A DNA stretch of 58,510 nucleotides, the filler included, from Streblomastix strix (Eukaryota), in assembly GCA_008636045.1 (NCBI GenBank). It is 2 parts of 2 records of this genome, joined end to end, with 100 filler letters (N's around TTAATTAATTAA, not from the genome) between each part and the next. Parts side by side here need not be neighbours in the genome. Positions count along the whole stretch, not along the records: positions 29,332 to 58,510 come from SNRW01000106.1; 1 more part is not named here. One strand, written 5' to 3'. The notes beneath the pieces are model-generated. The model searched no databases and was not told the DNA's origin. It was given only the letters and a program-made list of their open reading frames with translations. Both the position numbers and the translations under genes were made by a program. Numbering within the stretch: the first letter of the stretch is position 1; the number at the start of each line of letters is the position of its first letter. Shown here piece after piece: positions 1 to 58,510 of this stretch.

Positions 1-178
1 GGTTAATCGGCATATTATTAAGAGAATTCACTTAAAACAAGTTTGAACCTATTGGAATAGATGTCTTCCATTATAAGAATTCAGAATCTGAGTCAGAACA
101 TATAATTTACAAACCAAGTTATGTCATCTTTGAACGGAAATAAAAAATATTTTCATACGCGCATTCATCCTCGTTCAT
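1..178 (-). CDS. Hypothetical protein, runs off window edge (MNEDECAYENIFYFRSKMTQLGLQIICSDSDSEFLQWK...)
   Basis: ATG at 178 overlaps the end of the upstream ORF; frame is open to position 1 under TAA/TAG=Gln. No recognised motif. Confidence 0.3.
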
Positions 179-476
179 TTAGGAATTAAATAAGCTTTAA
201 TACTGCTTCTTAACCACTTATCTCTTATGATATCTTAATGATTTCCTTGAGTTATTCCATTTTAAGTCGTTTATTGTATTGTCTTAAGATAAATCTTAAT
301 TCAATTTCAGGATCCGATTTTTTTGCAACACATAACAATGAGCTTAAAAAATTGGAGTAAACAAGAAATTCTTCAACAATAATGCGACGAGCTCGCGCGG
401 CCGCTAAATTGCTGGCAATTTTTAGCATTTGATTTACACAAATTGAAAAATAATTTTTTGCGCATTTTCCGATCAT
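165..476 (-). CDS. Hypothetical Polinton protein (true start may lie upstream of 476)
   Basis: ORF-track peptide 252..476 continues through TAA=Gln as QLKEIIKISQEISGQEAVLKLIQFLNERG to TGA at 165-167; frame is also open upstream of the ATG. Confidence 0.4.
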
Positions 477-597
477 TTTTTATTAAGCAGATTAACGATC
501 TGTACTACGAATAATATGCACGACGAAATACTGATTAATAAATCCCAACGTGATGCCATATTTGCTTTATATGTATTTGTATTTAACTTAAAACAAA

Positions 598-1567
598 ATG
601 TCAAAGAAAGGTAAAAAACAAGTTATACCTGCAGATGCAATACCTAAAACATATTAGGATGACATGGCATAAAGAGGAACTATATTTATTGATGGTGAAG
701 ATGTTGATCTTAATTAAGTGGCAAAAGTTCCATAAATATTGAAAAATTAAGGAACCTTAATTAAAAAACATATGAGCGTAATATAAAAATAAAGAATTAT
801 AGATAAAATTAGAACTACTGATCCATCAATTACTCAGAAAGAGGCTACCGTAGGTTTACTAGATTTAACTAATAAAACAATGAATAGATAAGCCTACGAT
901 TAATACTTTGGTGAAGATTTAAGATCAGAATTTCTTGAGAATGCAATGATGTTAAATAACGAAGAGAAACTAGTTACAGAAAAATTTATAGAGAATTCAT
1001 AACGATATGAGTATAATCCTAATACAAAATTCGCTGAACCATCTATGTAATTAGAACGTTTTTCACCAGGTTTAAGCCCGGAACAAATAAATAATGAGAT
1101 TATGTATTCAGGGTCGAATAAGTAAAAAGAAAAGGAAAATTAAAGAAAAAATGATATTTACGGAATTCAAACTTAATCAGATCTTGGATAAAGTTCATCA
1201 TTTGAAGATTAACCTCCAATAATGCCATTAATGCAGGAGAAACTCATAGAAAAATAATAGTAAGCAATTGAAAAAGATCTTGTTTCATAGGAAAATCTTG
1301 CATAAATCTATGATATTGGTTCATTGGATTGGGGTTGAATGCCAGTTAATGATTAATTTAATAGATAATAATTCAAAACTCAAAAGACTGGTTATTAGAC
1401 GAATGCAGATGGTTCAATATCAGCAGTTCTCAAGAAAGAAAATACAAAAAATAATACCTGGGGAAAAGAAACTAAAAACAAAAAAGAATTATATTCCAAC
1501 AAGTTAATTACTATAATCTGCAAAGGAATAAAGTAGCTTTAAGAAAAAGAAACGTGTTAAAAAATGA
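598..1567 (+). pseudogene. Hypothetical Polinton protein (MSKKGKKQVIPADAIPK...SSFKKKKRVKK), disrupted
   Basis: Long frame from ATG 598 under code 6; in-frame TGA at 1336-1338 (DWG*MP) and an apparent 1-nt frameshift near 1438; basic C-terminus ends at TGA 1565-1567. Confidence 0.6.
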
Positions 1568-1584
1568 TAAAATCTATTAAATTT

Positions 1585-2010
1585 TCAAATTTTTTCAATT
1601 TCGTTTTATAATTCTACATCTTCAATTGATTCCGATTCATCATTTTTGTTTAAAATTGAATCAAATTAATTTATTATTTCTTGCATTTTATCGATTTCTG
1701 CAGAATCTGTAATAATCATATTCTACAATCTTTTTATGAGAAGTTATTAGGAATCTGATTAATTGTATTTAAAATATTATTTTTACTTAGCATATTTAAT
1801 TGCACATTGTTTTCTTTATTATTTCGCAACTTATTAAGCTTCTTCTTTTGTTTGATATTTATATTATCTACCACGTTGCTTTGTAACGCTGGGTGTTATA
1901 GATTCGGGATAAGCTTCGCTCGGAATTTTAGGTTTTATTTATATTTTAGGTAGTTTTTTAACTGCCGCCAATGTTTCAAGTACAATTTATTATACCAATT
2001 CCTTTTCCAT
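1585..2010 (-). CDS. Small basic hypothetical protein, 141 aa, with RGRQYKYQTKEEAQQVAKQQRK segment (possible DNA binding)
   Basis: Open from ATG 2010 to TGA 1585-1587 under code 6. Confidence 0.7.
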
Positions 2011-2071
2011 TTTATTTTGGAATTTTTCAAAAATAAATTTTTCACAGATGAATAAGTTTAATATAATTAAA

Positions 2072-3454
2072 TCAATTTAAAAATTAATCTTTAAATTTTT
2101 TAAATTACGGTGAATTTAGTTATTATTCATTGTCACAGATAAATTTTGTATAATATATTGGAACTGTAATTCTATCCAAATCCGTAAATGGTTTTAATAG
2201 TAAACATTCAACATTACCATTATCATATTTAATAAATTTGGCTAACTCATTGAAATTTCTTCTTTATTTCATGTATCTATGCATTGTACGTAAATAATCA
2301 ACATGAATCATTAAAATATTTCCTGGTTTATATTTTGTAAATTCTTAATTTTATTAATCTTATTTCACTTCACGAAGCTTCTTATCATTCTTTCTTATGA
2401 AGTATCCTTCAAGTTCTTTTAAAGTATTGACTTATTTCGGAGTAAACTTGTAGTCAAATGCACCGTGAGGAATATCATTGTAAATATCTACCATTTATTA
2501 CATTAACTTTGGATTTGAAAAGCTTCGATCATCTAATCCAAAAGCATTTCTAATAGTTCTTATTACAGAATCTGCAACTCGACTATGATTAGTTAATTCC
2601 TTAGAACCATTCACAAAATAAATTTTAAAATCATTCTTGTTATAGATTTACATAAGTTAATTGCTGGCAAATCCTTTATCTCCATCTCCTCGAATATGTG
2701 TAACGTTTTGAGTTTAAACCAAATTTTGCAATGCTTTTTCAATATCTTCCTAAGATTTACTATGTAATGGATATTCAACAAGATATTTAATATTGATGTT
2801 GATGCAAAATAAATAAATTTAATTAATCAGTACTAACTCAGGATTCATAGAAAATACAATATCAATCTCCCAAGATCCAAATTCATAAGAGAAATACGGT
2901 CGACCAAATTTTTCAGGAAGTTATTTAATTTAATAATCAGGAACTACTTATTATTTTTTATCATCGTCTAGTTTAACGCAATGAACTTATTCATATGCTT
3001 TTATTTTGGATTTGAATGGAAATTTTATTTACCCAGCTTAAGCAGACCGAATGGAGCTCGACAAACCTTCAATTCGCTGCGCGAAGCTCGTCGGCAACGA
3101 AGTAGCAGTTTTTTCCGCTGGTAATCTTATATTTTATCTCTTCTTACCTTTCTACAACTCTTTTGCAATATAATCATCAAACCAATCCTAAATAGTCTTG
3201 CCACCATATTAAATCTTATCAGCATTTTCAATAATAACAGGAATTTCATTGTCAGAATCTTGAATTTGAATTTCATCAACAAATTCTGTTAGATTTAGTC
3301 TTGGAGGTTATTTTAAAATAGTTTCTATCGATAATTTCATAGAATCTTCTGCAGTATCTATTTATTTTTTGTTTTTGTCGAATCTTATGAGTAATTAATC
3401 AAGAATTTATGCTTATAATTTACTCTTACGAGTGCGTAAATTACGTTAAGCCAT
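2072..3454 (-). CDS. Retroviral-like (rve) integrase, 460 aa
   Basis: Uninterrupted frame under code 6. Motifs WEIDIVF (D1), YLFCININ, IRGDGDKGF (D2), RVADSVIRTIR (third acidic residue), YNDIPHGAF..TP. Confidence 0.9.
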
Positions 3455-3507
3455 AAATAGTTTCAATATCCAAAAATAAATTAATTACTGTTCGTACTAT
3501 GGTATTT

Positions 3508-6500
3508 TCAAGGCATCAACATTTTATATTAAATTCTATATTTATCTGCAGATATTCCATCAATATATGGACAACAGCATTAGTTTTCTAGTACAATCAT
3601 TTTTGTATGAACTCCAGTTATTCCATTCTTAGTAGTATTAATTCTACTCATCTTACTGAATATTTCATCATCAGAATTTCTTTCCTAATGTTATCTTAAC
3701 GAAGTATTCTTACTTTTAACTATTTTTCCTATTTTGATATTGTTTTCATAAGCATCTTTATTAATTTATGGATTCAATTTTAAACTCATTCCTTTAAGTT
3801 TAGCAGCTATTGGATCTTTCTTATCAAATTCTTATCGTAACCAATAATTTTTTGGCGCTAAAGCTATAAGAGTTGATCGACAATGTTCATTTGCAACTCC
3901 TAATGGTTTCTTTTCATCTTATATTTGCAATTCCTTTATTTTATGTTTTCTTTAACCTTCGTCAACAATTTTACTCAAAAACCAATCCCGCAGGGATTCG
4001 TTAGCAATGCTCCGCGTTGCTTAAGGTTTAATTTCATTACTGATTATTGACTTAGGTTTCGGGAAGAACTTATAGAAATTTTTCTCATAGAATTATTTAT
4101 CCTTAACAACAGCAGAGAATCCTAATTAATAATTTTATTTAGGATCACCTGCAACTGCTAGCATCTTAGAATCTGTATCACAATATATGAGATGAACTCG
4201 ATTCATATCTATTATTGGAGTTAAGAAATTATAATAGAAATTCATAAACCAATACTAAGCACAATCTAATACTGCAAATGCAACTTACAAACAGGTTCTA
4301 CAATTAAATTTCTATTATTCAAACTCAACAGCATATAATTTATCACCTAATTTACGATCACTTTTGAATCTGCCATTGAGATGTTTCCTGAATGTTTCAT
4401 GTATATCGCATAACTTAATATCTGAGAAATGCTCTTGATTCATATCATCACTTCCATAAGATGAATTCATTGTAATCTTATTGAATTATTCACCACCAGA
4501 ATTTCCTTCTATCTTGGATTAAATACGTTATTATATAAATTTCCTAACGAATGATTCAAAACCAATATGTTTAGAGAAAGTCATAACACACTTAACATCA
4601 TCAATTATGAAATGACAATCGTCAATAAGTAACCAGAGATAATAAAAGTAGAAACATATGTATTTTCCCATTGTAGATAATAAAACTGTTAATTTATTTT
4701 CTTCATCACCAGTTTTCTAATCATTATTTTTCATATGTTAATGCATAAAATCTCCAATAACAGATTCCAATGTCTTGCATTTATATTTTCTTATTATTGG
4801 TGAACAATTAATATAATCATTAATATATTTATAATCAATATGTCCTTTGACTTCTGCAATGAACACAGCTACGCTATCAATATCAGATTTTTTATTGGAA
4901 AATCTTAATGGATTATTAATAATTTTCAAACCTAATTCTTTCTAAGTACGACGTGAAGCGTCTTAATCTCCTTAGCGAGTATCATTCTCACATTATATTC
5001 TATCTAATTCGTAACCTGGCATATAAATCCTTTTGCCAGTATATTTAATGAAATCATGCTTAATTGCACTCATAACAGATGGATGTAATGAATTAAAATC
5101 ATATCCACAAACATGAGTCATAATATAATCAAGATCATAACTTACAACATATTAACCTTCAAATTTTAACTTATTAATATTAGTTTCATCTTTAACATTG
5201 TATCTATGAAAAGCATTTGCTAATCCTCCGGTAATATTTAGTCTTAATTTATGATATGTATCTTCATCTTTTAATGGCATTGGTAAACCTTTTGCTAAAT
5301 AATATCTTTTCAATTATATTAATCCCTTTGTTATGAAAGGATCTCTATTTCCTCTCCTAACATTACACCATTAACAAGCTAATTACACATTATTTTTACT
5401 ATGACCTAGACTATTATCAATTCTATCCAATGTTGGTGGATTCTTATCTGTAAATCTTACTTCACAGAACCAGCATTAACCTTTATAAACAATATCTCGA
5501 AAATATTCATAATCATCTTCTTTAACGTTATCTTTTATCGAACGTCCTGCTTTTGCATCTTACATGTTATAGCTTGCAACTTTCTTATTCCAATGTTCTT
5601 AAGTCAACTCAAATGGAGTAAATTATATAAATGCAGAATCATCTCTATTAACATACCTTGAGTTAAGATCTAAATCTTCGCAACTCATCTTATACTTAGT
5701 GCCATTTGCACAACTTGCCATAGATAAATAATTAAACATATTAATATCGTTATTAAAATTCATTTTCATTAATTATCAATTGGTTCTATCATGATTAATG
5801 TTTCAAGTTCATTGTAATATTGTAAGTAATCGCATCTATTATTAAATTTCTTAATGGTATCAGTAACTTTACCATTTTTGTTAACAATTATTATCAATTA
5901 ATCCAGCAAATAATCAGTATAATCAGAATTTGATAGATTTTATTGAGTTAACTCGTTAAAAAACTCTTTTTATTCAAATGGTTAAGATATATTTAAAACT
6001 TCATCATAGTTTGTTGTATTGAATGCTGTATAAGGAAATATTCCTTTATTTTCATTTCTTTAGTTGGATTTTTTGCCAAAATCTTTGACAAAATCTTTAA
6101 GTTCCATTTTTGTAACGAACAACTCAGCGTCTAAGAATTAAATTCTCAAGCCGGTAATCTTGTGGCGAACTTCTACTCGTTTAATATGAGAGAAGTCACC
6201 AAGATAATTTGTAATATGCCACTTAGAACTTGTCAAATATGGTAATACGAAAATCATATCGAAATGCGCAGAGTTAAATCCTAAAACAGGAACTGCAAAA
6301 TCATACGGAACGTCAGTATCATCATACATATTATCTTATTTCACTTAAAGCGCTTCTTCAAATAATGCTTCAAGCCATTACTATATAAAATTTTATGTCA
6401 ATATTTTTTCACCTGCGACGCTTAAGTAAACATTGGATCTAACATCGAAATAAATTGATTTTAATGCTTTCTTTGATTTTATTGTTGATGCAACTGATAA

Positions 6501-8738
6501 TGGCACTAATGCAGAATTCTGAAATGAGTTACGGACCGCATTGTCTTAATCCTTATTGGTTGACTTGCCAAAATATTTATTAATTTATTCTTCCATAGTT
6601 TCAAAATCATATGTTATATAATACTTCGTTGACTTAAATTTATGTAATTCTTAACGAGACCATAAATATTCGTAAGTTTTATTTCCAGTGATGTGTGGCA
6701 CAAAATGAATTTAATTTCCTGATAGTTTAACTTATTTACCATTATTTTATTTGCATTATTCGATATGCTTTTTCAAATCACGATCCCAATTTCCATATTA
6801 ATCGTTTACTTTCACTGCATGTAATTTACAAATCGGGCAATATGCCAAGCCAGTTAATGCTAGAGTATCAGAAATATATAATACATGAAACTTATTTCTG
6901 AAATGAACAAGTAAGATGTTAAAGTCTTTTGGTTCTTTAATTTCAGATTCTGATTCCATTTCGGGAAATTCATTGTTTTCCGGTTTAATTACAAAATCAA
7001 GAAAATAATTATCATATTTTTCATTTTTGATTCTATCTTCTTTTTTACGATGTACTCTATTACCTTTTGAATTTAGCTATGGAATAGCTTTAGGTTCAAC
7101 TTCTTAATTTTCGTCCTCGAAATCTAAGTGATGATATGCATAAACACAAATATTTATATTAAATATATTTGCAAGTTACTTTCCTTCTGAAGCAAGATCA
7201 AATCCTTGATAATATTCACAAAACTCCGTAAAATTCTTGTTTGATTCATTGTCAATTGCAGAATAAAATTATTTCATTAAATGTTTACCTTTAGCAACTC
7301 TAATATGGCTTGATTTTCGTTTTGTTTGCTCATCCGGTAATGAAATAAATGGTAATGCGTCAAACAAACAGTTATTTCTATAATTCTAATTATCAACGAA
7401 CTTAACTTCTTGTCTTTAAATAAATTTTTATAACTCTGCTGGAGCCGCTTCTCCAGCTCTGTTACAATATACAACAACAACCATTGATACAATCGCAACA
7501 AACCTTGTATGAGTATCTTCAACAGTTCTTTCTTAATTTTCAATTATCATAGCTGGAAGATATTAAATAAATTTGTCTAATTTTTTTTACGAATCTATTA
7601 ATGATTCCGTATTTAATGCGTTTAAGATATTGTTATGCGGATATCTTATATCATAAGTTACTTCTTGAATTCCATCTTCGTCATATCTTACTGTCTCAAC
7701 AATGTAACCAAAATCAATAGATATTTTAAAAATATTCATTTATAATTCTAATTAACCAACTTTTCTAATATGATTTTCAATATCTTCCTGATTTGTATTA
7801 TGATTATTATAGTAATGGCGCGTTGGTTCAAAATTATCAGATTACTTTTTAGAATACATTTTTCCTACAGTTTCTTTCGGATATTTTTATCGAAATTTCT
7901 TAACTTATCTTCTAAACAATACCGAATTAAAAGGTTCTGTTAGCATCAGCGCATCTGCATCCTCAAAATCAATTTCTCTGAAATTTTTATAGTCTAATTT
8001 TCGAATTTCTTCTGCAATTTCCTCATCAAGTAATCTAATTGTTCTTAATTCCAGATCTGATAAATTGTTAAATTCATCGTGTATTCGTTGGTATCTTTCA
8101 TTTCTTAATTATTCTTCTTTAAATTCTTACAATTCTCTTAAAGATTAAGGATTATGGTAATCATCGTGTTAAAAAAATTAGCTTAAATTATCAAAATTAT
8201 TTCTATAATCAGCTTCTCGCTCATTCCGCTAGAATTCTTCTTTATATTCTTGTAATTCCCTTTGTTGTTGTAAATTATTAAAATCATTTGGTTGAACAAA
8301 CTAACGTAAGTTCTCAATATTCTCGCGAGCCTCTTCCGCAAACATTATTCGCTAATATTCATCTTTGTATTCCTGTAATTCCCGTTGTTTCTGCAAATTA
8401 TCAAAATCATTACGTTAAACAAATTGGCGTAAATTTTCAAAATTGTCGCGCGCTTCCTCCTCGTGCCGACGACGTTGCGCGTTCTACTTTTGAACTTCTT
8501 CAAACCGTTATTTTTCACGAAGTTAATTCTGTTGTTTAATCGCTTTTTAACGCAATTTTACAGCCGCTTTTACTCGGTTTTTCAAATATGTTGAATAACC
8601 ATGTGGTTTTTTTATTTAATATTCATCCAATAAAGAACTTAAACCTCCTCTCCTAACATTGTTAGTATAATTACGTAAATCATCTTCAAAAAGTTGACCA
8701 ACATCAATTAATTAATTTCTGTTATAAGCGCTAGTCAT
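3508..8738 (-). CDS. Protein-primed family B DNA polymerase polyprotein (about 1740 aa) with one 1-nt frameshift near 5770
   Basis: ExoI TYDFET, ExoII GFNSAHFDM, KGIFPY, palm GYDFNSLHPSVM, KITMNSSYG, YCDTDS, LAPKNY, KLKG. ORF-track fragments 6138..6329 and 4738..4929 are in different frames, consistent with a 1-nt deletion at ...GAT AAT TAA TGA AAA. Confidence 0.92.
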
Positions 8739-9412
8739 TGGAAAATGTAATTAAAATTTTGAAACGATATTTTTGAAAAAGCGTGAATTTCTGAAAAACT
8801 AAAAAGTAAAATTTAAGAATAGAAATCTAAAATAATAAATTTTTTATAATAAATTTTAATATATGAAATCAAAAATTAATTAATTAATTTTAGAATAATT
8901 CATAAATGAAATCGTTCAAAATAAAGTTTAAGATAGAAAATAATTTTCAAAAATTATTGCTGAACCCAAAAATAGAAAATACGGCACTATTTATTAATAT
9001 CTATTTATTAAAAACAAATGTCAATATAACCGATAAAAAATAAAATTAAATGCGATTTTTAAACGGGTGCGATGCCCGTCTTCCCTATATTATTTAGTTA
9101 TTGACATGGATTCTTCAACCAAAAATTTCTTAATAGATTTATAAATAATTAAGCTTAGTTTATAATGATCTTGTTAATATTTAAAAAGAAATAGTACCGT
9201 TAAATGTTTATTACACACAGAGAAATATCAGATATTTCATAAAAAATTCTGAACTTTATTTGAAATTCAACATTAAATTAAATTTATCACTATATCAAAA
9301 ATATAAAATTTATTATTAATTAAAATTAGTTTTAATTTTATATATTTTTGCTTATATTTATTTATTATCCATTCGTTTTCATCAATAAATTTCTTCAAAA
9401 CATTTATTTTAA

Positions 9413-11790
9413 TCATGATACTAGTTTTGTTTGTAGCTTTTCATTTGAGAGGAGGTTACTTTCTGGTCTCTCTCTCCAATACTCAAAGAGTTGATTGATA
9501 TCCCAGGTGCTCCCATATCTTGGATTATTAATCTAATGATTAGAAATTGCTTGTGCAGTGAGTCTCTATGCACTTGCGGAGACTTATACTGTTCCAAATA
9601 TGAGAGAAAGCATTGTACTGAGTATTGATGCGTGATGCTTTGCTGATGATGGCTTTGTTTTCCTTGTTATAGTCAACCAAGTCATGAATTCAGTGTGTAT
9701 GAATGGTATCTTCTAGTTCATTATGTCCTAGATTGTGTAATTCATTTCTTTCATCTAATCATCAAACATTCCCATTATCTTCATGTATTTCTTCTGAGTG
9801 TTATATTTCTTCCTTTCTATTATCATTTGTTGAGTTTTTCTAGTCATGTTTATGTTGTCTAAAAACTCTGTTAATAATTTTTTTCCTTAATCAACTCTTA
9901 GTCCATGAGGAATGCTGCGATTTTTCCTGGTGGTAACATGTCCTTCTTCTTCATCATCTCCTTCTCCAGGTTCAGAATTAGAGAACTCTCTCCAAGAATA
10001 AGATATCTGCTACTATCTGTTAGTAAGAACGTGAACCATATTTGACCTGGCCACCAAAGTGCTATCATGATTGACTTTGGCTTAAATCTTTCCCAAGCGA
10101 TCAGGGCTTTTCCAATCTTCAGAATTGGTGGATGGATCCAAAAGATCTCCTCTATCCAAGGTCTCGAAAACGCGTTTAACCATTCTGCCCCTTCCTCTTC
10201 CTCTCCTATTGCCACGAATCTATCCACGAGTTTATTTTCCCCTGTTGCGAACAAATCCAGTTTCGGTGTTATCTACCACGCTTGGCACAGGGCAATGAAT
10301 ACTTCTTTCTTTACTGAATAATCGCCCTGGGTACTTAACCTACTTAGTGCGTCTGTTAATTTGTTTGATATTCCCGGAATATGTTGAGTCCGTGTTTGTA
10401 TTTTCAGTTGATGACATAGCTTAACTATTTTCTTCACTTCAGCTATTAGAGTTTCCCCTGCTCTTTGTTTTGCTAAATTTTATACTGCGGTAGAGCTGTC
10501 TGACTTGATGTTGATCGCTCAGATTTGCAGCTCTTTAAAGACTTATCCGTAACGGAATAGTCCTAAGAATATGGTTTCCATCTCCTTCTTATTGCTTGCC
10601 CATCTCTTGTGTTCCTTATTCCATTCTCCATGTTGGACTAAATTATCTCCTGTTTATAATTCCAGGGTCATTCTCCAACCTTTCGGGGATGCGTCTGATA
10701 CCATTACTTCCTCTGGTATTCTCACTTCTAGAGTCATCTCTTTATTCCTCAATATCACTCACTACCACCAATAGAGCTCTTGAAGGATTTCCTTAGGTAG
10801 AATCATATTCTCTTTCAATTCCTTGTTCTTCAATGCTCTTATTTTTGTTGAGTCCATTAGTTTTAAGTAGAGAGAAGCTTCTCTTATTTGGACACTTAAA
10901 AAATTCAGCTTGCCTATTATTGATGCTAGATATTTTATCTTAATCGGGATTTGTCTCTATGTTAGGTTGATAAATCTCCTTAATTAATAGCGTAGTTCTT
11001 GTTTTCTTAGGTCTGTCATCTTTATGTACATCTTTTCCAAGTCTCAAGTCCACACTAGGAAGTTAATCTGTTGTTTTGGTTCTATTTCGCATTTTTCCTA
11101 AGTTATTGTCTATCCAAATGCTTCCAAAATTTTCATTATTATCAATGTTTATTTTCACAATCTTTGTTTGTTCTAATGTAGGAGGATCAGATCGTCTACA
11201 TAATTCAGAATTCTTATGTCTGACTCTCTCCGTATCTTCGTTAGAACCATTGCTAGTTATTGTGCGAAGAAGATTGGGGAGTGCTGTGTTCCAAACGGCA
11301 TTGCCCTGTATTAATAAACTTTCCCCATTGCTTCGAATGTTAGGTATGGTCTGTGTGGTGGATATACTATTAGGTGGTGATAGGCTGATTTTAGATCTCA
11401 ACTTGTTGCCCAGTCTCCTTTCCTTGTCAAATCTCTCACTTCATCTGTTCCTTTCATCTTAAAAAGAATCGTTTGCATTTCCTTGTTCAGTGCGCTCGCA
11501 TCCAGAATTTTCCTCCATTTCTAATGAGGCTTCGGATTTATGAATGTTGGACTAAACCATTTAGCCTGCTCTGGATGTATTTATTCTATTATGTTTTCTC
11601 TTAATTCTTCCTCCAATTTCTCTATGTATGCTATTTCCTCTTCTCTTTAGCCCGAGAACGGACAAATTTTCAGCTTCTCTTACAACCTCTTTTCGCTATC
11701 CTCGTTTTTGAACAGTAGGAAAAACCATCTTTGTATGAATCCCACTCCCTTTACCAATTTCCAAGTGTCCTGATAACGAATTGTTTTTCT
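9413..11790 (-). pseudogene. DIRS pol region: reverse transcriptase, RNase H, DAM-type methyltransferase-like domain, truncated tyrosine recombinase N-terminus
   Basis: RT: KWRKILDASALN, DLKSAYHHL, YRAMPFG, NYVDDLIL. RNase H: SDASPKGW, SNKKEM, KSDSSTAV, HIPGISNKLTDALSR. MTase: LDLFATGENK, NAFSRPW, WIHPP. YR start: RYGSTWDINQLFEYW. At least five in-frame TGAs and a frameshift near 9892. Confidence 0.9.
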
Positions 11791-14484
11791 TCCCATTCCC
11801 GTTTCTGGTTGAGATTGTAGTACTTCCTCCATTGGGGCCCTAGGAAAGATTTCTAGAGTATGAATCTCCTCCTTTGTTCTATTCTGAATTCCCATAAGTT
11901 GGAACCATCCGGGGGCTCGCACCTGGCCGTCAGCGCTGCTAGTCTTCATTCTAGTTCTTGTTCGCGACAACAGAAGTATTTGTGCTTGTGGGTTTACTTC
12001 CGACAGGTGCTCTTCCTCCTTTATTTTCCACTTTAGGTTCACAAACAGGATTTCATTGGAGTTATGTAGAAGGTGCTGTCTAAATATTCATTGGTTTTGT
12101 TCCAGCAACACCTACATAGCCCGAAGCTAAGCTGTCTGTAGAAGACGCTGCCCTTCTTACACTTCCATTTGTTGAAAAGGTCTCTCCGGGTGCATGAAAT
12201 ACCTATGCTGCCTCTCCTGCAATCTATTGATGTTACATTCCTTTCGGAACTGAGAATGGATTTGAAATTATTTCCATAAGATCAACATTCAAAATTGTGC
12301 TTTAATTCTAGTTGGGGTAAGGTGTTGTCTAACTCTGTGGAGTTGTTTGTGTTAGAGATACTATCCTTTGCCTTCTACTGGTGGGATGTCTCGATCTCAT
12401 TTTTGTGCTTGACTGGTCTGGGGTCCTCCCTGGCGGTGCCGGATAGTTCATCTAACTAAACAATAGTCCAAGGTGACTGTCCAACACCTAATTATTGTAG
12501 TACCATTATGTTTATCCTTAGTAGTTTCTTTGCTTTTTCTAACTCCTCTAATGTTTCCTATACTTGTATTTCTTGTTGTTTTTACCCAGTAGTCTACTCT
12601 CTAATAGTTACGACTCATTTATAAAATCTTCTTGAAATTGATCTTGTAATTCACCTAATCCACTTCCAAAATCCCATTCCTTGTCAATAAGAATTGCGTT
12701 TTTATTCCATTGAGTTATCTTCTTTTATATTTGGGTTTCATAGAAGGATGTTAATCTCATTTATAGTCCAAACCCTCTTTTCACTCTCTATTATTCCTTG
12801 AGTGATAATCTGTTTAGTATTTGCATTCGCATTCTCATAGCCTCATCTTCATTCGAGTGGCCTTAGAGTTTATTCATCATATTCTCCATCATGTTTTGGA
12901 ATTTATCATCTTATTCCATCTTGTTTATGTATTACAATTGTTCTCCTGTGTATACTTTAATTTTGACTTATCTTTTTGGGTCTTCTGAAAGACGTGGTAG
13001 GTGGTTAACAGCTTATTCTATTGGGATGTATTTATTCTATTATGTTTTCTCTTAATTCTTCCTCCAATTTCTCTATGTATGCTATTTCCTCTTCTCTTTA
13101 GCCCGAGAACGGACAAATTTTCAGCTTCTCTTACAACCTCTTTTCGCTATCCTCGTTTTTGAACAGTAGGAAAAACCATCTTTGTATGAATCCCACTCCC
13201 TTTACCAATTTCCAAGTGTCCTGATAACGAATTGTTTTTCTTCCCATTCCCGTTTCTGGTTGAGATTGTAGTACTTCCTCCATTGGGGCCCTAGGAAAGA
13301 TTTCTAGAGTATGAATCTCCTCCTTTGTTCTATTCTGAATTCCCATAAGTTGGAACCATCCGGGGGCTCGCACCTGGCCGTCAGCGCTGCTAGTCTTCAT
13401 TCTAGTTCTTGTTCGCGACAACAGAAGTATTTGTGCTTGTGGGTTTACTTCCGACAGGTGCTCTTCCTCCTTTATTTTCCACTTTAGGTTCACAAACAGG
13501 ATTTCATTGGAGTTATGTAGAAGGTGCTGTCTAAATATTCATTGGTTTTGTTCCAGCAACACCTACATAGCCCGAAGCTAAGCTGTCTGTAGAAGACGCT
13601 GCCCTTCTTACACTTCCATTTGTTGAAAAGGTCTCTCCGGGTGCATGAAATACCTATGCTGCCTCTCCTGCAATCTATTGATGTTACATTCCTTTCGGAA
13701 CTGAGAATGGATTTGAAATTATTTCCATAAGATCAACATTCAAAATTGTGCTTTAATTCTAGTTGGGGTAAGGTGTTGTCTAACTCTGTGGAGTTGTTTG
13801 TGTTAGAGATACTATCCTTTGCCTTCTACTGGTGGGATGTCTCGATCTCATTTTTGTGCTTGACTGGTCTGGGGTCCTCCCTGGCGGTGCCGGATAGTTC
13901 ATCTAACTAAACAATAGTCCAAGGTGACTGTCCAACACCTAATTATTGTAGTACCATTATGTTTATCCTTAGTAGTTTCTTTGCTTTTTCTAACTCCTCT
14001 AATGTTTCCTATACTTGTATTTCTTGTTGTTTTTACCCAGTAGTCTACTCTCTAATAGTTACGACTCATTTATAAAATCTTCTTGAAATTGATCTTGTAA
14101 TTCACCTAATCCACTTCCAAAATCCCATTCCTTGTCAATAAGAATTGCGTTTTTATTCCATTGAGTTATCTTCTTTTATATTTGGGTTTCATAGAAGGAT
14201 GTTAATCTCATTTATAGTCCAAACCCTCTTTTCACTCTCTATTATTCCTTGAGTGATAATCTGTTTAGTATTTGCATTCGCATTCTCATAGCCTCATCTT
14301 CATTCGAGTGGCCTTAGAGTTTATTCATCATATTCTCCATCATGTTTTGGAATTTATCATCTTATTCCATCTTGTTTATGTATTACAATTGTTCTCCTGT
14401 GTATACTTTAATTTTGACTTATCTTTTTGGGTCTTCTGAAAGACGTGGTAGGTGGTTAACAGCTTATTCTATTGGGATGTATTT
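11573..14484. repeat. Direct tandem duplication of 1451 bp (11573-13023 and 13024-14474)
   Basis: Identical 120-aa ORFs at 11680 and 13131 (offset 1451); GGATGTATTT occurs at 11573, 13024 and 14475. Confidence 0.97.
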
Positions 14485-17097
14485 GGATTATTAAACACCC
14501 TTGATGAATTGATGGTTAGGGTCTATAACGAATAAAGACTATTTCTGACTTGGTTATTAATTTTATTTAATTTATATTAATTATGATGATGATGGCGATA
14601 GTGATAAGCATAGCTATTGTTATTATTCTTTTAGAGATCCAGTCTCAGATAATGATGTTTGGTGAGTTAGATTAAGCAATCCTGGGAAACCTTCGACAGG
14701 TTATAATGGATTTTGTTCTGCCATATTATTAAAATCATCGTTTTTTCCTGTTTGTTGATGTTATAAATTATTAGGTGCTTCTGTTTAAGGTGCATGAATT
14801 GCGCCTGTTTGGGTAGGTTATTCAGTTTCGTTATTTATCTTTCCTTATTCATTCCTTGGGATGTCCACTATTTATTGCTGAGTATTCTACTCCAAATCTA
14901 TAACATCTATCTATTATCTCTATTCATTTTATATATTATTAACTGTGACATGCTGCTATTGGATTTATATTTCTTTATTAACTTCATGAAGTTAATTTAT
15001 CTATTATTGGATTTGTATGTTCACTTATTACTTCAGTTATTCTTAATTATTCTATGTTACGAGTAATTGTTGGGCTGTTCGAAAGGTCGCGATTGGTATA
15101 CGTCTTTCTTGATTGATTGATTCTGCACTTGTCTAAGAAACAGTGCTTTCTTCTTCAAGGTTTGGAGAGATATTGTTCGCTACGTGAAAAAGTTCTTCTT
15201 GAGCTGCTCGGAGACCTAGCATATAAACTGGAACCCCTGTAACTGTTTGCACTGGAGGTAAGGCTTATTCTCGTCTATCGTGTCGTATCCTAAATTATTT
15301 CAGTTGTTGTCTTTCGATCTCGCGGTGTAGACCTTCAGCCCAATCATCATTATTCTATCCATTTCCTGAACCTTCACTTGAAATTACTCTTCTTCTTTTC
15401 CTTCCTTTCCCCAAATCTAATTAATCATCTCTATCCTCTCGGTCTCTTTCATGTCTATGATTACAGTCGTGATCATGATCATGATCATGATCATGGTGAT
15501 AGTGATAGTTATCATCTTCATCTAAGTCCATTCGTACAGTATCTAGGTATAGGTCTGTATCCACATCTCTTCAGAATGATTTCCATTTGCTAATTGTTAA
15601 ATATTCCTGTCTGTCATGTCTTTAGATGAAAGCACTCACATTCAGGAGACCTTCTCCAAATCCTCTATGGTGTTCTCTACTAGCTTTCAAACCTATGTAT
15701 CTTAATGCGTAACTTCTTTATGCCCAGAAATCTCTATGCGTATTAAATTGTTATTAAGTCATATTTATTGTTAATTTTGGAGGGTCTATTGGAGTGAACT
15801 GGCTCTGATCTGCTCTCTGTGAATTCTTTCTGTTCCATAATGGCTATTAGTCTTATGAACTTCTCCTTGACAGGGCTGTTCCATGTGAATCTATTAATCT
15901 TCCATTCACGTATCTAGGTTCTTAAACCGGATTTTGTTGTTGTATGAGTGTTGGTGGTCTAATTGTTAGTAGCTGATTATATTATTAATTCAGTTACTCG
16001 GGATTCTAGCTCTGGAAGCTTGATTAAATGGTTGGATGGTCTGCTGAGCTTGGTGCTGGTGGAGTTAATAAGTTAGATTATTGCGTTTATTATACTCCAA
16101 ATGTCGGTGAACTCTACAGGAACTACGGTAAGCCTTCCGTAATGCTTGACTGTCTATATAATTAAATACTATAGCCTGAAGTAGGTTGGGCATGTTGGAA
16201 AAGGCCTGGTTACGGAAAACCTTAAAATTATTGTATTCCTTGGTACATGCCAAACCCCCGGAATGGCTATTATACCTATGGTTTTAGTATATGCTGTCCT
16301 GAATAAAATTGCTATACGATCTAGGTTGGTGTAAACGTCACCAGCTGTGGAATCTATTGCCATGGTACCATCGCAGTTGCGGAGTGTTGGCCTGCTTGCG
16401 GGTTAACTAGGTCCTGACTTCCCTGTCCTTATATCAGTCTCAACACATGCAATGGTTGAATTGCGTGTGACATGAATCCGCTATTGCCCAGATCGAATTA
16501 TTAGGCCACTTAAGCGCCTTCCTTCATCTGTATCCGGATGTAAGTTGACCTTTCTGCGAAGCGCAGTAGTGCAACACACATGCATACTAGGTCAATCAAT
16601 GTCTCTTTCGTGTTCCCTTCCAGTACATGTTGAATCGAAAGTATCGTAAGCTTGTACAGCATCAGGATTTGAAATAACAAATTCTGAATGTATCCATCCA
16701 CGCGGCTGTTCGCGGCTTTGTTCAAGACTTGGTGCGATGGTACCTCTGCGTGTCTTGTTACCTCTGGTGCATGCAAAGTTCGCGCCTTGTAGTCCCGTAT
16801 CTGCATTTGTGCGATTGGATTCGCCCAAAAATTTATTGCGAACGCGTTCCGCCCTGTTAGCAGTTCCATGAACCTCATGATGAAAAATTATATCTCCTGC
16901 ATCGGTAACGTCTTCAGGGCAGGTCCAGTGTCGGCATCTGTCACTGCAATCTCGCGGTCGCTCGCAAATACGTTGGTATCGCTCCCGTTCGCGTTCCTGT
17001 CGTCCATAAGCGGTTAGCTCGGTGTCATATTGAGATCAGCTCCATCTCGGAGGTGTGTGAACAATGCCTGTGCATTTTAACCACTTGCTAGCGTCAT
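11790..17097 (-). pseudogene. DIRS gag-like ORF (Q/P/R-rich), disrupted by a frameshift near 16445, an in-frame TGA at 15571-15573 and the internal duplication
   Basis: Frame from ATG 17097 (MTLASGQNAQALFTHLRDG...) includes ORF-track peptide 16510..16878 and continues as a Q-rich frame through 16400-14500 toward the RT. Confidence 0.65.
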
Positions 17098-17116
17098 GGT
17101 TCGCTTTCTTATTTTT

Positions 17117-17178
17117 CAAATGGCCGACCCATAGGGATGGGCAGCTCAACGGAGCACCCAGTCCCAGTGGCCCATTTG
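17117..17178 (-). other. Long imperfect GC-rich stem-loop in the DIRS 5' leader
   Basis: Nested pairs on + strand: CAAATGG/CCATTTG, CCA/TGG, GGGA/TCCC, TGGG/CCCA, GCTC/GAGC around an AACG loop; 20 nt upstream of the gag ATG. Confidence 0.6.
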
Positions 17179-17351
17179 GCAATCTCAAAATAAAGGGGTG
17201 GAGCAAGAGTCTCCGAAGGAGACGTAAAACAATACTCTCTTTTAGGAGATGATTAACAAGTAAAGAAATTTTTAGTTATATTTTGATTTTATATAATAAA
17301 ATTAAAAATAGGATCATCAGTTATATTAAACTCTTTATTGTATACAGTTTT

Positions 17352-17435
17352 AAAAATAGTGTTATTAATATGAATCACAAAAATAGTGTTATTAATATGA
17401 GTTTCTAAAAAAGTGTTAATAATATGAAATACAAA
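17352..17435. repeat. Three degenerate tandem copies of a 27-bp unit AAAAATAGTGTTATTAATATGAATCAC
   Basis: Direct reading of the sequence. Confidence 0.75.
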
Positions 17436-17575
17436 AATTATACCATAAATCTACTCTCAAATAATTATACAATAAAATAATAAAATAAACTAGTGGTCAC
17501 GGAGTATAATATAGTGTATCAGCTGTTATTTCTATTTTACATAGTGTTTGTATAGTGAATTATTTTAGATCTAAA

Positions 17576-20528
17576 TCATGTCTTTAATTCAGGGTCCAAA
17601 GGAAACTGATATTGTGGTAATTTCTTTACAGATTGGCTATTCACTCTAATTAATCTTCTAGGTGGCTTAATTTCAACAGATTAATTAACTTGAGTATTCA
17701 AGTTTATTCCATTTTCACCTGGTCTGGAATATAAACTTTTGTAATTTTCGAAATAAGAAGAAGGAGAAGAAGTTGATGGGGAAAATTATTATGATTAACT
17801 TGTTTGATCGGGTAATTGATTAGTTCTTATTTGTATCTTGTTTGATGATGGCTCAGTTATTGAATCTAAATCAGAAAATTATTGTTCGTACGGGGTTGAG
17901 AATTGTTCAAATGGAGATAGGATTGAGTTTTATGGAACCATGATTGATGGAGTTGCTGATGGTGCTTCTAATTGTATAGAAGATGTTTATTTATTTGGAG
18001 TCTATAACATTTCATTTGATTATTATTTTGATGAAGAAGAACTTCCTTATTAATATTCATTTTTTTCAGCAATTTTCTTTGGTTTCATTTGATACTGTAT
18101 GAAGAAATAGATGATTGCAATTGATGATCCAACAATAACAAGCGTGACAAGAACAACAATAAAAGTACCCCACCATGCAAACTTTGAATCTTATTCAGGT
18201 TCAGAGGGTGAATCTAATTTTTCTTCTGGAGAAATATCTATATCTTCAGATTTTTGTGGTTAAATATCAATATCACATTGATCCTTAGTATATGAATTAT
18301 CATTATTCAATGGACAAGCACAGTTATTTGGATGATTATCAGATGTGCATTTGCATCCTAATAGTGGTGTTATATCTGAATCGCATTGAGTTAATAATGC
18401 ATATTACTTCTCAGATGCGCACTATGTCAATGTATAGGATGTATCCAAATCATCATGTGGACATTAACAATGTTCCGGATAATTACCAACAGAGCATTTG
18501 CATCTATTTGGAGATGGAGTACTTTAAGAACAAACAGGTAGTTTATCATATTCACATTAGGTCTTTGTATATTCATCATCATCATTCAATGGGCAAGTGC
18601 AATCAGTTGATTCTGTTGGATGATTGTCATGCGAGCATTTGCATTCTAATATTGGCGTATTATCTGAATTACATACAGGCAATAGCTCATATTACTTCTC
18701 AGATGTGCATTTTGTTAATGTATAGGACGTATCTTCATTATTTAGTGGGCACTTGCAGTAACTTGGATAATTACCAGAAGAGCATTTGCATCCTCCACTA
18801 GGTTCTGAATCTCCAGAACAAACAGGTAGTTTATCAAATTAGCATTATTCTTCAGAATAATTAGAATCGTCATATGGACAAGTGCAATCAGTTGGTATAG
18901 TTGGATGTTTATCGGTTGTGCATTTACATCCTTCTGTTGGTGTTGTATCAGAATCACATGGAGATAGTTTATCATACTCACATTCTGTTTTGGTGTATGA
19001 TGCATCATCATCATTCAATGGGCAAGTGCAATCATTTGGCTCTGTTGGATGATAGTCATGTGAGCATTTGCATCCTAATAGTGGTGTTATATCTGAATCG
19101 CATTGAGTTAATAATGCATATTACTTCTCAGATGCACACTATGTCAATGTATAGGATGTATCCAAATCATCATGTGGACATAAACAATGATCTGGATAAT
19201 TACCAACAGAGCATTTGCATCTATTTGGAGATGGAGTACTTTAAGAACAAACAGGTAGTTTATCATATTCACATTAGGTCTTTGTATATTCATCATCATC
19301 ATTCAATGGGCAAGTGCAATCAGTTGATTCTGTTGGATGATTGTCATGCGAGCATTTGCATTCTAATATTGGCGTATTATCTGAATTACATACAGGCAAT
19401 AGCTCATATTACTTCTCAGATGTGCATTTTGTTAATGTATAGGACGTATCTTCATTATTTAGTGGGCACTTGCAGTAACTTGGATAATTACCAGAAGAGC
19501 ATTTGCATCCTCCACTAGGTTCTGAATCTCCAGAACAAACAGGTAGTTTATCAAATTAGCATTATTCTTCAGAATAATTAGAATCGTCATATGGACAAGT
19601 GCAATCAGTTGGTATAGTTGGATGATTGTTACCTGTGCATTTACATCCTTCTGATGGTGTTGTATTAGAATCACAAGGAAATAGTTTATTAATTAGGCAG
19701 TACTCTTCAGGATAAGTTGATTCATCAGTTCCGGTACAGCTGCATGAAGGATCATCATGCTCATCAAATGTGCATATTCCTTTGTCTTATAAGCATTATT
19801 GCAGAGTATATGTTATTGTATCTATCCCAATACAGCTGCAATAATCTGGATGACCTTATGCTGTACATATGCACCCTTCGTAATCACCCCCTAACTCATA
19901 TTATGAATCCCAACAATATCCTGAAATAGTTTGTAGGTTTATATACAACAGAATCACTCCTTAAGGCAAATAGGAAATCTATATTTTAGATTGTAAGTGA
20001 GCCTATTCGAAGATCGATTGTATTTGTAGTTGAAGAACCTGTGCCAGATTTCCAAATGGTTTGCGATTATCCGCTGACCGTACCCTATAAAAATCAAACA
20101 GAAATATTAAATAAATAAGAATTAACATTAAAAATGAAAATAATTAAATAATAAACCTTTATGAGAATTGTAGAAATTTGGTTTATCAATAAGTTTTCTG
20201 TATGTTCAGAATCTATCAGAGTGATATCATATCCATCTGTGCATGTTTCTTAAAGAGCAAGAGCAACTGTAGTATAATCTCCACTAGTTCCTATTCTTTA
20301 TATACAAGGATCATTTGAGAACTTCCTAGGTAACTATTGAGCGTTTTTCGGTTCCATAAAATAATTTACGGGTTTAGTACGCTATTCAATTTGACTTGAA
20401 GTACGATCAATTTCAATGATTTGAGATGACGCACAAACAGTAGTGTTTCCATGGACGGCAGGGTGTGGTTTTCTAAATCCAAATGGAAAACCAAAGGACA
20501 GTGACACAAGCGCAAGGATGATAATCAT
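17576..20528 (-). CDS. Cysteine-rich repeat type-I membrane (surface) protein; frame break near 19925
   Basis: Signal-peptide-like MIIILALVSLSFG; intron 20085-20156; array of about 40-aa six-Cys repeats (LPVC..GCKCS....P..C.CP......YT...C); TM helix WWGTFIVVLVTLVIVGSSIAIIYFFI; S/P/Q-rich tail; TGA at 17576-17578. Confidence 0.8.
18295..19690. repeat. In-frame higher-order tandem duplication, 717-bp (239-codon) period, within the Cys-rich array
   Basis: GCATTTGCATCCTAATAGTGG at 18347 and 19064; ORF-track ends 18801 and 19518 differ by 717. Confidence 0.93.
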
Positions 20529-21161
20529 GAGTGGTGATCTGGAATGTTGAAATTAAAATAGCAATAACAATACATTAAAATTAATACATAAAGATATATA
20601 ATTAGTTCAGAATTTACGATTATTCGGGAAAAATTAAAATAAACGATGTATAATTTGTAAAAAAATAATTTTGATAAGAAAAATAAAAGAAAGATGTGTA
20701 AATAAATAGATATATGTATTTGAAAAGGTTTCCGAATTGTTTTTCGTGCTTTTAAATTTGTTTGATCGTCATTTGTTAGATTACTTATCAATCAAACAAT
20801 TTAAAAGTTTGAAAATTATAATAACTTTAACAAATTCATTTTGTATATATTATTATATTCAAACAAACATTATGCAACTGACTGATAGTGAGAAATCAAA
20901 TATATATTCCCACTGCGTCTTACATTTTTTATTAAAAAATTCAATAATCAAATCAATTCTAATCTATAAATTATTCTTTTTTTAAAAAATTATTTAATAC
21001 CAAATTTTAAATATCAAAATAACAAAAAATAAGAATAAAATTTCCTTATTAAATTTTGTATCCATTTATTAAGTAAAAATTAAATAATATTTTGTAAAAT
21101 TATAAAAAATAACTTGAAGTGAGCAAATTGAAATGTGAATAAACACTTATTATTCTTTATT

Positions 21162-24100
21162 TCAATCAAGCATTGCCAATATTTCACTTTATCTATTAAA
21201 CTTTGGCATTTTATATGTATGACTATGTAATTTATTTAATATTAATAAATACATATAACGTAGAAAGAAAGTATGTATTAAAAGCCAAATAAATATCTAA
21301 TAATAAATACCTTAAACCATAAGCTTTACGAATATCTTCAAGTAAATTCACAATAACTTCTTAATTTCCTTCCATAATCTCTTTCTCTTTTGTCAAATAA
21401 TGTAGTGGCATAGCCTGAATTAAAATGAATAAATAAATATAAGAATAAATATTTTATTAGGATATTAATCATAACTTAATATTATTTAAATTAGTATATT
21501 AATTATAATTAATAATATGATAAATAAAACTAATGCAAACTTTCCTTTGTGTAACTATTTCAAGAGCTTTTCTGATATTATGCTGATATTAAGCAGTTGA
21601 TTTCGGCTCCCAAGAAACGCCTTGCAATTTAATATGGTCAAGCTACTCAATAATCCTGCAGAGAACGGTGCCATCTGTGAGCTGCATTATTAAATTAAAA
21701 TAAAGTTAATAATAAATAATATAATGATATTTATATATTAAACATCTAAATATATATGTAATATTATAATTACTATTTATTGTTATATATTTATACTTCA
21801 TAAATAATTGGAGAGTCGAGTGAAAAAGGAGAAGACAATCGGATTCCAAGTGATTCAAGCCATTTAGCCAGAAGATATGGCGGTTTTGGAGCCTGAATAG
21901 TAATAGTAATATTAATATTAAAATACAAAATATGAAGTAAAAAAAAAAATTATAATATACAACTAAAAACAATATATTACAAACAAAATAAACTAAAATA
22001 TCATCACAAACCAAATCCAACGCCATCATATACGCTTTTTATTTCGTCTTGGATGCTTTCAAAGCCTGCTAAACCTCAGTTTATTATCCGAGTTCTTCTT
22101 CCTCTGCAATTTCTCCATTTGGAAGGAAATTCTGCTTCTTCATCGCGTGCGGAGGCAAAGGTAGTTAGTGTTCCAATGGATCAGGATACACTTCGAAGTC
22201 TTCATCGTTGATCCTTCTTTTGACTGACCCGTGTCTTATATTCATATTCATTGTTGGTTTGGGGCCTACAGTGATACTTGGTTGTGCTATTCCGCCTTAG
22301 AAAATGCTTTATTTCTAGCCAATTGGATTCTTGTTCCATATACTCGACGCTCCATACATAGACGGAGCATTCAGCTCAGATGGAACTATGCTGATCCTTG
22401 AGCGGGATTTGTTCATTGTTTTCCCTAATCCAGTTTATGCCATACTAAATGAGAAAATAGACCGAATTTCATCGTGAACAGCTTTTTTTGATCTGTGACC
22501 AAGCTTCCCTAAATTTCCTCCATATTTCTAAGAAACTTGAGATTGCCCAGATATGCTCTTCCTCCCAGTAACTGACCCATTATCATTCATTATTTAGCCA
22601 GACACCGATTTCTGATTTCCAGTTCTCCTGGTTACAACAGAACCATTCCCATTAATAACAGTCGATAGATCACCGTCTCCTAAGTCAGCAACTTGTGTGG
22701 GTTAACATCCAGTAAAAACATCTGGCGTTAGAAAACCAGGTCTTTTCTCCTTTGATACGGATATAGCTGATAGTAGCGATGATGACATTGAGTCAAAGGA
22801 ATCAAGTTCGTCGTGATCTCTGTTTTGAACTTGGCCACTCAATAACGACTGCGCATATGCCATTGATGCTGAAGATGACATTCTGTTCAGGCCGTGAGTT
22901 TGATTTATTGATCCTGATCGGTTGGTGGTCATTTACCCCTGACGTGACGTGGGGGGTTTTCCAGCTTGTGCTAGTACTAATTATGACAATGATTGTCTGT
23001 TCGTTTTATTCGCATCTAAGAAAGTCTACTATTTATCTGATTATTATTACTGCAATTTCCCACTTTTCGTAATAAGTCCCATAGCAGCTTTCTTAAACCC
23101 ACCTTTAAATAGGCCTTTTCTCTTCATTTCGCGGATCTCTTTTAAAACTCTCTGTCTTTCATTCTCCTTCTTCTGTTTCTCCTCAATTTCAGATAATCTC
23201 AGCTTTTCAGCATCTTCTTCTTTCTTGTCAACATCTTTGAACTCTTTAATTTCATCTATTACTCCTTATGCAGATGTGGGTATTATATACTACTTCTAAA
23301 GCGGTTTCACACCTTGATAGCATCTGTACATATCGTCCAACACACACAGGATAGCATTTCTATCTCCAAATAAGATGTGGTCACCGCACCACAAATTCCT
23401 GTTCGCTAAATTCGGGCAGTTTCGGAGCAGATCGAGCGCCTTTTCAATGTTCCTCCTGGCAATAGCAGGCGTCTTTGGGTCAACAGTCATCCCAACTATT
23501 CTCTATTTGCTCAACATCGATGCCAAATCACACAGTAGAACACCACTCCTGAAATTGGGTATCAACTCGTCAATACATGAAGGGATCGGGCCTGAAACAA
23601 TCCCTAGAGAAACAATCCACCCCAGAAGTGCACCTTCCATCTCATAATTGATCTCAGGTTTATAAGGCATAGAATGGTACGGAGGTGGTGCAGGTGGCAA
23701 TGGGATGTTCCCTCTGTTACCGAACATCGACATCCCTTGTTACTATTCTGCTTATGAAGTTGTGAGTTGTATCCCAATACCTGACGTGGATCCGTGTGCT
23801 GATGTCTGATCTGTGGATTCGCGGTTGTGCCAGAATTGGTATTGCGGGTTTGAGCTGAACTTCTCTGATACTGTTTAATAGTATTACTTCTGCCCAGGTG
23901 ATTGCGTTGGGAAAGGCTGGATATTCGGTTTGTCGTATTCAAATTATGTTCCGCTGTATTTGGCAATAGCTTATCCAGTCGCTGGATATCTCTTTGCTTC
24001 TCTAATTCGCTTCAACTATTCAAAATCAGCCTCGTTTTTCCCACCAGAATCAGACAAACTGACCAAATCCTGCTCATACTTCCTCTTAATATCCAAATAT

Positions 24101-27039
24101 AGCCCCCACATCGACCCATTCTCATCATGCATGAAAGCGTCGTGGTTCGAAAGATAAGACAAATCCACTCTATGGTCAGCTCTAAGCACAGTAAAAGCTC
24201 TCCCTATGTTCTCCCTCGCTTCAGATATAGTCAAGACTGACCTAACTCCGCCCAAAGCTGGTTTCTTAGCATTTGCAACCTTCGATCTCGACTGGGATGA
24301 TCTACTGATGCAGCAGTCGACTACATCGCATAGGACGGCACCGTTGCGCATAGGGTTGGCTATGACATGCGCTGATTAGTGGCTGTCGAGGACTTCGATG
24401 TGTAATTGCCTGAGCCACTGCAGGACTTCGTACTGCTCCATTTTTGTTACTCTGGGGTGGTCGTCGATTATCTGAGGGTGTTACAATAATAATATTATTT
24501 TAATAATTAAATAAATAATATACAATATATAAATATATAAATTTATTATAAAGATAACAAATTTTATTAAATATTGATAAATATAATTTTTAATATTTAA
24601 ATAAGTTCATTTATTAAACGATATAAACATATTTACACACTCCATCTCTCAATATTCTGTGCTCCACTTTATCATATTCAATCACAGTTGGTCCTTTCTT
24701 CCTTTTCTTTTTCTTCTTTCCTGCAAATCTGGGATCTTTTGATTGGGATAATTATTCTTATTTCTCTTTTTAGAGTTCTTCTTCTGTTTTTCGAGGAAGT
24801 GGAAGTCCTGATAATAATATACAAGATAATAATAAAAAATTATTCAATCAAATATATATAATTCAATTTAATTTAAATATATTTATTTATATTTAATGCA
24901 TTATTTCTTTTTTATTTAATCAATATAAATTAATTAATATATAATATTATACCAGGTGTCCCCAAAGGCCACAATTATTCTGGTGTTGGAGGAGGTTTCT
25001 TCAATTGTTTCTTCTCGTCTTTAAGTGTTTTTATCAAATAAGAACTTGCAAAACTAGTCGGGAATTTTCCACCTCCTTTTTTAATGCTTTCTTCCATTTC
25101 AATCTCAATTTATGCTTAAATTTCTTTTTCTCGCTTAATTTGTGAGTCTCGCAGAAGAGTAAGTTTCATTTTCGGAGGTGATTTGTATTATAGAGTATGC
25201 GGATCTATTGGATCAATTATTCCATATTTAACTTTCTTATGCCCATATTATTATTCATTTGAATTTGAATTTGAATTTGCACTAACGCTTCTTTCTTTAT
25301 TTTATTCATCTCGAATTGGAGATATGGATGATGAATAATTTCGTTTCGGTGTAAAATTACTTCCTGTTGATTATCTGTTTAAATATACATTTGTTCCTTG
25401 TGGTGCATACGTTGATCCTAATTGAAAAGATTCGGAATTAGTTTTGTTTGATTTCAGATCAGATTAAGATTATTATTATTGTTGTTGTTGTTGTTGTTTA
25501 TTTTATGGAGATAATGAAGATGATGAATTTAAATTGATGTTTCTTTGTTCTTTTATATTAGCTTGTTATGTTTCTGGTGATTTGAGAGGAGATTAAAGAT
25601 TATTTGTTTGAGAAGAAGATTTACTTTCTTTTGCGTGTTATTAAGCTGATTATTATTTTGGTCCAATTAAAGCTTCTTTTTTATTTATTGGACTTTGTTT
25701 CTAATTTGAATATTTCTGATTTGGACTTTGATTTGATTTATTATTCAGATTTGGAGATGTTGATCTCAATGGTTCTACTAGTGATCCATGAGATGAAAGT
25801 TTTTCTTATTATTGAGATTATGATTATTTTTAGATTTAATTTGGTGATTATTATTGAGTTTGTGATTAATTAGGTTAACTTTATGATATTTTCAATGAAT
25901 TATTTGATGATATCTTGATTGAGCTTTATGGAGAAGCTAATGTAGCTGAAAAAATTGAAGGTGCGTTTGATTTTAGTATTTAATTATCGTTTTAATTAAA
26001 TAATTCATTGATTTTATTACTTTCTTCATTTTAATGTTAATTTTATTCATTTTCATTAATTATCTAATTATTTGTTTATAATGGAACTTTCACAACATCA
26101 ATATCAAAATCAGATGAAAGATTGTTTTTCTTTGAATATTATTTTCTTTTCTTCTTCTTCTTATGTTATTATGTATATTCAGATGCAAAAGATTCGTTCC
26201 AATTATTTTCCCACGCTTTAATTCGTTTTTCATCAGAATAATATTATTTCAGTTTTTATTTATATTTATATTCATCATCTGGAGATAATGAATTTCCAAT
26301 TGAATGTTCTGGTGAAGTTGAAAATGATTCATTTTGCATTTGATTGAAGTTTTCACTTATATTTTGACCTTTGATGTTTTATGTTGAATTAGGAACTTAA
26401 AGTGATTAATATTATTACAGATATTATTATTCTTGATATTATAATTACTGTTATTAAAGTAAATGTGACAGTTTGCTCGGACTCAATTTAGATGCTTCAT
26501 GTCCTAAGTTAACAGTATATGATTATTGCCACGCTGATAATGGAATTGGTTAATCTGATGGAGAAAATCCTCGAATTGAAGATGATTATATTTATTATTT
26601 TATTAATTATGATTCTTTTGATTTCAAATTGGATTATTAATTAGAATTAATATTTTGATTATAGTTTTCTTTTCCTTATAAGTTTCTTCTCTAATTTGGT
26701 GACAATGTTTCATTCTTATTTTTAAATCCAAATGTATTGATTGTTGAATTATCAATTTATTATGAAAATGATAATTATTATTATTATGATTATATTTAAT
26801 CTTAATTTGTATATATACTCAATTGTTCTTACACTCTTTTAGGTAAAGGTGGTGATGGAATTTCTGATTTTGAATTTAGTTCATATTTAGAAATTGAATT
26901 TCGAATATTGATGCTTTTCTTAAGTGGAACTTCAGCTTTGTTTTCTTTTAATAGACTTTGATATAATGTTTCTTTTTATTTTGGTGATTATTAAGTTTAT
27001 TAATGTTTTGTTTGAATAGTGTTCTTTTATTCAAAATTC

Positions 27040-27078
<39 letters not shown>

Positions 27079-27797
27079 TCGAACTAAGTTTATTTAATTT
27101 AATTCCTTTCTATATTTATATTTTATTCAATTAAATTATTTTTATTAATTTTTTAAAAAATTTGAATTTTTTAATTTGTTTGTAAAGGAGTTTGTATTGC
27201 TTATGAATTAGAGAATTACTTCTATTCAGCTTGTGAAGTTTTGAAGGACTACATTGTTAATGATCTTTGCTGTAAAGTGAATAATGACCGAATAAAACTG
27301 ACAACTACCCAAATTTCACCATTCACATTCTGATATAATAAAAAATAAAATTATTGAAGAGAAAAAAAATTTGATAAATTAATAATAAATTAATAATATA
27401 TTAATAATATATTAATAATTTTAATAAAATATTTATTTAAATAAACATTAAAGAAAAATATAAATAATAATACTTCAGCAATAAGTGTACTAGCATCCGG
27501 TTGTTTCAAAATATCAGGGAAAGGAATTTTAGTTTTAGTCTCAAAGTATTAAGAGTTCAATATATTCACAACTTCATCAATGTTGGAAATTTGATCTTCA
27601 ATAGTCTGTGGATTTCTATGAACTCTTTATATTTCACAACCTCCAAGTATTTCAAGTAATTCACAAAGTACAACTCCGTTTTTAAGATTTTCTGCATTGT
27701 TCACTATTGTGCAATTCAAACTGGGTTCACCATCTAAATAAGGCTGTTTGTTGATCCAACTGATAAGTTCACGTTCACTAGCACGCAATGCACTCAT
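21162..27797 (-). CDS. Large multi-exon protein with four calponin-homology (CH) domains separated by Q/S/N-rich linkers
   Basis: Four W...L-x-[ND/S]G-x-[VL]LC signatures: LISWINK..LKNGVVLCELLE, VLQWLRQ..MRNGAVLCDVVD, LLGWIVS..FRSGVLLCDLAS, LAKWLES..LTDGTVLCRIIE, each followed by an NI..A-type helix. Seven GT-AG introns with consistent phases; ATG 27797, TGA 21162-21164. Confidence 0.85.
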
Positions 27798-28544
27798 CTA
27801 TAAATAAAATAAAAAAATCATTCAATATTTATTATTAGATGAAAAATATGGAAGATTTTTTAGAAATAAAAAATTTTGTTTCAAAATAAAGTTAAAAAAC
27901 ATTAGTAATCAAAATTTTACAGTCAAAAGAATAGAATTCATCGAAAAAATAAGGATTGAAAAATAAATGTATTCTAATAACTTGAATAAATCAAGTTTTA
28001 ATTAATGAATTTTAAAATAAATGTTTCGAAGAAATTTATTGATGAAAAAGATTAAAAATTTAATAATATAATGTAAAAATATATTATTATAATACAATAA
28101 ATAAATAATAATAAATTATATATCGAATATATAGTGTTAAAATCATTTTAATCTTAAATCTTAAATTACTTGTTTATTAAATTTTATTAAACAAAAATTG
28201 ATTATAAATTGTTATAAAATTAAGATTTATAAATAGAAAATAGTTAGATACTTTAAATATGTTGAATAAATGTTAAAGAAACTTGTAAAGAATGATTTTT
28301 TACGCTTATCCTATTCTTTTTTTGTTAAAGTATATAATTATTTCTAATCAAAAACCACAAATATTACTTGCCCAATTCATAAAAATATATAAAAGGATTT
28401 GCTACATGAGTATAAAAGCGGGATTTGTCGATTATATTTTATTTATAAATTTATTAAAGAATTGTATTTTTCTTAATTGATTTCAATATTAAAATTTTCA
28501 AATTAATTAAATTATTCCAAAATTTTATATTTTTAATTTTATTT

Positions 28545-29231
28545 CAAGTTTTAGAATTTATATTCCTCCGGGTTATAAACTACTTCCTGCAGAGATAGTG
28601 AGCTCTTCGATTGTTTATTGACTCTCAGGGCACCCGCCAATGGGCCCAGCCCGAAAAAGTCTTTGCATGGCAGAAAAGGAGTAATAATCAAGTTCATCGC
28701 AAGAGCAGGGTCCTTCGGTGTATGACGAAGACAGGAAAGCACTTTTGGTCCTAGCTTTTATGCTCAAACCCGAAATTGAAGCCTTTTTGGCGGATTAAGG
28801 CTTTGTCCCACCGACTTTTGACAAGGACGACCCCCGTTTCATAGAGAAGCTAGATGCACTCAAACTATATATGTTGAGCAAGCAAAAGGCGTTCGAGGAC
28901 CTCACCTAGAGATTTCCTGCGATGAACAACACATTTTCGAAATCTGACACGCAACAGAAGATGACATACGCACAAGTAGCCAATAGTAAGGAGGAACAGC
29001 TCAGATTCATTATAGAACATGGCCCTAGAGCATAGCTTATCGCGAATAGCAAGCCTGGACAGCCTGTAGCTTTATTACCGCGTCCCAGCGCACCGCCGTC
29101 GAGCGTGACCTCGAGTATCGACGATTCAGACTAGGATTTTTACACACATCATAAAAAGAAGCGCAAACGCATAGAAAGATCTCCTTCAGAGTCCTCAAGC
29201 AGCACTAGTAGCTCAAGATCTAGTAGACATC
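28545..29231 (+). mobile_element. Probable 5' end of a second retroelement (leader plus gag-like ORF 28667..>29231), cut by the gap
   Basis: Abrupt GC rise; intronless ORF MAEKEQQSSSSQEQGPSVYDEDRKALL...HHKKKRKRIERSPSESSSSTSSSRSSRH; leader shares GCCAA(A)TGGGCC with the leader of the first DIRS. No diagnostic enzyme domain visible. Confidence 0.45.
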
Positions 29232-29331
29232 NNNNNNNNNNNNNNNNNNNNNNNNNNNNNNNNNNNNNNNNNNNNTTAATTAATTAANNNNNNNNNNNNN
29301 NNNNNNNNNNNNNNNNNNNNNNNNNNNNNNN
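29232..29331. other. 100-nt assembly spacer containing an artificial six-frame stop linker TTAATTAATTAA (29276-29287)
   Basis: N-runs flank a palindromic all-frame TAA linker, so the two sides need not be truly adjacent. Confidence 0.9.
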
Positions 29332-32300
29332 CATATATTGGAAGTATTTCGAGATTAATTCCTTCATTTTCATTAAACATTTCTTAATAGACATCATAAT
29401 GTTCTTTAATTTATTATATTGATAGATCTGAAAATGGTTTGAGTAGATTAGTCAGAGTCTTAGTATGTTGTTTAACTTATTATTTTATTTATTTCTTTTC
29501 ATTTTAATTTTAATTATCATCCTTATCTTTTAATAAATTGTTATTATTCAATTATTGAGCATCAGTATCCATTTCTTCTTCATTAATTTAGTCATCATTT
29601 TCTTTTTCATTATCTTCATTATTTTTCTTATTTTATTTCTTATTTTGATTTTTTATCTTTTCTTTTATATTTTTATCCTTGTTTATTGCTTTTATACTTT
29701 ATTGTTTATTTGCCTTCTTTTCTTCTTTTTTTCTTTCCAGTTAAGTTTTTCTCAATTATTATAGAGTGTTTAAAAACTTACTATTTTACTCATCAAATCT
29801 TTCACTTATTTTCTTCTTTATTATTCCTTATCCAAATTTATTATCTAATTTTTCATTTATTTTATTTATTATTAATGTTTAAGATGGAATTTAACTTTAT
29901 TATTTAAAAAAAACGGGTTTATGTTGAATTTCGTGCTAATTTTTTCTTGCTTATTAATTTTATTGTTTTGCTGTTAATTCATCTTCAATAGTCTCATTCT
30001 CATTTTATTTATCCATTTACAATTCCTTATCTTAAGATTTATTCATTTGATTTAACTTCTAATCCTTATTCTCCTATTCTTCATCATCACTTTTGTTTAA
30101 TTCAAATTAGAAATCATTAACAATGTCCAATATTTCATTTATTATTGATTCTAATATATCCCACTATTATTAACCCCAATTTTGTTATTGTTATTATTTT
30201 CCTTTTTGTTCTTCTTCTTCTTTATTGAATTGGGAATAAAATTAATCAACATCTTTTTCAATTTATAGAATATCACTTCCATCAGAACTATTTTCATTAT
30301 CAATTTATTTATTATTTAATCTTCTTCTTTTAATTCCACCCAATTCATCATCATCATCATTATTAATTTAATTATCACTATCATATTCATTATCATTATA
30401 TCTCTTTCTCTTATTCTTTTACCCTATTTAGAAATCTGAATCATCATCTTCATCAATTTTCGTCCTTTTCTTTCTTTTTCTTCTTTTTTCTTCTGCATTC
30501 AAATCATTTTCCATTTCTATTTTATTATCCATATAAATATTTTCTTTATTTCTTTTCTCAACTTAATCTTTTTTCTTTTGTATTATTTTTAACATTCTTT
30601 AAGCATTTCTTTATTCAGATTCAACAACACCTTTATGATTTCTAATTAATTAAGCTCTGCTATCTAATTATTATATTTTAAATAAAGATTCTATATATAT
30701 TGATTAATCTTATTATGAATAATGTGCAAATGATTATACTAATGCAAGAGCTAATCTTACAACTCCTCTTATTCCAAATTACGAAGTAACTGTTTATTCA
30801 TGTTTTGATTTAATAATTAAATTATTTGATTAACCGTTAGATTATAATTAAATATTTTTTTAATCAATAATTTTAGATTCTTTTTCTTTTCCTTTCATTT
30901 TTGTTTTCAATTTTTTCCTATCAATCATTCTTTAATTTCTTGCAGACCTTTATTCTTATTATCTTTTTTATTCTCTTTATAAAATACCACAAACTGTATA
31001 TAACGCAGAATATGTAAATAATATTCCCATAAAAGGTTAATCTCTTGAAATTAGTATTGGAAATAATTATGCCCCAGAATTTAATGATGATGAAGAAGAT
31101 ATTGGAGATGAATTGTTGTTTTAATTTATATGAAGAAAATCAGTCAATGAATATGAATTAATCTAATTTTGTTATTTGTCAATATCATCACTAATAATAC
31201 CAGGAAGTTAAATCCATCCTCTTCCATATTAATATTTAAATATTTATTATTTGATTAATGTATCATTAATAGTTTATTTCTAACTTTCTCTATTAATATT
31301 TATATTATCCTTCTTTTGATACAATCTAATAATTCCACTCATTCCCCAACCTTCACATCTGGTTCCTTATCCTTAGTCAAAGCATGAAAGTGATACATCT
31401 GACACTATTAAATTCAAATTTTATTCCTAATAAAATTAAATATATTACATATAATACAGTTGATAACAAATAGATAATTAAACATGTAAATAAAACAAAA
31501 TAAAATGAATAATAAACCTAAGGATCAGAAATTACACACAATACAGAAGAAGCAGCTTCACTAGCTGCTCTTACAATTTATCGTTCATATGCAATTGCAA
31601 GAAGCAGAATATGTATCTATGAATTTGTATTTTGTATATATATATATATATTAAATATAAAATGAAATATAAATATTTATTATTTTCAATTTTTTAACAA
31701 ATATATATATTTAAATTCAAACAACAGAAGGTACACTAAATCTTCTTACAGCATGAGCATAATCACAATGAGAAGAAAATCCAGAATGAATGCATTAAAG
31801 TAGTAATGATAACTTTGATATATATTAAATTCGTTATTATTACCTAATTTTTAAATTTTAATCTTAAAAGTTCTATTTATTACTTATGTCATTTGATTCA
31901 ATTTTATTAGAAGATTATAAATTATTAAATTATTAAATCTATTAAATAGTTTATTCTTATTAAACAATATCTTTATTATTAATATGGTCAATATCATTTT
32001 CCATATCTAACTTCTATACTTCCATATTTTTCTTTTCATTCTCATCATTAATTGATTTATTATATTATTAATTATTTGTATTAATTTATATTTGACTCTT
32101 CTAATCTATGTTCAAAGTATTCTAACCATCAAGTTCAATTCTAACTTCGTCTTTATCATTAAATATATTATCTAAGTCATCTTATATTAATTCTAGTAAT
32201 AAATATTTTTATCTTTATTTATTATTTAATTTCTCTTAATTTATTCTTTTTATTATTTCTTTTCTTTTAATTCCCTTCGGAGTCAACATTCTTTGCTTTA

Positions 32301-35300
32301 ATTTAATTGCTGATCCTTATTATTTCATTTTTCTTCCAGATCTTCCATAAACTCCACCCTTAATCATATTTATACATAATAATATAAAAATTATTAAAAT
32401 AAATAAATAAAATTAAAATTAATTACAATTAATTAAGAATAAATGATATGAATATTTATATTACCTAAGAACTTCCTATAGCTTCTAATCCAAATAAACC
32501 ATCTTCTTCCATTTAATCTAATTCATTTCTTTATTATTAATCATCATCTATATCTTTTTAAGATAATTAATATTTGCTTTGTTATTTATTTGATTTAGTA
32601 ATGTTTTTTATTGGAGTTTATAATAATAAATCTTTATTTTATAATTAAATTTATTATTTTTCTTCAATAATATGTTTTTCTTATTAATTTATGTTATATT
32701 AATTAATGTTTCCTTATTATTTAATAGGAATATTTTCTGATTAATAATCAATTTCTAATTCAATTTAATTGTTTCTTTATTTATCTTCTATATTTATAAT
32801 ATCTTCATCATCATCTTCATCATCATGATTCTATTTCACAAGTTTTCTTCTTTGCTGATTCTGCAATCCATTTGTATTTAAATTAATTTTATTATTATTT
32901 TATTCATTAAAACCGCTTATTGCTGAGTTATAATTATCAATATCAAAGAAATCATCATTATCTTCTCCCATATATTCATTCTAAATATTAGTTGTATCTC
33001 TAATTATATCTTCATTTTCATTATCTAAACTATAATCATCCTCATCTTCATCTTCATCATTTAATGAATCTCCCAATTTTTCTCCTTCAATTGTACCTTC
33101 ACTCATTGATAGCATTGTTATCATCATTAATTTATCATTAATTTCATTTCCTAATTAATTCCTTTATTATTTATTCTTATTTATATTATTCATATTTTCA
33201 TTCATTTAATCGATCTATTCATTGATCCAACTAATTTTATTTCTAATTCCTTAAGTACTTTTAGCCATTTTTGAAACCCAAAAAACTTCTTCTTCTTCTT
33301 CCCATCCTTTTTGTCTCGCTTCCCAACGAAGATCACTCAATCTAATTTATTAACAATTAAATTATTATTAAACTACAATAATTTACAATTATAATACCTA
33401 TATAGTGACAAAGTAAGTGCAGATAATTAGATAATATCTCCTAATGTATCAATTCCCCATTAACCCATTCTAAATTATTTTATTAATAATAATGTTAACT
33501 TATTTACATTAATATACAATAAATAAAAATATATAAAAATAATTATTATTAAATAAAGAAATTTATATTAAAATTTATATAATAGTATATTTATACACTA
33601 ATACTTCCAATAATTCATTGTCTGATAAAAGTGATGCTTCAATTACTCTTCTTACTCCAACAACTAAATGTATCCTTTTCCAAAGAGGTAAATACTAATA
33701 TATATATACAAGAATACAAATAATAAATATCTTATCTGAAATTTATGAAAAAGAATATATATAGTGAAATACGAATAAACCTGCGCTTAAGCAAATAATA
33801 AATCTCCTTCATTTTCTTCCTCATCTATTCCATTATTCTTCTTTAAGTTTTCCTGGTTCTTTTCTTTCTCAAATTCAATTTTCATTGCTAATAACTAATA
33901 ATAATAAATATATATTATATAAAGTGAATATTATATTATAAATGAAGTTAAATACTTCATCATCTGTTAATTCAGTGTCTTCAGTAATAAGAACTGTATT
34001 AACAGCCCAAACTAACTCTACAAGAAGTCGTAAAGCCGATCAAATTTCTACATATCTATAATAATATTAAACATAAAAAATAAATACTAAGATAAAAAAA
34101 AATTTAAAGATTAAATATTTTTATTTAATAATGAATAAAGGACTTTATACTTATCTTTCATTCCAATCCATTCAACAATCCTTTGAATAATTAATCTAAA
34201 TAAATCAATTCTTAGCAATACATTAATAACAGTGGTATCATATCTTGGCATTCTTATATGAAGAAGACAAGGTGCCATTTAAGAAAGAAATTATTGTTAT
34301 TAATATTACTGTTATGACTAAGAAATGAAAGATGAAGAAATATTCTATGATTAAGATTATAAAGCACTAAATGATTTTGTAGATGTATCAATTGATATAA
34401 TTGTTGGTAACTAATATTATTTTGTATTCATATTATTGCTAGTTCTATTATCTTCAGTAAAATATGTTTATTAATCTTAAATAATTTACCTTTTTATTAA
34501 TTTTCTTTTTTAAGGATCAATTGGAATTGGAGTAACGCCGCATGAGAGGATTGGTAAGAATGGTTAACTTCCTTCATTTAATTATATTTCTATTAATTCT
34601 TCCTGTTCTTATTCATATTTTTCTTAGTCTTTTACATCATTTCTTTATTCAGAATGCATCAATTAAACCCACCATTTCATAGACTTATTTTCATATTATT
34701 ATCTTTTTAATGAAAGAATTAAAGCAAATAATCTTATAGTGTATATCCAACTGATCATTGGAATTTCATTTTCTCCATCCATTCCAGACAATCCCCTTAA
34801 TAATCCTCCTAATGAACATGATATTAACTATTCAGATCGTAAAGACAATGTATTACAAGCTGACCATATAATTCCTTTTCCAATTTACGTTACTCTGGAT
34901 AATGCACTTCTACCAGGTAGAAGAATCTAATCAAATCTCCCTCCTTTCGAGCTGTTACTAATATTTGAACCTGCATAAGTAATATCTTATATTGAATATC
35001 CATCATTTATCTAAATTCCTTATCTTTGTTATGTTAATGGATGATTAGACATATTTATATTTAGCGGATCAATTTTATGTAATTTGATTATTTATTAATT
35101 TTATTAATTCAAATTTTATATATTATCATCTTTTAATGTTATTTTTGATCTGGGAGCTCCAATTGTTGATGTAAGTGGTGTAAGTGTTTGAATTGTTCCT
35201 TATTATTAACTTATTTAACTTATTTAATTTTATTATTTAATATTTTGATAAGATTTCTAAAATGCAATAATTGGTCCTGTTCCTGATGATTAAGCTATTG

Positions 35301-37252
35301 ACTTCCTTTCCTGGATATATTATTAATATAATGAAATAGTAAAGCAATGAAATAAAAACAAACCTTCAGTTTAGCAAATAAATTTAAATTATTATTTTGT
35401 AAGTGCGTTTATGAATGAAGCTCTAATAATCGATCTTTAGCACTGGTGTTGTGAGTTAATATTTCATTCTTATTTTATTATGGTTATTGTAAGGATAATT
35501 ATGATGGTAATGAAGAAAAAATAGATTAATGATTTTATTTTTCATTTCTATTAATCAAAGAAGGAGGAAACATTGTATTCAATGAATATTATTATTTCTC
35601 ATTTTCTTTATCTTATTTACTTTTATTCTCCAATTCTAATTGTATTTATTGTTATTTAATTTTCTCTAATCATTATTCTCTTTCTATCTTTCTCCTCATC
35701 TTCCTTATTCTTTCTCCATTATTACCCCCACTTCTGATATAATCAACACATAATCTATCTGGATGTGCATCTCTTATAATAAGCCCATAGCAATCAATGA
35801 CCAACTGTGATATTGATGATGTGTTCAATGTCATTAATGCTGCTGTTGTCATTGCTTATGTTACTGAAGATACTATTGAGTGAAGAGTGTGTTATTATGA
35901 CTAAGAAGATTAAGAATGATTGTTTTCATTTCTATTTATTAAATATTCATTACTTTAATTAGTATTGAAATAATTATTGTTGTTTTTATTATCAATATTA
36001 GTTTAGTTTGCTTTGCTATCATTCATCTATCCATCCTGTTAATCTTCTTCTTCTTCTTCTTCATTCCAACTCATCTCTACATCCACAGCCAATTAATGAA
36101 GACGTGGAGCATGTGGCATTAATATTCTACAATATGGAATAATCTCAACAATTAATGCTAACATATCAAATATTCCAGTTACTTCAAATGTCTTTAGTAA
36201 TTGTTCATGTTTTGGACCACTCATGAATAGTATGTTTCTAATTAATGTTAAAAGTAATTCAATTAATGCTCCATCTTCTTCTTCCATTGAAATTAATGAA
36301 TAAAGCTTATCTATTTATTCTTTTTCATTCTCTCTCTAATCTTCTTCAAGTACCAAAGCATTTTATATCAATTCAGCTTCTTCTTCATTTTCTTCTTCTT
36401 CTTCTTCTTCTTCTTCTTCTTCTTCTTCATTTTCTTCTTCATCAAATTAACTTTATTCTTCACTATTATCCTCTTCATCAGAGAACAAATCATCTGATTC
36501 ATTTTCTTTATTTAAATTGTTTTGTTATTAATTAGTGTTTATTAGATTTGATTTATCATTATTTGCAATATCTATTTTATTTGATTATTAATTTAATTGA
36601 TCATTTTCATTTCCTCCTTTTTCTTCATCTTCATCATTTTCAACTTTAGTTATTTCTTCTTCCCCATTTGGTAGTAAATTCATAAACAATGAGACAATAT
36701 ATAAATAAAGCCTTTCATTAGAAACAAAATCTTCTTCAAAATGATATATAGTGTCTCTAAATCTCAAAGGTCTTCCAACATTCTCTTCAATTTCTAATTC
36801 TTCTGCTCCTTTTATATTATGAGTTAAAAGAGTAAGATCAGTGTTTGTTGGCATTGAAACAAGTGTGAGAATCTTTAGTGCAGATAATTATATAGTATGA
36901 AGCATTTCTATGTTTGCCATAAATCCAGTTTCTTTTTCTTGTTCTTCTTTCAGTATTCTTTCTGAACAAGCAATGAATAGTGGTATAATAACTTTTGAGA
37001 TCACATGGTTACGCGCAAGGCTTTACCATATAAGACGATTTGCTCCTTCACGATTCAGTAATCCAAAAAGTAATCTTACATTCTATTATGACCGTTTCAG
37101 CTCTTGACTGTAATAAAGAAACAAATAAAAAACTTGTGATATTAAATGGTGGGTAATAACCTTTAATTTCCACTCAATTCTCCGCTTTAAATCTTCTTCA
37201 ATGTAACAGCAAGAGTTGATATCGCATATGTAGCAACATCAGTTGAAGGCAT
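29332..37252 (-). CDS. TIMELESS: Timeless/Tof1/Swi1 family replication-fork protection protein, multi-exon, 3' end lost in the gap; two in-frame TGA codons
   Basis: Collinear Timeless-like motifs: ALKILTLVSMP, EEEDGALIELLLTLIRNILFM..KHEQLLKTFEVTGIFDML, LVIDCYGLIIRDAHPDRL, SALRLLVELV, TLGDIIQLSALTLSL, SIYIESLFK, with long acidic/Q-rich insertions. No frameshift found; one splice junction near 33470-33600 is uncertain. TGA at 35670-35672 and 34040-34042. Confidence 0.78.
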
Positions 37253-38029
37253 AAAAATAAATCTACAAAATAAAAAAATGTTACAAAAATTAGTTTGATG
37301 AGAAATTCAGCATTGAACAAATACTCAATGATGTGCATATATGCATTAAATTTGTTCGGAATAAGCAATACATTATAGCATGATGAGATAATTAAAATGG
37401 TAAATAAATTTATTTCTTTAAGATTAAGCTAAAACAACAACTTTTTGTGAAATTTAACTATTTTTTTGAATTTTTGTTATTTCTCTTTTAAATTATATGA
37501 TCAGTTTTTATTAATCTTCAAAAATTCTTTTATATTCATTTATTTCTCCTTACATTTCTTAATTATCTTTCTTTATTTATTATTTTAAATAACCATGGCA
37601 TTTTAGGCAAAAGTGAAGACAGGCCTAAGTATGTTTTCCCAGCCGAAAAGGTCCTTCTGAGTGGGACTTTTTAGCCGAAGGTCACGGCTGAGAGTGTTTA
37701 ATATTTGATGTAAGTTTATCATAGCATAATAAAACTCCTAAAAATATAAAATCATTATGAAAATGACCATAGTATCTGCAATTTGTACTTGAATCATTTT
37801 TTGGATTTTACCACTCTTCCAATGTATATTTTCCTTATACAATTATTTAATATAATATATAAATTATAATTACATAAATTAATCTTATAAAAATAATATT
37901 TATACTTATATACACAAATATTTATAAAAATTTAATAAATCGTAAATATTTATCCATGAGGTTGTTATTTATTCGTTCATACATATATTTTATTTTATTT
38001 AATATCATTTATATCTATTCATTAAATAC

Positions 38030-39660
38030 CAATATATAAATACAACGTCTTACTCAGCGTCTTCGCAATGTTTAAGATGAAAACAGCAGATCTCAGATAT
38101 TGTCTGGTGAACAGTCTTTGTTTGATAAATAGAAGGTTAAGTATGAAGAATTATAAGCAAATTATCATTTAACTGTTGAATAGATGCAGAGAGATGTTGA
38201 AAACTTATAGAGACATCAAGATCAGGAAGTAAGGAACATGCTCTTGATATAAAAGAATTGGAAAAGAAGAATCAGAAAATAATTAAAGATGCGGAGAAGA
38301 AGAAATAATAAGAAACGGATGAATAGATTGAAGAAAATGAAAGATAATGTAAATAACATGAAGAATAGATATTAAAAGAAATGAAAGAATTAGAAAATAG
38401 ATTCAAATAAGTATAGACAATTAAATCTGAGATTAATTAAGAACGCGATAGAAGAGAAAGAGACATTTAGAATGTATTTGCATAGAAGATTGTTTAGATT
38501 AAAGAAATTGAGAAAGTGAATATACAACAGCTCATTCAGAACATTCAGAAAGTATTCAGAACTTATGATAAAGAACTGAGGAATCTGAATAATTAGTAGA
38601 AGAGATGAAGAATAAACTTGATGAAGATACCAAACGTGAACATGAAGCTAGTACTATATATCAACAATCATTATAACATGCAGTTGAGAGAACAAGATCA
38701 GATGCATTATAAGAAACTGTAGAACTGAACAGAAGACTTAATCATAGATAATCTGAATTGGAGCTACAATCAAAAAGAGAAAAAGAAGCATATCGTATTC
38801 GTGAAGATGCTCTTATAAAAGATACTAGCCAAAGAGAACAAGCTTTGAAAGAACAATCCAAAAGACTTAGAAAACAATATGAAGAGAAAGAAATATAGAA
38901 GGATAATGAAAGAAAAAGATGGAAGAGTTAGATCAATTCAGCCAGCGATGAAACAGAAGATGAAAAAAAAGAGGATTAAATAATAGAATAAAAGAGATAT
39001 AGAATAGATAAATGAAGAATCTGAGAGGAGACTATAGGAATTAGACAGGAAATGGTAGAGATAATTAACTGAAATGGTTGATGCATAGAATAAAGAGAGG
39101 GAATAATGGGAATAAGAGATAGATTAAAGGGAAAAAGAAGCTACTCAGAGATTTAATTCCTTTCTTAATGAGACTAAAAGAAGATAGGATAAAGAAGTGA
39201 ATGAATTATAATAAGCTTTAAGTAGTGCAATTGAAGAGGCTAAAAGGAGAGTGGAATAATTAGAAGCTGATATTCGTAGAGTTAAGAAAGAGAAAAAGAA
39301 TGAATTAGAGAAAGCTAAGAAAGATCGAGAATTTGAAAAAGATCATTGAAGATGAGAGATAGAAGTTCTTATAATAAGCACAGAATCGGGAGAATACGTT
39401 TAGATAGGCACTTGAGAATTTAGATCAGAAATATGCATAATTGTAAAGAGATCGTGAATCCATATATTAATTAGAGAAAGAACATGCAATTAAATAAGCA
39501 GATATAGAAAGATATATTCTAGCAGTATAGATTGAACAGAAAGAGGATGATATATCAAAATTAGAGATTAAATTGACTAGATAGATACAATATAATAAAG
39601 ATAGTTCAGAAAGAAGAGGAAGGGAAAATAATACAACAGATCTTGACAACGGAAAGTCTA
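38030..39660 (+). pseudogene. Decayed fragment of an E/K/Q/R-rich coiled-coil protein gene
   Basis: Coiled-coil-like reading must change frame near 38230, 38590, 39000 and 39380; TGAs near 39347-39355; no clear start. Confidence 0.7.
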
Positions 39661-40157
39661 AAGGAATATATTTTTTAAATATTGCCATTTTTTAATAATT
39701 ATTAATACGTATTATTACCTTAAAAGCAATAAATAAAATTAATTAAAAAGTCGATTATTTTTTCATTGGAATCAGATTTCGCTCCGCATGTCCAGTGAAT
39801 TTTTTAGTTTAATGTTTATTAAGTTTAATTAGACTTGAATAAATAATTTTAATTGCTTTAAATTACAACATATTTACATTCCGAGGAGTATTTCAACAAG
39901 CATTTTCTAATCTAAATTTTATTCTAATCGCAGCATTAAGTTATTGTATTACTAGATAATTACATACTTTAAATGATTAATTTTCAAAATTAAATTTTTG
40001 ATAAGTATTACAATTACTTTAGATGCATAAATGACGATTAATATTTTCTTCACAAACTTTATAATTCTGCTCTTAACTATTTTTTTTACAATATCTAACT
40101 ATTTACATTTTATTGATTGTTCATATATACATATTTTTATTTACTAAATATTGATAG

Positions 40158-43100
40158 ATGTTAGGTAATTAGAACAAAAAATAAAGATTAGAAGATCCAA
40201 TTTAGGAGTAAGTAAATATCTTGTGCAGCTCTGTATGAACTTTTATTTTATTGGAACTTCCTTATATTTGATTAACTGCATCGTTAGCTTGATTGTGACT
40301 AATCAGAAATGACACCATGCAAAGCAGTAGCTAATTTTTCTCCAACAAATGTATGTCATTATAAGTAATATTTATATTTTTCTTAATTTTTGAGTATTTT
40401 TGAAGGGAACAACCTATCTGCGAGTGGTAAAAGATGATGTACTAACTATAGACTCTTGGAGGTCAGATGATTATGCTATGTGTATAAACTCATCAGGAGA
40501 AAAAGGTCTCGTTCCCGGTATTTGTTTGCAGTTGGAGGATGCAAATATGAAGCATCCTTTCCTTGATGACGTTTATATGAAAGAAGTTAAACGTATAACC
40601 GTGGATAGCAAGAAATACATGCATTACAATCCTGTTGATAGACATGGAAAAAATTACGATTCAGGTCATTTAAGACATGATATCTAATGTCTGCAAACCA
40701 ATGAAAAGGCTGAAGTCTGTAATCGGAGGCCACATCGTCATTATAAGCCTGCTGAAATTGAATCTGAAAGTAAATAGATGGTAGATGAATTGTAGCATAA
40801 ATGTACATTTAGCAAACCTAAATTCCGTTCTCGGATATATAGTTAAATTATGTCTATTGAATTGTTGTTATTTCTGTTTTTAGAATTTATGTCTAAAGTG
40901 ATTCTATCGTTTACATCTGCTACATCTGACTGTTTCTATTCATTTGTTTATGGAGCTATGACTCTGGCTAGGTAGAACCCCACTGTCCCACTTGAAACTC
41001 TTTTTCCAAGATATTAAAGACAGAAAATTAGTGAGCTTATTAACGACAAAGGATAACAAATTCTTACAAACTTTTTAATGTCTTTAAAGAATTTCTATGT
41101 GTCTATACAAATAGATTCAGCCAAATTAGTTGATTAAAAGCTAACCATAGCAACCATATAGACCCCTTTCCTAAGTAGAAAGTCTATTGTAATCGATTAT
41201 TTTATTGGATCAGTAACATAAGATGCATTGGTAGCATTTGGAGTAAGAGTCTATAAAAGACTAAAATCATTTGGTATTAGAGTAATATCAGTTACTACTG
41301 ATACCTTAAGGCATCAAATTGCATCATTTGACCTGTAATCTGATAATTGTATTTATAAACTTATTAATGAAGGAATCATCCCTTATGGAGCATCTTGCAC
41401 CGCTCACGTTCTAAACTTATGTTATTGTGCAGATATATTAAAGGAAAAGCCTCTGTTCAATTTTAATAACAAAGTGTATGATATATTCAAAAAGTCGATT
41501 GGAAACAAGTGCAATGTAATTGTGAAACGATGGTTAGTAATCTTTGATATATTCATTTATCTACTAAAGAATGACTCAGATAAATTATAGAATATCAGTA
41601 AGTTAATCCTTATTTTTGGTCCTGCACGAGAAGCGAGTTTGCTGTTTGAGAGACTTGGTTCAACATATATTTGCGTATTCCCAATAATAGTTCAATTGAT
41701 TTTATATTATGATTGGTTGATGAAGAAATGGATCAAAGACATTAAGGAAGAATATTACTATGTACTGAGCGTGTTCTCAAATAATGTTTATAAACGTTTT
41801 ATTTATAATGATAAGATGCTGGAGCTATCCCTAATTTCATTTTCGTTAACAGTAAATGGAAGACGATGCTGTGCAATGGGAGAGTTCTTAAATGTTTCAA
41901 TGTTCAAGGAAGAGTTCAAACTGAAATCATTCCCGGATGAGTATCTTAATTCTTAATAAAATGAAGATCCACTTCCCATTATTAATTCAATTTCCAGTCA
42001 AATTTCACCTGATACTTAATAAGAATAGAAAATAAAATAAAGATTAGTTGATGATGGATAAAATATGAAACTAAATGAAGTAGCTGAATTAAATGAAAGT
42101 ATAAATAAAAATGAATAGATTAAAGAAAGTAATAACGAAAACCAAAAAGATTCTGCTGATGATGTATGTGATGACTAAATTGAGTCATAAAATTTAGGAG
42201 AAAGAAGTGAACTGGAACAATCATAGTATTCTGAAAGTTTAAGAGATAGAAAACAGTTGAATAAAAACAAAAAAGATTCTGAATATGTTTATGATTTCTT
42301 CTAAGATGATTATGAAGATAAATTAATAGAAGAATTAGATTAATCGCCAGAAAAGAGAAAATAAAGAAAATTAAATAAAAAATAAGAAAAAGAATAAGAT
42401 GACTACTAAGATTAGTCAGAAGATGAATCAGAAGATAAATCTGAAGAAATGGAAATTGAACAAAAAGAAAGAATTTAAAAGAAAGAAAAACCAAAAAAAC
42501 AAAGAAGTATTGTTCAAGAATAATAAAGAATCAAAGATAAAAACTACGAGCTTAGTTATGATCTACTTAAATAATTAAAATCAATTAATTTTCTCCATAT
42601 TATACTAAATGGATATGAGAAATATTATAATTTAATAAATAAAAATGAATAAACGACATATAACGATGATTCCACTCCCAATCCTTAATCATTAACTAAT
42701 GTATCATCAAAAACTTCAATTGAACAATAATCTTCTTCATCTTATTCATTGCAAACACCAACAAGAATTTTTCCCAATACTATACTTCTAGCTCCATTTT
42801 TTCCCAATTCAACCCTTCAAACATCAGTTACACCTTTATTACTTCCAAATATTCAAAATAATCTTAAATAAGAATCCTCTGTTGCACTTCATCTTTTAAG
42901 ATAACCTAAAATAACTGGACCAAAGTTATTCTTCAATCTTTGGAGAATGGGAGACGAAATTGCATATGACGATATGTTTGACAGCGGATATGATGAAGTG
43001 GAATACTTCAAAGTGCTATCACTTGATCCAGTATATAAAAACATTGGAGTATTTGCGCTTCACATGCTTGGATGTGCATGTACGGAAGCATCATGTGAGA

Positions 43101-43195
43101 GGGTCTTCGCAATACTAAGAAGAATTGTAAATTGTCATAGAAAGAGGCTGCTGATCAAAACAATCATTTCACTTTATATTTTTTTATCAAATTGA
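40158..43195 (+). CDS. hAT-superfamily transposase with N-terminal SH3-like domain, intact
   Basis: Inferred introns 40212-40287 and 40351-40405; then one open frame to TGA 43193-43195. hAT motifs SIQIDS (D), SVTTD (D), SCTAHVLNL (CxxH), KRW, CTEASCERVFAILRRI (E, dimerisation domain). SH3-like CKAVANFSPTNGTTYLRVVKDDVLTI...SGEKGLVPGICLQ. Confidence 0.88.
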
Positions 43196-43273
43196 ATAAT
43201 AAAATCTAAAATATCTTTCAATTTATGATATAAATTCTTTTCTTTTTTATTAACATTTATCTCATCTGTTTAT

Positions 43274-44975
43274 TCAGCTGAGCAACTTCTTGTAGTCCAT
43301 AATAATGTCATTGAAATTTGTCTGAAACACAGCACGAGCTTTTGCAATGAAGTCTTTTGGTATATCATTCGTTATTTGCATTGTGAAAGCATCTCTGATT
43401 TTATCCCTATCTTCAACTTGTACTCCTTCCTCAAGTGTGTGAACGATAGTCAAATAGAACTGGATGAAGAAATAGAGTTTATTTAGGATATATAATAATA
43501 ATATATAATAATAATATAGATCATTTCTAAGGAAGATGAAAGGCAATAATTCGTTTGTTGCTGAATATCGAAGTCTGTCATCACGTGTTTCAAATGTGAA
43601 GAGAATCTACATAAGCTCTTCAAATAAATATGCATACTAAGAAAAGAAAATATTAAGAAATGAAAAAAAAATGGATAATTAATAATAAACTAATAATAAT
43701 TATAATAATCAATACATCAGTCCTTAAGTATTGATAGTTTGCATTCCTTTAATTATCTTTTATTTCTATTATTACTAAGAAATAGAAAATAATCCAGCAT
43801 TTCCAGCTGATGATTATTCTTCAGATTATACCAACGATTGTATTTCAATTACTGAATGATGTTAAAGCTCCCAGTATTTTTTTCAAGAACATCAATCATC
43901 TATGGTGGAGTGATCACTTCCATTGCAACATCAACTACATGATGAAACACACCATGAGCAAATTATATTAATCCTTTACTTAGTTTAGGAAACATCTAAA
44001 GTTAGATATATTAAGAATAATAATACAACAAATAAGAATGTGAGATTAGTAAAATTTATTTCAGTTTTATTTTATCCATTTATTAATTAAATAATATTAT
44101 TTTTATAATTTGTATATATGCAAACCTGAAAGTCTCTATTATTTTTACTTACAAATAAGTGCAATGTAGCAGTAAGAGATGTTTATAATGAATCATCTTT
44201 ATAGAATGAACACTCGCCAAATGGGACATAATCGCCTTTAAATATAATAAGAATAAGAATAAAGATATATATAAGAATAAATATTTAAATATAAATTTAT
44301 TATTATAGTAATACAATTAGTGCATGCAACAAGAGTGTGTTCAATTGGTCTATTAATACGACTAGAACATAAATAAAAGAATTTAATCAATATTAAGAAA
44401 ATGAATGGAAAAGATAAAAATAATCTTTAAAAAAAATATGAATAATCTTCTTTTACTCAACTTTTATTATTTCTAAATATTCATACCTATAATGAGTCTC
44501 AACAATATCTTTCTTCAGTTTTTATTCAACTGATTATTCTGTCTAAGCTCTGGGATATTAAGAGAATGAGAATAAGAAAATGAATGATATATATAATATA
44601 TAAATATATAATGTTTCATATATATTATAATATATGAATATATATTATAGTATACCCATCATCCTTCATCATCTTCCTCTTCTTCTTATTATCTCCCTTC
44701 TCTCTTTCTCTTTATTATTCTTTCTCTCTTTCAATTTGTATTAACCCATAATTCCCTTCAATTAATTCTTATTAATTCTTAGACCTTCATTGCTCTAATG
44801 GTGTAATATATTGCTCTAGGATCCACAACTCCAAATTTGGAGTGTGCAGATGAGAAAGAAGATGATGGAAGTGATGCAGAAGGTGAAATAACTCCTGATC
44901 GAATATTATATACGTTTTCATCAAGAAATTCATCAAATTGTGATGAAATATTTTAAAACTCAATTCTCTTTAAAT
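43274..44975 (-). pseudogene. XPO7: 5'-truncated, frameshifted, intron-retaining fragment of an exportin-7/RanBP16-like gene (C-terminal part)
   Basis: Spliced translation gives DYVPFGECSFYKDDSLQTSL...DFQMFPKLSKGL and RYSATNELLPFIFL...KARAVFQTNF, resembling the exportin-7 YVNFGVFRLYGDD / YPKLS / WSMSRPLL / RDRFTQN region. Frameshifts near 44855 and 43860. Confidence 0.65.
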
Positions 44976-45542
44976 AAGTATAAAAAAATTAATAAAACAG
45001 TTTATTCAAATAAATTTTTAATAATAAATAACAAAATTTAATAAATATAATAAAATTTTACGAAATTGAAAGGAGAAAACAAGAAAATGAATAGAAAATG
45101 AAAAATTTCCATATGTACAGTCTCATCGAATTAATAACTTTAAAATGGGTTTACATATATTTCAACAAACAGATTTATATCTATTAATTAAAGAAATATC
45201 GTACTATTATATTTGAACAAAATTAATGGGAAACTCAAGAAAAAAATTAAAAAATATCTCACGGCTTAGGCACTATTGGAACTTATGGATCATGTAATAT
45301 TTTTTCTTTTATAATATATGTTTTAAAACGTTTATGGCTTTGTTCCGGCTTTTAAAGCCCGGGGATTTGGCTACGGAGAACATACTTAATAATAACTAAT
45401 AATTAACATTTACATTTTTTTAAAATATACAAGTTAACTAACAAATTTAAATAAATTAATTTATCAAATACGTTATTGTTGCTTTCAAATGTTAAGTTAA
45501 TTTTTTTTTTACATTTAATCATTAGAACGAATAAACCTTTCC

Positions 45543-47071
45543 ATGACAACAGTAATTGATAATATGTTTAAAGAGGAGGAGGCAAAATTGTCACTGTCTA
45601 ATAATATAGAAATTGATAAATATATTGAGATATTCCGCTAGTTAGCAAGTCAGGCTACGTCGCTTTAACATAGTAATGTTGAAAAAGCATTACGTTATGC
45701 ATACAGAAGTGTTCAGTATTTTCACTTTCATATAATTATCAATTTAATTATTTTCTTTAATTATTATTTAATATTTATACATGGTTTTAAGCGTTTACTT
45801 ACACATCATAAAACGTCATTATTGTTACAAAACTATTTAGACAAATATTAATAACCAATTGCATGAGGTTTATTTTTAATTATTTTTCTTTATATGTATA
45901 TTTTCTTATATATAGATTGCAAAATAAATGACAGGTTTAGTAGAACAACTTTCTTAGCATTTTAAAGAAATGGAGAATAAAATTGGAACAAATAAAACAA
46001 ATTCAATTTCTCCACCTTCACTATCATCATAAACTTCATCAGTATCTTCACAATCAGCATAAAAATAGTCATCTAATTATTTGCATTCTTCTTCTTCTCC
46101 TCATTCTCCATCTATTCTCCCTATACCTTAATCTCATTCTTCTTCTTCTCCTCATTCTCCATCTATTCTCCCTATACCTTAATCTCATTCTTCTTCTTCT
46201 CCTCATTCTCCATCTATTCTCCCTATACCTTAATCTCATTCTTCTACTTCTCCTCATTCTCCATCTATTCTCCCTATACCTTAATCTCATTCTTCTACTT
46301 CTCCTCATTCTCCATCTATTCTCCCTATACCTTAATCTCATTCTTCTTCTTCTCCATCATTATTTTCAGATTTATAACAAAATATAATACATGAAAAAGA
46401 TAATTAATAAAAAAATTAAGATTAAAACTTAAATATGAAAAGGTCCATATCTCCAATTTAAACTATTTCACCAAGTGCACCTCCAAAGGTATTAATTATT
46501 ATTTTTATTCGATTTTATTTAAAATTAATATATAGTTTGAGTTGATGACACTGGAAGAAGAAAAAGAAGCCGGTTATATCTGTCCAATTACTAAATAGGT
46601 ATTATTATAAATAATGCACACTAATAATACTGTTTTGTATTTATTATTATTAATCAGATAATGAAAGATCCAGTTCATGCACCAAAATATTTTGAAAAAG
46701 AAAGTTTATTTTCAACCTTAATCCTTTTTATTTTTATTAATTCATTCATTATTATATCACAGAGACATAAGAATATATAAACTGTGAAAGAGAGGCTTTT
46801 GTTAATCATGTTTTGTAATTTCAAAATAATCCATTTAGCTCCGATGGATTAGTTGACAATTTGAAATGTGATGAAAGTGATGAATAGATTAGTAATAGAA
46901 TCTTGGAACTTATCGAAAATTTAGGTTCAAACGATGAATTGAAGAATGAAATAGACGGTATTTTTAATTTTATATGACCAATTTTATTATTATAATAATT
47001 AATTTTATAATTTTATAGAATATCTTAATTTATTTCCTTAACGTCGGCCATAAATTAAGGAATCAAAATGA
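45543..47071 (+). CDS. Protein with N-terminal USP8/AMSH-type MIT-like domain, S/P-rich repeats and C-terminal U-box (putative E3 ligase); 7 exons
   Basis: U-box-like YICPITKQIMKDPVHA...CEREAFVNHV...NPF. N-terminus IDKYIEIFRQLASQATSLQHSNVEKALRYAYRSVHVYLHIIKRHYCY. Six GT-AG introns in phase; TGA 47069-47071. Confidence 0.75.
46084..46355 (+). repeat. Coding minisatellite, five copies plus a partial copy of 51 bp (HSSSSPHSPSILPIPQS)
   Basis: Units start at 46084, 46135, 46186, 46237, 46288; two carry TCT>ACT. Confidence 0.95.
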
Positions 47072-47231
47072 GGTTATTTTTCAATTGCATCATAGTTATT
47101 ATTTCAATTGAAATCAATTATTAAAAATAAAAAAAATATATTTTTTATTAAACTAATTTTAATTCTATACTGATTGCATTATATCATATTTAAGTATATA
47201 AACAGATTATAAGACAAAGAATCTTGTTGTT

Positions 47232-48305
47232 TCACTCTTTTGGTGATTTTTTTACTCGCTCGCCAAAAATCAAGCTTCCAATCCGTAAGTAATCAGCTCC
47301 TCTCTTTATCTAAGATATTAAGCAAAAAAAAACCATTTAAAAATAAAATAAATGATTCATACAGCTTCCTAATAAGAGTCTGACATTCCCATACTAAGAT
47401 TTATGTTTTTAGATCTAATTCTCGATCCTGGCATATCTTCAATTAAATCAATTTCAACTTATTTATCATTTTCTTCTTATTAGATTTATTCATCTTTGGA
47501 CTTACAAAACAATACTTTATCACGAGCTTCAACCTCAGGACATGAAAGAAGAATTTCTTTTAATCGAACAAGTTTCTTGATTAAAAAAATTAAATTATTA
47601 TAATCAAAATTTAATAATTAAGTATAGCATACATCAAAACATGAATAATCGCCTGGTTTTTCTACTGTCATTAAACCAATAAATTGTAGATTTCTACATT
47701 CATTTTACAAATACATAATCAGTTCAAGTATTTAACGAATATCAATATTGTCTTAGTTACCATCTTCTTAATTAGTGTTTATTTCTACACCACCAATCTT
47801 ACTCTCTTCTGGACTCGTCCTCACTTCTATTAAAACTTTAATAATTCGACGAGTTCCCTCACTTTCCAAACATTTCTAGATTTTTTCTGCTAACTTAATC
47901 GAATCAATTGTATGTATATACTGCAAATTTGGTACAGATAGTAATTACTTGATCTTATTAGATTAAAGATGTCCGATGAAATGCCAATCTATATCGATTG
48001 GTAACTAAATTATTAGAATAGGTAAAGAGAAAAATGATTTTTAGATATTAATAACATTGAAAATTTACCTCCTTTGACTTCTAGACAAGTTCTTGAACAT
48101 AATTTTCTCCAAAGTTGCGCTGCCCTGCATTGTAAGCAGCTATTATAAGTTCAACTCCTTTTGTTTTGGACACTGCAATAAGTTATGGCTATTAAATGTG
48201 TTTGTACAATTAACTGCAATCAGATATCGATTATAAAACGTCTTGCAAGTTTTATGTTATCATATCCTGAGTAATTGCAATAGTATCTGGTTTTATTGTG
48301 GTCAT
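47232..48305 (-). CDS. PLPBP: Pyridoxal phosphate homeostasis protein (YggS/PROSC/PLPBP family); 4 exons
   Basis: [27 protein letters not shown] (Q encoded by TAA), [20 protein letters not shown]; three GT-AG introns; TGA 47232-47234. Confidence 0.96.
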
Positions 48306-49137
48306 TTAATCAGTTTTATGAGTTATATGTCTGCTAAAATGAAAGTAAATTAAAATAATAAATAAATAATAAATAAATAAAATTTGATAAACGGCAGTAA
48401 AGTAAAGTAAATGAGTAAAAAAAAAATAAAAATAAAAAAATTGGTTAAATCCCTTTATATATGACACTGATTTTATCCAATTTTTATAGCACATTAGATA
48501 GATTTTGTTGAATACACCAACATTAATCAGCGTAATTTTCTTTGGGAGATCTGTATTAGTGGATAAGCGAGAAAAGGAAATTTGTGTATTATTACCTATA
48601 TTTTCATGGCATTATTTTGCTTAATTTTATTGCAATTTGTTCTATATAGCAATAAATTTATTATTAATATAAAATTTGAATAATATATTGATCTGTGGCT
48701 GTCAAAAAATTGTTTTTTGAGCAAAAAATAAATAAAAATACATTTCTTCATAGATAGGTTATATATTGTTAATAGTTCATTAAAAGTATTTTTTATTCAT
48801 AATAATTAATATATATACTAATTAATGCCAAATATGTTTCTAGATCAAAATATAATTTTATTGAGGCAATTGAAGGTTCTTTTTGAGATAATTAATACAG
48901 CACAATATATCAAAATTATTTAAAAAATATGCTTATTACTATTTTAAATTTTTTCTATTATCCAATTTTTTGATTAATAACCCACAGTTGTCATAAAATT
49001 AAAAAGAAGATTTTCTTAAAAATTTTAAAATAAATTTGCACAATATACAATAAATCAAACGATAATTACTACAAACGAATTATTTATATCAATTTCATGA
49101 TACTTTAAATTTATTTCATTAAAATTTTTAGGAATTT

Positions 49138-52100
49138 ATGCAGTAGAAACTGATAGATTAACTTGAACGTCTTTCTATTCGAAATAGGAATCTCTCCCAA
49201 CGAGCGCAACTTCGAGAGAACTTAATAATAAAGTTTTTATTATTTATTTCTATTCTTACAGCTTTGTTTTATGAATTTTAAATATTACGAATATAGATAT
49301 GATGGATTAGGTTAAGAAAGCAATTGGAGAAATGTTAAGAAGTCAAAGAAAGATGAAAATGGGGTATTAGAAGCAGTACTGTTATAAGCAAGGTAATTCT
49401 ATTCTTGATAAGAACAAAACTTTATTAATATTTTATTTAAATTAAACTTCTTTTACAATTTATTAATCTGAATCAGTATGAAATTTTAGAATTCAAATGT
49501 AGCAGTGGATGATCTGAGCGATAGAGCAAAAAATAGAGGCATTTTTACACCTTGATCAGCACCAGTCTTTTCTCGACCACCTGTTAATCGATATCTGAAA
49601 GTCTGTATTATATTTATATTATATTAATTTATCCTTGAAATTTATTATTTAGAAATTGTTTGAAGAATAAAACATTTAAACATACGATTCTATTAAACAA
49701 TCACAGATTAAAGAAGATGAGAAATAAAATACTTTAAATGATGATAATATTTTATTGGAATAACAAATAAAGAATGTATAAAAAGAAATTGAATAGTCAT
49801 CTATAACTTCTATTAAACCAATTGAAAATTTGACAATATCATAAGATACACCAGAATCATAAAAATCTGAATAATAATAATAGTAATAATAATAATCTAA
49901 TTTACAGTAGAAGCAAACTGAACAAGACTAAATATAAATTCCACATAAATTTGCATTGAGATCAACTAGTGCTAATTCAAGGATACTTTCATCATCATTA
50001 AGATCAATTAGAAATAAAGACATATAATAAGAATTATAATAAGAATAATAATAAGAATTATAAGAACATGCTTAATAATATGAATAAGAATATGAATAAG
50101 AATAAGATGATGATGAAGAAGAAAGTGAGAGAGAATATTTAAGATAACAAATACTCCATTAATAACAATTAAAATAAGGACTTGGTTTGGGTAAAGGAGG
50201 TTTATGAGCGAAAGATGGATAATGGATTAGAATGCAACTTGTATTGAAAGGGGAAGTTAAGCATCTTGAATCATCTACAGATGGTTGGTTATAGAAACAT
50301 GTTAGAATGATTAATGAAGTTCGTAGAAAGTATAATGGAGAGGTTGATAGATTGGACAGAATAGAGCAGAAATAAATATTGTTGAAAAAGAATGAAAAGA
50401 AAAAGAAATAAGAAGAATAAAAGAAGTAAGCCGAGTATTAAAGATTACTTGATGTTGTGCGTCGTCGTGAAATGCAGAAGAATTGGGGAGAAGGAATTGC
50501 ATTAAGAGTAAGGAAGACTGATTATACTGCTCCTTCATCAACTATTGGATATTATTAGAATCTATAGAGACCTTATTCTACTAAGGATTATAATGACAAT
50601 AATGACAATATGAGAACAATTGAGCTGTTAAATGATGTTATTGATAAGAAATAGATATAATAAAAATTATTATTAAAAAAAATTAATGAAAAATAGAAAG
50701 AAAAATAGAATAATTTAACTTCCAAAGATTTATAATTAATTATTAATAAAGATAATTTATTATTAGAAAAATCGTAGTAAATAGAAAGTGATAAAGACTA
50801 AGTGACATCAACATTAGATGGAGAGAAAGAAGAAGAGTCAACATTTAATAATGAATAAGAAGATGAATCCAAACAAAAAGAATTAGAAAGAAGGAAAGCA
50901 GAATAAGAATATATTCGTATGGTTCTGGAGATTGAAGATAAAGTGAGATAAACCAGACATTTAGATGACAAGGGGAGAATTATATTGCCAAAACCCCCTT
51001 AAGCAACAATTAAAGCTGATAATTATGCAAAATTACCAAATTAAAAATAGTTTAATAGTTTTTCTTCAACATTAAATGGACTTGATCTAGCAAATTATTA
51101 AAATTAGCAATACAATAATTAGTATTTTAAAATTGAAAAATCTAATTCGGATAATAAAGAAAATAATGATAATAATTAATAAATAAAAAGAAGCATATTA
51201 ATTAACCATATCTAAAAACTTGATTAAATTAAGAATAGAATAAAGCAAAATCCAATTGTTATTCCATATTCTTCATAATTAAAGTAGTAAGATAATAAAT
51301 AATAAGAAGGGGATGTAAAACAGAAAGAACAATAAATTATTTAAAAAGGTCAACGATAATTGAGTCAATCGTTTTCTTAAGCTAATTCTAATATTAAATC
51401 AATATATTTATAAACACCATAATCATCTCCAATTTAGTCATCTAGAAAATCATATGAAAATTAATAAGAAAGTAGTATTGAATAAAATGAAAAAGATGTA
51501 AATAAACAATAATACAAAGAGAATGAATAATAATATAAATAATTATCATTATTTGCACAATAATTACCTAATGGAGGTATAATAGTTACAAATAAGACGA
51601 TTAATGAAATAATAAGTACTCCAAGGAATACATTACTTGATTTGAAGAAATAGGAGAAATAATTATAAGATAAATAACCAGGTAAATTTATTGAAGATGG
51701 AAAAGAAGAAAAGAAAGAAGAAGGATAATAATCTCTTATATATCCATCTCAGTCATTGTATTCAATTAATTCAACATAAACATCTCCTTTATCTTCGCAT
51801 ACATCCAGATCTCCTCCATTGATATCAAATAGATTAAATCAATCTCCAATATCAAGTTAGAGATAAAGAATAAGACCTTAAACAACGTAATCATCTTCGT
51901 CTTAATTGTCCAAATAGAGTTAGATATCAAATTTAATATCTTAAAAACAATAATTATTCTTTAAATAAATACATTCACATACAGTATTTGAGAGATATTG
52001 GTATACTATTAATGGAATTATGGAAAAGAAGAAATTAATTGACAAAGATCTAATTGGAAGCGAAAGTGAAAGAGAAAGTGAAAGAGAAAAAGAAGATAAA

Positions 52101-55100
52101 TAAGAAAGAATTTAAGAAGAAAGAGATAATTAAATGCATAATTCATTAAATGACAGAGTAAATAAAATGAAGAAAAATGAAAAGAAATTGAAAATGAATG
52201 ACATATACAAAAGATTTCCTATTTTTAAAAATGATTAAAATAATTAGTTAGAAAGGGAATAAGTAAAATTAAAATAAAAAAAGGAATAAAAATAATAAAA
52301 AAGAAAAGAAAAATAACTAAAGAAAGAAGAAGATTACGATTTATAACTTCATTTTGATTCAGATTAAGAAAACAAAGAAGAATTAACCTCTTATTAAAGT
52401 CATAATAGTGATTAAGAAGAAGAAGATGATTTAAGTGAAACTAATATTAAATAAAGAGAATAAAGAGAACAAGAGTAAATAGAATAAAAAAAGAAGGATT
52501 AATCATAAAGAATTAAAGATAAAGAATAATGGGAGAAAGAATAGAAATTGATTGAACAATTGTAAAATTAATATTTTATAAGGAAGTTAGAAAGAGATGC
52601 ATAAATATAAAGAAAATAAGAAAAAGACAGATATAAGAAATGGAGATAAGAAGAAGAAGATAAAAAGAAGCGAACAGAATAATATGAATAAGAAATAGAA
52701 AAAGAGAATAAATAGAACAAAGGTAAGATTTGTAAGAATTTACCCAGTTCACTTTATTCAGATACAGCATTGCCATTCTCATAAATACCATTAGACTAAT
52801 TATATACTTCACCATTCTAATCACAATTAATTGATATTATGATCCAAGAATAGTAATAAAATATTGAAGATTATGCCTAATCAGTTTAATAGCAACCCAT
52901 TGATTAATAATAAATAGATTAATAATAGAAAGAATAAAAATAAATTTAAACTCCATCTCATTCTTCTTCACCTTAACATTAAACTACTTCTAATTAGAAA
53001 TCTCCTTAATAATAAGATTAGTAATTCATTTCACCTGAATAGTAAAGAAAAGAATAATTATTATTAATATATGGAAAAGATTCTAAATTGGCAGTTCATG
53101 GGGGTAAAATATCAAGTTATGAAAAATAAAGAGGGATGAGTGCATCATCTGCAATTCAGAATAACTTTTATGGTAATAGCAACAATATGAATAATAATAG
53201 TAATGCGAGCATCAATATTGATAATAAAGATATTAATAAAGATATACTGAATAATGCATAAAAAACTATTAGCTCAAATTCAAACAAAATATCATCATAA
53301 ACAAATTAATAATAAAATTAATAGAATATTAGATAATAAATAAAGAGCGAGAATGGTCCAAGAATTAAAAAATAAAACAAAAATAATATTAAATAATATA
53401 ATAATAAGAATAAAGGATAGAAAAAGAATAATGAAAAGTATGAGAATAATAAATAATAAGAATAAATTGTAATAATGAAAGAGACTGAATCAAAATTGGA
53501 AATGAAAAGAGGTAAAGAAGAAGAAACAGATGAATCAATTAGGGAAGAAGAAAGAAATGAAGAAATTAAAGAATAACATGATGAATAATAATAATAATAA
53601 TAATATTCCGAACAATTATTAATGAATTAAACTCTTTCACCTTCAACTCCTCAATTCTAATCTTCTCCAACATTTTCAAATCTTTCTTCTTCTAAATTGC
53701 TGAATGACGATCTTAAAATAATTTAATAAGATGGTTAATAGAATTAATTGTAATAAAATATAAGATAATCTACATTATCAAATATTTCTCACCAAACTTA
53801 GTAATATTAAAAATAATAGCAAATGTAATAATCAAATTTATCAGCAACATAATCATCTTTATCGTCATCTCCTTCCAATTCTTAATAACAGCAACAATAT
53901 AATAATTAAGAATTAACTGAATTTACTCCTTCAGGGAGAAAAGCTCCACATTCAACCCCTTAGTCATAAAATAATTTAAGAGTAAGAAACTATGATTTGG
54001 ATAATAGTATTAAAGAAGATAATGAAAGTGTTGATATTAGAACAGAAATGAACTTACTTGATTCTTGGAATTCAATAGATGTTGGAAATGATGATAGAAA
54101 GGATGATGAATCAAATAAAGATTATGAAAATTAAGAAAAATAAGAATCTATGGAAAATGTAAAATTATCAATTAATAAATAAAAATAAATTCCACATGAA
54201 CAGTAGAATATGAATATTCAAATGAAATAAAGACCTTAGACCGAATAATAACATCGAAGATCATTTCAGCGTACATCTACATCTTAATCATACAATAATA
54301 ATAAAACATTAAATTAAATTCAAAGCTTATAAAGTTAAAATAACGATATCAATTCATAACAAAATCAAACAAAATCACAACATTGGATTTAAATCCAAAA
54401 AGAATAAGCAATTAAATGGGCAGAGTCTAGAAAGCCAAGATAATTAAAATTACAATAATAGCATGAATAACAAATAGAGAAATCGGAAGGAGAAAACAAT
54501 GGTGAATAAGAAATAGTTCCTTTACCTCAAATGCTTTTTAAGACTGATATAATTCCTTTGTAAGAATTTGATATAGCTCCAACGACTAGATTAATATATT
54601 CTACTTAAGTTATTACTGATAATAAGTAATAAATTATATAGAATTTAAATTAAAATTAAAATTAAAATGATAACCTATTATTGAAATAATAAAAAGTAAT
54701 ATAAAATGTGAGACCTACAACTTCCTCATCATAATCTTCTTCTTCTTCTTCATATCCATCATTCTCTTCATATCGACCTATTTCTCGTCCAGGTACACAT
54801 TAATCAGACAAATACAATTAATTCCCATCAAGGCCACAATCAGAAACAAATTAAATTATGAATTAAAATAATTCAAGGCCATAATCTTAGATATCCTAAA
54901 ATGGTAAATAATAATAACAGTAAATTAATATTAATTATGATTAAGCTAATTATAAAGCTTATATTGAAAAAGATGCTATTAAAGTTACAGCACCTAATAA
55001 AAGAGTTCATAATCCATTTGCTTATACAAGAACATATGAAAATATTAAACCAGAGAGATCGAATATTTCTAATCATTTCAGACCACTCAAAGATCCTGCA

Positions 55101-57013
55101 TTGGATAGTTATTAAAAGTAGTAAAAAGAATTTAAAGAAAAATTGAAATTATTGAATCACCCAATGCCAATATCCGTAAAATGGAAGAATAAGCAGAAAT
55201 AAGAACAGCTTCTGTAACATGCAATTGAAANNNNNNNNNNNNNNNNNNNNNNNNNNNNNNNNNNNNNNNNNNNNNNNNNNNNNNNNNNNNNNNNNNNNNN
55301 NNNNNNNNNNNNNNNNNNNNNNNNNNNNNNGATAGTTATTAAAAGTAGTAAAAAGAATTTAAAGAAAAATTGAAATTATTGAATCACCCAATGCCAATAT
55401 CCGTAAAATGGAAGAATAAGCAGAAATAAGAACAGCTTCTGTAACATGCAATTGAAAAAATTAGAATCAGAGTAGAGAAGGAAAAAGAGTTTAATAGGAG
55501 ACTATTAATGATGAAAGGAGGATGGTAATAATAATCTGAGTCAACATTGAGTAGTGAAGAGACCAGAAAGAGAGAAGAAGAAGAAGAGAAGAAAAAATAA
55601 GACATTGAACTGAAATTGCAATAAAAGAAAGAATAATACGAGGCTGACAATCTTAAATTCGCTGAAGAGGCTGCTGCCAATGCAAGAAAACCATTTAATA
55701 GATCACTGTCAGAAGCACCGAAATTTCCAAGTAGATTACCAGAAAACACATTCTTGTAATAATAACATCCATAATGGAGAAGATTTCAACCAACCAAATA
55801 AGAAAGTAGAGCATTAAGAAGAAGTTAAGAAAGAGATTAAAGATCCAAAAATGTTTCTGCAGTTGTTTATAATCATATTTTACCAACTACAAGAGGATAT
55901 GGTGATATTATTTCATAATAATTATAATAAGCACGAGATAAAGAAGAACAACAAGGAATGCCTCCATTATCTGGAAGATTCGAGTTTAAAATTGACTCAA
56001 AACGAAAACATTTACATCATAAAAGAAAGGAAAAATAAAGATGGAGAAAGAAATCTAATGAAGTTGAAAATTTAGATGAGAATGAAAATATTTTAAGCGA
56101 AGATAAAAGAATGCAACAAGTTGGATTTGAATCTAAAAGTGAGGAATAAACTGATAATTAATTTGAAGAAGATGAATTAAATATTGAAGATAAAATAAAA
56201 AGCTAAACATAAAACATGAAGAACTTACCTAATCCTGTAATAACATAAGTCAATTCTTAATTCAGAGTGAATACAAGAGAAATTAGAACAAAAAAATAGC
56301 CTTTAATACCATATGAAGATGATTAATAAGACGATAGTGAACAGAATATGGATTAATCATCATAATAAGAATTTCCAACAGAGAGAATGCAAATAGCAAT
56401 TGTAACATAACCATCAAAAGCATAACAGACAACAAATGTCTATGGAGGAGGATCAGGTGGATTTCATGGATTTGGAGGATAATTTGGAAAGAGAGATTTA
56501 AATGTTAGAAATGTTAGAAATGAAAATAAATAAAATAAAGATGATGGGAAAATATAGTCTAATTTATAAAATTTAACTTAATAACTTGGAGAAACATAGA
56601 TGATTGCAGAAACTATTGCTGATAATAGAATTGATAATATTATTTAGTAAAAAAGCAAACAAAATTAAATAGAAAATGATGAATCTGAAGAAGTTAGAAG
56701 TACTGTTACATCATTTCACTTATATCATCCTACTTATTAAAGACCAAATTCTCCAACTGTTAATCCATTAATATTTCATCAAAAGTCTTCATAATTCCAA
56801 AAACTTAATAATGATACTAAATAGAATTAATAAGAAAGAAATATTAATTAGGAATAAAAAGAATCATAAGATCAATCAATGCATGAAAGTTAATAACTCA
56901 ATTATAGTGATATTATAGAGAGAGACAGTACATTGACAATTTCTCGACCTTAAACAGCAGTAAGTGAAGATGTAAATAGTAGTAATGCAAGTTCTCCCGA
57001 AAAATATTTCTGA
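49138..57013 (+). CDS. Very large low-complexity Q/E/N/S-rich hypothetical protein; three 5' introns; two in-frame TGA codons
   Basis: Frame read codon by codon over most of 49653-57013 with no frameshift once the false gap is collapsed; internal TGA only at 49553-49555 and 50205-50207; terminal TGA 57011-57013 followed by AT-rich noncoding DNA. Confidence 0.8.
55104..55457. other. False scaffold gap: 127 bp (55104-55230) repeated at 55331-55457 around 100 N
   Basis: Identical sequence on both sides of the N-run; collapsing it keeps the reading frame. Confidence 0.92.
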
Positions 57014-57355
57014 GAATATTATCTTTAATTGTGCTTTTTTAATTTTCTTTCTTTCTATTTTTTAATTTATATAGATTTTTTTTGAAAAATTATACAATTT
57101 ATTTTATATTCATAAAACATAATTAAATAGTTGAATATTCAATAATTCATTATTGTTTATTTATTAATTAATCTTACATTTTATTATTTAAATAATAAAT
57201 CATTATTGAAATGAATGATTGTGAAATTTTTATTATGCATTATTAGTAAATATATGTTAGTAATGATTAAACATTCAAAGTTTTTTTTAAAAAAAAATCA
57301 GTTTCACATTTATCTAATATATCAGATCTTCTTTTTATCTTCTTCTTCTTCATAT

Positions 57356-58510
57356 TCACCCATATATATTTCTTTTTCTACTTTCATCTAATTATATTGT
57401 TGACAAAAGTGTTTATGCAGATTAGATTGTCGATGTTGTATCTTCAAATGGGTTAGAGTTTGAAATAGTAGATGATGAAGATGATGAAGATGATGTAGAA
57501 GAAGAAGAAGATGATGATGCAGAAGAAGATGAAGAAATACTTGATCTGGGCGACATAAGAGATGATAATACAGTAGTTGATGGATATGAAAAAATATTCA
57601 CTGGGTCTTTTGAATAAATATTTGAATTTGATGGGGAATCATACTTATTTTTCATAGTTATTGATCCATCAGTAGTTGAAGAAAGATTCATCATTGACAA
57701 ATCATTATCTGTTCTTTTACCCATCAGTTCATTTAATAAGAATTCTTCTAAAATCTTATCTTCAAATTAGTTTCTATTCTGATTTCTTTATTATTTCATA
57801 TTTTCTTTTCTCTGTCTTAATTAAATATCAGGAAGTGTTAATGAAAGTATTTTTCTTATTTGTTTCTGTCTTTCCTCTTCTTTTCTCTTTGCTTCATCTT
57901 CTTATTTTTATTTCTCTCTTCTTTTATCTCTTTCTTATTTAATAAGTAATTCAGTTTCTTCTTCAAATTCTAATTCTTATAATCGCCTTTCATGCATCTT
58001 TTATTCATCTTCACCTTTATAATTTCTTTCCCTTTTCAATCTTTCTTCATTATCAAGATCTCTTTCAAATTGTTATTGTTTCTTATTCTCAATATCTTAT
58101 AACCTTTCTTTTTATTTATCCCAATTATTATCTTTTAATCTTTCTTTATCCTCCCATTCTTTCTCCTTTTCTTTTATTCTCTTATCCCATTCTATTTCTC
58201 TTTCTTTCATTCTATCAATATATCTCTACTCTCTTTATTATTTCTCTTATTCATATTAATATGAATTATTATTATTATTATTATCATTATTATTAAATCC
58301 AATCTTATCTTTTAATCTTTCTCTTTCTTTCTCTAATTCTAAATCTCTTTCATGTCTTTTCTTTCTGTCTAAATCATTTTCAATTCCAGTTAATCTTTAT
58401 TTCTATATTTCTCTTTCAAATTCTAAGTCTTTTTATCTTTCATTTTCTTCTATTCTTTTTATCTCAGCATCTATTTCTCTTTCTCTTTGATCTTTTAATG
58501 CTTTCAATCT
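57356..58510 (-). CDS. C-terminal part of an E/R/K/Q-rich coiled-coil protein with Ser-rich tail (5' part outside window)
   Basis: Open under code 6 from the window edge through ORF-track peptide 57422..57724 to the first TGA at 57356-57358; exact stop uncertain. Confidence 0.7.

What the first reader, a model, noticed from the sequence alone, without database searches (positions are those of the whole stretch)
34040..50207. Candidate dual-meaning UGA: isolated in-frame TGA codons in two intact host genes of a genome where TAA/TAG already encode Gln
Seen: TGA ends every completed gene here, yet two genes of about 8 kb with no detected frameshift each contain exactly two internal TGAs. In the Timeless homolog they are 35670-35672 (KIEREQ*LEKIKQQ) and 34040-34042 (KYVEI*SALRLLVEL). 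In the long gene they are 49553-49555 (GIFTP*SAPVF) and 50205-50207 (GKGGL*AKDGQW). All four read naturally as Trp and lie kilobases from the 3' end. TGG is still the majority Trp codon (about 18 and about 12 by hand count). The real pseudogenes in this window show frameshifts; these two homopolymer-rich genes do not. Established: UAA/UAG=Gln with position-dependent UGA=Trp/stop is known in ciliates such as Parduczia and Condylostoma, and Blastocrithidia reassigns all three stops. I know of no such report for oxymonads. Inference: an incipient code with no dedicated stop codon, or restorative A-to-I editing of UGA to UGG.
Basis: partly seen in the sequence, partly recalled or inferred. Interest (0 to 1): 0.93.

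Follow-up and report, generated by a model that had tools for sequence, protein, structure and literature searches.

The report
Four internal stops in oxymonad genes
Two long genes of a termite-gut protist that already reads TAA and TAG as glutamine each carry two internal TGA stop codons; these are most likely ordinary disabling mutations, but possible reading as tryptophan is nearly as likely, remains untested, and would be a genetic code not reported for this group.

Summary
The four TGAs are at the stated coordinates, in frame, in two genes with no frameshift over about 4,800 codons. The two in the Timeless-like gene also stand in a separately assembled contig of depth 23. A database record that shares sequence with the window names Streblomastix strix (TAA/TAG=Gln).

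That they encode Trp was not shown: no homolog spanning any of the four sites was found, and no RNA run was listed. In this code TGA is the only possible nonsense codon. A decayed retroelement in the same window has 5 in-frame TGAs and no frameshift, one opposite a conserved Leu, so the 'no frameshift' argument is weak. TGA would be only 4 of 76 Trp-equivalent codons, all in two genes, whereas A-ending synonyms take 69-86%.

For translation: no frameshift, mildly Trp-like contexts (likelihood ratio 1-7), all four in the 5' half, a hint of purifying selection, no divergent intact copy seen, and a ciliate precedent.

My odds: nonsense or decay 0.47, translated UGA 0.37, splicing 0.07, editing 0.03, artefact 0.03. 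The scan's notes hold no earlier report of this. A genome-wide codon-to-profile count would settle it.

The parts
29333..37252 (-). Timeless-like gene: 11 exons, at least 2,362 codons, runs into an N gap; 18 TGG, 2 internal TGA, no frameshift
   Evidence: Pfam PF04821 below cutoff
35670..35672 (-). Internal TGA, codon 510, inside exon 2 in a predicted charged helix
   Evidence: low-confidence single-sequence model
34040..34042 (-). Internal TGA, codon 1004, 13 nt into exon 4; the only site that is cheap to splice out, and only through a GAG acceptor
49138..57013 (+). Long gene of no known family, about 2,440 codons, introns 49233-49296, 49393-49476, 49601-49652; start uncertain (48825 is the model's alternative); 14 TGG, 2 internal TGA; true stop 57011-57013
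   Evidence: no Pfam hit; 40-aa homolog fragment P0011, 70% identical
49553..49555 (+). Internal TGA, codon 90
50205..50207 (+). Internal TGA, codon 290; the public annotation (P0012) begins at the ATG 24 nt downstream
9844..12087 (-). Control: decayed DIRS-like reverse transcriptase frame with 5 internal TGA, 21 TGG and no frameshift; TGA 11398-11400 lies opposite the Leu before the motif-A Asp
38040..39670 (+). Control: coiled-coil gene relic with 4 frameshifts and 0-1 TGA
21162..27797 (-). Control: intact calponin-homology gene, 1,910 codons, 14 TGG, no internal TGA
47232..48305 (-). Control: intact YggS-like PLP-binding gene (name recalled; only weak Ala_racemase_N hits), 300 codons, 1 TGG, no internal TGA

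Best explanation
The four TGAs are real in-frame codons in two otherwise unbroken genes, and they most likely act as ordinary premature stops left by point mutation in gene copies under relaxed selection. Shown: the codons, the open frames around them, and that substitution-only decay occurs in this genome. Inferred: because TAA and TAG mean Gln, every nonsense mutation must be a TGA; one change from TAA, TTA, TCA, AGA, GGA, TGG or CGA is enough. About 1% drift in this segment (a decaying haplotype or duplicate, or dispensable genes) would give four such stops. Translation would end at the first TGA and the message would likely be a target of nonsense-mediated decay; the long gene could also restart at the ATG 24 nt after its second TGA.
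For: A DIRS-like frame in the same window has 5 internal TGAs in 748 codons and no frameshift, plus 3 in the overlapping frame. One lies opposite Leu in 4 of 4 PDB alignments shown (two HIV-2 chains, Ty3, a protease-RT chain), so non-Trp TGAs without frameshift are ordinary here. All four TGAs fall in two genes: 4 of 36 Trp-equivalent sites there, 0 of 40 in nine other open frames totalling 6,816 codons (p about 0.046). In six A/G codon pairs the A-ending codon takes 0.69-0.86, while internal TGA is 4 against 55 TGG in host genes. About 37 substitutions per nonsense change means about 1% drift suffices. A frameshifted relic lies between the two genes. A cDNA study of 17 Streblomastix genes screened for in-frame stops names only TAA/TAG, and found UPF1 (PMC1501061). 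A 2026 oxymonad transcriptome paper has 0 mentions of UGA/TGA and used the Hexamita code (PMC13002328).
Against: No frameshift in about 4,800 codons with 21 A/T runs of 6 or more, whereas the AT-rich relic next door has 4 frameshifts and 0-1 TGA; chance of four lesions all being TGA is about 0.06-0.17 on the window's ratios. Three of four TGAs sit in non-polar windows that hold only about 30% of the mutational opportunity; likelihood ratio for Trp-like context 1.0-7.1 across six settings. All four lie in the 5' half. A related strain (X2, depth 2-3.5) differs at 5 synonymous and 6 non-synonymous listed coding sites, dN/dS about 0.3, p 0.057. No long divergent second copy of the Timeless-like gene is listed in X1 at 80% likeness (table cut, near-identical alleles would be collapsed).
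Confidence: 0.47

Rival explanations
1. UGA is translated at internal positions, most likely as Trp, and terminates only near the 3' end: an early or low-usage form of the karyorelict/Parduczia code. A near-cognate tRNA-Trp would outcompete a weak eRF1 far from poly(A), and the codon would be tolerated mainly in weakly expressed genes. A leaky stop with partial read-through is the mild end of the same reading.
For: Open frames of 199-1,674 codons follow each internal TGA, against 1-100 after seven terminal TGAs. No frameshift. Context likelihood ratio up to 7. All four in the 5' half. dN/dS about 0.3 against X2. Precedent on the same background: UAA/UAG=Gln with UGA=Trp or stop in karyorelicts, in-frame UGA in 10.5-76.9% of transcripts (10.1101/2022.04.12.488043); low UGA sense usage in Condylostoma (PMC4967479); reassigned codons avoided in highly expressed genes in Blastocrithidia (PMC12153298).
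Against: No homolog residue at any site. 0 internal TGA against 40 TGG in nine other frames. TGA share far below the AT-biased synonym share. Non-Trp TGAs without frameshift exist in the window. No report found in four searches on oxymonads or metamonads.
Confidence: 0.37
2. The TGAs are removed by splicing (cryptic introns or alternative splice sites), so the mRNAs are intact under the ordinary code.
For: In-frame GT-AG intervals cover each site: 35725-35666 (60 nt), 50200-50250 (51 nt), 34143-34016 (128 nt), 49505-49559 (55 nt). Splicing out 34040 costs only about 3 nats in the model.
Against: Three candidates have G 0.25-0.30 and T 0.17-0.29, against G at most 0.11 and T at least 0.44 in 22 of 22 modelled introns. 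Model costs are about 20, 13 and 21 nats. The 34040 route needs a GAG acceptor, and 21 cDNA-verified Streblomastix introns always have a pyrimidine before AG (PMC1501061). All four sites would need it.
Confidence: 0.07
3. Restorative A-to-I editing converts UGA to UGG in the mRNA.
For: Compatible with intact frames; nothing specific was found.
Against: No data here. From my own knowledge: such mRNA editing is described in animals and some fungi, mostly for UAG, and an A preceded by G is a poor target; I know of none in metamonads.
Confidence: 0.03
4. Assembly or amplification errors turned sense codons into TGA.
For: The S. strix assembly is described as a fragmentary single-cell assembly (PMC10703272); the window has gap-side duplications; X1 may be the source sample, so early amplification errors would be shared.
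Against: A separately assembled X1 contig of depth 23.3 has 0 other letters over 33065-36371. Four errors to TGA would need an error rate near 1%, which would also break the CH and viral-type frames (0 internal TGA in 6,816 codons).
Confidence: 0.03
5. The TGAs encode selenocysteine.
For: Selenocysteine synthesis is reported for oxymonads (PMC10703272).
Against: Neither protein hits a selenoprotein family. The 320 nt after the long gene's stop fold no better than shuffles (z -0.35), a crude test only. The Timeless-like 3' end is in a gap.
Confidence: 0.03

Closest known systems
Streblomastix strix / Hexamita-type nuclear code (NCBI table 6: UAA, UAG = Gln; UGA = stop)
   Same: All open frames of the window need TAA/TAG=Gln and end at TGA; four table-6 translations of window frames are in NCBI nr as annotated proteins; the named cluster members are S. 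strix.
   Different: Two host genes carry internal TGAs; under this code they are broken genes.
Karyorelict/Parduczia ambiguous code (UAA, UAG = Gln; UGA = Trp or stop; table 27, number recalled)
   Same: Same Gln background and TGA as the only terminal stop; internal TGAs lie far from the 3' end.
   Different: There UGA was aligned to Trp in conserved domains and occurs in 10.5-76.9% of transcripts, marker genes included. Here Trp identity is untested and TGA is confined to 2 of 11 modelled intact-looking frames.
Condylostoma magnum and Blastocrithidia codes (all three stops reassigned)
   Same: UGA=Trp; low UGA usage in Condylostoma; avoidance in highly expressed genes in Blastocrithidia.
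   Different: [quoted passage not shown] Neither could be examined here: no tRNA gene in the window, no genome.
Ordinary young pseudogenes or nonsense alleles
   Same: A few point lesions in long, otherwise normal frames; the window's DIRS-like element shows the same TGA-only decay.
   Different: No frameshift in A-rich genes, no intact second copy seen, and dN/dS below 1 against a related strain.

Membership tests
Karyorelict/Parduczia ambiguous code | UAA and UAG encode Gln | tested here: met
   782 TAA/TAG codons in the host gene models; table-6 translations match annotated proteins; PMC1501061
Karyorelict/Parduczia ambiguous code | UGA is the terminal stop | tested here: met
   7 of 7 gene ends examined are TGA followed by a short or AT-rich non-coding run; partly circular under table 6
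Karyorelict/Parduczia ambiguous code | Internal UGA aligns to conserved Trp in homologs | tested here: inconclusive
   No homolog spans any of the 4 sites; context likelihood ratio 1.0-7.1
Karyorelict/Parduczia ambiguous code | In-frame UGA spread over many genes, conserved ones included | tested here: inconclusive
   4 of 36 Trp-equivalent sites in two genes, 0 of 40 in nine other frames; one window is too small a sample
Karyorelict/Parduczia ambiguous code | Short 3' UTRs and depletion of sense UGA before the true stop | not testable with these tools
   No RNA holder listed; the four TGAs do lie in the 5' half
Karyorelict/Parduczia ambiguous code | Translation through UGA (footprints or peptides); tRNA-Trp and eRF1 features | not testable with these tools
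   No tRNA gene in the window; no genome
Young pseudogene / nonsense allele | Disabling point mutations | tested here: met
   2 TGAs per gene, if TGA is read as in table 6
Young pseudogene / nonsense allele | Frameshifts or broken splice sites | tested here: not met
   None in the 4 large exons tested; 13 of 13 modelled introns are GT-AG; not obligatory at about 1% drift
Young pseudogene / nonsense allele | Relaxed selection (dN/dS near 1) | tested here: inconclusive
   5 synonymous, 6 non-synonymous of 11 listed coding differences to X2; about 0.3; p 0.057; shallow contigs
Young pseudogene / nonsense allele | Intact second copy or allele | tested here: inconclusive
Timeless/Tof1 family | TIMELESS domain PF04821 at the curated cutoff | tested here: inconclusive
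   18.1 bits against cutoff 25, E 0.0017; no hit with the longer exon; no PDB relative; fold model pLDDT 41.5
Selenoprotein genes | Selenoprotein family and SECIS element | tested here: inconclusive
   No family hit; no stable fold after the long gene; no SECIS model was run

The most novel reading that the evidence does not exclude
Streblomastix strix translates internal UGA as Trp at low frequency while still stopping at UGA near gene ends: a code with no dedicated stop codon in a metamonad, caught early, when only about 5% of Trp codons have switched and only in some genes.
Probability: 0.35. Interest if true: 0.82.

Novelty: already known. Interest (0 to 1): 0.48.

Why it matters
If the stops are nonsense mutations, this is an ordinary sign of gene decay in a fragmentary protist genome and a warning that TGA-only lesions carry no information in a table-6 genome. 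If UGA is translated, it would add a metamonad to the few lineages with ambiguous stop/sense codes (ciliates, Blastocrithidia, Amoebophrya). It would be an early stage of such a code, and many S. strix genes would be wrongly split in public annotation, as the long gene would be here (P0012 starts after the TGA). That would be a new member of a known kind, and it is testable in a day from public data.

Tried and rejected
No whole genome was held. No RNA holder was listed among 4 runs; this is no evidence on expression. X2, X3 and X4 have no listed piece covering either Timeless TGA.

Homolog searches: the search for homologous proteins blank in 3 of 3. The 1.84-billion library gave 2 hits, a self-like fragment and a 40-aa fragment that starts 76 residues downstream of the TGA. 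Both metagenome scans gave nothing. Four viral scans and two genome scans gave nothing relevant; L001 is a chance match with no tblastx hit to the window. PDB searches with Timeless exons gave no relative. The single-sequence fold had pLDDT 41.5, so no fold search was run. No language-model look-alike search was obtained. Exact look-ups found 4 of 20 window frames in the collection.

Rejected: assembly error at the Timeless sites; cryptic introns at three sites; alternative 5' models of the long gene that avoid TGA, which need a 2-nt exon plus an atypical intron. Context after the TGAs (TTA, TCG, TCA, GCG) shows no shared read-through motif. The second and third DIRS TGAs align to variable columns (Trp in Ty3 only for the second), so only the first counts as non-Trp. 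The S. strix genome paper was not held; no supplements were read, and those of PMC13002328 and PMC10703272 could bear on codon usage. Five look-ups in the scan's notes found no earlier report of this pattern.
Full report
VERDICT. The four TGA codons are real features of the sequence, but their meaning is unresolved. I rate ordinary nonsense mutation (0.47) slightly above translated UGA (0.37). These odds are my judgement from the tests below, not a computed result.

WHAT THE WINDOW IS. It is 28% GC eukaryotic DNA whose long frames open only with TAA/TAG=Gln. Three of 10 table-6 translations were found letter for letter in NCBI nr, and one more of a second set of 10. Named cluster members are Streblomastix strix proteins (KAA6403396.1; KAA6403388.1). 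Runs that hold the stretch are labelled termite gut metagenome. PMC10703272 (passages seen) describes the S. strix assembly as fragmentary and single-cell: 152 Mb, N50 5.18 kb, 26.6% GC. No genome was available to me.

THE OBSERVATION. All four triplets are at the stated places. The Timeless-like gene runs from 37252 to the N gap at 29331: 10 GT-AG introns, 2,362 codons, TGA at codons 510 and 1004, 18 TGG. A Viterbi model trained on other genes recovered 5 of 5 hand-placed introns in the part tested. The long gene runs from about 49138 to 57013, with TGA at codons 90 and 290 and 14 TGG; a gap with a 127-nt overlap interrupts it at 55231-55330. A frameshift-aware scan found none in the four large exons tested. 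After each internal TGA the frame stays open for 199-1,674 codons; after seven terminal TGAs it closes within 1-100. The Timeless name is weak: PF04821 at 18.1 bits against a cutoff of 25, no hit on the longer exon, no PDB relative. The long gene has no family hit.

ARE THE BASES RIGHT? For the Timeless-like gene, one X1 contig of 6,826 nt at depth 23.3 spans 33065-36371 with 0 other letters. X1 may be the source sample and contigs drop minor alleles, so this excludes an assembler slip but not an early amplification error or a hidden allele. Four errors to TGA would need about 1% error, which the other frames do not show. A related strain in another study (X2) gives only short pieces at depth 2-3.5, none across a TGA.

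COULD SPLICING REMOVE THEM? In-frame GT-AG intervals exist at each site. Three are purine-rich (G 0.25-0.30, T 0.17-0.29), unlike 22 of 22 modelled introns (G at most 0.11, T at least 0.44), and cost about 13-21 nats in the model. The 34040 site costs only about 3 nats but needs a GAG acceptor; in 21 cDNA-verified Streblomastix introns the base before AG was always a pyrimidine (PMC1501061, section 6 read). Two of my own 22 modelled introns end in AAG, so that rule may not be absolute.

DO THEY STAND FOR TRP? Not shown. No homolog covering any site was found. The one true relative, P0011 (40 aa, 70% identical, from a 1,162-nt JGI contig), begins 76 residues downstream of 50205. It shows the long gene is conserved in another organism, nothing more. 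As an indirect test I compared the residues around each TGA with those around the window's TGG codons and around codons one step from TGA. The likelihood ratio for Trp was 1.0-7.1 over six settings (p 0.005-0.48); three of four sites are in non-polar windows that hold about 30% of the mutational opportunity. This test is post hoc and slightly inflated by neighbouring Trp windows. TGG supplies only 2.7% (flat rates) to 13% (assumed AT-biased rates) of the single-step routes to TGA, so Trp at all four sites in orthologs would be decisive.

Under table 6, TGA is the only possible nonsense codon, so 'all internal stops are TGA' carries no information. The DIRS-like element at 9844-12087 has 5 internal TGAs in one 748-codon frame and no frameshift, and 3 more in the overlapping frame. 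The first lies opposite Leu in 4 of 4 reverse-transcriptase alignments shown; the next two fall in variable columns. The coiled-coil relic at 38040-39670 shows the opposite pattern, 4 frameshifts and 0-1 TGA. On these ratios, four lesions all being TGA has a chance of about 0.06-0.17: low, not negligible. About 37 substitutions yield one nonsense change, so about 1% drift explains four. The TGAs cluster: 4 of 36 Trp-equivalent sites in the two genes, 0 of 40 in nine other frames of 6,816 codons (p 0.046). A freely synonymous TGA should take 69-86% of Trp codons, as A-ending codons do in six other pairs; it takes 4 of 59 in host genes. A fully established Trp codon is therefore excluded; a low-usage or leaky one is not.

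WHAT STILL FAVOURS TRANSLATION. There is no frameshift despite 21 A/T runs of six or more. All four TGAs lie in the 5' half. No long divergent copy of the Timeless-like gene is listed in X1. Of 24 other letters in four X2 pieces, 11 are listed coding differences: 5 synonymous and 6 non-synonymous, dN/dS about 0.3, p 0.057; the rest are near contig ends or non-coding and were dropped. Precedent exists on the same Gln background: karyorelicts use UGA as Trp or stop (10.1101/2022.04.12.488043, passages); UGA sense usage is low in Condylostoma (PMC4967479, passages); Blastocrithidia avoids reassigned codons in highly expressed genes (PMC12153298, passages), which could explain clustering.

MECHANISM. 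Best reading (inferred): point mutation under relaxed selection; translation ends at the first TGA; nonsense-mediated decay is plausible, since UPF1 is present (PMC1501061, passages). The public annotation starts the long gene at the ATG 24 nt after 50205, which only reflects the table used. Rival (inferred): near-cognate tRNA-Trp outcompetes eRF1 far from poly(A), as proposed for ciliates. The window holds no tRNA gene, so neither tRNA nor eRF1 could be examined.

LITERATURE. Searches on oxymonad + UGA + tryptophan, Streblomastix + stop codon, Streblomastix + eRF1 and metamonad + anticodon stem (0 papers) listed no report of UGA as sense in oxymonads; I saw listings and abstract starts for most. 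PMC13002328 (passages and outline) discusses only TAR=Gln and has 0 mentions of UGA or TGA. PMC10089648 (passages and section 7), PMC11631190 and PMC8629427 (passages) cite Streblomastix only in references; the last warns that eukaryotic pseudogenes mislead codon inference. The genome paper was not held, and Keeling and Leander 2003 was not read. No supplements were read.

NOVELTY AND SCORE. On the best reading this is already known biology. On the rival it would be a new member of a known kind in a new eukaryotic supergroup, at an unusually early stage: probability 0.35, interest 0.82 if true. Overall interest 0.48: a real, open lead that a genome-wide count could settle quickly.

Noticed in passing
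window 598-8738: Polinton-like cluster in the host code (names by recalled motifs, no Pfam hit): a B-type polymerase-like region in two frames whose stop and start overlap at 5766-5769, an integrase-like frame at 2072-3454, and a frame at 598-1338; 14 TGG and no internal TGA in 2,453 codons.
   Followed up: partly
window 9413-17115: DIRS-like retroelement with overlapping frames (reverse transcriptase; integrase SAM-like Pfam hit, E 0.003), decayed by substitutions only. A segment is repeated 1,451 nt apart at 11573 and 13024 (100% identical over the 300 nt shown): tandem copy or assembly artefact.
   Followed up: partly
window 38040-39670: Coiled-coil gene relic with four single frameshifts at roughly 350-400 nt spacing and almost no stop codons; the regular spacing was not explained.
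   Followed up: partly
window 40394-43195: 934-codon frame joining an SH3-like N-terminus (PF14604, E 0.0002) to a hAT transposase-like C-terminus (PF05699, E 0.005); both below cutoff.
   Followed up: no
window 55104-55457: 127-nt exact overlap on both sides of a 100-N gap inside the long gene: a scaffolding artefact; the frame is probably continuous.
   Followed up: yes
window 17576-20600: Cysteine-rich membrane protein with internal repeats at 288- and 429-nt spacing, no Pfam hit.
   Followed up: no
window 46026-46406: Six copies of a 51-nt tandem repeat within a region (43200-46800) that looks like a decayed gene.
   Followed up: no
window 22000-24500: One exon of the CH gene has about 41% GC while the rest of the same gene has 22-27%.
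   Followed up: no
window 37508-37668 and 35709-35750: Short stretches with summed contig depth above 1,100 in X1: multi-copy repeats near the 5' end of, and inside, the Timeless-like gene.
   Followed up: no

Follow-up and report, generated by a model that had tools for sequence, protein, structure and literature searches.

Two TGA codons lie in frame in a gene of the termite-gut protist Streblomastix strix that is, judged by its sequence, a divergent Timeless/Tof1. We put at about even the chance that both are plain nonsense mutations and that this copy was inactivated recently; we infer that function was lost, that the loss is recent and that UGA would terminate translation at both sites. 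The gene occupies positions 29332-37252 of the window, by which is meant the whole stretch of 58,510 nucleotides (assembly GCA_008636045.1) that was analysed. Once TAA and TAG are read as Gln, TGA would be the sole stop, so that a decaying gene freed from selection would collect stops slowly and would retain a long, intact-looking frame. A protein terminated at codon 510 would lack the later armadillo repeats as well as the end that binds Tipin/Csm3, and the mRNA of the broken gene would likely be degraded via nonsense-mediated decay; S. strix possesses UPF1 (PMC1501061), and budding yeast can live without Tof1 (PMC10247859).

The gene model was inferred from sequence alone. It comprised 11 exons on the minus strand, running from 37252 to the assembly gap at 29332, and, when TAA/TAG are taken as Gln, 2,353 codons. 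Exon 1 (37161-37252) began with the ATG at 37252. Exon 2 (35364-37107; 1,744 nt) encoded the N-terminal ARM region, interrupted by long insertions of acidic and Asn/Gln-rich sequence, and was followed by exon 3 (34151-35310; 1,160 nt) and the short exon 4 (33956-34055; 100 nt), which was entered in phase 2 and left in phase 0. Exons 5-7 were modelled at 33894-33781, 33694-33597 and 33469-33398, and exons 8-10 at 33341-32465, 32358-31750 and 31616-31518. Exon 11 (29332-31426) ran open into the gap, and the true stop codon and 3' UTR lie outside the window. All ten introns were of the GT-AG type, 53-133 nt in length and 6-25% GC, with phases that close, and all 20 splice dinucleotides were intact. 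Intron 8 had an atypical AAG end. There were no frameshifts in the 7.06 kb of the gene. TAA or TAG stood in frame 226 times among 267 Gln codons, and 647 of the 759 purine-pair codons had a final A.

The first TGA (TGA1) was located at 35670-35672 on the minus strand, at codon 510 in exon 2 and within a predicted long charged helix. The second (TGA2) was located at 34040-34042 on the same strand, at codon 1004 in exon 4, and was flanked by two TGG codons, each 11 codons away. The codons, the exon phases and the organism were established, and both TGAs were found at the places that the initial annotation gave. Its description of an exon of about 1.7 kb with a continuous frame around TGA1 was borne out by a codon model that tracks the frame and had this gene left out of its training; it kept exon 2 in one frame across TGA1 under each of the three penalties tried. 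Its statement that no in-phase acceptor skips TGA2 also held, as there was none for the normal exon-3 donor downstream of TGA2 inside exon 4. If TGA is a stop, a Timeless/Tof1 homolog would be cut, as had been argued. A third apparent TGA near 31340 was in the wrong frame and was rejected. A contig of run X1 (6,826 nt, depth 23) covering 29584-36371 carried both TGAs and differed from the window by a single letter elsewhere and an insertion of 8 nt in an intron; neither difference touches a TGA, which indicates that the TGAs are not assembly typos, though X1 may be the source data. No second long copy was found at a likeness of at least 85% among the X1 pieces listed, which were the longest ones, and protein searches gave no paralog; loss of the gene would thus lack a visible backup.

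Pfam searches with whole exons gave no match. An isolated 84-residue stretch matched TIMELESS (PF04821) at 36144-36287 on the minus strand, over profile positions 127-187 of 271 (E 4.5e-5; 23.3 bits, below the cut-off of 25). Exhaustive HMMER searching returned four matches, comprising three self-fragments and one relative, P0006, with 39% identity at the protein start; its match is confined to about 130 residues at the N-terminus and ends before both TGAs. The predicted model of P0006 was of low confidence (pLDDT about 60 over residues 1-120). Compared with human Timeless (Z 9.3, rmsd 4.7, 123 aligned) and with yeast replisome chains (8b9a_X: Z 10.1, rmsd 3.3, 128 aligned), it aligned start-to-start; its Z of 9.1-10.1 to Timeless and replisome chains was tied by unrelated armadillo (ARM) proteins. 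The best Foldseek match (E 0.38) was a yeast replisome chain of 745 residues, its name not given, and a protein atlas search with P0006 gave generic helical-repeat leads only, all below 0.9. The helix-hairpin-helix predicted at the start of P0006 agrees with the published description of Tof1-Csm3 (PMC7337906). The Pfam match, the fold comparison of P0006 and that published Tof1 description together favour the Timeless label (PMC7337906). Exon 2 itself was poorly predicted (pLDDT 39), and a fold search with that model was empty; PDB sequence searches gave no Timeless match, and exons 3-11, in which the C-terminal Tipin/Csm3-binding helices and the PAB domain were sought, had no Pfam or PDB match. 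When exon 2 was searched against longer proteins, none of 7,958 candidates spanned a TGA. Neither of two metagenome scans confirmed DNA from P0006 or from relatives of it, and scanning viral contigs for more S. strix DNA gave no match. The initial annotation had called this the best single test locus because homologs exist. Only one of the four matches was non-self, limited to the N-terminal ~130 residues, and no relative was found to span either TGA, which makes the locus poor for an alignment test.

How little decay the two TGAs require was estimated from the gene itself. TGA arises from 567 of the 21,159 possible single-base changes, and two TGAs need about 1% neutral divergence. This is too little to erase motifs, so the Timeless-like motifs downstream of the TGAs, which had been taken as a sign of purifying selection, show nothing in that respect.

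A decaying retroelement served as an internal control. Its reverse transcriptase/RNase H frame (9844-12087, minus strand) held five internal TGAs and 21 TGGs over 748 codons with no frameshift. In 88 database homologs, mostly named S. strix, the TGA columns were Leu, Arg, Trp, Gly and Lys, Trp being one of five, and the copy deviated at 45 of 487 well-conserved columns (~9%). Fourteen homologs ended inside the region; eight of these had no partial label, and two of the eight ended before a Trp column. On this alignment the TGAs of the retroelement are plain mutations, and decay in the S. strix genome can yield TGAs without frameshifts. The proposal that all TGAs derive from CGA (Arg) gained no particular backing, with Arg columns at one of the five retroelement TGAs and one of the eight truncated copies.

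Damage was also observed in neighbouring genes. Gene E, an adjacent coiled-coil gene (38040-39640, plus strand), had four inferred frameshifts and a TGA at 38566, a ratio of four to one, and fewer homopolymer runs per kb than either the Timeless-like gene or gene J. Another gene on the same contig contained a 10-nt tandem duplication (44761-44780), which by our reading shifts its frame. These frameshifts may be assembly faults, in which case the argument from damaged neighbours falls away; since the codon model gave false shifts in a GC-richer calponin-homology gene, frameshift calls were trusted for AT-rich exons only. Gene J, a second long gene at about 49271-57013, had no frameshifts in ~7.4 kb and two in-frame TGAs on the plus strand, one at 49553-49555 in a 111-nt exon whose model is less certain and one at 50205-50207 in a long exon, with ~185 codons before it and 1,675 after. 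Two unrelated long genes thus hold two TGAs each. In a homolog search with the gene J region, none of 537 candidates, of lengths 348-1,110 only, spanned a TGA. We counted in favour of a broken Timeless-like gene the retroelement TGAs, the ~1% drift, the damaged neighbours, the frames that end in TGA, the four other host genes with TGG but no internal TGA, and the 2 TGA to 18 TGG; against it were counted the lack of frameshifts in this gene and gene J, the intact splice sites, the failure to find a second copy and the pair of TGAs in each of two unrelated long genes.

The strongest rival is an ambiguous code, in which UGA means an amino acid when distant from the poly(A) tail and a stop when near the mRNA end, so that full-length Timeless is made. 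We regard this as possible but less probable than a broken gene. The sense meaning would possibly be Trp, by analogy with Condylostoma and the karyorelicts, or Arg. Tentatively extended to the organism, it would leave S. strix without a dedicated stop codon, TAA/TAG being Gln and UGA being Trp or Arg internally and a stop near ends. The host in-frame TGA rate, 4 in 8,241 codons (0.049%), lies between the rates of Condylostoma (0.042%) and Parduczia (0.120%; PMC4967479), but it is inflated because the window was flagged for having TGAs. The tallies omit the exon at 45929-46488, gene E and the gene at 43276-45700, the last two on account of uncertain frames. The TGAs of a repeat on the minus strand near 46100-46350 were discarded as the antisense of Ser codons in a plus-strand gene. 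In favour of an ambiguous code, neither the Timeless-like gene nor gene J has frameshifts or lost splice sites, and no second copy was seen. The position model needs short 3' UTRs, and these are feasible here, since two convergent stops in the window lie about 80 nt from one another; frames ending in TGA include those at 47232, 17576, 57013 and 43195, as predicted gene ends. Several TAR=Gln lineages have sense UGA, as Trp or as reported Arg, and a Q,Q,R code is reported for some spirotrichs (PMC4967479, PMC10089648).

Against an ambiguous code, no homolog column supported any residue at either Timeless TGA, and the TGAs that could be aligned, those of the dead retroelement, were plain mutations with Trp in one of five. 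Four other host genes had 21 TGGs and no internal TGA, and four open transposon or viral frames had 18 TGGs and no TGA. Freely used or fully equilibrated UGA=Trp was rejected by 2 TGA versus 18 TGG in a gene of A-ending codons (P 1.5e-13). In favour of such a code, all four host TGAs lay in a more hydrophobic context than random nonsense under flat and AT-biased spectra (P 0.009-0.11; post hoc, n=4), but P rose to 0.07-0.28 with spectra limited to GC-to-AT changes or TGG, and to 0.16-0.63 for the Timeless pair alone. The window held no tRNA gene and no eRF1 gene. In PMC13002328, which reports single-cell S. strix transcriptomes (PRJNA1433164), S. strix is handled as TAR=Gln only.

Unlikely, in our view, is that the TGAs are spliced out by unrevealed introns, a 60-nt purine-rich one over TGA1 and, over TGA2, one whose donor and acceptor are displaced, or that two genes are present. 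A 60-nt frame-keeping GT..TAG pair (35725-35666) does cover TGA1, and its donor resembles that of the real intron 8; the initial annotation did not contain this point. In PMC1501061, S. strix introns are from 46 nt long with up to 38% GC, and the base preceding AG is always a pyrimidine. All 35 candidate pairs over TGA1 were nevertheless exon-like (best score -0.22), the 60-nt pair scoring -0.57 against +0.05 to +0.28 for the ten real introns and having 25% T before its AG against 30-70%. Among 15 alternative pairs over TGA2, only the 128-nt pair 34143-34016 had an intron-like composition, and it had a weak donor and a GAG acceptor and skipped two TAG acceptors. Hidden splicing would require both rare events, and no intron pair covers the gene J TGA at 49553.

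Somewhat less likely again is that the TGAs are early whole-genome-amplification errors, or that they belong to one allele whose intact counterpart dropped out. A single sample gave all three runs; X1, which may be the source data, is not independent, and rare variants get dropped from contigs. The separate X1 assembly had identical TGA letters at depth 23 and one other difference in 6.8 kb, and four such errors in two genes would demand a rate far above that of proofreading amplification.

It is very improbable that UGA is selenocysteine or is mended by RNA editing: Timeless is not known to be a selenoprotein, neither TGA site lies within a redox motif, and Rfam gave no match in the window, where a SECIS could not be seen because the 3' end of the gene is missing. 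Oxymonads are reported to make selenocysteine, M. exilis but not S. strix being named (PMC10703272).

A broken gene would be a minor record of the loss of a fork-protection subunit in an amitochondriate gut symbiont, and a caution that pseudogenes look deceptively intact in genomes with one stop codon. If the code is ambiguous, it would be the first such code found reported in metamonads, for which the literature searched gave none. Oxymonads would then be an independent origin, beside ciliates, Amoebophrya and Blastocrithidia, of a code that allows a sense meaning for every one of the 64 codons. They would allow a test of whether UGA becomes ambiguous more readily where TAR=Gln; many table 6 gene models would be truncated or split in error, and re-annotation of the S. 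strix proteome would be needed.

The code of the window is closest to the Ciliate/Hexamita code (NCBI table 6), under which three of its frames matched NCBI/UniRef entries letter for letter. Table 6 permits no internal TGA, whereas the Timeless-like gene has two. With the Condylostoma and karyorelict codes (NCBI tables 28 and 27) the window shares TAR=Gln, a similar rare UGA rate, UGA at ends and short distances between neighbouring stops. The evidence for sense UGA in those codes comes from homolog columns, dN/dS, mass spectrometry and ribosome profiling (PMC4967479, PMC10089648), whereas in S. strix the likeness is one of DNA sequence. The gene shares with the Timeless/Tof1/Swi1 fork-protection subunit (PF04821; PDB 5mqi) the TIMELESS match on one stretch, and differs from the usual Timeless in its length of more than 2,353 codons, about twice as great, in its long insertions of low complexity and in the two internal TGAs. 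Like a young unitary pseudogene or null allele, it is a single-copy gene with damaged neighbours that looks intact but for its two TGAs, disabling if they are stops; it differs from such a gene in showing as yet no frameshift or splice loss.

The window consists of AT-rich eukaryotic DNA; its introns are short and of the GT-AG type, and its long frames are open only when TAA and TAG are read as sense. Reading of TAR as Gln is known for S. strix from published accounts (PMC13002328, PMC1501061). Three of ten window frames translated with table 6 were present letter for letter in NCBI/UniRef. N gaps lie at 29232-29331 and 55231-55330.

The Timeless/Tof1-like gene was modelled on the minus strand with 11 exons and 2,353 codons, from an ATG at 37252 through to the gap. 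Its ten introns are all GT-AG introns of 53-133 nt. The acceptor of intron 8 (32359-32361, minus strand) is AAG, not YAG, the sole atypical one among the ten. TAR accounts for 226 of 267 Gln codons, and the gene contains 18 TGG codons and two in-frame TGAs, TGA1 at codon 510 (35672-35670) and TGA2 at codon 1004 (34042-34040) of this exon model. The initial annotation had described the locus and both TGAs, and this model agrees with it.

Pfam searches with whole exons gave no match; an isolated stretch, one of nine scanned, matched PF04821 with E 4.5e-5 and 23.3 bits, below the cut-off of 25. The sole non-self relative among 1.84 billion representatives was P0006, a 293-residue metagenome fragment with 39% identity to the gene across the first ~130 residues. 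The low-confidence P0006 model starts with a helix-hairpin-helix like that described for Tof1 (PMC7337906), and Foldseek ranked a yeast replisome chain first with this model (E 0.38). The model aligned start to start with human Timeless (Z 9.3, rmsd 4.7, 123 aligned), and unrelated armadillo proteins tied. The feature is real, and the gene is likely Timeless, a label that is not proven. If translation ended at codon 510, the protein would stop ~160 codons past the Pfam-matched stretch and, judging from the published structure, would lack the later repeats and the Csm3-binding end.

We give gene decay about an even chance of explaining both TGAs, and the ordinary reading of TGA is somewhat more likely than the unusual one. 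An internal control was provided by a decaying retroelement (9400-17100, minus strand) with a reverse transcriptase, RNase H and recombinase-like frame and an internal duplication of ~1.4 kb, which we take to be DIRS-like without Pfam confirmation and whose best database relatives carry the name S. strix. Its pol frame (12087-9844, 748 codons) contains five TGA and 21 TGG codons and zero frameshifts. The residues at the five TGA columns in 88 homologs are Leu, Arg, Trp, Gly and Lys; of 487 well-conserved columns, 45 differ between the copy and its relatives, among them two further Trp columns that now hold other sense residues. Fourteen homologs end inside the region; with six labelled partial left out, the ends of the eight truncated ones precede Arg, Leu, Cys, Trp, Gly, Trp, Gly and Gly. 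Because these columns and ends are spread over residues, neutral decay in this genome yields TGAs from many codons without frameshifts.

The divergence needed is small: 567 of 21,159 single-base changes in the Timeless gene give rise to TGA, so that one is expected for about every 0.5% of neutral divergence. Survival of downstream motifs, previously taken to suggest purifying selection, is therefore uninformative. Timeless had also been proposed as the best test locus because homologs exist, but no relative spanning TGA1 or TGA2 was found in protein homolog searches or metagenome scans.

Damaged neighbours on the same contig also favour decay. Coiled-coil gene E (38040-39640, plus strand), head-to-head with Timeless, required four frameshifts (-1, -1, +1, +1; net zero) plus a TGA at 38566 under all three penalties of the frame-aware codon model, as judged from the assembly; both -1 shifts lie near GT donor-like sites and are possibly unusual short introns. 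A multi-exon gene at 43276-45700 (minus strand), presumably like the C-terminal half of exportin-7 but with no Pfam match, carries a 10-nt tandem duplication at 44761-44780 (again as judged from the assembly) that by our reading shifts its frame, and it probably has a second frame break near 43870. Decay is further favoured by the dispensability of Tof1, the loss of which yeast tolerates (PMC10247859).

Readthrough of UGA as an amino acid is the next explanation, possible but somewhat less probable. The 2:18 ratio of TGA to TGG in Timeless rules out freely used sense UGA, and chance lesions are favoured because the window was chosen for having TGAs. On the other side, zero frameshifts occurred across ~14 kb of two homopolymer-rich genes, Timeless and gene J, versus four frameshifts to one TGA in gene E. 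Gene J (49271-57013, plus strand, ~2,450 codons) has TGAs at 49553 and 50205, no homolog of it was found, and it is a second locus for testing readthrough; a 127-nt exact duplication flanking its 100-N gap indicates a scaffolding overlap artefact at 55104-55457. Weak support comes from a second Timeless copy not being found among the contigs or protein-search matches listed, weakened because no annotated protein model of the Timeless exon was found either.

Seven segments of six host genes, one further out-of-frame exon being left out, comprised 8,241 codons with 53 TGG and four internal TGAs, two each in Timeless and gene J. The other four genes had 21 TGG and no internal TGA: a calponin-homology gene (21300-27797, minus strand, ~1,900 codons, PF00307 match); a membrane protein with Cys-rich repeats and a C-terminal transmembrane stretch (17576-20600, minus strand), which is a candidate surface protein; a TGA-terminated three-exon gene (47232-48305, minus strand), presumably like the PLP-homeostasis protein YggS/PROSC but with no Pfam match for single exons; and the last gene. 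Were UGA sense throughout the genome, four TGAs confined to two genes would be unremarkable (P about 0.12, misframed exon included). In favour of readthrough, the TGAs lean slightly to structured contexts in a post hoc comparison (P 0.009-0.11 for all four, 0.16-0.63 for the Timeless pair). The block at 535-8915, which we take to be Polinton/adintovirus-like without Pfam confirmation, uses the host TAR code and has no internal TGA; its polymerase-like frame is broken once, near 5766-5775. A hAT-like transposase (40394-43195, plus strand, weak PF05699 match) is open for 933 codons under table 6 and stops ~80 nt from the stop of a convergent gene.

Hidden splicing that removes the TGAs is unlikely. 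Over TGA1, each of the 35 GT-AG pairs that keep the frame was exon-like (best score -0.22 versus +0.05 to +0.28 in real introns), including a 60-nt pair (-0.57) absent from the initial annotation. One of 15 pairs over TGA2 was intron-like, but its donor is weak and its acceptor is GAG; in S. strix introns, as far as described, a pyrimidine precedes AG and the 3' end is T-rich (PMC1501061). Artefact or allele dropout is less probable still. A contig from sequencing run X1 covering 29584-36371 at depth 23 differed by one substitution and one intronic insertion, none at either TGA; this separate assembly, maybe of the same reads and so not an independent sample, carries both, which excludes assembly typos there. 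Selenocysteine or editing we consider very improbable. These rankings are judgements and were not computed.

Gene decay is preferred; sense UGA would be the important outcome. A limited literature survey, short of the S. strix genome paper, the 2003 code description and supplements, met no account of an oxymonad in which UGA is sense. It appears never to have been put to the test in print for S. strix, since a 2026 oxymonad transcriptome paper took codes from tubulins only and applied the Hexamita table to S. strix. Under readthrough, Trp would be the usual choice and Arg may also be possible, as UGA is reported as Arg in some ciliates with TAR as Gln (PMC10089648). The TGA rate of 0.049%, a point for readthrough, is near the values given for Condylostoma (0.042%) and Parduczia (0.120%) (PMC4967479).

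Follow-up and report, generated by a model that had tools for sequence, protein, structure and literature searches.

A hAT transposase with a predicted N-terminal SH3 domain in Streblomastix strix and the transposon lineage to which it probably belongs

Gene content of the locus

Streblomastix strix is a termite-gut protist. Its genetic code reads TAA and TAG as Gln, and in the window (the whole stretch of DNA analysed, 58,510 nucleotides with filler) long open reading frames (ORFs) are few with the standard code and many with translation table 6. In the table 6 reading, a gene on the plus strand at 40309–43195 (hereafter the SH3-hAT gene) encodes a hAT transposase of 944 amino acids and is the only copy of its family in the window. 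Exon 1 (40309–40350, +), with 14 codons from the start ATG at 40309, codes for the first strand of an SH3 domain and the start of its RT loop. A 55-nt intron predicted from the sequence (40351–40405, +; GT..AG, phase 0) lies within that domain, and exon 2 (40406–43195, +) carries the rest of it together with the entire transposase in a single open frame.

This frame is open over 933 codons in table 6 (40394–43195), and contains no in-frame TGA, whereas the two alternative frames have 13 and 62. The GC content of the intron is 16%, compared with 36–40% in the adjoining exons. Among 50 candidate N-termini ranked with an SH3 profile made without the SH3-hAT gene copy, the 55-nt splice came first with 34.8 bits versus 28.4 bits for the unspliced reading. 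The database model of the gene (P0002, KAA6403384.1, S. strix, 666 amino acids), titled 'SH3 domain-containing protein', has the identical first splice and also drops about 60 and 777 nt, in-frame, from an acidic insertion of the transposase. Translation from ATG 40309 after removal of the 55-nt intron yields exactly the N-terminus quoted in a sequence-only reading of the locus, and P0002 agrees with it. The second of the two introns inferred in that reading is unnecessary, the in-frame candidate at 40842–40883 being ruled out because it encodes a conserved helix that is kept as coding in the relatives.

The remainder of the window holds mobile-element-like and host-like sequences. Long table 6 ORFs at 2072–8915 (−), without a Pfam match at E 0.05, resemble by their motifs genes for an integrase of Polinton/Maverick type and for a protein-primed DNA polymerase B. 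A GC-richer block at 9413–17115 (−) contains DIRS-like retroelement pieces with weak matches to Phage_int_SAM_4 (E 0.003) and Dam methylase (E 0.02), as well as a duplicated stretch with 1451-base spacing. The Cys-rich repeat protein encoded at 17576–20185 (−), with internal repeats D2 and D5 and a C-terminal hydrophobic segment, is probably a surface protein. Host-like genes are located at 21469–24606 (−), 33337–37238 (−), 38050–39680 (+), and 47357–48701 (−). They include a calponin-homology protein (E 1.6e-10), a Timeless-like protein (E 0.0017), and a coiled-coil protein, and one, without a match in Pfam, is YggS/PLPBP-like by its motif.

The predicted N-terminal SH3 domain

The SH3 domain occupies residues 2–58 (40312–40537, +, intron included) and was delimited with Pfam, Foldseek, and VIA-align. 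Pfam SH3_9 matched the SH3-hAT protein with E 2.3e-5 and 24.6 bits, below its cut-off of 30, and Pfam detected an SH3 domain in only 1 of the 78 family rows (E 0.01); a profile of the N-terminal part searched against the PDB gave chance-level matches only. The AlphaFold model, based on 13 sequences, displayed a barrel of five strands across residues 2–57 with pLDDT 78–90 for residues 1–50. This predicted barrel resembles eukaryotic signalling SH3 domains, with which it shares 25–33% identity at an rmsd of 0.9–1.3 Å: Foldseek matched it to the SH3 domains of Eps8, Nbp2, and Csk (TM 0.89–0.92, rmsd 1.0–1.3 Å), and VIA-align to that of CED-2 (Z 11.9, rmsd 0.9 Å, 57 residues). In addition, the Atlas structure matches for residues 1–150 were SH3-bearing clusters throughout, whereas feature searches of Atlas yielded nothing usable. 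Structure prediction, put forward as a check on the SH3-like N-terminus, thus returned an SH3 fold.

The ligand groove is degenerate. Of the canonical positions (ALYDY, Trp, PxxY), A8 stands at the first Tyr of ALYDY, Y37 at the Trp, and C54 at the terminal Tyr, so the loss of the ligand-binding Trp and the terminal Tyr noticed earlier holds and the first ALYDY Tyr is missing as well. No PxxP-binding aromatic surface was found, and the ligand-binding Trp was absent in all seven family rows covering its column. In contrast to signalling SH3 domains, all S. strix copies have lost the first ALYDY Tyr and the Trp, and most the last Tyr, while the RT loop has a conserved Tyr or Phe in place of the acidic residue of the canonical motif. 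The domain is not basic, with 5 Lys/Arg and 6 Asp/Glu in the SH3-hAT protein.

Since 44 of the 58 SH3 residues sit in the exon and frame of the transposase itself, without a stop, separate transcription of the SH3 domain is hard to sustain. The same residues weigh against the explanation that the fusion is an artefact of gene model or assembly, in which an SH3 remnant would lie beside a transposase starting at M62. The coincidence of M62-K-H-P with the start of the SH3-less relatives L001, P0014, P0015, and P0077 is consistent with such an artefact, and so is the fact that splice and fusion are derived from sequence. Nevertheless, other subfamilies have no Met there and still show the SH3 domain joined to the finger, and the same order across the junction is found in a second contig, which together leave this explanation hardly any probability.

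Zinc finger and transposase core

The SH3 domain is followed by a predicted CCHC zinc finger, C109-x9-C119-x25-H145-x-C147 (40547–40804, +), recognised by conservation and by alignment of its H-x-C end with H71-x-C73 of Hermes. Among the rows with a residue, C119 was conserved in 59/61, H145 in 62/64, and C147 in 53/54; C109 aligned within one column in a smaller alignment and was misaligned in the 78-row alignment (7/54). The C..C..H.H cluster of the sequence-only reading does not describe this ligand set, as H124 and H126 vary across the relatives, and its placement 'in place of' a BED finger was overstated: the conserved CCHC finger is probably a divergent BED-type DNA-binding domain. According to PMC10368747, the BED finger of Hermes is likewise CCHC (C51, C54, H71, C73) and N-terminal with an H-x-C end, although its first two Cys are 2 residues apart rather than 9. 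The finger of the SH3-hAT family aligned weakly with the Hermes BED finger by profile, Pfam zf-BED matched none of the 78 family rows, and no Atlas fold exceeded TM 0.39 for the finger, which was searched as part of a larger model. The helical region that follows (40856–41080, +), containing the rejected intron candidate, matches the N-terminal dimerisation region of Hermes by alignment, profile, and model.

The catalytic and C-terminal motifs of a hAT transposase are all present. The catalytic residues D251 (41114–41116, +) and D313 (41300–41302, +) are Asp in 68/70 and 58/58 of the rows with a residue, the CxxH motif C345/H348 (41396–41407, +) has Cys in 54/54 and His in 53/54, and the RW motif R389-W390 (41528–41533, +) has Arg in 49/50 and Trp in 46/48. 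The third catalytic residue, E912 (43097–43099; Glu in 30/32 rows), belongs to the C-terminal hAT dimerisation motif (43034–43159, +), which PF05699 matched with E 2.7e-4 and 21.1 bits, just below the cut-off of 21.4. PF05699 also matched 13 of the 78 relatives at E ≤0.01 (best 6.9e-8), and the family profile aligned the C-terminal part to residues 460–602 of Hermes. The complete DDE triad with CxxH, RW, and the dimerisation motif, as first read from the sequence, is therefore borne out by conservation among relatives.

Hermes was the only significant match when the profile of 78 relatives was searched against the PDB (E 3.4e-23), and the best structural match of the full-length model (pLDDT 85, pTM 0.71; E 2.7e-12); P0002 as a single-sequence query against the PDB gave no match. 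The likeness to Hermes (PDB 4D1Q, 8EDG; PMC10368747) covers the DDE triad, CxxH (CSSH in Hermes), RW, the helical dimerisation region, the C-terminal motif, and the overall fold. The SH3-hAT protein differs in its extra N-terminal SH3 domain, in an identity of 11–14%, and in a far longer acidic insertion.

That acidic, low-complexity insertion (41936–42900, +), also described earlier, is open in frame by TGA count and partly spliced out in P0002. No TGA occurs in the 777 nt, which was equalled by 26 of 2000 shuffles. The acidic interval spans 407 amino acids in the SH3-hAT protein and 191–445 amino acids in eight full-length relatives; judged by these alignments, a long acidic insertion at the same place is a family trait. 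The observation of a hAT transposase with an SH3-like N-terminus is confirmed in the main, with an unbroken frame, conserved catalytic motifs, and a predicted SH3 fold.

Distribution of the SH3 domain in the family

A representative protein search returned 75 relatives. The S. strix records of the family number 15 and lie on 15 different contigs, hence as dispersed copies. The SH3 profile matched 9 of the 78 proteins scanned, all from S. strix (P0002, P0003, P0005, P0006, P0010, P0011, P0081, P0093, and, in part, P0018), and none of the 65 other relatives scanned; P0078 and P0079, also from S. strix, were aligned and lay outside the scan. A profile made without the SH3-hAT gene copy and its twin still detected the SH3-hAT copy with E 3.9e-9. 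The six S. strix records without an SH3 domain all begin downstream of its position. The records fall into five subfamilies that are about 20–35% identical, at least four of which carry the domain, with SH3 identities of 18–32% from one subfamily to another, the decayed P0003 being excluded. As a side observation, P0004, another family member, bears the UniRef label 'MULE transposase domain-containing protein', an apparent mislabel given that the family profile matches Hermes.

In a quick, unrooted tree of 73 rows, from which the SH3 domain had been left out, the 13 S. strix rows occupied one branch (SH-aLRT 98), and none of 500 shuffles was equally clustered. Five of the 78 rows (P0008, P0016, P0023, P0046, and P0050) were left out as too short, and the origin was looked up for 10 of the 60 outgroup rows, all of which were metagenome proteins. 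Each deep subfamily except P0010 holds close copies. As far as an unrooted tree allows, the simplest history would be that the SH3 domain was gained once, on the branch leading to the Streblomastix copies. The SH3 domain thus travels with the transposase, the two occurring together in nine S. strix records. For the earlier proposal of exon capture giving a new hAT lineage, these nine records support the lineage, whereas capture by splicing is not borne out: the junction lies inside exon 2 and the sole intron inside the SH3 domain.

The SH3-hAT gene is the sole full-length record among the 15; the other 14 are partial, stopping short of the third catalytic residue or beginning late. A search for longer SH3-bearing family proteins returned the SH3-hAT protein only. 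Partial records of this kind are what decayed element copies usually look like, and they may instead stem from a fragmented assembly or poor gene models.

Sister copy, mobility, and element ends

A sister copy of the P0003 type was recovered in contigs of run X1 and shares the stretch 40263–41380 (+) with the SH3-hAT gene. It is 95% identical over 40357–41359 in one piece and colinear from the SH3 domain to D313 in one contig, and its amino-acid changes match P0003. Its sequence is different upstream of about 40263, its splice acceptor is altered, and a frameshifting deletion has removed 551 bases (41380–41932). The differences are near neutral, with 13 of 37 codons synonymous versus 21–27% expected (39 of the 125 listed differences used). 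In the quick tree the branch of the SH3-hAT copy measured 0.0096 and that of the sister 0.079, and the SH3-hAT copy looks close to the ancestral state of its subfamily. Because the intron is retained, the sister was copied as DNA.

The sister contig reaches a depth of about 880 in run X1, compared with 31–34 for the SH3-hAT copy and 31–60 for the locus flanks; an amplified library would look alike, so this depth is not taken as copy number. Run X2 contained the sister contig, and the SH3-hAT copy was not seen in it. In run X3, from another study, pieces over the SH3-hAT gene (one with 1 difference in 151 bases) were found at depth 2–3 and give hints only. At the same depth and with the same reserve, one X3 piece runs from the final 37 coding bases through the downstream neighbour and then diverges in sequence.

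These copies might in principle have arisen without transposition, as orthologues or alleles from cryptic Streblomastix lineages that were mixed in an assembly of pooled cells, or as segmental duplicates. The published draft, according to PMC8767320, was obtained from amplified DNA of micromanipulated cells, which would permit such a mixture, and element ends were not seen. Yet the subfamilies are merely about 20–35% identical and most records are broken. Moreover, the sister contig does not span the locus flanks, which stay at their own low depth, so the sister is no allele of the SH3-hAT locus. A mixture of lineages or segmental duplication is accordingly regarded as very improbable.

Unlike in Hermes, neither TIR nor TSD was found at the SH3-hAT gene. 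The search for a TIR with an 8-bp target duplication gave three candidates, all A/T-rich, versus 0–3 in 10 shuffles, and local alignments of the flanks were not significant. A converging ORF at 43222–43708 (−), whose coding status is inferred, ends at 43274, its stop 78 bp past the stop codon of the SH3-hAT gene, so that a right end of the element would have little space. This ORF had no Pfam or PDB match; separately, a paralogue with 80% identity lies in another X1 contig without a transposase upstream. Because no ends were seen, the SH3-hAT copy may itself be immobile, yet able to mobilise derivatives.

The missing ends also bear on a reading of this copy as a domesticated host gene, fixed between host genes and serving as a programmed recombinase or a DNA-binding regulator, with the others as dead leftovers of its parent family. 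Its status as the sole full-length record, its tight packing among host-like ORFs, its short branch relative to the decayed sister, and its open frame of 933 codons would all fit domestication. However, a young or master element would be intact and short-branched in the same way. The dispersed sister with 95% identity is a recent product of the same subfamily, other subfamilies have close copies too, and every catalytic motif is intact, so that domestication appears unlikely, though less so than the mixture of lineages.

Comparison with known systems

Metagenomic hATs (P0009, P0014, P0015, P0020, P0027, L001, and others) share with the SH3-hAT protein the HP..C-x8/10-C..H-x-C finger, the core, and the acidic insertion. 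They differ in having no SH3 domain by profile, and several begin with a Met just before the finger, although metagenome gene calls can miss short upstream exons. The C-x8/10-C...H-x-C finger, not recognised by Pfam as BED, was observed across a broad metagenomic hAT set that also includes P0030 and P0057. A metagenome scan with P0002 confirmed none of 143 pattern matches, and one with family alignment A4 confirmed 1 of 65, namely L001 (ORF 73–2142). The L001 sequence begins about 100 bases before its ORF, with an in-frame stop just upstream, a leader so short that a further exon may lie beyond it. On the downstream side of this ORF, short GGACA/TGTCC repeats may be subterminal repeats.

Host-transposase fusion genes of tetrapods are, as far as is known, single-copy. 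Those such as KRABINER, GTF2IRD2, and SETMAR likewise join a host domain to a transposase; in S. strix, by contrast, the fusion is present in many copies and has its junction within an exon. According to 10.1101/2020.05.07.082677, the host part and the transposase part of tetrapod fusions are encoded by distinct exons of host genes, and hATs supply 23.4% of these fusions. Neither the main text of that paper nor that of PMC12062965, in which 10 million proteins were screened for TE-host domain pairs, contains the term 'SH3'; the supplement of the latter may list SH3-transposase pairs. A literature search covering titles and the starts of abstracts, with thin coverage of subscription papers, returned no report of an SH3-hAT fusion.

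Proposed origin and function

Because eight other, mostly very diverged copies carry it, the SH3 domain likely marks a transposon lineage with a long-ago uptake of a host domain. The SH3-hAT gene is thus probably a member of a Streblomastix-specific hAT lineage, whose ancestor took up a host SH3 domain once and kept it through repeated transposition. The domain would probably have been gained as a piece of host DNA, since an intron lies inside it and none at the junction. The catalytic part is expected to act as established for hATs such as Hermes, with the CCHC finger recognising subterminal repeats, the DDE core cutting the element out via hairpins with the help of CxxH and RW, and insertion creating an 8-bp duplication.

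As the fold is kept, the canonical groove lost, and the charge not basic, a role in protein docking is favoured for the SH3 domain. There is about an even chance that it offers a non-canonical docking site to a host factor or an adjacent protomer, while a somewhat smaller chance is given to a passenger domain. Binding of DNA by the SH3 domain is judged less likely, and indeed rather improbable, because of its neutral charge. A more specific and tentative proposal, on balance doubtful, is an active hAT clade in which the captured and repurposed SH3 domain tethers the transposase to a host protein and thereby steers integration or activity.

Significance

Extra domains on other transposons are known. 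In most known host-transposase fusions the host keeps the transposase, and the evidence from S. strix, a single species, points the opposite way. The hAT N-terminus evidently accommodates an extra folded domain, a point that matters for retargeting hAT vectors, and a wider metagenomic hAT set with a long-spaced CCHC finger, unnamed by Pfam, comes to light. If the tether proposal is true, the SH3 domain would be the DNA-transposon counterpart of the chromovirus chromodomain, made from a cytoplasmic signalling module. For the family itself, a transposon lineage would have retained a signalling domain of host origin while diversifying deeply, with the canonical binding surface of the domain erased, which implies a selected function for the element.
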